The notes beneath the pieces were generated by a model. The model was not told the DNA's origin and did not search any database. It saw only the letters and a program-made list of their open reading frames with translations. DNA of 57,571 bases, the filler included, from Stramenopiles sp. TOSAG23-3 (Eukaryota), in the NCBI GenBank assembly GCA_900128585.1. It is 6 parts of 6 records of this genome, joined end to end, with 100 filler letters (N's around TTAATTAATTAA, not from the genome) between each part and the next. Parts side by side here need not be neighbours in the genome. Positions count along the whole stretch, not along the records: positions 17,260 to 34,411 come from LT642459.1; 5 more parts are not named here. One strand, written 5' to 3'. Position 1 is the first letter of the stretch; each line of letters opens with the position of its first letter. Shown here piece after piece: positions 1-57,571 of the stretch. The position numbers and the translations under genes were made by a program.

Positions 1-3000
1 CACCAATTAGTTCTTCGTTGTCGAGGATATTTCCAGTGGAATCAGCAAGCATTTTAAGTAAATTATCTTCTAGCTCAACTATGGTATTGGCCATGGCGCT
101 CATTTCGTCGACTAATTGTTTGAATTGTATTGCTAAATCAGGGCGTTCGTGGCCGACAACTTGGTCTAGCAGTTGCGCGGCTAACCCATTCATAGTCACC
201 CCATAATTAATTATCATCGTCTTACCCATTATTTCAGGACTGTAATGGGGGTTTGCCAATTTCGTAGTAAGATAGAGTCTAAAGTCATCATCCCATTCAA
301 TAGCTTTGTCCCCTAATAAAATCATCTTTTGAGGACCTTGCATGTACGTATTTTTTTCTAGAATCGGATCGATCATGGGATCAATATACTCACCAACATT
401 TTCAAATAAAAATGCAGCTCCAAATTGTACGGCTAATTCTAAGTGTTTCATAAAATCACTCTCGTTAAAGGTTTTCACCTTCAATTGCCTTTTTGATTCG
501 CGATTCTTTATCCAGGTAACTGCCTGTTGTTGTGGATCTATGCAAACGGGAAATCGCGACGAACGCACAGTGACCATACCATTTTGAGTAGAACTTGAGT
601 CAGACGGCAAGCCTTCTGATGCCCACATTTGTTTCTCTGCATCTGAAGTCAGCATATCTTCTAACCGAAATGGCGTTGTAACTGGGATTTTTCGATCGAG
701 TACATCTTTCGCCCACATTTGCGAACTCAGTAATTCACGATACTCAAAAGTGAATGCTCCTAAATAACTTAAAAACGATGCACCGAGTAGGGAATCCCCA
801 ACAATACGGCCTTTTTCTTGCAAAAGCGCCTCCTTATCTTTACCCCATCTTGTTCGTTCGCTGCTCAATCCTTTTATAAGAGAACTTGCTGCCTCAAGAC
901 GCTTCTCCATAATTGCAGCCTCTGAAACTAAACTTTTCAGCTCTCCATCTGCACGTTTAAAAGCAACATCTAATTCATTCAGTTTCGAGGCAAGTTCTTT
1001 TAATAATTTGGTCGTGGCGTCTAACTCCTTCTGCCCTTGAGATACCGCCTTTTCCATAGCCCGTACTTTCGCCCTGAGGGGTTCGACATTCTTAGCTACT
1101 TCATGATATTTGACTATCGCAACAACCCATTGTAACATGCCTGCAGCGGCTTTGGATTTGCTTTTCATGGATTCAACATTAAATTCTGCGTCTTTGAAAT
1201 ATTTTTTTATTGGTTTAACCCAGCTGTCTTTAATTTTATCTTTTTCGTAGTTCATTAAACAATGTAGAAAATTTCCTTGGCCCATCATCACTTTGGCACC
1301 TGCCCAACCAGCTGAAGGATTTTCTTTACCAGTCGGCTTCAAATATTGCACGCACATGGTCACAGCATTTACAGCTTTTGGCGGATTAGCGAACGACTTC
1401 AGCTCATTAATATCATCTTTATTTATGTTCCGTAAGGCTTCCGCTGCAGCTTCTAAGGCAGGTAAGGCTTCCCCAAGCGCTTCTTCTGCTTTTTCTTTTT
1501 CTACGGCAATAACTATCGCCTGTGCTGCTAAGTCTTTACTCTTAGCATCTGCTATAATTTGATTTTCATTTGCCACTTTGGTACTTTCCTCAATATTCAA
1601 AATTAGAGCTTTCACGTCGACCGTTTTTGCGTCCACGATCTTCTTTGCAGCAGCTAATTCTGCGCTCATTTTATCTACTGCTGTTGCGGCATCTTCTAAC
1701 TTGGCAAGCCCTCCTCCGAGTCTCCTGATAGACAGGTCAGACTTCTTGAAATTTGAACGGAGTAATTGTCGATAGTTTGCAATGAAATCGAGGTAATTTT
1801 TTGGGGTTACATAATAATAACGCCGTAATTCTTCTTTGTATTTCTCTGCCTTTTCCATAACACTAGTGTGAGCCAGTACCATGTGCGATGATATTGGATC
1901 ACGAAACTGATTAGGAATTGAGCTTTCATCTTGAAGAAAAAATTCTGACACTTTTTTTAACGCTTCATCGGGCCATTTAAAAAACCAATCGATTGTAGTA
2001 CTGCTAACTAACCCAGGGAAATTCCGACACCGTACACGAAGAGTTTCGCCCGACGGCGACATAGCCAAAATGACATGTAAATTATTTTTCGCTACACCCA
2101 AAAAATATTTCCACAGGTTATCAGGCGTTTCTATTATACCTTTTTTGGATGCTTCTTCTCTAATCAATGAACATAGAGCATCCTTCTCATCGCTGGCAAA
2201 TAGTGCCGGTACCATACCAGTCGATAAAATATTATTCACATTTTCTAAAAAGCTTTCTTCTGCAACATGCGCATCCGTAAAAAGAAACGAGGTTGGCCCA
2301 GTCGCTAACATTTTAAAGAGTTCTTTCAGGTCTTCTCTAAACTCAGTTTCTCCGTAACCGCGAGTCAAAGACACTTCAAAAAAACTATAACCGCAAGAAA
2401 AAGTCGCTAGTTTCGATAGACTTTGCTTTCCACTTCCACCAACACCGACCAACATTGCGTGCCCACCAGGCATACGGATTAGCCTGTGGATTCTGGTCAA
2501 GTGGGTCAGAGCCATTTCGAACAATACTAAAGTCATAGGTTTTTTCTCAGCATTGTACAATTCCAATATTTCATCAAAAATTCCACGTACATTGACAAAA
2601 GTGCCCATGTCTCCGTACAACCTAGGATCTTCTGCATCTTCTACGAGCCTTTGAGCAGCAAGTTCAAAATCACCAAAGAGGCATGGTTGCTGCAACACTG
2701 AGTCTGCAAACTGACCGTAAGCATTTTTGACTAGTTTAGCCACAAGACCATCCAGTAACTTTAGGTCTTCATCCGAGATAAGTCGATCACCAAAGACTCT
2801 ATCAATTTCATGTTTCCATAACCTTACCAATGACTTCCGGTCCACGCATTTGTCTTCTGTTGTTTGACATATACCTTGGTACACCCGCCCAAGATCGCGA
2901 AGATTAAAAATATAGTGAAATTTTGATGGTGTTGCTGGTAATTTCTCCATCAATGTTGTATATAAATCCAGTGTCATTTTTGTCAACTTCTTTGCTTCGT

Positions 3001-6000
3001 CCTTTACACCGCTACCGAAAGGCTCCAAATACGTTTTTAAGATAGCTTCAAATATATTACCCAAGACCATTTCTGTGGGAGGAGTCATATTAAAGACGCT
3101 AAATTTTTGAACTAATCGGGGATCGACAGGATTTCTTCCTCCACCTGGTGGGCCCATTGCTCCTATGTAATTCATGTCACGGTACGTCCTCACGTCTAGA
3201 TCTTTTTTATAATCATACATAAAATTCCTCGATATCAGAAATAGCAACAGGGCGATCGGTTGTTGTGTCCCATATGTGTCTACGAACGGCATATTCAGGT
3301 CATCGATAAAACAATATAATTGTTTCCCCATAGCGGGACCATATATTTTTCCTGACCTTTTGTCAGTTGAATCTTCGATACTTGTTCTAACATCAACCCC
3401 GCTGGTTCTACTAGACATGTTGATAGTTAAACTGACACTTTTATCTTCGTTTAAAGAATTAAAATAATGTTGCACAGTCACGGTTTTTGCAGTTCCAGGT
3501 AGCCCAACCATTAAGACTGGGCGACCGCTAATAACAACTGACTTCAAAAGATATGCGTATAATGTCGAGTCAGAAGTTGGAACAATCACTTTACTGTATT
3601 CAAAAGGGGCAGGTTGGACATATTTTGGCACTATGTCTTGCCACAAGACCCATCTGTGCTCTTGCATGTCATAAAAACTTTGGAAAAACGACGAACTTGG
3701 GGTTGGGCCTCCTGCTATACTTTTTAGAAACTCGTCAAAAGGTCCCCTTGAATTGTCCACGAGCGTCCCCCCAAATGCCCAAGTGCAGCAGAATACATAT
3801 TGTGCTTCGATATCTTCTTTCGTTATGCCGTCGGCAGCAGCAGGTGCTATAGTATTCATTAAATTGCAGAATTGATTTACCATCCCCAAACTAGTAATTG
3901 GGATGACATGACTTGGTCGTTCTTTCATTTTCCCATCAATTATGCCCTCAAGTGTGTACAGGATACATTTTTTGACATAACTATGGAAACTATCCATCAA
4001 AGTTGCTATAATATCATCATCGCCATTCGACCGGTCTCGAGCCCATGCTTCATAATACGGCTGATAGCCTAAATTTTTTGGATCTACCCACACCATGCCG
4101 CATCTACTAATTGTAGCAGGAGACGCGTACTGTAGGTCAAACGTTTCCATGGCTAATTTTGTGAAGGGTTGTAATTGTATTCTTTCGCCATTTGGTAATG
4201 TTAGTAGTTTGTTATCGTCCATGACTGAATTCATATTTTCAATCCATAATGCATCTACATCCCCATCGAAAATTAACCATCTTTTCTCATTTTCTTTACC
4301 CGTAATCAAAGGTCTGTTCATATTTCGAAATACGTTCGATAAAATCCCGTCTGTCCAGTCACGTGTAACAGGGTCCATTTCTCCATACAGATCAACCAAA
4401 CTCTGTGCTTTGGCGTTCATATACCATGTTTTTACTACGTCATTAAAAGCTGGAAGACAAGAACGTTGTAAAGCTTCAATGCACACAGATTTCCCACCAC
4501 CTGTGGGACCAACCACCATTATCGTGTGTCTTGCCTGAAAAGTTTCGTATATTTGAATGGTTTTATCCACTTGCTTATAAAAAACGTCAGCTTCCGATGA
4601 TTTTTTATTAGTCTGTTCAAAATCTAACTCTATCGCAATTTTCAGTTTTTCAAATGATAGCCGAGGACAATGCAAACCAGGAAACAAATCTGCAAGTAGT
4701 CCCGCAAACAATGGTGCATCTTCAAAGATGAATTTTGGCGCGTTCATGTCTCGAAGTGCACGGAAGAGAACAAGCTCTTCGGTCATGTCTGAAAATTCAC
4801 GTTTTAGACTACCTGCTAACACGAGCACAGACTTCAATGCCCTCAAACCCCAGTCGTAGTGATATTGCTTGGAAAGTTGCTCTTTCGCAAGCTTGTATAA
4901 TGTTGTCATCTTTTTCCCTAATATAAATGCATCTTCAAAACCTTCAGAAAACAACATTATCATACAAATTTGTAGTAAATCTGGTACAACCATTGTTACT
5001 GGACGAAATAACGCTTTTAAATTGTCAGGCAGTTCAGTGCGACCAGCATAGCCTGGGTTCATCGTAACGAAAATGCCCACAGTTTTTTTTACATAAATTT
5101 CACGACCTATACCAATATCGCATGTATTTCTCCCAAAATTTAAGGCCGTTTGTATTTGATATATTTGGGCAGCAACAACAGACAATACTTCTACATTTAT
5201 ACGATTAAACTCATCGAAACAACCCCATGCTCCAATCATAGCCAAACCGGCATATATATTTCCCATGGCCCTGTAATCCAATCCTTCTCCACAATTTACA
5301 ACGAAGCAAGCGATTGCCAAGCCCTTCGCAAGATCTTTAACAGTTTCAGTTTTGCCGGTCCCCGCGGGGCCGGCGGGAGATCCTCCTAGATTGAAAGTTA
5401 GTGCTTGCGTGAGGGTCATGATACACCGATCAGTCAGTGGAGTGATAACAAGACGCCCAGCTAAACCATAAAATTCATAGCCGTAATCGAAGCGGCCTGT
5501 ACACTGCCTAATTTCTGCATCATCACAATCCCGGTCCCAATAAAACCGCAATTGACTCTCCCATGCAAACTCCCGCGCATCCAAAATACTGTCGCGAACA
5601 AACTTATCTATTATGTCTCTCGCGTGTACATCTACAATGAGAAGAGTGTTCGCTTTTTTCCGCATATGCCTAGACAATTTTTCTCTCACTTTTGCAACCA
5701 ATTGAATTAATTGTATATTTTGAGCAGTAAGAAAATTTTTCATTGCATACTTGTCCCCCTCTTTTACTTTTCTAAACGTATCCTCTGTCTCCCAAGTCCA
5801 CCATATCTGGCTGCCACACAATCCTACCATGCCTAAACACTTTTCAACCCATTCTTCACGCACTTCCTTCGCGTAGGAAAAGACCCCTTCTTTTGTTATT
5901 TGGCGGAGACTGTTTTGCATTTCATTTTCCACAGTTGTCATCCAGTTCTCCACAGGACCGTCTACTGCAGGAGGCATCCGATATTCAAAAAACTCTCCCT

Positions 6001-9000
6001 CGGAGCTTCCCATACTTGACACAATTTTATTTGCCCGTGCAAATCTTAAATATTTTACATTAGTAAAGAGCTTCATTAGATGTTCTTGGATGGCAGTTGG
6101 ATCTGAAGTCCCTAGTACACTCAGCAGTTCATCATCAGAAATATAATAGAAACGAGGAAAAGAGGCCCGCTTCGTATTTAAATAATCGCTGAGGCTTTTT
6201 TGACAGGAATCTAAATTTGATGCCAATTTTTCTAATGTTTCATAACGTTTGTCCTCGTGACAAGCCCTAACAACATTTCTGTCTTTTTGAGTCTTTGCCA
6301 TTATTCCCTTGAATGTTTTGTCTATATTGTCAAATTTTTTTGCTTCTTCTGGCAACTGCTGCCTAATATCTTCTGCCCCGATAAAAATGCTTTCTAAGTA
6401 CATCCATTTACTTTGTACTCTGAACCATATTTCGATTGTGTCCCCGATAACTTCAAATTTTTTCTCCCAGTTTCGAATTACAGATATGTATGCTGCAGCA
6501 TAGCGCGAACCCGACATTGTTTGAAGGTTGAGCATACCATCTTCTAGATCAAGCTTTATGTCATCGGCAGTAAGAAGTACGTAACTCTTTCCATATTTTT
6601 TCGTACTAAAGCATGTGTCTCGCCAACCTTCTTCGATTTTTTTTAATTCATTTTGTATCTTCATTTCTTGCATTGCTTCCACAACGATTTCTCCGATTTC
6701 ATCAACATATGAACTCAGCCCAGCTTCAAACAAATTTCCTAACGTGAATTTTTTCGGATTCAAATCAAACTTGCACCCGGTTATATCCATTAATTTTACC
6801 CAGTGCCTTTCCTCTAAGGCGTCATTTTTTAGCTGTTCTATTACTGGAACGCCGTCACGAAAACTCAATACTTTTTCTTCCAAAGACCGGTACGTAGACA
6901 GCGTTTTTAATTCCGAGGGTGTCCGTTTTAATTTTATCAGAAAATTTTCTGTTCCGCCATTTATCACAGAAATGTCAAGGTTGCTCCACAGCGTGTCCGA
7001 GAGTGCGTCAACAAAATTCTTAAAGTCCGCATACAGATTATATATCTGCGACAATCGCTTCATCTCAGCGTCAATTCGGCCGATTTCAGGGTACCCAGTT
7101 TTGAAATAATACTCCAGACCAAATAGTACTTCGGCATTGACCAGTTCATCGCGTTCCAATTTCATATCATTTAGTTCACGAGAAAAGTCAGACATCAAAA
7201 CCAACCCGTCTTCTAGTTCAGTTCCAGGAACCCCGGGACCACTTCTATCAAATTTGGAGAACGTTTCCTTTATTTTATCAGCAAATTGTTTCACTTGCAC
7301 TTTTGTTACTTCAGTAAACTCAATTTTGACTTTTTCAAGCCTCATTTCACGAGTTTTGCTCCAGCGACGAAGATCATCCCATTTTTTTGATATACTAAAA
7401 TCTATTTCAACTTGCCACTTTGTTAGTTCCGGGTTTAGAAACACTTTAATAGATTCTGAAAGTACATAGGGGCAGATATTTTCCGTATAGAAACGGTTTG
7501 CTAGCATTTCACCGCATTTCTGAGCTTCATCTTTGGCGGGATAATAACCAATTATCCCATCTGCTAGCGCACCTGTGCCTGTCGGTATATGTACCCCATT
7601 TTGCCGCAGTAGTCGAAACTGCTCTACGACTACAGCAAGTCTAGACCCCATCTCCATTTCGATTTCTGTTATACTTTTCACTTGATTTAGAATACGTTTT
7701 AAAGATAACAAATCTGTCGGTAAGACATCAAGTTCTTTCCGATATTCATCATATAGTTCGCTCAGCCCATTAAGCTCTTCAGTAGCTAGCCCAAGTAATA
7801 AAGAACCGTACTGATCACGCCAATAGAGGGCTTGCCCAGAAATAGAAGAAATTAACGGAGAAGTATCGAGTTGAAGAAAGGAGAACTGTTTCGTGCATGC
7901 CTTGGCATTTACAGATTTGGACAAACTATTGAAAACGCTAAGGCGGGAGTCGAAATAATTTAAACTTGGCATTGAGTCTTTCAATTTTAACAAACGACCT
8001 TTACGTTTCGAATCCCATAGCCCATACTGTTCATCATACGCAGTCCACCCCAGAAGGTATTTATTGACGTTCTCAAAAGCCTGCTGGATAAAAGTATTGA
8101 GTTTTAATTGCATTTGTGCCACCAGAGGATTTATGCAAATATCTTCGTGAAACGAATGCACGTAAACAGGTTCAAAATCACCCATATGTATTGGTTCAGA
8201 AATAATACAACTGCCATCATTCCATCGGGTAAAATTTTTTGAACTCTCAACAACATTTTTTACGATACGTCGAAAATACTTTGATAAATCTGAAAGATTT
8301 GGACTGAGGCCAACATCTCTACCGTTCATAGTAGCTTTCACTTCGCAAATTGGACCAGCATTTTTGTTGCTGAACGCCCCAGGCAACAAAAACAGCTGTT
8401 GCAGAGTCGCCAATGCTTTCAAAATCGTTTGGGTAATAGCGTTGTAAACGCGACGTTCCCAGTACTTATAATATTCTCTCAGCGAAGGGCTGGAGCATGT
8501 ACCTGTGCCAACAACTAGGCTTTCCACTTTCAACAAAATAGAGCCAATACATTTGTACTTCTCTACAAGCACATTCAGCTGTGATGTTCGTATTGTTTCC
8601 ATTTTGTCATAAAATGTGGCCACGTGAGATACATTCCCTCTGATTTCATCCAGTAATACCAAATCTTTCTTCGTAATGGTGTCCAATATTGTTTCAATGC
8701 TAGCGGACTGTTTCCGCACTTGGGTGAGTCGACTAGAAAAAGTTTGTATTGCAGCGTTGCAAGAAACGAGGAAAGTTGGGACATGCAATGAGTTCCAGTT
8801 CAGTCGATCAAACCCAGGCCTAATTGATTCTTGAAGTTCCGCTAATTGTTGACCCAAGACTATTCTTTCGACAGGTATCAAGGAATCAAAAACCCGATGA
8901 TAACGCGCAAGCATTGATTCTAGTTGTTGAACATACGATGCGAATTTTTCTTCCTGAAGAGATACGTTAGCTGCAGCCTCAGGGACAAAAAAACCCATTT

Positions 9001-11041
9001 TATCTAAAGATTTACTTTCACGTATCAACATGACCAATTCTCGTGAAAAGTTTACTTTGTACGGTGGTGCGGGCAGTTGAAAATGCCCAGCAGAGTCTAC
9101 TTTTCCTGGAGGCCCAAGCACGGGTACACGCAAATTTACTGCTGCTATCTCTGCTACATGAGCAGACCACGTTTTATAATGAAAGTGCACATACTCATCA
9201 ATTGTTTTAGCCAATTCAATGTATTTGCCTTTAACGAGTTCACCACGATCTGATTTGAGTAGACTCTCCATCGAACGGAATCGCATTATAGGTTTCTTTA
9301 CCTGGAGAAACAAGGAGTGGGCCCATGCAATTGCCCCGGCAACTTTAGGGTAATTCTTATAAGCAGGTGGGCAAACCTTATGTTCTCGAAAGAGTTTTGT
9401 TGCTATATCTAATTCTATATTATATCGCCCTAATATGTCATCAAATTTTTCCATCATCTGTCGGTTTATAGTTTCTCGGCTCTCAATATTTTGAAACTTT
9501 TGAAGGAGATCAAATGCAGCTTCCGAAGACTTTAAATTTTCAAATGCTGAGTTAATAAAGATTTTTGTCATAGCTTCAATCGCTACTACACGTTCCCGGA
9601 AGTCTTTCATCACTGCATCCCAGCTACTTTTATACGATTCATCAAAGGCATCTTTCACGGCTAAAAATGGTTCGACAATCTTTTGAACTTCACGCATCAT
9701 GGTGTCAATTCCCTCGCTGTCCCCTGTGACAGCTTTTAATTCTGGGCCCAGAAACTTTTGAAACTGGTCTAGTGCTTGTGTAATCTCTAGCAAATCACCA
9801 CATATACGTGCCATATGAGTTGTTTTTTCAAACAGCCGCTTTTTTGCACCACTTTTTTCTATCCTTTCACGAACATTGCGATATGTGGTCTCCCACGCAG
9901 TTAAAATATCTCTGACTTCGACAATAGTTGAAGTAGACAGTTTTGGATTTTCCAGTAAAATTCCAGGCACACGGACTCTCTCTCCGCACCGTCGTGCAAT
10001 CTCTTTTGCTACTAATTCCATCAAAAATACCATTCTTTCATCGGTGTTATAATGCCTAGATATAATCCACACCATGCGAATACCATTCATCATGGATGGC
10101 AGTGTATCTTTAATATTGCAAATATTGCCTTCGTGGATATTCTTAAAATGCCTTTCCAAAGTCGACAGAAACTTTACGTTGTCTTTCGCCTCTACAAACA
10201 TGTTATTAAGTTCCTGAAAGTGGAAGTTAAAACTGTTTAAACCTGGCGCATCGATTAATCGTAAAACCTCCAACATGTTTTGTACCCTTTCCGAATGAAG
10301 TTTTTCAAACAGGGCACTAAGGGCCGCATTTCGATTTTTCCAAAATTCAATCTCAGACAGAGGACCTTGCCCAAAATTGGATGCATGTTTCCCAGTTTCC
10401 TCAGAAATGACCTCTTGGATAACATGCCCCCATACTTCCAATGCAGACTCAAGTTTGCTGCAAGTCGTCCAATCATCCGTAATTTTGCTTGGATCAGTGA
10501 TTTCAACATCTGGAACGTCAAGTTTTGCATCTCCGTTCGTCTGCTGAAGTGCATGCTGCATTTGTGAGACAAACTTTTGAAAAGTCAGGCGAAACTCAGA
10601 AAAGTTATTTTTTGTGTCAATTCCCTCGCCGGTTGTCTCCTTACCACTAAAAATACTCGGGGCATATATTTGTTTTGTCACGTTATTGAGCGCTTCTAAA
10701 GAGGAAGCGCGGATTGTACCAAAGTCAACCAGGCGTGTAGCTACTGAGCCACTGGAAACAAGGCCGTCGGTATTTCTAAGAAAATACACTGCGTCTTTTT
10801 CTATAGTATTTGTAGGCAAACCGTTAAGGGAAGATTTAACTATATGGGCGACACCTAGCTCTTTAACGAGCGTGTCATCTTCGTCAGGAACCTCGGTCCC
10901 GGAAAGGTATAGTAAAAGTATAGAGCCGGCTGACTTGCTACCGAGAAAGGTTTTTAAATGTTGGGGTTCCCAAGCGAACTTGAGGCGACGAACATCACCT
11001 ATTTGCAAAGCTTTTGTAACCTGTTCCCTTATCCATTCCAT
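1..11041 (-). CDS. DNAH10: Axonemal inner-arm dynein heavy chain, I1/f alpha type (DNAH10-like); 3'-truncated at the window/contig edge (~3680 codons seen)
   Basis: ATG at 11041 (MEWIREQVTKAL...) and the codons at the window start (...STGNILDNEELIG) are in the same frame. The ORF track omits it, as expected for a frame with no stop in the window. P-loops: AAA1 GPAGTGKTET (~5345-5375) followed by NCGEGLDY and WGCFDEFNR, AAA2 GPTGGGKS (~4490-4510), AAA3 GLPGTAKT (~3480-3505), AAA4 GVGGSGKQSL (~2420-2450). AAA5 region KLANPHYSPEIMGKTMIINY lies near 210-265. NCGEG is typical of the DNAH10 class. Confidence 0.93.
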   Translation of the reverse strand, partial: MEWIREQVTKALQIGDVRRLKFAWEPQHLKTFLGSKSAGSILLLYLSGTEVPDEDDTLVKELGVAHIVKSSLNGLPTNTIEKDAVYFLRNTDGLVSSGSVATRLVDFGTIRASSLEALNNVTKQIYAPSIFSGKETTGEGIDTKNNFSEFRLTFQKFVSQMQHALQQTNGDAKLDVPDVEITDPSKITDDWTTCSKLESALEVWGHVIQEVISEETGKHASNFGQGPLSEIEFWKNRNAALSALFEKLHSERVQNMLEVLRLIDAPGLNSFNFHFQELNNMFVEAKDNVKFLSTLERHFKNIHEGNICNIKDTLPSMMNGIRMVWIISRHYNTDERMVFLMELVAKEIARRCGERVRVPGILLENPKLSTSTIVEVRDILTAWETTYRNVRERIEKSGAKKRLFEKTTHMARICGDLLEITQALDQFQKFLGPELKAVTGDSEGIDTMMREVQKIVEPFLAVKDAFDESYKSSWDAVMKDFRERVVAIEAMTKIFINSAFENLKSSEAAFDLLQKFQNIESRETINRQMMEKFDDILGRYNIELDIATKLFREHKVCPPAYKNYPKVAGAIAWAHSLFLQVKKPIMRFRSMESLLKSDRGELVKGKYIELAKTIDEYVHFHYKTWSAHVAEIAAVNLRVPVLGPPGKVDSAGHFQLPAPPYKVNFSRELVMLIRESKSLDKMGFFVPEAAANVSLQEEKFASYVQQLESMLARYHRVFDSLIPVERIVLGQQLAELQESIRPGFDRLNWNSLHVPTFLVSCNAAIQTFSSRLTQVRKQSASIETILDTITKKDLVLLDEIRGNVSHVATFYDKMETIRTSQLNVLVEKYKCIGSILLKVESLVVGTGTCSSPSLREYYKYWERRVYNAITQTILKALATLQQLFLLPGAFSNKNAGPICEVKATMNGRDVGLSPNLSDLSKYFRRIVKNVVESSKNFTRWNDGSCIISEPIHMGDFEPVYVHSFHEDICINPLVAQMQLKLNTFIQQAFENVNKYLLGWTAYDEQYGLWDSKRKGRLLKLKDSMPSLNYFDSRLSVFNSLSKSVNAKACTKQFSFLQLDTSPLISSISGQALYWRDQYGSLLLGLATEELNGLSELYDEYRKELDVLPTDLLSLKRILNQVKSITEIEMEMGSRLAVVVEQFRLLRQNGVHIPTGTGALADGIIGYYPAKDEAQKCGEMLANRFYTENICPYVLSESIKVFLNPELTKWQVEIDFSISKKWDDLRRWSKTREMRLEKVKIEFTEVTKVQVKQFADKIKETFSKFDRSGPGVPGTELEDGLVLMSDFSRELNDMKLERDELVNAEVLFGLEYYFKTGYPEIGRIDAEMKRLSQIYNLYADFKNFVDALSDTLWSNLDISVINGGTENFLIKLKRTPSELKTLSTYRSLEEKVLSFRDGVPVIEQLKNDALEERHWVKLMDITGCKFDLNPKKFTLGNLFEAGLSSYVDEIGEIVVEAMQEMKIQNELKKIEEGWRDTCFSTKKYGKSYVLLTADDIKLDLEDGMLNLQTMSGSRYAAAYISVIRNWEKKFEVIGDTIEIWFRVQSKWMYLESIFIGAEDIRQQLPEEAKKFDNIDKTFKGIMAKTQKDRNVVRACHEDKRYETLEKLASNLDSCQKSLSDYLNTKRASFPRFYYISDDELLSVLGTSDPTAIQEHLMKLFTNVKYLRFARANKIVSSMGSSEGEFFEYRMPPAVDGPVENWMTTVENEMQNSLRQITKEGVFSYAKEVREEWVEKCLGMVGLCGSQIWWTWETEDTFRKVKEGDKYAMKNFLTAQNIQLIQLVAKVREKLSRHMRKKANTLLIVDVHARDIIDKFVRDSILDAREFAWESQLRFYWDRDCDDAEIRQCTGRFDYGYEFYGLAGRLVITPLTDRCIMTLTQALTFNLGGSPAGPAGTGKTETVKDLAKGLAIACFVVNCGEGLDYRAMGNIYAGLAMIGAWGCFDEFNRINVEVLSVVAAQIYQIQTALNFGRNTCDIGIGREIYVKKTVGIFVTMNPGYAGRTELPDNLKALFRPVTMVVPDLLQICMIMLFSEGFEDAFILGKKMTTLYKLAKEQLSKQYHYDWGLRALKSVLVLAGSLKREFSDMTEELVLFRALRDMNAPKFIFEDAPLFAGLLADLFPGLHCPRLSFEKLKIAIELDFEQTNKKSSEADVFYKQVDKTIQIYETFQARHTIMVVGPTGGGKSVCIEALQRSCLPAFNDVVKTWYMNAKAQSLVDLYGEMDPVTRDWTDGILSNVFRNMNRPLITGKENEKRWLIFDGDVDALWIENMNSVMDDNKLLTLPNGERIQLQPFTKLAMETFDLQYASPATISRCGMVWVDPKNLGYQPYYEAWARDRSNGDDDIIATLMDSFHSYVKKCILYTLEGIIDGKMKERPSHVIPITSLGMVNQFCNLMNTIAPAAADGITKEDIEAQYVFCCTWAFGGTLVDNSRGPFDEFLKSIAGGPTPSSSFFQSFYDMQEHRWVLWQDIVPKYVQPAPFEYSKVIVPTSDSTLYAYLLKSVVISGRPVLMVGLPGTAKTVTVQHYFNSLNEDKSVSLTINMSSRTSGVDVRTSIEDSTDKRSGKIYGPAMGKQLYCFIDDLNMPFVDTYGTQQPIALLLFLISRNFMYDYKKDLDVRTYRDMNYIGAMGPPGGGRNPVDPRLVQKFSVFNMTPPTEMVLGNIFEAILKTYLEPFGSGVKDEAKKLTKMTLDLYTTLMEKLPATPSKFHYIFNLRDLGRVYQGICQTTEDKCVDRKSLVRLWKHEIDRVFGDRLISDEDLKLLDGLVAKLVKNAYGQFADSVLQQPCLFGDFELAAQRLVEDAEDPRLYGDMGTFVNVRGIFDEILELYNAEKKPMTLVLFEMALTHLTRIHRLIRMPGGHAMLVGVGGSGKQSLSKLATFSCGYSFFEVSLTRGYGETEFREDLKELFKMLATGPTSFLFTDAHVAEESFLENVNNILSTGMVPALFASDEKDALCSLIREEASKKGIIETPDNLWKYFLGVAKNNLHVILAMSPSGETLRVRCRNFPGLVSSTTIDWFFKWPDEALKKVSEFFLQDESSIPNQFRDPISSHMVLAHTSVMEKAEKYKEELRRYYYVTPKNYLDFIANYRQLLRSNFKKSDLSIRRLGGGLAKLEDAATAVDKMSAELAAAKKIVDAKTVDVKALILNIEESTKVANENQIIADAKSKDLAAQAIVIAVEKEKAEEALGEALPALEAAAEALRNINKDDINELKSFANPPKAVNAVTMCVQYLKPTGKENPSAGWAGAKVMMGQGNFLHCLMNYEKDKIKDSWVKPIKKYFKDAEFNVESMKSKSKAAAGMLQWVVAIVKYHEVAKNVEPLRAKVRAMEKAVSQGQKELDATTKLLKELASKLNELDVAFKRADGELKSLVSEAAIMEKRLEAASSLIKGLSSERTRWGKDKEALLQEKGRIVGDSLLGASFLSYLGAFTFEYRELLSSQMWAKDVLDRKIPVTTPFRLEDMLTSDAEKQMWASEGLPSDSSSTQNGMVTVRSSRFPVCIDPQQQAVTWIKNRESKRQLKVKTFNESDFMKHLELAVQFGAAFLFENVGEYIDPMIDPILEKNTYMQGPQKMILLGDKAIEWDDDFRLYLTTKLANPHYSPEIMGKTMIINYGVTMNGLAAQLLDQVVGHERPDLAIQFKQLVDEMSAMANTIVELEDNLLKMLADSTGNILDNEELIG

Positions 11042-21181: not shown

Positions 21182-24100
21182 TTACTTCAACAAGTTGTCG
21201 ACACCATCGGAGTTTTTCTTTGCTTTGCTTTGCTGCATTGCCATCATTTGTTTTTTTTTCAATTTGATGATTTTTAAAGTGTTCTTCAGCGCGGCCTGAA
21301 ACCCTTCACGATCTTTGAACTTGATGACGACCGGTTCCGCCCCCCCGAAATACAGAGAAACGACGCTCACGTCGTTCTTCTTCACTGTCATTTTTTTCAA
21401 TGACCCCAGGCTTTGGTTGCATAGCATTTCAACACATTCGCGTTCAAAAGCCTTTGTCTCTGGCACCGTGGACTCGCTCGGCACTGGGGCCTCTCCATTG
21501 GTCGCAGGGGCGTCGTCTTGGGCATCCACGGCAGGGCTCTCTGTCCCAGTATTTCCTTTCGACGAGGTTTCTTCTTTGGAGAACATGCGTGAAAACCGCC
21601 GGCTTATCTCCTTTCGGGCGGCTTTTGCTCGTTCTGCCGCAATGCGAGCTTGCGTCTGCGTAAACAGTTTACCAAAAGAATTGCGCCGGCTCAACACGGG
21701 AAAGCCTTCCCCGTCTGTATAAAAGACTTTGACAGACACCAGACGGTCATTGAAAAGAAAGGTTTCCACTCTGGTGCGAGCAAAACCGCCTTTCTTCAAG
21801 TCATCGCACGCAAACGCAATACCACCGCTGCCATCCCCATGATGGTTCAAACTGGTTTTCAACATGCTGGACACAAGGATGGCGCCTTCCTCGATTCGCT
21901 CGAGGGCCACCTTTCCCGCGCACTCCTCGTACGACAGTTGTACCGGTTTTCGTTGTTCACTTTCTTTTTTTGGTGGCGCCTCCGCGGAGTCTGCCACGGG
22001 GGGTGGGGGCACGCTTGCACCATCAGTGCTTTCCGACAAACTTGCACCGGCGTCGTCAGTATCTTCATCGTCTTCGAAATCATCGATCGAGAATGCAATG
22101 AACGCTGGGACATCGACGACGTCTCCACCTTCTTCTTCGCCGCGCTCTTCCATATCGTCCACGGTCACGGTGGCAGATTCCACGACCTTGTTGATGGCAG
22201 AAACCCCTTTCTTCATCGTATCACTGAACGACCGATTGAACTTGTTGAACCCAACTTTAAAGGTCGAAATGGTCTTCTCGATCGATTCGCGCTGCTTTTT
22301 ATCTTTCAAACTTTGTCCAGTTTTTGCCGCTTCCATTGCCATCGCAAGGGCCGCTTCGACTTCGGGGTCTCCATTCAATTTCATCAGGGACTTCTCTTTT
22401 TTAATCTTTTCTTCCAAGGCGTGCAGTGCGTGCGCCCGAAGAAGCTTCGCGGCGTCTGGCTTTTCTCGCTCAAGTTTGGCGTAATTGTCAAAGCGCAAAG
22501 GCCTGCACTTTCTAGGGCTGACATCCACCAGGCCGTTGACATTATACTTTTGCTCCATGGTGCGGTAGCAACTGAAGAACCCACCTTCGACAACGCTGAC
22601 GTACGGAAAGCCAGCAGACACGAACGCCTCCGCGCACAGCCCGACGGTCTCTATGTCGTGCGCAGCGTACTTCGCCGCCTCGATCAGCGAGAACGATTCT
22701 AGGAGCAAATCTTTCCCGCTGCCCATGATGGCAATGTGTGCTTGGCCTTTGATGGCGGACAAACTTGCGATCATTTCGCCACATGCCGCTTTGTCTTTCA
22801 GTATTTGGGGGTTCAGCGAGAACGCTTGCCCGAAGCGCCCCCCATCCACCTCATTCGTTGGACGACAGTCTATCAAAAAGTACCGCAAGTATCGTTCCGA
22901 GCGTTCTATGATTTGCGGAACGATTTCATTGGCAGAGACGCTGACGAAGGAGTTCCGCAAGACAAGGTGGTACCCGGTCATGGGGGCGTTGTACTTCTCC
23001 TCGCAGCGCCGCGCCAATTCCGATTCTTTCCCAGGAAATTGGGGAATGAGACTGATCGCGTCCTCTATTTTCTCCTGGTTGTACACCATGTAAAAGTCCC
23101 AGAACCTGTGCCGCCAGTCGATTTGATCGCCCCGTTTATGTTTCGCAGTCAAGAGCTCGCTGCTGATCCACCGCATGCGCTTGCGAAACGCTTTGGGAGT
23201 TGCCGCGTCGAGTTGCACGGCCTCCGCGATGGCGGCCTCTAAGTTGGACGTGGAGTTCAGGGATTTAATGATCTGTTCCACTGCGTCTCGCAGGATGGCG
23301 GGGCTACTGCTTTCAAAAATGATACCGCGGTGCTTGTTTAACGCCGCAGCGAGGACAAACCAAGGAATGTACGGGTCTGCTTCGACGAGCAAGTAATCCC
23401 AGAGTCGCAAAAGCCCAACGTGGCTCAACACGCCGGCAAAGCCTCGGAAAAAGCATGCAGAGGGGACCACGCCGCTGGCACCGCCCGCTTTCCCGAGCTG
23501 CGGGGCCGACCATTTCGGGTCGACCGCCGTCATGTGCGCTTCGAGGGCAGGATCGTGGTACTTCAGCAGCCTCCGAAATTCATGGTACACAAGTTGCGGC
23601 CAAGGGTTGCGGGGCGAAGAGAGCGCATGGGCAGTCGGCATGAAGGCGCTGCAAAGCGCATACAGGCATTTGAATATTACTATGGTGTCTGGGGTCTCTG
23701 CTTCGGGCGATCCTGCCCCCGCGGCGTAAAATGGCGCAACCATGTCGGCGAGGCCAGCCACGTACCCTACCGGCCCGTCGAACGTCCTGCGAATACCCCT
23801 TCGGCGGACGTAAAAGGACAGTAGTGTCTCCATGTCCGCAGCAATGTTGTCCGCGCGGCTTCCCAATTCGCCCCCCCCCCCAGACAGGGCTATCGCCGCC
23901 CACGTCCCTGCCTTCAAGACATCGTCCCTAAGGACGTCCTGGTTTAAAAAATCCTCTGGGCCGGGCGAAGTCATCGCTTGCTCCAGCTCCCTGTCCGCGG
24001 ACGAGCTCGGGGACACTCCCAAGAAGAGGGCCCAGAGCCTGCTCCTATACGCCGCCGGCACGCCGCCGTAGTCTCTGCAAATGTCGCGCACCGTCTGGGC

Positions 24101-24910
24101 GCCCGGGTGCGGCGACTGCAGTTGCTCTTTTATCTTTTCCGCAAGGTGCACTTCCTCGTCTGCGGTCAGCGATTTTCTAGGGCTTGCCGAGCGGCGCATC
24201 GTGACATCGTACGGTTCCCTCTCGGCGGCGGCCGCCGCGGTTTCTACCGCCAGCATGGCTTTGCTGACGGCGTTCCCTGTCCCATCGTCCGCCTTAGTCG
24301 AATTACCATGGGGCGCCGCGTCGTCGTCGCCTGAGAAGGCCACCACGCTGCTGGGGACCGCGTTATTATTTACACTGGCAGCGTGCCCCCCCCCGTCGTC
24401 GCCTTCCCCCAACCAGGACAAGAAGTCATCTTTGTCTTCCATCTTCATTGTCTCCCAGTTGACGGGGGAACCCTTCCCCCCCGGGGACGCTAGGCTGCTC
24501 GGCGCCGCGGAGGACGGGGGGGGGGACGTGTCTACCCGCAGCGCGGGCTTGGGAGACGACGGGCTCGTCGCCGGGTTTCCCGAACTCGACAAGTTTACCG
24601 CTTCGACTACGGAGTCAGCATCCCGCAGCGCTGCAGCAATTTCATCCATGACGCTGGATTTTGTCTCGACTTTTGCCTTTTCTACTTCAAGCAAATCACT
24701 TTCAAACGACATGGTCTTGTGCCCGTTTGTCGGCGACACTGGCGGGCTCTCCAGCGAGCCGAAAATATCGTCAAAGTTGGCGTCCAGCAAGTTGTCGATC
24801 TCCTGTTTTTTCGCACTGTCCGTCAACGCCCCGTCCTTTCCCGCTGTTATTTCAATGCTGTCCCCGAATATATCATCGAAAGCACCATCATCGTCCAGCA
24901 GGTCCGCCAT
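21182..24910 (-). CDS. TBC1D23: TBC1D23-like protein (pseudo-TBC domain + rhodanese-like domain + C-terminal PH-like domain)
   Basis: Likely start ATG at 24910 (MADLLDDD). TBC motifs VPAAYRSRLWALFLG, FRRLLKYHDPAL and LLRLWDYLL. Rhodanese motifs RYFLIDCRP, HIAIMGSG and FPYVSVVEGGF. C-terminal LKKMTVKKNDVSVVSLYF resembles the TBC1D23 PH-like end. The catalytic Arg and Gln fingers are absent (DDVLKA, YVAG), as in TBC1D23. Confidence 0.82.
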   Translation of the reverse strand: MADLLDDDGAFDDIFGDSIEITAGKDGALTDSAKKQEIDNLLDANFDDIFGSLESPPVSPTNGHKTMSFESDLLEVEKAKVETKSSVMDEIAAALRDADSVVEAVNLSSSGNPATSPSSPKPALRVDTSPPPSSAAPSSLASPGGKGSPVNWETMKMEDKDDFLSWLGEGDDGGGHAASVNNNAVPSSVVAFSGDDDAAPHGNSTKADDGTGNAVSKAMLAVETAAAAAEREPYDVTMRRSASPRKSLTADEEVHLAEKIKEQLQSPHPGAQTVRDICRDYGGVPAAYRSRLWALFLGVSPSSSADRELEQAMTSPGPEDFLNQDVLRDDVLKAGTWAAIALSGGGGELGSRADNIAADMETLLSFYVRRRGIRRTFDGPVGYVAGLADMVAPFYAAGAGSPEAETPDTIVIFKCLYALCSAFMPTAHALSSPRNPWPQLVYHEFRRLLKYHDPALEAHMTAVDPKWSAPQLGKAGGASGVVPSACFFRGFAGVLSHVGLLRLWDYLLVEADPYIPWFVLAAALNKHRGIIFESSSPAILRDAVEQIIKSLNSTSNLEAAIAEAVQLDAATPKAFRKRMRWISSELLTAKHKRGDQIDWRHRFWDFYMVYNQEKIEDAISLIPQFPGKESELARRCEEKYNAPMTGYHLVLRNSFVSVSANEIVPQIIERSERYLRYFLIDCRPTNEVDGGRFGQAFSLNPQILKDKAACGEMIASLSAIKGQAHIAIMGSGKDLLLESFSLIEAAKYAAHDIETVGLCAEAFVSAGFPYVSVVEGGFFSCYRTMEQKYNVNGLVDVSPRKCRPLRFDNYAKLEREKPDAAKLLRAHALHALEEKIKKEKSLMKLNGDPEVEAALAMAMEAAKTGQSLKDKKQRESIEKTISTFKVGFNKFNRSFSDTMKKGVSAINKVVESATVTVDDMEERGEEEGGDVVDVPAFIAFSIDDFEDDEDTDDAGASLSESTDGASVPPPPVADSAEAPPKKESEQRKPVQLSYEECAGKVALERIEEGAILVSSMLKTSLNHHGDGSGGIAFACDDLKKGGFARTRVETFLFNDRLVSVKVFYTDGEGFPVLSRRNSFGKLFTQTQARIAAERAKAARKEISRRFSRMFSKEETSSKGNTGTESPAVDAQDDAPATNGEAPVPSESTVPETKAFERECVEMLCNQSLGSLKKMTVKKNDVSVVSLYFGGAEPVVIKFKDREGFQAALKNTLKIIKLKKKQMMAMQQSKAKKNSDGVDNLLK

Positions 24911-25544
24911 GCCGAATACCCTTCTCGTTCCCGCACGACACCCTGTTCCTATTTCTATCTGTGCTCTCCACAAAATAAAAAAATGCTGGCGTGTAAGGAA
25001 GGGAAAGGGCCCACCCGTTGTTCACCGTCGTCAAGAAATCTATCAACCGCACACGAAACAAACACACCACACACACACACACCGTAGATACGCAAAAGGG
25101 TCAATACTCATGAAAAAACAGAAGGTACATACATGTGGATGGATAGATGGATGGTTGGTTTCAATTAAAATGTCATACAGTATTAAGTATAATATCTCAA
25201 CAACAACAATCACACTCCTCCTCCTCCTCTTCTTCTCATCATCATCTTTCTTCTTCTTTTTTTAATAATTTTTAATTTCAATAATTGTTTAAAATAATAA
25301 TAATAATAAAAAGAATAGAGACTAGTATAATAATATATAATATGAAGACAACGACTACTCCTCGTAGAGAAGAGAGGAGAGACCGACTGATTATAATATA
25401 TTTTACTCTTCTTCCTTCCGGTTTAAAGGACTATAATACACAACTGACTATCACTTATTTAAACTTATTTAAATAAGGGATGATGGAGGAAGAAGGAGCA
25501 AAACATCTTAACTACAGAATAGAATACTAAAAATAGCTGAAGAA

Positions 25545-25547
<3 letters not shown>

Positions 25548-25590
<43 letters not shown>

Positions 25591-25592
25591 AA
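25548..25592. repeat. (GAAA)n microsatellite
   Basis: Directly visible tetranucleotide array. Confidence 0.9.
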
Positions 25593-25937
25593 AGAAGTAC
25601 AAAAAAAATAACTAACTCAAGAAAGGGGAACGAACGCATTCCTTTTAAAATTAAGATTTTAAATATATATTTAAGGATTTTAATTAAATACTTCTTCATG
25701 TTAAAATTATATTTAATATTTATTATTATTAGTCGTCTACTCCTCGTATATATTATCAAAATACAAAATACCACCTTCCCTCTTTTGTACTTCTTTCTTC
25801 CTTTCCTTTAAATTTTATTATTTTAAGTACGAATTATATAGGGCATAACAATATGGAAAAGAGAAGAGAGAGAAGAGGAGAAAAGAAGATTTGTTTTTGT
25901 AATGTTGTGGTGGTGTTGGTGTACGTATATAGAGATT

Positions 25938-26082
25938 CTTTTTCTTCTTTTTCTTTTTCTTTTTCTTCTTCTTCATATTCTTCTTCTTCTTCTTTCTTCT
26001 TCTCTTCTTCTTCTTCTTCTTCTTCTTTTTCTTCTTCTTCTTCTTCTTCTTCTTCTTCTTCTTCTTCTTCTTCTTCTTCTTT
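25938..26082. repeat. (CTT)n / pyrimidine-rich microsatellite
   Basis: Long imperfect CTT array in the divergent intergenic region between the TBC1D23-like and GT genes. Confidence 0.92.
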
Positions 26083-26462
26083 TAAAATTATTTTATTATT
26101 ATTAATATTATCTTCTCCTCTCGCTCTCTCGCTCTCTACTCAATAATTCTCGATCATCAATATAATAATAATAATCAATAATATATTATCAACGAACAAG
26201 AAACGAAAAGTCAAAAACAGTAGAAACAAACAAAGAACAAACAGAAAGAGAGAAATGGAAATGATGTTAAACAGTGGCGAGGATGGAAGTTGTAAACAAG
26301 AAATATCATCGATACCGTGTAGTTGTGTGTTTTTTATAGCTAGCAGATTTATTGCAACGCTTGCACAGAAAGAAGCGTTTGCGTTCGTTTGGGTGCAGGA
26401 AGAATACGCGAGGTGGAACGGACAGTTGGCTTGGTAGGCAGCGTAGGCAGGCAGGCAGGAAC

Positions 26463-29063
26463 ATGGCCTTTCAACAGACGGCTGGGGGCTTTGGGAAGCT
26501 GCCGCTACTGGCTCGGCTTTTGGTGTATGTGGTTACGTTGGCGTGCTTTGGCTATTTTTCTGTAGGGGCACTGTGGTATTTGTTCTCTGCCAGAGGCCAG
26601 GTGACGTCCGCGATCTCAGGTGCACCGACGCCCGTCGAGGAACTCGGCTTAAAAATTTTTGTTTACAGCTTACCACACCGTTTCAACAAAGACCTGTTTC
26701 GTTCCGTGTACAAGAACAAAAAGCGGAAGGGTGGTTACCAGGACCAAATGGCGGAAGGCATCATATTCCAAAACCTTTTGAACAGCCCCGTCCGGACACT
26801 TGACCCCGAAGAGGCAGACCTTTTCTACGTCCCCTTGTTTGCAGCGGCAGCCGTTTCCCAGCTGGTGCACGACCCGGAGAAACGGGAAGGCGCCAGGAGA
26901 CTCGTTTTGGAAGCGCACACGTACATTTCGACAAAATTCGATTATTGGAAGCGTTACAATGGGGCCGATCATGTGTGGGCCTTCACGCACGACCATGGGC
27001 CTTGCACAGACGTCAATTACGAACGTGCGATGGAAAGCGCATTGACACGGGAGTTGCTGCACAAGTTGCGCGACTCCATCTTTTTGACCAACACGGGCGA
27101 CCTCCATTCGCCGTGCTTCAACCCGCTCAAGAGCATCGTCATACCCCCGTATGTGGGCAAACCGCATTTTTTAGAGCTCGCGGCACCCCGCAAGCCCGAC
27201 AGCGAGCACCCCGTCAGTGAAGGCCGGGACATTTTTGCAAGCTTTCGTGGCCAAACGACACTGATCAAAGACCGCGACCCATGGTTTCGGTACATAATGC
27301 TGTACGGGTCCGCCGGCGACAGGGTCCACAACCATGGGAAACAACCAACGCTCGAGCCTTGCTTCGACTGGGCGATGAATGCAAACATGTGCGCAAGCTG
27401 TATGGGCAAGTGCTGCGCCGCCGAGCTGGCGGACCATCGGGTGTATAGCAATGGTGTGCGGCAACGGCTCTTGGCGATGTATGGGGGAAGCAGGAAAAAA
27501 GCGGGGAGGAAGAAAATACTGGTAAGCAGGGAGAAGTCGAAGGATTGGATAGAGGAGATGAAGCGGAGCGTATTTTGCCTCTGCCCAGCAGGCTTCGCAA
27601 AATGGTCGATACGCACGTTTGAGAGCATTATTGCGGGCTGCATCCCCGTCATCATCGCCACCGACCTACAGATGCCGTTTCAAAACTTCGTAGACTGGCA
27701 CTCGATTTCCGTCCAAGTTAAAGAATCGGACGTGTCGAAGTTAGAATTTATTCTCGACGATATTTCTCCTGCCAGGGTCCGGGCAATGCAGGAGAATTTA
27801 AAGTCGGTCCAAACGATGTTTAGCTATTTGGTGACCACGGAGACGGAAGGCTGGGCGTTTACAAATATAATGAACGAGCTTGCAAAACTATCGGCCTTGC
27901 GAAAGACACAGACAAAAGGTCCCCAGAAGAAGGCCCCCTGGAGAAACTGGAGGCCCATCGGGGCCCACAAAGTAAGAAGCGTCCCGTACCCCCCGAGCCA
28001 CTACCCCCCGGTGGACGAGGACAACCGGGATATCTGCCTCGCAACGCAGCTGAGCAGCGACCGCGCAGACCTGCTTTCCCGAATTTTGCTTCGATGGGAG
28101 GGGCCAGTGAGCGCAGCCGTCCTTATGCGCCAAAACGCCGAGGGGTTGGACGAGCAGACGCTGAAGGAAGCATTCAGCGACCGCATCAGCGCGGACCCGT
28201 CGAGGCGGCTAAGTTTTGATTTTCTGTACTACGACGGCGACCACCCCTCCAAGGCGTACCAGCACTACCCCGTCAACAAGCTGCGAAACATGGCACTCCG
28301 CGGGTGCAACACCAAATACTACTTTGTTTTAGACGTCGACTTTTTGCCATCGGACGATGCTTACTTGCACCTGCAGAACCACCTGCCGTTGCTGGAGGGC
28401 AGCGGGCGAAATGCGTTGGTAATCCCAGCGTTCGAGGTGGACGCGGACGTCCTTACCACCGACGTCGACGCGGTCGACAAGGTAAGGCACAAAGAGACAT
28501 TGCGAAAATTGTACATGGTAGACAAAAGGAAGCGGTGGCGGGACACCCCCCGCACTGCTTCCAAGGCCAGGGCGTTCCAGTTGATGCACTATAAAGATGG
28601 CCACCACCCGACGAACACGGAAAAGTGGATGCACACGGACCAACTGTACAGCGTGGATTACAAGTGGGGCTACGAGCCGTACTTGCTGTTGAAACGGCCG
28701 TTCCCGTTATTCGAGGAGTCGTTTGTAGGTTACGGCCAAAACAAAGTTTCGTACGCTTATGAATTGGCTGCAGCTCGCTTCTCGTTCATTGTCATCCCGA
28801 ACGTGTACGTTATACACGTCCATACCGACAAAAGCATCGGCGTGAAAGTAGTGAGTGACACGAACAAATTCAAGATCGACAGGAAGGCAATAGAAATCTT
28901 AAAAAAGAAAAAAGACTTTACGGTAGGGTGGTCGTGTTGGCGCCCCTTCATCAACCGCGTGGACAAAATGTACGGCTTTCGCGCCACGGAGCCATGCTGG
29001 GTCTCCGAATACGTATGGAGAGATGTGAATCTCAAGCACAGGGAGTGCGTGGTAAACGTGTGA
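26463..29063 (+). CDS. Type II membrane two-domain glycosyltransferase: exostosin/GT47 (IRX10-like) + GT49 (LARGE glucuronyltransferase-like)
   Basis: ATG at 26463, then an N-terminal TM. GT47 motifs KIFVYSLP, VRTLDPEEADLFYVP, YWKRYNGADHVWAFTHDHG and SVFCLCPAGFAKWSIRTFESIIAGCIPVII. GT49 motifs LATQLSSDR, WEGPVSAAV, YPVNKLRNMAL, VLDVDFLPS, ALVIPAFE, YEPY and FVGYGQNKVS. Confidence 0.9.
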   Translation: MAFQQTAGGFGKLPLLARLLVYVVTLACFGYFSVGALWYLFSARGQVTSAISGAPTPVEELGLKIFVYSLPHRFNKDLFRSVYKNKKRKGGYQDQMAEGIIFQNLLNSPVRTLDPEEADLFYVPLFAAAAVSQLVHDPEKREGARRLVLEAHTYISTKFDYWKRYNGADHVWAFTHDHGPCTDVNYERAMESALTRELLHKLRDSIFLTNTGDLHSPCFNPLKSIVIPPYVGKPHFLELAAPRKPDSEHPVSEGRDIFASFRGQTTLIKDRDPWFRYIMLYGSAGDRVHNHGKQPTLEPCFDWAMNANMCASCMGKCCAAELADHRVYSNGVRQRLLAMYGGSRKKAGRKKILVSREKSKDWIEEMKRSVFCLCPAGFAKWSIRTFESIIAGCIPVIIATDLQMPFQNFVDWHSISVQVKESDVSKLEFILDDISPARVRAMQENLKSVQTMFSYLVTTETEGWAFTNIMNELAKLSALRKTQTKGPQKKAPWRNWRPIGAHKVRSVPYPPSHYPPVDEDNRDICLATQLSSDRADLLSRILLRWEGPVSAAVLMRQNAEGLDEQTLKEAFSDRISADPSRRLSFDFLYYDGDHPSKAYQHYPVNKLRNMALRGCNTKYYFVLDVDFLPSDDAYLHLQNHLPLLEGSGRNALVIPAFEVDADVLTTDVDAVDKVRHKETLRKLYMVDKRKRWRDTPRTASKARAFQLMHYKDGHHPTNTEKWMHTDQLYSVDYKWGYEPYLLLKRPFPLFEESFVGYGQNKVSYAYELAAARFSFIVIPNVYVIHVHTDKSIGVKVVSDTNKFKIDRKAIEILKKKKDFTVGWSCWRPFINRVDKMYGFRATEPCWVSEYVWRDVNLKHRECVVNV

Positions 29064-29280
29064 CGGGCCCCGAGAAAGAGCAATTTACTGGTGTGATATT
29101 TACGTTTTATTATATTTTGTTGACTATATAATTTGTTTTTTTTATATTTTGTTGAGATTTGTTTTTCATAAATGTTCCGTTTACATATTTATTTGTACAA
29201 AGTAGGTATTATCTAAAGTTGCAACACAGGAGCATGGGGCATGGTTATCTAGAACATCTTTTACTGCAACAAAGGCACAC

Positions 29281-29646
29281 CTACTTGTTGCTTTCTTGCT
29301 CGGGAAGCTTACCCCCCCCCCTCTTTTCTTCATGCCACTTTACATTGTCAGGGTTGATCCTTTGCCGGTTGGACTTGGTCTTTCCACCTCGTAGTATCGC
29401 GTCAAACTTTTTTTCCGTTTCTTCGTCGAACCTCCCAGTTTCCGAGCGAGTTTTGAACATTTGTTTCAATGCTTGATTGTTTCGTCGGGCAGTTTGAACT
29501 TGCCTAGCATAGTTCGTTTCTAAATGTTTTTCGAGTTCCTCCGGAGACTTTTGAGTATACTTCCCATACGCATAGAAAGCCAAAGAAGGGACGCCAAGGA
29601 GCACTATAGTTTGGAACGTTTGGTAGTCCAACTTTCGCCGAGCCAT
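29281..29646 (-). CDS. Small single-TM protein, possibly Cbp4/UQCC3-like complex III assembly factor
   Basis: ATG at 29646 (MARRKLDY). One TM (IVLLGVPSLAFYAYG) followed by KYTQKSPEELEKHL...ARRNNQALKQMF, loosely like yeast Cbp4 (FKYTTPTDQQL...RQSEQQALMKIV). The CDS is likely; the family call is weak. Confidence 0.6.
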   Translation of the reverse strand: MARRKLDYQTFQTIVLLGVPSLAFYAYGKYTQKSPEELEKHLETNYARQVQTARRNNQALKQMFKTRSETGRFDEETEKKFDAILRGGKTKSNRQRINPDNVKWHEEKRGGGKLPEQESNK

Positions 29647-31140
29647 CTGCACACCAGGGCGGAGGGAGGTATTTTATCCTCGCGTCAAAATGTTAAACAC
29701 TCACACAATAAACCACTGTTTTGACACTTTTGACTGGACAGACTAACTCGTTGCTTGTCATCCCACACATGAAAAACATCCTTCGAAGTGGAGTTATTAT
29801 TAAGGAGAGAGAAGAAGAAGAAGCAAGAAGAAAGAACTACTACTTGTTGAAAAAAAATAATTATAATAAAAAAAAAAATGGTGGTCTCGGCCGGTGGTGA
29901 TGTGATGTAATTAATTATAATAAATATATAATAACAACAACAACATAGTCAAAAACAACAACAACAACAAGAAACAACAAAGAGTGTTGTTCTCTTCATC
30001 ATCATTTTATTATTATTTATTAAAATTATTTTTTATTTTTTATTTTTTTTTATTATTCTTCGAATAATAATTTAATAATACAGTTATTATAAAGAGATAT
30101 CTAATGTGTCCCAATGCTGTGTCTATGTTATCTAAGTATAAAATATCTTCTTTTTTTATAAAAATACAATACAACTCAATCGTAATTCTATATTATATTT
30201 TTATTATTTTTTATATTTATTATCACTGTACCCTGTACCCTGTATTACGTACGTATTTTATTTCCAATTGTTTTATTTCTTTTTCTTCTTTTTCTTCTTT
30301 TTTCTTCTTTTTTCTTCTTTTTCTTTTCAAGAAGAGGTTAGAATTAGGGTTTTGAATTATTACCATCATCATAAATACAGGCAATTACTGTTAATGCTGT
30401 ACAGTATAATATTTTATATGTGCTGTAATGGTGTACTGTAAATAATTTTAAAATTCCATTTCGTTCAAAATAGTATGATCATATATGTAATAATAGAAAG
30501 GAATATAATATTGTATTCAACATTAAATAAGATATGATAACCCTAATGGTATTCCAATATTAATGAAGGTTCAACGGCTATACTACTACAACTCCCACAC
30601 TTGTGTGTTTTCATAGGTAAATAAAAGTTTGTATATAGTTATACTATAGTATAATACAAATGGTATAGTTCAATATTATTTTAAAGTACAATATGTATAT
30701 ATTCTAATTGAATAAAATCCTAATGGATCTCGACTTGAACCTGACCGCCATCACATTTGTGTGCCACTTGGTATAATAGGTAAGTAAACCAATCTAATCA
30801 ATATTCACACACATAGTCTTTGGCTCTACACAGCATTGGTTATTTCATTTGTACGAGTGAATCGTATTTATTATTATTATTATATAGGTACAGCATAATA
30901 TATAACAGTGTACAGCTCAAACATCGATAAACTCACACACATTTCTTCTATAATTAAGTATAAGTACATTAAATATGTATTGTATATATAATTATACCTA
31001 TGTATATGATTCATTCTTTTCGTTCGTTCGTTCTACGGCTGTCGTCTGTCTAGTTTCAAGTACGAATTAAATTAAATTCAATGAAGAAGAAAAGATATAG
31101 ATGCTGTGTATATCTAAAATGGAATGTCATCTTGGACCTC

Positions 31141-31475
31141 TCTCTTCTGTTCTCTTCTCTTCTGTTCTGTTCTCTTCTGTTCTCTTCTCTTCTCTTCTGT
31201 TCTCTTCTCTTCTGTTCTCTTCTCTTCTCTTCTGTTCTCTTCTCTTCTCTTCTGTTCTCTTCTGTTCTCTTCTGTTCTCTTCTCTTCTCTTCTGTTCTCT
31301 TCTCTTCTCTTCTGTTCTCTTCTCTTCTCTTCTGTTCTCTTCTCTTCTGTTCTCTTCTGTTCTCTTCTGTTCTCTTCTCTTCTCTTCTGTTCTCTTCTGT
31401 TCTCTTCTGTTCTGTTCTCTTCTCTTCTCTTCTGTTCTCTTCTGTTCTGTTCTGTTCTCTTCTCTTCTCTTCTCT
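31141..31475. repeat. Compound pentanucleotide satellite (TCT[C/G]T) x67
   Basis: 335 bp in unbroken 5-nt phase, built from TCTCT and TCTGT units. Confidence 0.95.
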
Positions 31476-32314
31476 TCATATAAATACAATACAATAAATA
31501 GCATGCAAATAGCCTATAATATAATAAATAATTCTTCTTCTGTGGCTCTCTCTTCACTTCTTTTTTCTTCCTCATATCTTCTTCTTTTTTTTCGGTTTCT
31601 TTCTTTTCTTTCTTTCTTTGTATTCCTATATATATTAAATTATATAATATACTTCCTCTTTTTCTTTTCGTAAGATCTTCTTTCTTTTTTGCACTTAACA
31701 TAAACACAGCAGAAGAGAAAGAATAAAAAAAAAAAAAGAAGAAAGGAGTATACGTTGATGAATCCTTTGCTTTAATGGTATTTCCATATTAATAAATTAA
31801 TTAAAAAAAAAAAGATCGTATTGCATCATTAAATTAATACCTGAATAGCATAGAAATCTAGAAATATGATACGCGGTAGTAGGTACGTAGTTATTAAATA
31901 TTTAAAGAGGACACAGGGAGAGCATATATAATGGAAGAAGAGAATCCGTTGTTTTTTTTGAACGAAGATCTTATCCCCAATGGTATTTTTATGTTGAAAA
32001 AAAAATAGTAGATAGAAGAAGAAGAGGGAAGAGGAGAAGAAAGAAGAAGAAGAAGCAAGACAGAAGAGAGATACTATTTAAGTTAGTTTCTTTTTTCAGG
32101 TTGAAGTGAATGGGAGGAATGTAGTAGATATGGAACGAATGAATGTATAGGATGGGATGTGCAGGACTGTACGGGTATGCATTGAAGAACTAGAAAAAGT
32201 GCATGTCTGAACGAAGCATTGTTTCACAGTTTAAACCATTCACAAATTGCAAATACAAAGTATTGAAACGATTCATTTTAACACCACACCCTACGCTAAA
32301 ACAAAGAAAGGAAC

Positions 32315-33628
32315 ATGGGAGCCGCAGCGTCTACCGATAACATGACTGACGAGCAGTACAAGGAAGCCGTCGACAATCTATTCAAACAAGTTGAAGAGAT
32401 TCGCGCCTCTAACCCAGGGAACCGGTGCGTCAAGTACCTGACCCGAGAAATCTTCGACGGGTACTCCAAGGAAGACCAGCTCACGCTTTACAAGTGCGCA
32501 AGGACCGGCATCGAGAACAAGGATTCCGGCCTCGGCTGCTACGCCATGAAGCCAGGGGACTACAAGACCTTCTCCAACTTCTTCGACCCGTTGATCCGCG
32601 ACTACCACAAGGCCGCCGCCGACGCTAAGCACGTCACCGACTGGGATGCCTCCACCGTTGGCGAGGCCGGCGTCTTGGACGTCACCAAGCTTGGCTTGGA
32701 AGAGCTTTCCATGCGCGTCCGTGTTGGCCGCAACTTGAAACAGTTCAACCTTCCAGGCCTTATGGACAAAGCCGAGCGCATCAAGTTCGAGCAAGTCATG
32801 CTCGCCGCCTTCGCAAAGATCGTCGAGAACCCAGAATTCGGCGGAAGCATTTATTCCATGTCCCCAGACCACGGCGAGGGCGTTGAGAACCCAAACCTGA
32901 TCACCGCCGAAAAGTACCAAGAGCTTGTGGACGCCCATGTTATGTTTAAGGACATGGACGCCGACCCTTTCCTCAAGAGTGCCGGCATCAGTTCCGACTG
33001 GCCATACGGACGCGGGTGCTACCAATCCGAAGACAAGCAATGCATCATCTGGTTCGGAGAAGAAGACCAACTTCGCATCATGTGCATGAAGAAAGGGACC
33101 ATGTTGAACGAAGTCTTTGACCGTCTTCGGAAGTTATTGGATACCGTAGAATCCATCGAAGGCATCGAGTTTGCCACGGACGAGAACTACGGGTATGTTA
33201 CGTCTTGCCCAAGTAACCTTGGCACTGGTATGCGCGCCTCTGTCCACATCAAGATCCCCAACTTGACTGCCGATGGTTCCGATGCTAAAGCTAAAGAAGT
33301 TGCCAAGCCATTAGGTCTCTCTGTTCGTGGAACTGGCGGTGAGCACACCCCAATCGGAGCCGACGGTACCGTGGACATTTCCCCAAGTGCCCGTCTTTTC
33401 ATCAAGGAGCGCGATATTATTGCAGCACTTTACGAAGGCATTAAACTTTTGATGGAAAAGGAAAAAGCCGCCGCCGCCCCCCCCGCCGAAGCTGCGGCCG
33501 CCCCCGCCGAGGCCGCCCCCGCCGAGGCCGCCCCCGCCGAGGAAGCCGCCAAGCCAGCCGAAGAAGCCGCGGCCCCCGCCGAGGAAGCCGCCAAGCCAGC
33601 CGAAGAAGCCGCGGCCCCCGCCGAGTAA
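32315..33628 (+). CDS. Phosphagen kinase (ATP:guanido phosphotransferase; arginine/taurocyamine kinase-like) with N-myristoylation motif and Pro/Ala/Glu tail
   Basis: Motifs GIENKDSGLGCYA, SMRVRVGRN, DWPYGRG, EEDQLRI, CPSNLGTGMRASVH and VRGTGGEH. Starts MGAAAS. Strong C-ending codon bias suggests high expression. Confidence 0.95.
   Translation: MGAAASTDNMTDEQYKEAVDNLFKQVEEIRASNPGNRCVKYLTREIFDGYSKEDQLTLYKCARTGIENKDSGLGCYAMKPGDYKTFSNFFDPLIRDYHKAAADAKHVTDWDASTVGEAGVLDVTKLGLEELSMRVRVGRNLKQFNLPGLMDKAERIKFEQVMLAAFAKIVENPEFGGSIYSMSPDHGEGVENPNLITAEKYQELVDAHVMFKDMDADPFLKSAGISSDWPYGRGCYQSEDKQCIIWFGEEDQLRIMCMKKGTMLNEVFDRLRKLLDTVESIEGIEFATDENYGYVTSCPSNLGTGMRASVHIKIPNLTADGSDAKAKEVAKPLGLSVRGTGGEHTPIGADGTVDISPSARLFIKERDIIAALYEGIKLLMEKEKAAAAPPAEAAAAPAEAAPAEAAPAEEAAKPAEEAAAPAEEAAKPAEEAAAPAE
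33467..33625 (+). repeat. Coding repeat (PAEAA/PAEEAAK) including an exact 42-bp tandem duplication (33539-33580, 33581-33622)
   Basis: gaggaagccgccaagccagccgaagaagccgcggcccccgcc occurs twice in tandem. Confidence 0.9.
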
Positions 33629-34029
33629 GCTGCCCATAATTCATTTTATTTTTCTCGAACTCGTTGTTGTGTATAAAGGAATGGGACCACGGATTTCCTG
33701 ACGATCCATTTCTGGTCTGACACCGTGAAAATTTGGTAGCCACTGGAAACGATGAGCTCTATCGTGACCAGTGCTAACAACTTCGATGAGCGAATTTAGA
33801 AAAAGAAAGAGTGTTACTCCCGTGTTAGGATTTTAATATTGTATTTAACAGGTTGTACGGGCAGAGTGTAGACACGTACTGTAAAATTTGGGAAAAAACT
33901 GTTCCCCACCCCAGCCCCGACCCCAGCACCAAAGCCAGGCTCCAAGCCGCACGCTGCTGTCGTCGTCGCTCAAACACGCCTGGGGCACCGCAACGAACAC
34001 CCCGGCCCCATTCTTCCTCAACAAAGGTG

Positions 34030-34230
34030 CTACGTGGTGCCATTTTTCTGTCTTTCCTCCTCCTCTAATTGTTGCCGTTTTCGCCTTGCCTGGCGCTCTC
34101 TGTCTCGCTTTACACCAGCATACATCCTTTCCCGATCCGCCGTTTGCCTATAGTGCACGTACCAGATCCCCGTCACCGTGGCCGTTGTTACAGTTGCCAG
34201 AAGGGCTAGCGGCCCACGCAAGTGCGACAT
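34030..34230 (-). CDS. PET117: Cytochrome c oxidase assembly factor PET117
   Basis: 66 aa; hydrophobic N-terminus, then the signature VHYRQTADRERMYAGVKRDRERQ. Confidence 0.85.
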   Translation of the reverse strand: MSHLRGPLALLATVTTATVTGIWYVHYRQTADRERMYAGVKRDRERQARRKRQQLEEEERQKNGTT

Positions 34231-34411
34231 TGGCAGGCTCTTCCCTACGACACAATTCGAACGTTTCCTTTCCCCGTGTGTGTAGATGATCAGCGCCCAA
34301 TGTACATGCCAAAAGATCAGATATGAAACCGGCTATACATATACCACGACACATGCATGAAATGGTTTAAGCCCTTTGACATGTACATTTCATTACTCCA
34401 TCTGTACAATA

Positions 34412-34511
34412 NNNNNNNNNNNNNNNNNNNNNNNNNNNNNNNNNNNNNNNNNNNNTTAATTAATTAANNNNNNNNNNNNNNNNNNNNNNNNNNNNNNNNN
34501 NNNNNNNNNNN
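34412..34511. other. Artificial contig linker
   Basis: N44-TTAATTAATTAA-N44. Confidence 0.99.
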
Positions 34512-34558
34512 CGCACCGCCGCACGGACTTCAGGTGCGCCCCCCCCCCCGGGAAAACA

Positions 34559-35797
34559 ATGAGCGACGCTGTGGCAGTGACGAGCGCCCGGCTTGCCGCC
34601 CTAGAGTCTATCCGTGATCGGCTCAAAGATGTAAAACGGCAGTCCTCGGATCTGGCTTTGCTCTTCCAGAACCCGACGACTGCTCCAAAACGAAAACCAT
34701 GTCCCCGCATGGGTGTCGAATCTACCTTAGAAGAAACTCCGTATACAAACGTTCTGGCGGCTGCGGCAACGGGGAAAGTCAGGGACGTCTACCGCCTAGC
34801 GTCCTTGCGGGTTGTTGTGTACGGGCTGGAGACTGTTGGCGTGCACATCGCAGAGAGCCTTGCCCGCGCCGGGGTGGGAAATCTGATTTTGTTTGGCTCT
34901 GGGGATGAGAAAATAAACGAAAGTGACTATTTTAACCTTTCGATGGAGGAGACTTACAAGGGATGGCCGAAAGCGTTTGCATCGATCGATATGCTTAAAA
35001 ACGTTAATCCTGACGTACAGGTGGAGGCGTGCAGCTTGAACCTGTTCACGAGGTCTGGCATATCGATGGTGCAACACGCCATTTTGTCTGGAACGTGCAT
35101 GCAACCGAAATCTCATTTGTACAAAAAGACGTCTAGGATGGACGGCGATAGTGAGGATAGTTTCGATGAAGAAACAGACGTAATCACCTGCTACACGTGC
35201 AGAAGAAAGAGGGCAGAGAAGACCGACCGCTCGATGCCCCATCGGGAAAGGTTCGTTTCAAAAAGAGACTTTGTTGGGCCGTTTGAGGCGCCTGCCGACG
35301 CGACCAACGCTGTAAATCTGTTAGTCGCGTGTACGGAAAATAGGGACGAGGCCCTTTTTTTGAACGATCTGTGCGTGACGGCGGGGGTGAAAATCATTTT
35401 TGTTTCGTGTAGAATGTTAGCGACGGAAGTGTGCACGGTGTTCCCGACGGTGTCTCCGTGCCTCAGGTGCCACGAAAGCCACGTGCAACATTTTTTGTCC
35501 GCGGGGCCATTCGACCCCATATGGAGGGAATGCTCTGCGTCGCTGCCGTCTACCCAGCTCGTGGCGTCCGGGCTTGCATGCCAAAGTGTAATCGAATTAT
35601 TGCTGGGCCATGGGGAAGTTCTGGAAACGTTTGAGAAACAAGTCTATGACAGCGATAAAATGAAAGGCGTAATTAAAGTAGCCGGACAGAAGCGTAACCC
35701 CTCGTGTGAAAATGCTCACTGTTCGGAAAATCTCCCTCGGGGACCACTGGAGGGTTTGCAAGCCAAAATGGAACGATATTTATCTCGGAATTTTTAA
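34559..35797 (+). CDS. Divergent UBA5-like (ThiF/E1 family) protein
   Basis: Collinear with UBA5: ETPYTNVLA (cf. SNPYSRLMA), LKNVNPDVQVE, VNLLVACTEN, PCLRC, ECSASLPST (cf. VCAASLPTT), LLLGHGEV, NPSCENAHC and C-terminal LEGLQAKM. The nucleotide-binding motifs are degenerate. Confidence 0.8.
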   Translation: MSDAVAVTSARLAALESIRDRLKDVKRQSSDLALLFQNPTTAPKRKPCPRMGVESTLEETPYTNVLAAAATGKVRDVYRLASLRVVVYGLETVGVHIAESLARAGVGNLILFGSGDEKINESDYFNLSMEETYKGWPKAFASIDMLKNVNPDVQVEACSLNLFTRSGISMVQHAILSGTCMQPKSHLYKKTSRMDGDSEDSFDEETDVITCYTCRRKRAEKTDRSMPHRERFVSKRDFVGPFEAPADATNAVNLLVACTENRDEALFLNDLCVTAGVKIIFVSCRMLATEVCTVFPTVSPCLRCHESHVQHFLSAGPFDPIWRECSASLPSTQLVASGLACQSVIELLLGHGEVLETFEKQVYDSDKMKGVIKVAGQKRNPSCENAHCSENLPRGPLEGLQAKMERYLSRNF

Positions 35798-35800
35798 CTT

Positions 35801-35849
35801 GAAAATTGGCTGTTATTTAAGTAATTAAATTTAGCTTCCTCATACCCTA
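35801..35849 (-). repeat. Dispersed 49-bp repeat, copy 1
   Basis: The reverse complement tagggtatgaggaagctaaatttaattacttaaataacagccaattttc matches 57425-57473 at 48/49 positions. Confidence 0.9.
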
Positions 35850-36877
35850 TTTGGTAATTTTATATTGTTTTTAGTTTTTTATAATTAGGCTATATGTAAT
35901 TTGCAAGGAAACAATAACTGACCGATTAGAGAGATTTAGTTTGGTTCCGGTAGTATTTATACCACAGTACAAGAAGTGCAGTTCTTCCGCGCGGTACCTG
36001 TACGGAAGTAGTCGGTAGAAGAGGAGGAAAATAATACTTAAACGATAATACACGAAAATGATGTCACAATTTGGTCATCAGAAGAACTGAAAAAAATAAT
36101 AAAAAATAGGTTGTTACTGTAAAAAGTTCTTCTTTTTTGTTATTATTTAATACTTCATGAAGATAGTAAATTCGAACTTTTCGGGTTGGTACGTGCCGTA
36201 GTATTAACATTACTATAATAGTGCAATTTCATCCTATCCCATCGTATCCCGATGATCTGTGGTCCGGTGGGTCCGGTGGTCAGCCAAGTTTACGTTGTCA
36301 AAAGTGGTTCGGTCAAACAGCAGTACAACTTCGTCCTGTGATTGTGTTTACTCCTACACAGCACTAAATAAAAGAGTCAATGTCTGAATGCTATACGACC
36401 TCTTCTAAAAATTACCCTAACACATCATTGTACATTATTTATCAATTTTATATTAATTAGCTAGTCTATAATAGTATTAATATATATAATAATAGTTGGA
36501 ATAGTATAATAACCGCAACGTCTTTTTTGTTCTTCCTTCTTTCTTCTTCCGAATTATAATTAATATTTATTTGTTTTAATAATAATAATAATGTAAAATA
36601 TAATAAGAAAAACAAACGAACACAACAGTATAACAATGAACCAAAGTACAGTAGGCACGAATTACTTATTATTATTTATTTTAAATTGTATTATTATTAA
36701 ATTCGTGGCGCCAATAATCACACATGTTCTGTTTTGTTCCTGGTTGCATAACACACTTACTTTCTCCCCTTCCACAATTTTAGACTTGCCCCGCACGAAT
36801 TCGGAACCAAACAACGGTTGTTGACTAGCGTGCTTATTCGAGAACTGATTTTTGTAAGAAGTTCAGCATTCCTCAAG

Positions 36878-39800
36878 ATGTCTGGGCGTTTGAAGTACAC
36901 GTTCAAAGCTGAGAAGGAGATAGAACTGCACGTCGAAAAAGACACTGTCGTCAAATTGCTTGAGAAGGTTCAGGACGGGAAATGGTACAAGGTTGAAAAT
37001 GAAGGTAAAATAGGGCTTGTTCAAGGGAACTACATGGAAATAATAGAAGAAATTTCGGAGAAACCGAAAGAAGAAACTCCTGCCGAGGAGGCCGAAGCGC
37101 AGGTTGTAGCGGAAACTTCCGTCGAAGCCAAGGAAGAAGCAGCCAGTCAATCGGGGGAAGCACCGCTGGTCAACGTGCAAGGGAAGCAAAAGGCTGTAAT
37201 GAAATATAAATTTGAAGCACAGAAAAGCGAACAACTTTCCGTGGACAAGGGGGTAGAGGTGGTGATTTTACGAAAAGTAAATGCAGGGTGGAACGAAGTT
37301 TATGTCGACGGGAAGTCTGGTCTAGTGCAGGCCAACTACATGGAGGCCCTCGCCCCACAAGAAAGCGAAAAAGTGATCGAAGTAGAAAACCCGAACAGCG
37401 GCTCGGCGACTATAGAAATAGAGGCCAAGGTTGAATCGAAGAGCGATTCCGCGCCAGCTAGCAACGACAAGGCAAAAGCAACGATGAAATTTAAGTTTGA
37501 GGCTCAGAAAGAAGGGGAACTGACGATAGAAAAGGGCGAAGAAGTGATAATTGTAAAGAAGGTAAATGATTTCTGGTACGAGGTTTCTCACGGGGGAAAA
37601 ACTGGGTTGGTTCAGGCCAATTACATGGACGTAAATATTGATAATTCATCACCTGAAGAGAAACAGCCCGAAAACGAAAGCACTGCCATCAAAATACACG
37701 AAGGACAACCCGTGCTGTCGCGTAAGTTGACGGAAAACTTCCACGATGACTTTTCGTTTCAAACGGTTGACCAAAAACTTATCGACAAATGGCTGGAGAA
37801 GACGGATAAACTTTATGAGAAGAAACATAGCCCGTCGGTGCATGTAATCACGCCAATGTCGTGGGACGAGTGGGCAAATGTCGTTCCTTATGTACAAATT
37901 ATTGGGGCATGGGCTTCGTTTGTACGCCTTTCCTCTACATTTTCAACGTTCAGCCGAGACTTTAATTGGTTTTCAATCATATCTTTTGAGATATGGCCTT
38001 CCATAGAGGTTTTCTTCAAGGTCACGGAGGGCAATCCCTACTCCGATTGGGCATCGGGCCTGGAGCCCCTCATATGTTTGATACCTTTGTTAATTCCCCC
38101 ATTGCTCTTCCTCCGCCACTTCTTGAAATGGTGGAAGAGGCACTCTGCGTGCCTGAAGTGGTGCCGAAATCAAACAAAGTCGAAGTACGAGATACTGGAA
38201 GAGGAACTGTCCGACGAGGAAACCGATCTGGAGGGGCACACGGAAGAGGAGTGGGAAAGGAAAAAGCAACAAAGGAGGGAACAAAGGGCCGCGGATGACT
38301 ATAATCGTCAGGCGAGTATGAAATGCTGCTGCTGCATTAGTTGGAGGTACACGCTTTTGCTGCACCACACGCTGTACATTCCGGCGGTTATGGCCAGTTT
38401 TCACGCGATCGATATTGTGTGCAACCGTTTTCGGGAATACTGTGCCTATTTCAGCTTGGTAATATTTGTACTCTGCGGCATTCCCCTGATACTCAACCCG
38501 ATATTGCTAGGTTGCATGACCCAGCAATACTCCCCGAAAGTAGATGCAAATGATCCTGTATTTGGAGAAAGGGGTCACTTGAAAGACCATTCAGATGTCA
38601 AGTACTACGACGAATTGCATCACTCCACAAATCACTTGAACAGCCCTTTCTACTTTTTGTACCGCCCGTTTGCCCGCAAACACAAACTTGGCCGAACGTA
38701 TTACCTGCTCGCTAGGGCAGTGATTGTTTGGTCGCTCTACGAGAGTAATTACAATGGGGATTATGGCATTTTTTTCTTGGTGACGTCGGTGTACTTACTT
38801 CTCCATGTCATCTTTAAAGGCATTTACAATGCCCCCATTTCTAATAGGGTAAACATGCTCACGGCGGTTACTATCTGGCTGTTCGCGTGCTATACGCTGA
38901 TAGTAACAGAAAGTAAAGAGGAGTCCTCCATAGCGAAAATAAAAGACAACGTTTGGCTCTTTGTGCTAGGGATGTGGTATGGTTTCTGGGGCATATGCTT
39001 CTTCCTTAATTTTCGACTGGCGAACCTTTATGCATACTTTAGAACAAAACTTTCTTTTGAAGACACCGAAAGAGAGACGTTGACATCCGATATGAACATC
39101 ATAAAACAGTGGGACCCAGACATTGAGATCAAACACAGGCTCTGGCAACCGTTCTGGAATGCAATGATGAAAAAAAACGTTGTCGGCAAAGAGGTTGCAG
39201 TTCGGTGGCTGGAAATAAAGAAATTGGTAAAAGCCCACGGCTTGACGAAAGCAATCAACCATTTTGATCAAGAGCTTGCACAGCCAGAAATCATCGATGC
39301 CAGAAACTATATCATGTCCACGTGCGAAGGTGTGGATTGCTGGTACGACCCTACTGAGATGAACGAAAAGAAGAAAAAGAAGAAAAAAGCGAAGGGCATC
39401 AAAAGTTTTTTTGGAAAACTAGAGGTGGTTCCTTTTCCCTTCACGTGCTACATGGAATACGATAATGGCGAGTTTTTAGAAATTTTTGACGGCCCGAGCA
39501 TTATCGAACTTGCCGAGCAAAATAAGACTTCTCTAGTGCAGGTTAGAAAAGAGACCAGGCTTACTTTGCGTGCGATGGCGTCGAAGAAAGACGACGTGGT
39601 GCATTTTCCGTTCGAAGAGGAACGGTTTGAGCCCATCGAAGTGAGGGACGGTATAATCAGGGACGTAAAAATGAAGTTAAAGTACGAAGACTGCAAAGTC
39701 ATCATAACCGCGGTCGATGGAAGCAGTGACATAGTAAACAAGGCTGGCTTCACTGTAAAAGCGGTATATAATGATGGTTTCGGCAGGTGCATGTACAAAG

Positions 39801-42169
39801 ACAGAGACTACGAGGTACATGACCGGAGGACCGTGGTGCGGCTGGAGGAGATGGGGATCGATCCAGATTTTCAACCCTCAGAAGAGGACGACATTGAATG
39901 CATTGTCACGAGCGGGGAAATGAAAGAATCGCATCTTCCAACCCTCGAGTACGACGTGAAGACATCAATTTACGAGTACAGAAACGAGCGTTACAAAAAA
40001 AGAGTGGATGAAGCAAAAATGCTGCCCGTAGTGTTTTGGAGCGAAGTATTTAACAACCCTGGCGCGAGCAAAGATTCCGTGAAGGAATGGTTTCTGTCCG
40101 TGAAGGAGCAAAACGCAGAATTGTCGAGCGTTCTAGAAAAAGAAGATGAAGGAATCAATTACATCTTTTCAAGGATGGAAGAAATTCAAGGACACCCCTA
40201 CGCAGAATTGTGGTTTGTATTTTGGCACGATGTGTGGGTGCAAAACAAGCACCTTCGGGCGTTCCGTGGGATGAACCCTTGCTCTAAGAGTGCTCAATCT
40301 TGGTTAAACCCACGTTACGCCTCGTCCCTGTGCTACCACGTCAAAGAGCGCGAAGACCTCGAAGCACTGCTTGAATCGAAAGGAGTTTTGGTGAAAAAGA
40401 AAGACTCAAACGCGCTGTTTAATCCAAGACTGTTAGACCTTTTCTATTTTAAGCTCCGTAAGCTGAAAGAGTGGTCGGAGCTACAGGTCACGACAAAAAT
40501 CCGAAAAATGAAACGCAAGATTGTTCACATGGATACTTTGAAAGAAAAGAAGGCTCATGAACAACTAAAACCAATGCTGCAGCGGGCAGGGCTGCGAAAC
40601 CATTCAGTGAACGGCATGGAGTTCAGTCGCCACATGTTAGAAATTGTATTGATCACTGCTTACGCAAATATTTGGCTCATGCTGATGGGACTGTCGTGTT
40701 TCGTACGACCATGGGCCTGCGTCGTGTCTGAAGAGAATTCGCGGATTCTATTGATTGTGCTACCACCGATTTTAACGTTGGTGATTGGGATTTTAGGAAA
40801 AGTTTTGAAACAGAAGTACCCGAACGGGTTGCCTAATCTATGCCCAAGGAACAAGTTCAAAAGTGCAAAAGTCAACCCAAACAAAGGGGTAAGCCACCTA
40901 AGGGGCACGTCCCCAAGAGACCCCATTCGGTGGTGGGTCGAAGATGAAGGGAAGCAGGAGCACGATATCAACTTCAACGAACACGAAAGCGTTCTCAACG
41001 CTGCCTTGATGACTATTCGAAAGGGAAAGAACTGCGAGGTAGAATATGAATCGGAGCCGCAAAGCAAAGAAGATTGGATGGCGTACGCGAACAAGCACTA
41101 TGCCCTTGCAGAAAAGTGGCTGCTTCTGTTGCCATTGAAAAAGACATATGCGCAGCTTTGCTTCCTTGGTGATCGAAAAGCGTCCAATGCCGCACTCGCG
41201 ATCGCGTCGGACCCGTTGTCTTACGATATTGCAGTAACGGAATTTAAAAAGTTGGCCGAATTGTGGCTTCGACTGCACTCTGATGATATATTGCCGGAAA
41301 CGGAGCAGGAGAACTCGGACAAGAATGCGGCCTTAGCATACCAAAAGATGCTTCTTTGCACACTCACAAAAGGCGATGTGCAGGGGGCAAGCGAAATGAT
41401 TGACAGTACAAAAGCCTACTTTCCTGAAATCGAAACGACAGAGCCGCTTAAACGGTTTCGGCAAGTTCTTACCGAGTTCCATTCTGGGAACAGAACCACG
41501 TTCAAGAATTTAACGATAAAGTGGGAAAACGAGTGGGGCTTGACCCAGTGGTACGTGAAATTGTTTGGGATGGTGCAAAAGCAATGCGACAAGTACGTTG
41601 ACAGGCTCCAAGAAATTTCGAAGCCCGATATGGGGGCAGAGATGGACGGGTGCAGAGCAAACATTAAAATTTTGCTGGTTGGAGCAAAAGGCTGTGGAAA
41701 AACAAATTTTCTGGTGAGATATTTGTACAAAACCTTCGTCTCAAACCCCGCGGTTGTCTTGGCTTCCAAAAAAGAATTCGCAAGAAATGCAGAGGTCGAT
41801 GGAGACTTATTTAAGGTCATTTTAGAAGAAGTAAGTTCTGTCGAAGATTTCAAACTCAAGCGTGAATCGGCCTTGGGGTACTTGTACTTGTACGACGATA
41901 CTGAGGGCACAACTAGCGCCGATCACAAAGCTTGGCTCCAGGCTTTTGATTGGGGGTTCGGAAAAGCGACGATAGTTGGGTCGAAGCTGGACGTTTCTGG
42001 GGATCCAACTGCGGAGCCTCCTGCTGGGATCAAAGAATGGCTGGCAAAGCCCGACAACAGTGCCAAATGTTTTCGAGCATCAGCTAAGTCTGGAGTAAAC
42101 GCCGAAGAATGCATGAACGATGTGGTTAAAAATTGTGCTCAGAAAATACTTCATTTGCACTCTGAATGA
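36878..42169 (+). CDS. Large membrane protein: 3x SH3 + multi-pass TM region + unknown soluble domain + 2 TM + alpha-SNAP-like helical region + C-terminal Ras/Rab-like domain
   Basis: ATG at 36878 opens a single 1763-codon frame. SH3 repeats have W..G..GLVQxNY. About 8-9 hydrophobic segments lie at ~37870-39010. SNAP-like segment YQKMLLCTLTKGDVQGA...FPEIETTE...LTQWYVKLF. GTPase-like motifs KILLVGAKGCGKT, LYLYD, IVGSKLD and SAKSGVN. Confidence 0.85.
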   Translation: MSGRLKYTFKAEKEIELHVEKDTVVKLLEKVQDGKWYKVENEGKIGLVQGNYMEIIEEISEKPKEETPAEEAEAQVVAETSVEAKEEAASQSGEAPLVNVQGKQKAVMKYKFEAQKSEQLSVDKGVEVVILRKVNAGWNEVYVDGKSGLVQANYMEALAPQESEKVIEVENPNSGSATIEIEAKVESKSDSAPASNDKAKATMKFKFEAQKEGELTIEKGEEVIIVKKVNDFWYEVSHGGKTGLVQANYMDVNIDNSSPEEKQPENESTAIKIHEGQPVLSRKLTENFHDDFSFQTVDQKLIDKWLEKTDKLYEKKHSPSVHVITPMSWDEWANVVPYVQIIGAWASFVRLSSTFSTFSRDFNWFSIISFEIWPSIEVFFKVTEGNPYSDWASGLEPLICLIPLLIPPLLFLRHFLKWWKRHSACLKWCRNQTKSKYEILEEELSDEETDLEGHTEEEWERKKQQRREQRAADDYNRQASMKCCCCISWRYTLLLHHTLYIPAVMASFHAIDIVCNRFREYCAYFSLVIFVLCGIPLILNPILLGCMTQQYSPKVDANDPVFGERGHLKDHSDVKYYDELHHSTNHLNSPFYFLYRPFARKHKLGRTYYLLARAVIVWSLYESNYNGDYGIFFLVTSVYLLLHVIFKGIYNAPISNRVNMLTAVTIWLFACYTLIVTESKEESSIAKIKDNVWLFVLGMWYGFWGICFFLNFRLANLYAYFRTKLSFEDTERETLTSDMNIIKQWDPDIEIKHRLWQPFWNAMMKKNVVGKEVAVRWLEIKKLVKAHGLTKAINHFDQELAQPEIIDARNYIMSTCEGVDCWYDPTEMNEKKKKKKKAKGIKSFFGKLEVVPFPFTCYMEYDNGEFLEIFDGPSIIELAEQNKTSLVQVRKETRLTLRAMASKKDDVVHFPFEEERFEPIEVRDGIIRDVKMKLKYEDCKVIITAVDGSSDIVNKAGFTVKAVYNDGFGRCMYKDRDYEVHDRRTVVRLEEMGIDPDFQPSEEDDIECIVTSGEMKESHLPTLEYDVKTSIYEYRNERYKKRVDEAKMLPVVFWSEVFNNPGASKDSVKEWFLSVKEQNAELSSVLEKEDEGINYIFSRMEEIQGHPYAELWFVFWHDVWVQNKHLRAFRGMNPCSKSAQSWLNPRYASSLCYHVKEREDLEALLESKGVLVKKKDSNALFNPRLLDLFYFKLRKLKEWSELQVTTKIRKMKRKIVHMDTLKEKKAHEQLKPMLQRAGLRNHSVNGMEFSRHMLEIVLITAYANIWLMLMGLSCFVRPWACVVSEENSRILLIVLPPILTLVIGILGKVLKQKYPNGLPNLCPRNKFKSAKVNPNKGVSHLRGTSPRDPIRWWVEDEGKQEHDINFNEHESVLNAALMTIRKGKNCEVEYESEPQSKEDWMAYANKHYALAEKWLLLLPLKKTYAQLCFLGDRKASNAALAIASDPLSYDIAVTEFKKLAELWLRLHSDDILPETEQENSDKNAALAYQKMLLCTLTKGDVQGASEMIDSTKAYFPEIETTEPLKRFRQVLTEFHSGNRTTFKNLTIKWENEWGLTQWYVKLFGMVQKQCDKYVDRLQEISKPDMGAEMDGCRANIKILLVGAKGCGKTNFLVRYLYKTFVSNPAVVLASKKEFARNAEVDGDLFKVILEEVSSVEDFKLKRESALGYLYLYDDTEGTTSADHKAWLQAFDWGFGKATIVGSKLDVSGDPTAEPPAGIKEWLAKPDNSAKCFRASAKSGVNAEECMNDVVKNCAQKILHLHSE

Positions 42170-42305
42170 ACCAAAATATATAGTATGTTTTAAGACTCTC
42201 ATTTTAAATCCACTCTGAATATTCATACTAAATGAAAAAAACATATATATAATAATTTAATTAGGAACGTAAACCTCTAATGGACAAAAGGAGCAGATTC
42301 ATTTT

Positions 42306-42501
42306 CGCAGTACATTAATTTTAATTTAAATAACAGCCATTATTATATCGGGATTAGTATGACCAAAAGAGCAAAGATAAGTTCGCAGTTCATGAAGGAA
42401 TGCAAACCTAGAATGTCTAAATCTAGATTTCAGTTCGCCGCAGTACATTAATTTTAATTATTTATAATACACTTATTATATAAATAACAGCCAATTTTCT
42501 T
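42306..42501 (+). repeat. Local degenerate duplication carrying partial copies of the dispersed repeat core
   Basis: cgcagtacattaattttaatt at ~42306 and ~42439; taaataacagcca at ~42327; taaataacagccaattttc at 42481-42499. Confidence 0.75.
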
Positions 42502-43052
42502 CTTCTTCTTGTGTTTTAAAAACTCTTAGTTCCGCCGTACAGGTACAGGTATAAATATTAATTACGTCCTGTACCCGTACGGGTACCGTATCACGTAGTA
42601 TTATTCACCTGTTGTTTAATATTTTTTCTTTTTTATTCTCCATTTTATTTTTTTGTTTTTTGTTGTTCTTCGTTGTTCTTTTTTCGTTCTTCTTCATAAT
42701 TTTATTTTTATTATTATTAGGATTTTTTTTGTCGTTGATGATGATGATGAAACATGCAATAGTATGCAATTTAAATTATAAAAAAGGAAGGAAAAAAAAA
42801 AAAACACTTTTTTTTTTCCTTCTTTTTTGAAAATTAAAATATATAATATAGTACTACAGTACTACAAACTTGATTTTTTTTGCGAAAAAAGGAGAAGAAG
42901 AAGCAGAAGAAGAGAAAGAGAGACACCAGAAGGAACAGTGCAAAGCGATCACTCTCAAAACCGCGAAATTTTTCTCACAGCAGAGAAAGTCTCAGAGAGA
43001 GTCCGACCCGTAGTCCTTGACATCCCGGAAATAAACATATCTAGAATTGCAC

Positions 43053-44150
43053 ATGACTTCGTTCGTTGGTCTGTCCGAGTATGAAGTTCTGAGATTACAG
43101 AATATCGAGCGTAACAAAAATGTTTTGAAGACGTTAGGCCTTGCGAAACTCAAGTCCGTCCTTGGGACTAACCGGCCGAAAAGAGTTGCCCCCAAACGAA
43201 AAAAGAAGACGGTGACCGCGCCCACAAGGCATTCTAAACGATTAAAATCACTTTCAGCGAAAGACTACTCAGAAAATAATGTGCACCTGGACGACGGTAA
43301 CGTGTCCGCCTACAGCAGTGAAAGCGAACAGGACGTGTCCGAAGATAGTGAAGAGTCAATTCCCCGCCCAAAACGCCTTTTGCGGAAACCAAGTGTGGGG
43401 ACGAAGAACAACGTCAAGGGAATACCGACAGTCAGCAGCATTCTTTCGGTCGAACATGCGAAAACAGGGCGGTCGCGATGCCGCAAATGCATGGTTCAGC
43501 TGGAAAAAGGAGAGCTACGGGTAGGTATGAAAGCCTGGATTATGGGCCGCAATTCTGTGACCTGGCAGCACGTGGGGTGTTTTCTTAGAAATGTTAAAGT
43601 TGGGGTGTCGCCAAACAGCAGGAGTCGCTGCAAGGTTTGCAGCCAACCATTTTGTAGCGGTGATTTGCGGTTCGGTCTTCGGAGTCATACAGCAACGGCT
43701 TGGATCTCGGCTGAATGTCTGAGTGTCGTGCTTCATGGCGTGGTCTCCCAATGTGACAAGAAGATAAAACTATCGGATTTTTCCGAAGACATGGAAGGGA
43801 TGGAAACATTGACAAAGTCGCAGTGCGAGAAAATTAAGGCGACCCTAAAACGTTGCCAGACATCTACGAACGGACCAAAAGCGGCCGCAGGACCCAAGCT
43901 TAATCAGATTTCAGAGAGCCAACCGCCGAAAGGAAAGCACAAACTGGTGCCGTTGAACCAAGTAGAGCTTCAGCCGGAAAAGGGAAAGAAAACGAAAGCG
44001 ACGGGGCGCGTGGCTTGGAAGTTCGGCGGGCACGTTTGCTTCGGTGTCCTTTTGGCTGGAAGAGAAACCCCAACTCACTGCTACGCCAAGACGCACAAGG
44101 GCAACGTGAAGACGCTAACAAAGGGCAAAGGCTATTGGTGGCTTCAATAA
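43053..44150 (+). CDS. PARP-type zinc-finger protein (one intact and one degenerate zf-PARP), no catalytic domain recognised
   Basis: Finger 1: VEHAKTGRSRCRKC...GELRVG...WQHVGCF. Finger 2: SRSRCKVC...GDLRFG...WISAEC. N-terminal LSEYEVLRLQNIERNKNVLKTLGL and basic NLS-like stretches. Confidence 0.82.
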   Translation: MTSFVGLSEYEVLRLQNIERNKNVLKTLGLAKLKSVLGTNRPKRVAPKRKKKTVTAPTRHSKRLKSLSAKDYSENNVHLDDGNVSAYSSESEQDVSEDSEESIPRPKRLLRKPSVGTKNNVKGIPTVSSILSVEHAKTGRSRCRKCMVQLEKGELRVGMKAWIMGRNSVTWQHVGCFLRNVKVGVSPNSRSRCKVCSQPFCSGDLRFGLRSHTATAWISAECLSVVLHGVVSQCDKKIKLSDFSEDMEGMETLTKSQCEKIKATLKRCQTSTNGPKAAAGPKLNQISESQPPKGKHKLVPLNQVELQPEKGKKTKATGRVAWKFGGHVCFGVLLAGRETPTHCYAKTHKGNVKTLTKGKGYWWLQ

Positions 44151-44346
44151 GAGGAGCCGGTTCACTTTCATGGCTAGTTATTATGAAGAAGATAAATTTT
44201 GATTACTTCAAAAACAGCCTATTTTTGTTCTTTTATACTTCGTACGTTAATACGTTTTAGTATGTACGAATACAATTTTTTAAAGAGTGAGTATCAACAG
44301 CCCACAATTTTACACACAACACCCCGAACGATATTACCGGTTCGCT

Positions 44347-46389
44347 TTAGTCGACCTTGACGGCACCAAATATTCTCCTGTTGAAGTAAAACATAGCGCT
44401 GAACCCTATGATCCCTGATGCAAAAAAATAGGTCAAACTAATGACTGCCATGTAACCGAAGTACAAAACGGAGGTTGTACCCTTTGTGATGTTCAACTGG
44501 GTGTAAAAGTAGTGCACGGAGTAAACGAAAACGTAAATCGCCGATGACCCCGAGACCAAGAATGAATTCCACCACCATCGATAATCTTCGCTGCACAGCT
44601 GGAAGTATCCCATTACAATGGTAATTTCGGCGCAGGTAATAATTAGTACCATGCAGACGACTAGCAAGAAACCAAACACGTAGTAGTACTGGTCGAGCCA
44701 GATGCTTGTAAGAATGAAAAACAATTCCACGAAGATTGCTCCAAACGGTAGCAAGCCCCCGACAAGCACCAGAACGATCTGGTTCAAGTACCACGGCTGC
44801 TCTGGAATTTGCCTTGGGATGTCGGCCGTGCGCACGGGGTACTCGATCACGTCGCGACGGAAACCTAAGAAAGCACCGAAGAACGTCAACGGAACGCTGA
44901 CGCCAAACCACAATGCCATTACTGCCACCATGGTGCCGAAAGGAACCGCCGCCGTTGAGGCCTCTCCCCAGACGAAAAAGTTCAGAATGAAGAACATACC
45001 AAACACGATGCCGGGGAAGATGAACGCTTGCATCAGGGTCGTGCACTGCCACGCCGTGCCTTTGAAAGTTTTGTACATACGCGCCGCCGAGTAGCCACCT
45101 ATCATGCCCATGATTACGAACACGACGATAAGGGCAGTCATGAGACTCCCGCGGTTGGCTGGGCTAAGGAACCCTAGGGCGGCAAACGTGAGCACGCCGC
45201 CGGCCGAGCCGAAACATTGGACCCCAGTGCCGACCACAACGGAGAATATCATGGAGGCCGGAGGAGGCCGGAACACGTCTGCATGGACCAGCTTCCAGCC
45301 GCTATCCTCTCGGTCCTCGGCCTTCTCTTCGTCGGTCGGCACCCGGTTGTAGCGCGCCAGGTCGCGGTACAGGGTCCGCATCATGATCATGCCCACCATC
45401 ATGGACAAGAACAGCACGATGAGGAGGCTGTTTACAATGCTGAACCAGTGAATGTCGTCCTTGTAGCGGTTCCCCATGCTCAGGTAGACGTCCCATCGGG
45501 TCGCCCACTTCACGTCCTTGTTCTCCATCCAAATAACGTCGTACGTGTACGTCACCGACTGGGCGCCTTTCGAGATGTCTTGCTCGTAGCCGTCCCACAG
45601 GTGGACGAGCTGCTGCTTCGTCCGGTCCGTGCACAGCGCGGGCCGTTTCTTGGTCGGGTCGGCCTTGTCGGGGATCAGCGCGTGGCGGACGGTGAACGGT
45701 TCGATCTCGAAACGGACGACGCGCTTGCGCGCGGTCTCGCCCTTCTTGGTTTGGTCCGGCGACCCCGACGAGACGGTCTCCCCGTCCGACGTGAAGGTAA
45801 CCCCGGACAGCATGTTCTCTTCGGGCACGTGGTACATGATTTTCATGCTCAAGTGGTTGTGCAAGTAGTACCGGCGCTTTCGCCCGCAGTTCTCTTTGTT
45901 GTTCGGGCAGTACGAACCACCGACGGGCCAGCCAGTCTCAAAAAACACTTGGTCCTTGTCCCCGGTCAAGGCCGGGGGTATCTCCGTTGCGGCCGGCAAG
46001 TTGTCGACGATCATGTTGACGCTGTAGAGCTCGTCGATTCGCTTCCTGAACATCGCAGTGTCCTGCTTGGTGAGCTTCTTGGTGCAGAGAACTTTGCAAT
46101 ACTCGTTCTTTCCCATGATAAGCTCGTACGGAGAGTTCTCGATGCGGTCGCCACTAAGAACCTCACCCAAGTTCTCCGCCATGTCCTTTACGCCCCCCTC
46201 CGGCTCACAAAATTTCAAGGAGTAATACTTGTACGGCAGCTTGGTCATAAAGCTGGTCACGGAGTTGACTTTCAGGTCAACCACATCGCCATCGTGGAAG
46301 TCCCGCGGCGCAACCCCGGGAAGGTAGAACGACGTTGCCGCCCCAGACAGAAGGACAACGAGGCAACCGACTAGAAAGGCTCTCATCAT
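44347..46389 (-). CDS. Transmembrane 9 superfamily protein (EMP70/nonaspanin, TM9SF2/4-like)
   Basis: Signal peptide, FYLPGVAP, ENLGEVLSGDRIENSPY, IHWFSIVNS, GWKLVHADVFRPP, nine TMs and C-terminal KVD. Confidence 0.97.
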   Translation of the reverse strand: MMRAFLVGCLVVLLSGAATSFYLPGVAPRDFHDGDVVDLKVNSVTSFMTKLPYKYYSLKFCEPEGGVKDMAENLGEVLSGDRIENSPYELIMGKNEYCKVLCTKKLTKQDTAMFRKRIDELYSVNMIVDNLPAATEIPPALTGDKDQVFFETGWPVGGSYCPNNKENCGRKRRYYLHNHLSMKIMYHVPEENMLSGVTFTSDGETVSSGSPDQTKKGETARKRVVRFEIEPFTVRHALIPDKADPTKKRPALCTDRTKQQLVHLWDGYEQDISKGAQSVTYTYDVIWMENKDVKWATRWDVYLSMGNRYKDDIHWFSIVNSLLIVLFLSMMVGMIMMRTLYRDLARYNRVPTDEEKAEDREDSGWKLVHADVFRPPPASMIFSVVVGTGVQCFGSAGGVLTFAALGFLSPANRGSLMTALIVVFVIMGMIGGYSAARMYKTFKGTAWQCTTLMQAFIFPGIVFGMFFILNFFVWGEASTAAVPFGTMVAVMALWFGVSVPLTFFGAFLGFRRDVIEYPVRTADIPRQIPEQPWYLNQIVLVLVGGLLPFGAIFVELFFILTSIWLDQYYYVFGFLLVVCMVLIITCAEITIVMGYFQLCSEDYRWWWNSFLVSGSSAIYVFVYSVHYFYTQLNITKGTTSVLYFGYMAVISLTYFFASGIIGFSAMFYFNRRIFGAVKVD

Positions 46390-46589
46390 TGTTCGTTTAT
46401 GCTGTTAAAAAAAGGAAGGTGTGTATCTATCTATCGATCTTTCAGAAAAAAAAAGCAATTCAATCAGTTTACAAACCGAACTTACTTACTTGACAAATAA
46501 ATTGTATGTTTTAATCCGTTTATTTATGTACCTTCTTCAATATTTGTTACAATTGATTTAATTCCTTCATTTGAATTTAGTAGTAGTTT

Positions 46590-46614
46590 TCTTTCTTTCT
46601 TTCTTTTTTAGATT

Positions 46615-46651
<37 letters not shown>
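46590..46651. repeat. (CTTT)n microsatellite
   Basis: Directly visible array upstream of the TM9SF gene. Confidence 0.88.
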
Positions 46652-47598
46652 TATTATATCCTATTACATAATACGGGTTAGTCATAGATCATAGATTGAT
46701 TGACTTATTTAAAATGTATTATTATATAGAAATAGTACATACGATCTCTTCTGGATATTTAGTATTTGATAAATACTTAGTATATAGATATATTATACTT
46801 TTAGTTTGTAAATATTCCTATCATCAAAAAGGATGAATTTGTGGTCTTTAGTGACTTTACAATAATTAAGGCAAGGGTGGATTATTTTTAACAAAAACGA
46901 AGTTGTTACTTAATATTATTACCTGTATAATAGCATTCAGAATAATTATATTATTACTTACAATTCCTTTCATTAATATAGAAGGAGGGAGGGGAGGGAT
47001 TATCCCTTATTTCGTTATTTTTCTTTCTATGCTATGCTGCTATGCAGTAATCATATTTTTAAAAATAATAAAAAGAAGAAGAAGAAAAAATTTAAAAAAA
47101 AAAGAAAACGAAAAAGAAAACGAAAACGAAAACGAAATTTTTATTTAGTATTTCTTCGTTTGTAAATAATAGGTATTAGTTGTAATACTATACATATGTA
47201 TTGTATTTATAATATAAATAATGGGAACTTATACTACTACTATTCACCTATTCGGTTATTCTCTATTCTATTTCTATATATTAGGATCATTTGGTGAATA
47301 AATTAAAACCCTATCTATAACATTAATTGACAATCCTCTTCTTCTTCTTTTTTTTCTTTTTTTTTTTCTTCTTTTTTTCTTTTTTTCTTCGTTGTTCGTT
47401 ATTTTTCATTTTTGTTTACCCCATCCCATTTGTACTTAGATTACCACCCGTTTTTAGATATAACGTCTTGTCTGTCTTTGTAGACAGAAAACGTAACAGA
47501 TTTAGTCCAGGAGAATGCACGCGATAGGTTTTTTGATATTTTGCTCGGACAGAGGGAACCAACGTTCTTGTCTTTTTTACTTCGTGCATACATAGTAT

Positions 47599-48570
47599 AT
47601 GACTCCCCGCGTTGTTCCACGACGTATCTTTTTCACGCTCCGCTGCCTTGCTATCATGGCGGCGCTAACAACTGAACCGGCCCTGTGCGATTGCAAAAAG
47701 CCTGTTCGGACCCACGTGTCTAGCGATGGGCAAAAGTATGAGTACCATCCATGCAAGAAACAGTGGGTTGTTCTGGCCACAGAGTTGTCGCCTGGGGGCG
47801 AGAACGCAGCGGCCACCAAAGTCTTGTCTCTGCCGGGACGGCTGTTCAACTTCAATTTCTCCTCCGGCGAGTTCAAAATAAACGATTTGCCACTCCGCAT
47901 CTCGGCGCCCGGCAGTTTCAGAAATGCAGAAGATCAAGAGGACGCAGACACCGGGCTCACGATATGGGACGGGTCCGTTCTGTTGGCAAAGTACTTGGAG
48001 CATTTGTCGCGTTCTCCCAACGGCAACAGCTTGAAGGGAAGCCGGGTGGTGGAACTTGGGAGCGGCGTCGGGCTGGTTGGAATCAGTTGTGGCGCGCTAG
48101 GGGCGAATGTTTTTCTCACTGATTTGCCCTATTGCATCCCCACGCTGGAAAAGAACATACAACGAACCATTGCGCAAACAGAGTGGGGCGAAGCGCAAGC
48201 TAAGGATGGCCTCGCAGATGCCCAAACCATCCCTGGGAGCATGGCGGCTGCGCCGTTGGATTGGACGGACTTTGCAAACAACACTGTTTTGACGACAAAG
48301 ATTGATTGGGTTGTGGGGGCAGACATTGTTTGGCTCGAACCGTTGATTCCCCCCTTGGTTCGCCTGCTTCATGCAATTGCAGTGCAAAACAAGGGGTGCA
48401 AATTTTTGATAGCGTACCAAAGCCGAAGCAAACGGGCCGATGAAATCCTGTACGACGAACTGCGTGCCAAATCATTTCACGTCGGGACGGTCGATCGGGA
48501 AAGAATGCCCGAGGGTTATCGTACAGACCGTTTGGATATTTTGGAGTTGAAACACGAGCCCTCGCGATAA
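47599..48570 (+). CDS. METTL21-type protein-lysine methyltransferase (Methyltransf_16); start may be ATG 47656
   Basis: TGLTIWDGSVLLAKYL, VVELGSGVGLVG, VFLTDL, LDW and VVGADIVW. Confidence 0.9.
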   Translation: MTPRVVPRRIFFTLRCLAIMAALTTEPALCDCKKPVRTHVSSDGQKYEYHPCKKQWVVLATELSPGGENAAATKVLSLPGRLFNFNFSSGEFKINDLPLRISAPGSFRNAEDQEDADTGLTIWDGSVLLAKYLEHLSRSPNGNSLKGSRVVELGSGVGLVGISCGALGANVFLTDLPYCIPTLEKNIQRTIAQTEWGEAQAKDGLADAQTIPGSMAAAPLDWTDFANNTVLTTKIDWVVGADIVWLEPLIPPLVRLLHAIAVQNKGCKFLIAYQSRSKRADEILYDELRAKSFHVGTVDRERMPEGYRTDRLDILELKHEPSR

Positions 48571-48702
48571 GCGCGTGTGAAGAAAGTGAAAGGCTGTGCG
48601 CGCACGGGAGATATTTACCCTATACATGTAGATAATGTTATAAATAAAATTGTGTACATATATGCTGCTCGTATTACGCGAACAAAAACCACCCGCACGT
48701 GC

Positions 48703-51642
48703 TCACCTCGTGCTTAACATTAGGCGAAACCCATCGGCCAAACGATTCCGCAGTTCCCTATCGGGGCACTCCAAATCCAAGTTCCTCCCACCACTCGACG
48801 ACTGCAGAGTCAGGTACAAATCAGAGTTTTTCGACGTGCCCGCTTTTCGGAGAACGTCCGATTTGATGCCCACGGAGACCCCGATGACATCTTTCATTCT
48901 CAGAGACGATTCCAATTTTACCGTAGATTTATTTTTCTTGCCTTTTTGCCAGTACAGCACATTTCGTCCCTGGTCCAGCCAGATGGTACGGGGCTGGGCT
49001 TTGTACGAAATGCGGTACCCGTCCGAGGACGGAAACTTCTTCACCGCAATACCCGACACCAACTCAAAGATAAATTTCTCGAGCTTCTCATTGCCCTGTG
49101 GCTTCTCGCCTTCTTCTTCGTTCCCTGACTTTTTTTTTTTGTTCATACGCTCCAGGTACAACGCTGCCGGCCCTTTTTTCGCTGCCCCGTCGTCTTCCTC
49201 CTCCTCCTCTTCGCTTTCCTCCTCCTCTTCGCTCCCTTCTTCATCCTCTTCTTCGTCTGGGGTGACGTACCCAGAAGGCCTTTCCCAAACCGTTTCCTCC
49301 GTGTCCCAATTCCAATAGTATTCACGCCCATTGTGTTCCATTTTCTCCCACCCATGCTTCTCTTCTGCAACCGAATCCTCGTCGGAATCCTCTTCGGAGT
49401 CCTCCTCGGAATCTTCGTCCGAGTCTTCGTTGTCCTCCGACTCCTCGCCACCGGCGCCTTCTTTCTCGTCAGAGTTGCTTAGGGGCGACATGGCCTGGAC
49501 GGGATCTTCGGTGACGCTTCGAACGTTCGCAGGTTTTGGCGTTTCTACCTTTACCTCTTCCTCTTCCACATCTGACTGGTCCCACGTGTTTTCCAATGCA
49601 TTTGGGGACTGTTTACTAGAAACGTTCCCACCGAACGATCCACTTTCGTCCGGTTCACCGTCTATCTTAAAATACGATTCCATCTCTTCGGCCTCTTCAC
49701 GCTCGCGGCGCTCATCTATCGGGGTCGATCTTGGGCGGCGCGATACTGGCGGCGACACATCGTCCGTCTCAATTACAGACGATGGCTTGCCAAGACTCTC
49801 TTTCGCTTTTTTCGGGGTGTCCTCCGCGTCGCTGTCTTTGTCGAAATCGTTCTCTTCGTCGTCATCAAAGTCCTCGTCCGAGCTTAAAATCTGGCTTGCG
49901 GAGAGTTTCGTGTTCTTCAACCTTAGCTTGGTAACGACATCTTTCGCTTTTTTCAAGGACTCCTTCATTTTAGCATGCTCTTGCTTGTTTATTTTGTCTT
50001 CGATTTCAAGACGCGATATTTCTTTTTGGAACTTGTCCACCTTCCCGGAATACTCGGTCTCTTTGGCTTCCATCTCCTTTTGTAGTTTACTGACTTCCTC
50101 TTTGGACTTTTTTACCTCCGCCGTTGCCATTTGCAGCTCGATCTCGGTACCGCCACGATTGAGCTGGTTTTGCATTTCATCGCACTTGTCTTGGAGAGAC
50201 TCTTTCTCCTGCAAACACGTCTGGTAAAGGCCAGCCTGTTCCTTGACCTTGTTTTCCGCGGCAACCAGCAAGTTCTTGTAACGATCTAGCTGCTTCGTGG
50301 AATCGCTGCTACGGTTTCGGGTCTCTTTCAACTCCTCTGCTTGGCGCTCCGTCTCCCCCTCCAAATCCCGCATGTTCTGGTTCTGTGTCTCCATGGACTC
50401 TTTCGCTTCCACCAGGTGTTGCTCTAGCATCTTGATCCTTTCCTTCCCCAATTCTACCTTTTCATTCGCCACCTGCAGGTTTGACCGTGCCTCATCAAGC
50501 TGAGAGTCTACCTCTGCTTCCCGCTGCTGCACTTCTGCCCTAGACTCTTCCAGGACGTTCTCTTTTTCGCCCAAAGTTCGCATTGCTTCTTCTTTCGCCT
50601 CCATAGCCCGCTTTATCTCCGTTTCCAGGGTCTCCTTTTGATCTTGCACGTCAAACAACTCCGCCTTCGTCTTTTTCAGCGATTCGTCCAAGGTTGCCCG
50701 GCGCTTCTTCGCTTTGTCCAGGTCTTCCCGTAGTTCCTCGGCTTCCTCGCTTTTATAGCTTAACTTTTGAGTCACCTCAGCCAGCTCGATTCGCAGGTGT
50801 TGGATTTCCGTGCTTAAGACTGCGTCATCCCCTTTGTTGCCGTTGCCATCACTGACTGGATTTTCTAATATATTCTTCAAATTTTGGCACTCCTCCTCCT
50901 TCAAATCGAACTTCTTCTTCAACACGGCTTTTTCTCTATGCAAAGCGTTCATCTTGTCCTCCAACTCACTATTTAATTCCAACTCGTCGGCTTGGTCTTT
51001 TACCTTTGTGTTCAATGTCTTCATGTCGGCGAGCAGCTTGCTCACTTGCGCTTTCAAGTTGATGTTCTCCTCTTTAACAACCGCCACAGCGGTCCCATTG
51101 TCGTTCTGCGCGGCGTTAGTGTTCTCGTCCCTTCCGCCAATATTTACACCGCCGTGCATGAGCGAGTTCTCAAAGTTTTTCTTCTCAATTACTTTCCGGA
51201 GTCGCTTCAGTTCCACGTCGCTTTTCTTTATCAATTTGCGTTTGCTATTTAAACGGCGTTCCAAGTCCGTGATGGTCTTGTCTGCGTGCTCTAATGTCGT
51301 AGAAAGTTCTTGGTCCGCTTCCCTCTTGTAACGCTCAAACTGCTTCTGAATTTCTTGAATTTCTTTCGTTCGGTTCTGTACCACGCTGAGAGCATCGGTC
51401 AGCTGGCCCTGCATATCAACTTCTTTCTGCAAGTTTTCGTTCCTTAGGCTTGCCATGTCGGCTTCCAACCGTATGCATTTCTGAACGACCTCGGCATTGT
51501 CTACCTTCGACGTGGCCTCAAACTTTAAGGAGTCAAGTTTTGCATTTTTCTCTTTCACCAACTGCCTCATCTGCTCAAGTGTGTTTTGTACTTTCGCAGT
51601 CTCTCCTTTCGAGCGGTCTAACTTGGACCGCAGTGCTTCTAT
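48703..51642 (-). CDS. Long coiled-coil protein with acidic linker, WW domain and C-terminal PH-like domain; 5'-truncated
   Basis: The frame stays open from the listed ATG at 51570 to the contig edge at 51642. About 550 aa of heptad-rich sequence, WW domain GWEKMEHNGREYYWNWDTEETVWERP, and a PH-like end (IWLDQGRNVLYW...VIGVSVG...RNLDLEC...RLADGFRLM). Confidence 0.85.
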   Translation of the reverse strand: MEALRSKLDRSKGETAKVQNTLEQMRQLVKEKNAKLDSLKFEATSKVDNAEVVQKCIRLEADMASLRNENLQKEVDMQGQLTDALSVVQNRTKEIQEIQKQFERYKREADQELSTTLEHADKTITDLERRLNSKRKLIKKSDVELKRLRKVIEKKNFENSLMHGGVNIGGRDENTNAAQNDNGTAVAVVKEENINLKAQVSKLLADMKTLNTKVKDQADELELNSELEDKMNALHREKAVLKKKFDLKEEECQNLKNILENPVSDGNGNKGDDAVLSTEIQHLRIELAEVTQKLSYKSEEAEELREDLDKAKKRRATLDESLKKTKAELFDVQDQKETLETEIKRAMEAKEEAMRTLGEKENVLEESRAEVQQREAEVDSQLDEARSNLQVANEKVELGKERIKMLEQHLVEAKESMETQNQNMRDLEGETERQAEELKETRNRSSDSTKQLDRYKNLLVAAENKVKEQAGLYQTCLQEKESLQDKCDEMQNQLNRGGTEIELQMATAEVKKSKEEVSKLQKEMEAKETEYSGKVDKFQKEISRLEIEDKINKQEHAKMKESLKKAKDVVTKLRLKNTKLSASQILSSDEDFDDDEENDFDKDSDAEDTPKKAKESLGKPSSVIETDDVSPPVSRRPRSTPIDERREREEAEEMESYFKIDGEPDESGSFGGNVSSKQSPNALENTWDQSDVEEEEVKVETPKPANVRSVTEDPVQAMSPLSNSDEKEGAGGEESEDNEDSDEDSEEDSEEDSDEDSVAEEKHGWEKMEHNGREYYWNWDTEETVWERPSGYVTPDEEEDEEGSEEEEESEEEEEEDDGAAKKGPAALYLERMNKKKKSGNEEEGEKPQGNEKLEKFIFELVSGIAVKKFPSSDGYRISYKAQPRTIWLDQGRNVLYWQKGKKNKSTVKLESSLRMKDVIGVSVGIKSDVLRKAGTSKNSDLYLTLQSSSGGRNLDLECPDRELRNRLADGFRLMLSTR

Positions 51643-51742
51643 NNNNNNNNNNNNNNNNNNNNNNNNNNNNNNNNNNNNNNNNNNNNTTAATTAATTAANN
51701 NNNNNNNNNNNNNNNNNNNNNNNNNNNNNNNNNNNNNNNNNN
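51643..51742. other. Artificial contig linker
   Basis: N44-TTAATTAATTAA-N44. Confidence 0.99.
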
Positions 51743-51795
51743 TTTTAATGTTGCTGTTGTTAATACCCTCTCCATCTCTCTTAATCATCACCTCA

Positions 51796-53370
51796 TCAAA
51801 ACCTTCGTTTATAAAAGGCTGCACTGCCCATCTTCATCCAATCTTGCCTTGTTGCCCATTTCCCCATGCCTTCAGACGCGGTTAATTCACCGTTGGAGCT
51901 GATACCATTACCCTGCAGCGCGCCCCCTCCCGCCACCTTGCACTCGAAGGCTTGGCCGCTCATCTCCAGACACATTTCACATAGAGTTCCATCGTTCAGG
52001 CTTATGCAGAACTCGCATCCCCGCCCCGCAACGAGCGTCGCGGCACCCTTCCAGGCTAACCAGCGCCTGTTCTCGTAGCTGGATGTTGCCTGCAAACGCC
52101 TGGAACCCCCGACGACTTTGCTAACCCTTACACGGTTTCGTTTCAAGGATCGTTGCAGCCGTGCTTCCAAGTCTGGAAAGTCCAACCCCCCGCCAATGCA
52201 GACCAAATTCTGGCGGATTTCGTAACCCCTGTCGTCTGTTACCGAGTCCAGGGCCCTTCGACAGAGTTCCTCTATGCTGGTCATATCTTTCGAATACCTC
52301 GAATCTATAATTCCGTGCGTTTCGAACATTTTCGGGGCAAAGAGGGCTTCTGGAACCATGAACCGTTCTTCTCGAAGCTGGACCACACCCTCTTTCCCCC
52401 CCGATGTGACACCCGTCAAACGGAAAGGAACCGAGTCCAGCAGAAAGTCTATTTCTTTGGTTGGTTTCCAATTGGACTTTGCAGCACGAACGTACGTCAA
52501 GGATTCTTTCATGAGGACTGCGTCGTTGACGTTCACCACGCCCGACCCGCTGCCGAACGCTTCGGAGGCGAATCTTTGCATGAGCGCGGTCAGGTGTTCC
52601 CCCCCATACTTGCTTATCATGGTTTCTTGGAACCGGTGCCGTACGAGCTTCCCTTTGTACACACTGCACGCGTACGTCATCGCCCTCCCAGATTCCAGCA
52701 CGACCCCACTGGAGAGGCCCTTCGAGATGAGTGCACAGACGGGGGAGAACTCCATCCGCACCGCAGCCAAGCCAAGAATGCTGAAGCAGGCCTTGCCTAT
52801 TTTGCGGACAAACTTTTCCATCGGAACAACAGGGTTATAATGGCCCACATCAATCGGTCGCATGACGACCAGGACCTTGGCAGTGCCCAGGCGAACGCAC
52901 ATTCCGCCCTCCAAAATATTTTTCAGAATTTCCGCGAACTCTTCAACCGCCCAGCTGCTGTCGTATGGCCTACGGCAAAAGGTAGCGGTGGGCTCGACCA
53001 GGCTTGGCGCGCTGTCGCATGAATACCCCGCTTTTACCGTGTATGACCCTAAGTCTACGATGATTGCGCTGTTGTTTCGCTGCGTCGTGAGCCTCCACAA
53101 CTGGCGCCAGAGCGATTTGCTCTTTACCAGCTCCCCTTTGTTCTCGGCCTCGAACTTGTTCGCAACGCTGCGGCCGTCGCTGAGGGCCCACGGGTACTCC
53201 ACAAGAAGCGTCCTCCACGCTTCTGCACCGATCGACTGCTTGACACTTTTTGACGTGGACTCAAAATAAACTATCTCACGAGGATGTAACCACGCAAGGC
53301 AGTGCGCAAGGGTATTATCGCCCCAAAACTTATGCGGGAGCGCCTCCCTTGCCTGCTTTACCAACGACAT
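51796..53370 (-). CDS. Divergent actin-related protein with N-terminal F-box-like segment
   Basis: Actin fold motifs AIIVDLGSYTVKAGY, SGVVLESGRAMT, YGGEHLT, ERFMVPEALFAP, NLVCIGGG and AWKGAATL. N-terminal DNTLAHCLAWLHPREIVYFESTSK...EAWRTL resembles an F-box. Confidence 0.82.
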   Translation of the reverse strand: MSLVKQAREALPHKFWGDNTLAHCLAWLHPREIVYFESTSKSVKQSIGAEAWRTLLVEYPWALSDGRSVANKFEAENKGELVKSKSLWRQLWRLTTQRNNSAIIVDLGSYTVKAGYSCDSAPSLVEPTATFCRRPYDSSWAVEEFAEILKNILEGGMCVRLGTAKVLVVMRPIDVGHYNPVVPMEKFVRKIGKACFSILGLAAVRMEFSPVCALISKGLSSGVVLESGRAMTYACSVYKGKLVRHRFQETMISKYGGEHLTALMQRFASEAFGSGSGVVNVNDAVLMKESLTYVRAAKSNWKPTKEIDFLLDSVPFRLTGVTSGGKEGVVQLREERFMVPEALFAPKMFETHGIIDSRYSKDMTSIEELCRRALDSVTDDRGYEIRQNLVCIGGGLDFPDLEARLQRSLKRNRVRVSKVVGGSRRLQATSSYENRRWLAWKGAATLVAGRGCEFCISLNDGTLCEMCLEMSGQAFECKVAGGGALQGNGISSNGELTASEGMGKWATRQDWMKMGSAAFYKRRF

Positions 53371-53619
53371 GCACTACGATTGGTCGGTTCCCATATTGGT
53401 ATTTAATAGTGGTCACGACCGGTAAGCTTCTATCAACTCTATTTCACGACAACTATTCTAGATGATATATATTTAACGCATTCTATCCCCCCCAAAATCG
53501 CAAGTGTCGAACAGATCCAGGCAATCAACAAACAAACTTAGCCGCTGTTTGAACTCTAGGGATGATGTGGAAATGGATTCTATAAATATGCATCCAGATG
53601 TGCAAGAAAAAGTCGTCGG

Positions 53620-53719
53620 NNNNNNNNNNNNNNNNNNNNNNNNNNNNNNNNNNNNNNNNNNNNTTAATTAATTAANNNNNNNNNNNNNNNNNNNNNNNNN
53701 NNNNNNNNNNNNNNNNNNN
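53620..53719. other. Artificial contig linker
   Basis: N44-TTAATTAATTAA-N44. Confidence 0.99.
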
Positions 53720-53811
53720 ATTGATTCGGTACGTGCCCCGAAAACACGACAAAGCGTGCGGTTTCGAACACATCGGTGCTACAAGTGTTACATTAGTTCC
53801 CGACGAGAACC

Positions 53812-54732
53812 ATGAGCGCCATTACAGCGAAGCGAAAGTTTGAAGAACTAAGTGAGCAATTTACTCAGCCACTTCATAAAAATAGTGAGGAGGAGAGCAA
53901 GACGAGTGTGGCCAAACCAAAAAGACTGAAAATTATCAATGGCGCGTATACGCACAATTCCGGGAGGAAGAGCAAAACACCAAAAAAGGTGTCTGCTCCC
54001 ACTTCCAAGACGGTGAATGTGAAGGTGGGGAACAAGGTGGTCCAGCGGCACCAGTGCAACGTGTGCAAGTACAACACCAACCGTGCCGACAACATGCGAA
54101 AGCATTTGCTTGTACACTCCGAAGAACGGCCGGAAAAGTGTGAAATCTGCGGTCTAGCCTTTAAGGATCGTTCGAACTGCTTAGCACACACAAAGTTAGT
54201 CCATTCAAGCTTGCGCCCATTTCCATGCACGGTGTGCGGGAAAAAGTTCAAGACACAGAAGCATTTGAGGCAGCATTCTCATATCCACAACCCGAATGGC
54301 AAGCCGCACAAGTGCGAGCATTGCAGCTACGCGAGTGTGAACAAATGCGTCTTGCGCGAGCATATCGACATGGTGCACCTTGGCAAATCGAAATATCAGT
54401 GCATTCTCTGCGGCAAAGGTATCAAGAGCAAAAGTTCGCTTGATTACCATATGGGTATCCACAGGAAGGAGTCCCTGCTAGTGAAAACGTTAAAGAAAGA
54501 ATCGATCGAGCAGAAGAAGGAAATTAAGCGCTTGACGAAACGAGTCGAGAAGCTCACAGGTCAATTGAAAACCGCAAACCTTGCAAGCATGTCACATGAG
54601 CTTCAGGTTGACCTGCAGCTGCTTCAAAACTTTGCGAATAGTGTGCCGGGGAATCCGAAGAAAAGCTTTACCAATAGTGTGCCGGGGAAACGGAAGACAA
54701 GCTTTACCCCGGTGACTCGCGTGTCCATGTAA
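53812..54732 (+). CDS. Tandem C2H2 zinc-finger protein (5 fingers) with C-terminal coiled coil
   Basis: CNVC..H..H, CEIC..H..H, CTVC..H..H, CEHC..H..H and CILC..H..H, with linkers such as HSEERPEKC and HSSLRPFPC. Confidence 0.92.
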   Translation: MSAITAKRKFEELSEQFTQPLHKNSEEESKTSVAKPKRLKIINGAYTHNSGRKSKTPKKVSAPTSKTVNVKVGNKVVQRHQCNVCKYNTNRADNMRKHLLVHSEERPEKCEICGLAFKDRSNCLAHTKLVHSSLRPFPCTVCGKKFKTQKHLRQHSHIHNPNGKPHKCEHCSYASVNKCVLREHIDMVHLGKSKYQCILCGKGIKSKSSLDYHMGIHRKESLLVKTLKKESIEQKKEIKRLTKRVEKLTGQLKTANLASMSHELQVDLQLLQNFANSVPGNPKKSFTNSVPGKRKTSFTPVTRVSM

Positions 54733-55596
54733 ACATTTTGTTGGTTGGTACGCAACTTTCGAACTCTCCATTACTTTTCCAATTTTCCATCCACCACTCA
54801 TAAATTAATTTTAGATAGGCAGTAGGGAGGATCTACAATTAGTACATTTTGCTTATACCTTTTCGTATTGTTGGGATATTTTATATAGGAATTTGCCTTC
54901 CCGCGAGTAAACGCGGAGTGACCAGGTGTGCCAACTGATCCCTCCAAATCTCTTCCGTTGTAATTCTGTACACATTATTTCCATGTTATATGCGATTGGT
55001 GCCTTTCAAATTCATCTTGTCTTGACATTCCTATGCTGTGTCAAGCTTCCTTCTTTCAGCTCTCGATCTGTTTTTTCTTGATTTGAAAATGGCTCAACAT
55101 TTATGTACAATTTATATAAACAAAAGGGAATTGGTAATGCAATAGCAAAACCATTGCATATATTTTTATGCAAATAATACAAAAATAAATGATAGACCAC
55201 ACTCTCCACCAAATTTCACGGATTTGTGACTAAATGGAAAATATGTTCCCTTCTCGAGGGTCCCACATTTCACAATTTTCTGATAGGAAAATATAATATA
55301 CAATACATAGAATATGAAATTAAGTATATAAATTATCATTCGAGGATCACACTTTTATCGTATTTAATGTTAGAATTAGGGTAATAAGAGAGATGGTTAG
55401 TTCGTTTGGATGGTTGGGATTGGGATGGTGGATGGTCCTCCTCTAAAAAGAAGAAGAAGAAGCACAAGAGGAGGAGGAGGACAGGAGGAGGTTGGTAGAA
55501 CTGACTAAAAAAGAAGAAGAAGAGAATTATTATTAAAAAAATAATAAAATAATAATAAATTTATTTTATTAAATTAATATAACACTAATATTAATA

Positions 55597-55696
55597 NNNN
55601 NNNNNNNNNNNNNNNNNNNNNNNNNNNNNNNNNNNNNNNNTTAATTAATTAANNNNNNNNNNNNNNNNNNNNNNNNNNNNNNNNNNNNNNNNNNNN
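55597..55696. other. Artificial contig linker
   Basis: N44-TTAATTAATTAA-N44. Confidence 0.99.
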
Positions 55697-55698
55697 TT

Positions 55699-57148
55699 AC
55701 GCCCCCTTCTAAGGGGCTGTCCAGCAGCTTTTCGCCGCGTCGGCGCGTTGAAGATCCTCAATACCCTCCGTCGCCTGACAGTGCTGCCGTCTTTTCCTTG
55801 GAACAGAAAGTCGGCAACACACGGTACACTGTGCGCAACAGTAAGGCAACTTCTGGCCAGTTCGTGAACAATTTGGAGGAGATTTGGCACACAAAGTGCA
55901 AGCACGGTTCCGTTTCGAGCCTTGACTTGCCTTCCCCAAACGGTCTGGAGGTATTTTACCTTGGGCTGCTGCTCTGGTCTGAGAACAAGCGGGACGAGGC
56001 CTTGGAGAAGTTCAAAGAAGCGGCAAAGATGGAACCGGGCAGTAAGTTGATGAATTTTTTGTACCCATGGCTCAATAAAGAAAACGAGAGGAGCAAATGC
56101 GACAGTCCGCGGGGGAAACTGTCTCCAAGGGGGGGGGGGGGGGTCCCCCAGGGCTGAAGAGGTCTCTGAGATGGAGGACTCCGCCCCTGAAGTCGATGAG
56201 ATTCCTATAGCAAAAAAACCCTTAGACTTTTCCACCGCCTTGGGGGAGCACATTCCCATCCAACAATGCTTAGACAACGGCATTTCCGAGACGCTGGTTG
56301 AGCTGTCCAGGAAAAGGATGGTATTTGAAATTGATAAAAACATGGAAGAAGAGCTGCACGACTATACCTCCTTTATTGGAATGTTTGTTGGCTCGGACTT
56401 GGTTGATTTTACGGAGGAAATTTCATCGTTGCTGCGGAAGCGGCCAAGAGGCCCCTACCGAAAAGCAAAGACCCTGTTTTCCCAAGTACATTTGACTGGG
56501 AACATGGCCCCCATCCAAAAAATCCTTCAGAAAGTTGTTGATCGAGGGGATGGTAAGTCCTTGCCGTGCAGCTATTTCGCACGGGAGGGGGAACTTGAAA
56601 ACGTGCTTCTGCCCCCCCCCTCTGAAAACGTAAGGTTTTACGACGTCGTCCTGTCGCTCTTCGGCTTGGAGTCAATTCCGCCAGAATCGAGGGAGCCGAT
56701 TTTGCAGCGTTTCTCGGAGGAAAGTAGCGATCTTCTGTTGGTTGTTTTTGATTCTCCTGCAGTGTTGTTTGATGATTCTTTGGGCCCAGAGCGAGTGTCC
56801 CACCTGGTGCAAACGTTTGAACGTGGATTGCAGAAGAAAAATTTGAGCCAATCGACCCTCGACAGGGCGAAAGACGTCCTTTACCTGTTTTATGATCTGA
56901 CCATGTCGACCAGGTCAAAAATTCGTCAATTCCGTAAAAACAACCTTATGGAATGGTGCGAGGAGCTAGAATCGAACGGTTTTGCGATAAATTTTCAGCG
57001 GAAACTCGTAGATCATTGGTGGGCGCCGATCTATTTGATATCTGCGTCTTCGAGAAAGTACCGGGCGCGGGACTCGCCGAACTATAACTTGCCCTTGACC
57101 CCCAGGGCAAAATTCCACAGCAGGCAGCGTCAAAATTCGAAGACGTGA
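55699..57148 (+). CDS. 5'-truncated hypothetical protein (TPR-like repeat + degenerate class I methyltransferase-like region); apparent frameshift at G15 run 56129-56143
   Basis: The frame is open from the contig edge. TPR-like FYLGLLLWSENKRDEALEKFKEAAKMEP. After the G run the +1 frame reads SPRAEEVSEMEDS... straight into ORF 56171-57148 (YDVVLSLFGLESIP, LLLVVFD, WCEELESNGF). Confidence 0.65.
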
Positions 57149-57424
57149 CGAGGGACGGGGGCGGTTCTCTCAGAAAAGTCCCGCGCGAGTGTCCCTACAT
57201 TAGGCCGTTGAAAGAAAAAAAACGTTTGATATAAAAAACAAATTATATATAGTGTGTTTTTTGACTTAAAACATACTATATAATTTGTTTTTATATAGTG
57301 TGTTTTAAAACTCTCATTTTATATCAATTATCATACTATTTCAGTTCCAACCCTAAACTATCTTTAACGTTTGAAAAAAACTAATTATAAGAGTAGGACG
57401 TGCGAATTATGTATATATTAGGAT

Positions 57425-57473
57425 TAGGGTTTGAGGAAGCTAAATTTAATTACTTAAATAACAGCCAATTTTC
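57425..57473 (+). repeat. Dispersed 49-bp repeat, copy 2
   Basis: tagggtttgaggaagctaaatttaattacttaaataacagccaattttc; 48/49 identical to the reverse complement of 35801-35849. Confidence 0.9.
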
Positions 57474-57571
57474 TTGTTTTTATTCGTATACATAACATAG
57501 GCATATTTTTTTCCGTACAAATGCAAACCGCACACGCTCGCGCCGTTGGCTCATGTCCCCCAACTTCCAAA

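Follow-up and report, generated by a model that had tools for sequence, protein, structure and literature searches.

A marine protist protein joining GT47 and GT49 glycosyltransferase domains, probably for the synthesis of a two-sugar surface carbohydrate

In the window, i.e. the whole stretch of 57,571 nucleotides of DNA from Stramenopiles sp. TOSAG23-3 that was analysed, we find a gene whose product unites a GT47 and a GT49 glycosyltransferase domain in a single chain. Our literature searches returned no description of this pairing, and the marine protist enzyme in which it occurs probably makes a surface carbohydrate of two sugars. By analogy with known tandem glycosyltransferases we propose, with confidence just short of even, that the protein is a bifunctional enzyme of the Golgi type, which would add two sugars in turn and, by alternating repeatedly, yield a linear beta,beta-linked polymer of disaccharide repeats.

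According to the ORF listing of the window, a single open frame extends over 26352..29063 of the plus strand, and its first ATG, at 26463, gives a protein of 866 residues (Table 1). The two domains are encoded in one frame, as claimed by the earlier note, and this layout is kept in the full-length relatives; the ORF is one gene. It is extremely improbable that two neighbouring genes, or the products of a mis-assembly, have been misread as a single frame. The 866-codon frame contains zero stop codons across the GT47/GT49 junction, the fusion is seen again on contigs independent of this one as well as in a transcript from a cryptophyte, the linker contains invariant residues, and the junction is bridged by RNA-library contigs of three studies; the one point found in favour of such an artefact is that these contigs leave the first 47 nucleotides of the ORF bare. 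The RNA-library contigs are colinear with the gene and continue without joints across the inter-domain linker, which is crossed in three of the four runs (27669-29090 in X1, 27659-28011 in X5 and 27654-27906 in X7). The flank together with the gene start (25800-26509) is covered in none of the four runs, and the segment 29150-29283 is uncovered in three of them and covered in X7 (contig starting at 29177). Individual runs are also gapped inside the gene. Such gaps prove nothing, because the sequences are contigs, which we take as evidence of presence and not of a single transcript. The neighbouring genes are of the housekeeping type only, and a cluster of glycan-pathway genes was not found in the window, which is uninformative, since such a neighbourhood is expected for a eukaryote.

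Table 1. Features of the GT47-GT49 gene and its product (nucleotide positions refer to the window)
Feature	Residues	Nucleotides	Strand	Remarks
Whole coding sequence		26463..29063	+	866 residues plus stop codon (29061-29063); without intron
N-terminal hydrophobic segment	13-40	26499..26582	+	Sole Kyte-Doolittle peak; AF2 helix 15-45
GT47 domain (exostosin-type, GT-B fold)	60-480	26640..27902	+	PF03016; family HMM envelope; EXT1 fold
Clade-specific insert	264-327	27252..27443	+	DPWF..MLYG motif; Cys 300, 310, 313, 317, 318
R384..E387 (SIRTFES)		27612..27623	+	Counterparts of EXT1 Arg346 and Glu349
Inter-domain linker	481-504	27903..27974	+	In frame, partly conserved; bridged by RNA-library contigs
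GT49 domain (LARGE/B4GAT1-type, GT-A fold)	505-866	27975..29060	+	PF13896; LARGE1 fold; Cys/Trp-rich C-terminal tail
VLDVDF, DXD metal/nucleotide-sugar motif (D624, D626)	622-627	28326..28343	+	Aligns to LARGE1 SDIDF
E738-P-Y motif		28674..28682	+	Aligns to LARGE1 FEPY; invariant in 6 aligned fusions
H785-V-H787-T-D789, C-terminal His site of the GT-A metal centre		28815..28829	+	Aligns to LARGE1 IHMPH
C-terminal tail	822-866	28926..29060	+	GWSCW ... EPCWVS ... C motifs

The survey of homologues comprised the best 150 of 7232 matches. Among the matches listed, there are five clusters of full-length GT47-GT49 proteins at 60-100% identity, and the full-length orthologues share 60-62% identity over 95-98% of the 866-residue protein; one member of the cluster at 60% identity bears the label "Stramenopile-MAST_4". 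The search for further GT47+GT49 architectures, which the earlier note had recommended, returned the same layout in the less closely related collinear fusions P0063 and P0068, the cluster of the latter including an MMETSP/EukProt transcript of Rhodomonas abbreviata, and in a second contig, where an uninterrupted ORF of 898 residues contains both domains. Short GT47-only and GT49-only rows within the fusion clades (321-447 residues, from contigs about 1.2-1.5 kb long) are possibly fragmentary and were left out of the count of stand-alone proteins.

The single hydrophobic segment of the protein lies upstream of the GT47 domain, as expected from the initial description, in which a transmembrane segment came first. 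Kyte-Doolittle values above 1.6 (in 19-residue windows) are confined to windows starting at residues 10-23, with the maximum of 2.04 at 19-37, and the AF2 model has a helix in this region. A comparable hydrophobic peak is also found upstream of GT47 in 8 of the 10 other fusion proteins checked, P0069 and P0071 being those without it. We read the segment as a putative type II signal anchor and infer a Golgi location. The full-length AF2 model has a pLDDT of 85.2 and a pTM of 0.85. The 866-residue protein contains zero N-glycosylation sequons. The domain limits in Table 1 are those of the family HMMs, and the approximate limits proposed at first sight (~26650-27830 and ~28030-28830) both fall inside them. 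In the alignment of six fusions, W493 and G500 of the linker are invariant, followed by P508, P510, S512 and P515.

The GT47 domain matches PF03016 (Exostosin_GT47) with an E-value of 2.4e-54 and a score of 185.1 bits, compared to the curated Pfam cut-off of 33.4. Its model superimposes on EXT1 (7zay_A, residues 111-436) with a Z-score of 24.6 and an rmsd of 2.9 Å over 293 residues; EXTL3 follows at Z 21.6, and the next, unrelated GT-B chain at Z 13.9. The Pfam match and the EXT1-like fold bear out the description of this domain as complete, and the three motifs quoted for it were located at residues 111-119 (RTLDPEEAD, nucleotides 26793-26819), 168-179 (ADHVWAFTHDHG, nucleotides 26964-26999) and 371-377 (FCLCPAG, nucleotides 27573-27593). 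In the profile alignment to EXT1, FCLVPRGRRLGSFRFLEA is placed opposite FCLcPrGfasWspRlfea, and the residues R384 and E387 are invariant in 6/6 fusions aligned. Their counterparts in EXT1, Arg346 and Glu349 at the start of helix C-alpha-4, bind UDP according to PMC9675754 and PMC9178029, and the R346A substitution in EXT1 abolishes the transfer of GlcA (PMC9675754). The GADH and HD(177)HG motifs of the GT47 domain are also conserved, and the near-invariant HD.G motif includes D177, by its conservation only a candidate for the catalytic base. The alignment to EXT1 covers well only the C-terminal half of the domain and is not significant for the N-terminal half, so that it places no residue opposite the candidate base of EXT1 (D162/D164); an exact counterpart of EXT1 R280 was not found in it, R262 being 2-3 positions off. 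A Cys-rich insert of about 60 residues is present in this GT47 domain and in four of its clade-mates (P0237, P0239, P0072 and P0081); the remaining 20 aligned rows, IRX10 and IRX7/F8H among them, all lack it. It is modelled at low pLDDT, over residues 297-312 in the full model and over 214-267 of the domain model, which correspond to 273-326 of the protein.

It was suggested in the earlier note that the GT47 domain belongs to the IRX10 group, in which case it would act as a beta-1,4-xylosyltransferase and, together with a GlcA-adding GT49 domain, form an alternating Xyl/GlcA polymer. Plant IRX7/F8H and IRX10 head the named matches of the domain, with about 30-36% identity, and have the FCLCP.G..WS.R..E motif in common with it; moreover, LARGE and B4GAT1, the GT49 enzymes of known acceptor, put GlcA onto xylose, according to the available portions of PMC4227050, PMC4227051 and PMC5137251. 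However, the domain resides in a separate protist clade, with the support of 100 in a FastTree phylogeny of 115 rows and 97 in an IQ-TREE phylogeny of 53 rows, and plant IRX10 and IRX7/F8H (the IRX10 rows being recognised by source names and clustering only) group together, apart from it. The union of the GT47-GT49 family with IRX10 in one clade is rejected by the AU test (lnL difference 80.2, p 0.00065), the Cys-rich insert also sets the domain apart from IRX10/IRX7, and the shared motif occurs in many further GT47 clades of the alignment. Clade neighbourhood is in any case a weak guide, as GT47 enzymes use several different donors across the family. With the domain outside the IRX10 clade, the proposed assignment has to be abandoned, and with it goes the case for xylose as the donor of the GT47 domain. 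An alternating Xyl/GlcA polymer is a possible product of the enzyme; that it would be built by an IRX10-type domain we consider unlikely.

The GT49 domain matches PF13896 (Glyco_transf_49) with an E-value of 7.7e-35 and 121.2 bits, compared to the curated Pfam cut-off of 27, and phmmer relates it to LARGE1 with an E-value of 1e-33. As both Pfam scores far exceed their cut-offs within one 866-codon frame, chance is excluded as an explanation. The model of residues 516-844 superimposes on residues 466-752 of LARGE1 with UDP-GlcA bound (9e1t_A) with a Z-score of 30.4 and an rmsd of 2.5 Å over 279 residues, at 29% identity; K4CP, the next fold family, follows at Z 16.3. The Pfam match, the LARGE1 fold and the alignment of D624 and D626 to LARGE1 D563 and D565 agree with the earlier view of a complete GT49 domain with a DxD motif. 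D624-V-D626 is invariant in the six aligned fusions. The DXD motif of LARGE1 is Asp563-X-Asp565 (PMC9746966), and the D563N/D565N substitutions lead to the loss of glucuronate transfer (PMC12514197). Glu738 may be the catalytic base of the GT49 domain; in P0069 and P0070, two degenerate relatives, the E738-P-Y position reads QPL. H785, H787 and D789 are also invariant in the six aligned fusions, and, as counted from the alignment, H785 is opposite LARGE1 His705 and H787 one residue ahead of the position of His708, which in LARGE1 is near Mn2+ (PMC9746966). In addition, N760-K761 is invariant in the GT47-GT49 family, and G822, W823, S824, C825, W826 and C862 of the C-terminal tail in the six aligned fusions, the WSCW motif being retained even where the catalytic motifs of relatives are gone. 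By analogy with LARGE1/2 and B4GAT1, the GT49 domain most likely transfers GlcA from UDP-GlcA, and we know of no GT49 activities other than GlcA transfer. At 29% identity to LARGE1, the donor could nevertheless be a different one.

Among the matches listed, 11/12 GT47 domains from fusion proteins group in a single clade, as do 9/10 GT49 domains from such proteins in the FastTree phylogeny. Both domain trees thus suggest that GT47-GT49 represents one old fusion for most of its members, while P0100, placed elsewhere in both, seems to have been fused independently. Within the clade of the GT47 domain studied, other members are joined to quite different partners, namely sulfotransferase (P0079, P0098) and Stealth (P0161).

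Judged by conserved motifs only, the chain appears to contain two catalytically competent transferase domains. An alternative is that one domain alone is catalytic and the other is a pseudo-glycosyltransferase that serves as a scaffold, an acceptor-binding module or a dimerisation surface. There is a precedent in EXT2 and EXTL3, in which GT47 is inactive according to PMC9178029 and PMC9675754, and within the family itself the GT49 motifs are lost in P0071 and P0076, while in P0069 and P0070 (the latter from Tara) key residues are replaced in both domains. On the other hand, all the motifs checked, in either domain, are intact in the protein studied, in its four close orthologues and in P0063, and the Rhodomonas protein (P0068/P0212) retains the GT49 motifs, the GT47 HD motif and R384/E387, with YND in place of FRG (F261-R262-G263). 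We therefore consider a single active domain quite improbable in this protein. As the same four relatives (P0069/P0070 and P0071/P0076) illustrate, the presence of two domains does not guarantee two activities.

We envisage a type II membrane protein of the Golgi type with both transferase domains in the lumen, where GT47 would act as a metal-independent inverting GT-B enzyme and GT49 as a Mn2+/DXD-dependent inverting GT-A enzyme, both of them competent. Both domains would act on a shared glycan and attach in succession two beta-linked sugars of different kinds, most likely in repeated alternation, as in the animal co-polymerases LARGE, EXT1/2 and chondroitin synthase (GT31-GT7), and the outcome would be the disaccharide-repeat polymer proposed above, exposed at the cell surface. 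Polymerase activity is here inferred from the architecture. Bifunctional fusions are not necessarily polymerases. Two active domains could instead carry out two fixed consecutive steps, giving for instance a disaccharide cap, a side chain or a linker of a glycoprotein or glycolipid, and then stop. The structures and residues discussed above fit such an enzyme as well as a co-polymerase, the sequence is silent on repetition, and the fusions of GT47 domains of this clade with sulfotransferase or Stealth would fit a modular tailoring toolkit equally well. Against it, the tandem Golgi glycosyltransferases considered in the available portion of PMC9178029 (GT47-GT64, GT31-GT7 and GT8-GT49) are thought to make alternating polysaccharides, and lineages up to about 65% apart in sequence have retained both domains in one chain with their motifs intact. 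We regard the two-step enzyme as possible, at well below even confidence, and prefer the alternating co-polymerase. The same portion of PMC9178029 lists only the three pairs given above, in line with the earlier statement that the pairing described here differs from those of known co-polymerases.

It is tempting to go further and to see in the protein the catalytic subunit of a glycosaminoglycan-like co-polymerase, hitherto undescribed, in MAST-4-like stramenopiles and cryptophytes, which would link beta-GlcA in alternation with a second beta-linked sugar into a linear polymer, perhaps together with a dead paralogue of the P0069/P0070 type, but this extension is speculative and we hold it doubtful. 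Heparan sulfate, chondroitin and matriglycan are each made by tandem Golgi glycosyltransferases with a fixed pair of families. As the protein studied combines a domain of the heparan-sulfate type with one of the matriglycan type, both of them inverting, the linkage in its product should differ from those of all three known polymers. If the co-polymerase is real, this would be the fourth origin of the two-domain design, here by the shuffling of GT47 and GT49 parts, and if the degenerate paralogues are its partners, they would provide an independent case of the pairing of active and inactive subunits, echoing EXT1-EXT2. The gene is found in marine metatranscriptomes of several studies, in abundant uncultured flagellates and in the culturable cryptophyte Rhodomonas, which suggests that marine plankton has an undescribed polysaccharide, at the cell surface or outside the cell, and offers a candidate enzyme for it.

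The known systems each resemble the GT47-GT49 protein in part. LARGE1 and LARGE2 are likewise type II membrane proteins with two glycosyltransferase domains, the C-terminal one being a GT49 of the same fold; however, their N-terminal domain is a retaining GT-A xylosyltransferase of family GT8, whereas here this place is taken by an inverting GT-B domain of family GT47, and a Pfam match to GT8 (PF01501) is absent from the 866-residue protein. With GT47 in place of GT8, matriglycan (alpha-Xyl/beta-GlcA) is excluded as the product. The GT49 domains of GT8-GT49 proteins (P0154, P0201 and P0064) also form a clade apart from those of the GT47-GT49 proteins in the FastTree phylogeny. EXT1 and EXT2 share the N-terminal GT47 domain of the GT-B fold followed by a GT-A domain, and the counterparts of Arg346 and Glu349 are present, but their C-terminal domain is a retaining GT64, while here it is an inverting GT49 (PF13896, with LARGE1 as the best structural match). 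The identity to EXT1/EXT2 is 18%, the Cys-rich insert is an extra of the GT47-GT49 protein, and the orientation of the domains differs, with an rmsd of about 20-24 Å when both are aligned jointly. The plant enzymes IRX10/IRX10L and IRX7/FRA8/F8H have the GADH, HD.G and FCLCP.G..WS.R..E motifs in common with the GT47 domain, but those listed have one domain only, a length of about 360-475 residues and no 264-327 insert. To our knowledge, B4GAT1 is the only characterised GT49 activity besides LARGE. It is a GlcA transferase according to the available portions of PMC4227050 and PMC4227051, and consists of a single domain. The protist proteins P0063, P0068/P0212, P0069, P0070 and P0100, by comparison, have the same GT47-GT49 domain order as the protein studied.

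The GT47-GT49 gene is a single open frame encoding P0001, the window's own protein (GT47 domain, aa 60-480; GT49 domain, aa 505-866). Pfam assigns Exostosin_GT47 (2.4e-54, 185 bits vs. a cut-off of 33.4) and Glyco_transf_49 (7.7e-35, 121 bits vs. a cut-off of 27), and all four motifs quoted in an earlier note on this DNA were found where it had placed them. Because the sole strongly hydrophobic segment (aa 13-40) coincides with a helix at aa 15-45 in the AF2 model, we assign P0001 the type II layout with a signal anchor that is usual in Golgi glycosyltransferases, and the protein is probably sited in the Golgi. The earlier description of the two domains in one frame behind a membrane anchor is thus borne out by the open frame, Pfam and the hydrophobicity profile.

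Coordinates of the GT47-GT49 gene and of other features of the window
Feature	Position	Strand	Remarks
GT47-GT49 open frame	26352-29063	+	first ATG 26463; 866 aa
Cys-rich insert in GT47 domain	27252-27443	+	aa 264-327 (~60 aa), DPWF..MLYG; Cys 300, 310, 313, 317, 318
Long pyrimidine-rich low-complexity run, upstream spacer	25853-26146 and 25902-26136		poly-Ser/Phe in one frame
ORF just downstream of the glycosyltransferase gene	29281-29652	-	123 aa; no Pfam match
Dynein heavy chain ORF	2-11041	-	3680 aa; no intron; continues past the window end
SH3/Ras-family ORF	36878-42169	+	1763 aa; SH3 domains near N-terminus, GTPase domain aa 1597-1753 (extreme C-terminus)
Ubiquinol-cytochrome c chaperone with C-terminal WW domain	19472-20482	-	also in contig L002, 3118-4236 (+)

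An artefact, in which two genes or a mis-assembly are read as one frame, is hardly credible, and the two-gene reading is very unlikely; close and distant relatives, domain HMMs, a second locus and RNA-library contigs all speak for one gene. Of the 7999 candidates scored in a word-indexed search with P0001, 28 proteins reached E <= 1e-3; both Pfam domains occur in five clusters (95-100% query coverage, 60-100% identity). The window protein itself is present in EukProt, and the cluster at 60% identity has a member labelled Stramenopile MAST-4. The more distant P0063 (1102 aa, 33% identity) is collinear with P0001 from the GT47 domain through the linker and the GT49 domain into the C-terminal tail. 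An exhaustive representative search gave 7232 matches at E <= 1e-3 (102 at <= 1e-30); among the 39 long proteins scanned with Pfam from the best 150 of these 7232, five carry both domains (P0068, P0063, P0069, P0070 and P0100). Our own domain HMMs, run over 355 proteins, found both domains in 54 sequences, which comprise the lineages of these five and the P0001 orthologues, as well as P0071 and, weakly, P0076. The P0068 cluster includes an MMETSP transcript and an EukProt entry of Rhodomonas abbreviata, so that the fusion is backed by transcript-level evidence in a cryptophyte, and on L002, a second, related metagenome contig, an ORF of 898 aa encodes both domains without interruption. The stretch was detected in 20 of the 23 runs listed (11 recorded as RNA; 12 studies). 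Contigs from four RNA-library runs of four studies, which attest presence only and cannot prove a single transcript, match the gene at >= 99% without joints or gaps, and the domain junction is bridged by contigs from three of the sets (X1 record 4, 27669-29090; X5 record 11, 27659-28011; X7 record 17, 27654-27906). The upstream spacer (25800-26509) is covered by none of the four runs; its pyrimidine-rich part was skipped as a repeat when the contigs were placed.

The window looks like DNA of an intron-poor eukaryote, with long ORFs on both strands and AT-rich or low-complexity spacers between them, and the neighbours are housekeeping genes (dynein heavy chain, COPI alpha, TBC RabGAP, ubiquinol-cytochrome c chaperone, phosphagen kinase, EMP70). 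The long middle of the 1763-aa ORF has no Pfam match. The 123-aa ORF is covered by an RNA-library contig (X7 record 20, 29177-29757) at a word depth exceeding that of the glycosyltransferase gene. The chaperone-WW gene, an unusual domain pairing, lies near the glycosyltransferase gene both in the window and in L002, which constitutes partial microsynteny.

The GT47 domain, modelled alone from a 25-row alignment (pLDDT 80.5), superimposes on EXT1 (7zay_A, EXT1 111-436) with Z 24.6 and rmsd 2.9 Å over 293 residues, followed by EXTL3 (Z 21.6) and generic GT-B enzymes (Z <= 13.9). According to PMC9675754, UDP is bound in EXT1 by Arg280, Arg346, Glu349, Tyr319 and Tyr324, and GlcA transfer is nearly abolished in R346A and D162N/D164N; a Glu or Asp at the Glu349 position is described as conserved among characterised GT47 enzymes (PMC9178029). 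In the profile alignment, Arg346 and Glu349 correspond to R384 and E387 of P0001, no counterpart of Asp162/164 was mapped, and Arg280 is without an exact counterpart, with R262 of a near-invariant FRG motif nearby. The Cys-rich insert, a low-confidence region in the models, is common to four clade-mates and absent from all 20 other aligned rows, including IRX10 and IRX7.

The best named matches of the GT47 domain are plant IRX7/F8H and IRX10/IRX10L and proteins labelled XGD1, all under the names given by their sources (~30-36% identity). In a FastTree phylogeny of 115 of 132 candidate rows (17 with fewer than 300 HMM positions or a span above 650 aa were dropped), 11 of the 12 fusion GT47 domains fall into one 20-row clade with support 100, whereas the IRX10-type (n=6) and IRX7/F8H-type (n=19) rows form their own 25-row clade (support 99). 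IQ-TREE (53 rows, LG+C20+F+G4, SH-aLRT) recovers a fusion clade of 19 rows at 97 and IRX10 with IRX7 at 98. The AU test rejects a single clade of the five-member window group and the six IRX10 rows, a grouping taken from the earlier note and tested with the FastTree result already known (lnL difference 80.2, p-AU 0.00065). The assignment of the GT47 domain to the IRX10 group is therefore ruled out by both trees and the AU test, and the insert is missing from IRX10. The 20-row clade also includes two sulfotransferase-GT47 proteins (P0079, P0098), a GT47-Stealth protein (P0161) and short, possibly fragmentary rows; the sulfotransferase and Stealth fusions hint at a modular toolkit for sulfated or phosphorylated glycans.

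For the full-length AF2 model (47-row alignment; mean pLDDT 85.2, pTM 0.85), the top Foldseek match is LARGE1 (1.2e-20), with EXT1-EXT2 next. Residues 516-844 superimpose on LARGE1 466-752 in the UDP-GlcA complex (9e1t_A) with Z 30.4, rmsd 2.5 Å over 279 residues and 29% identity (VIA-align), the next fold family being K4CP (Z 16.3). The DXD motif D624-V-D626 aligns with D-I-D of LARGE1, i.e. Asp563-X-Asp565 (PMC9746966), whose replacement in D563N/D565N is reported to abolish glucuronate transfer (PMC12514197). E738-P-Y aligns with FEPY of LARGE1, and Glu738 is a putative catalytic base. H785 aligns with the His of IHMPH (His705 by index count), and H787, again by index count from the alignment, precedes by one residue the site of His708, described as near Mn2+ (PMC9746966).

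In the GT49 tree (FastTree, 74 domain rows, P0071 excluded for low coverage), 9 of the 10 fusion domains group in one 15-row clade (support 95), and the LARGE-like GT8-GT49 proteins in another (support 89). P0100 (1316 aa), which keeps DXD as D-A-D as well as EPY, lies outside the main fusion clades in the GT49 and GT47 trees, which suggests that its domains were joined separately. Most simply, an ancient GT47-GT49 fusion spread through protist lineages, some of which let it decay, and P0100 arose independently; this reading is provisional, since the GT49 tree comes from FastTree only.

Such decay is visible in an alignment of 13 fusion sequences. P0069 (961 aa, EukProt) and P0070 (1034 aa, from a 57-member cluster including Tara sequences) have lost GT49 motifs (DXD to DNG or ENG, EPY to QPL, H785 to T) and GT47 motifs (HD to NA or HA, R384 to N or G, R262 to A or T), with the C-terminal WSCW tail retained. 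In P0071 and P0076 the GT47 motifs are intact and those of GT49 are lost. Rhodomonas P0068/P0212 retains the checked GT49 motifs, the GT47 HD motif and R384/E387, with FRG replaced by YND and no aligned counterpart of D789. Because of the relatives with lost motifs, two activities cannot be taken for granted from the architecture alone, and one domain of P0001 might be dead. We regard this as improbable: every checked residue of both domains is kept in P0001, its four close orthologues and P0063. Judged by its residues, P0001 belongs to the forms free of such losses and is apparently functional. The degenerate forms P0069/P0070 recall the inactive GT47 domains described for EXT2 and EXTL3 (PMC9178029, PMC9675754), and by analogy they may be pseudo-enzymes that, like EXT2, partner an active form.

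GT49 is described as an inverting family (PMC9746966), and the EXT1 GT47 domain as using a base-catalysed, SN2-like mechanism (PMC9675754). With both families inverting, the two domains of P0001 would be expected to add two beta-linked sugars. To our knowledge, characterised GT49 activities are limited to the addition of GlcA to xylose by LARGE and B4GAT1. Such transfer is described in PMC4227050, PMC4227051 and PMC5137251. Since the known GT49 activities are GlcA transfers, UDP-GlcA is our best guess for the GT49 donor.

Evidently, the domains of these glycosyltransferase families have often been shuffled in protists; the best matches listed also include sulfotransferase-GT47, GT47-Stealth, PA14-GT47, GT49-PL14 and tandem GT49 proteins. 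In P0062 (Riccia fluitans), P0135 and P0153, tandem GT49 domains are combined with a polysaccharide lyase family 14 domain, which places transferase and lyase in one chain. The passages of PMC9178029, PMC3797821, PMC11468063 and PMC6260743 on these families make no mention of a GT47-GT49 fusion. A literature search confined to the text of papers found none with PF03016 and PF13896 together, and for bifunctional GT47 fusions in stramenopiles it found only a brown-alga CAZyme paper and its preprint. The tandem Golgi enzymes GT47-GT64, GT31-GT7 and GT8-GT49 are all thought to make alternating polysaccharides (PMC9178029), and because of this analogy we tentatively rank first the reading of P0001 as a co-polymerase. 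A fixed two-step enzyme is possible, with a somewhat smaller claim. The alternating Xyl/GlcA polymer of the earlier note would be a special case of the co-polymerase, and an unlikely one. Beside the tandem enzymes known so far, GT47-GT49 is a real, expressed new pairing within a known design.
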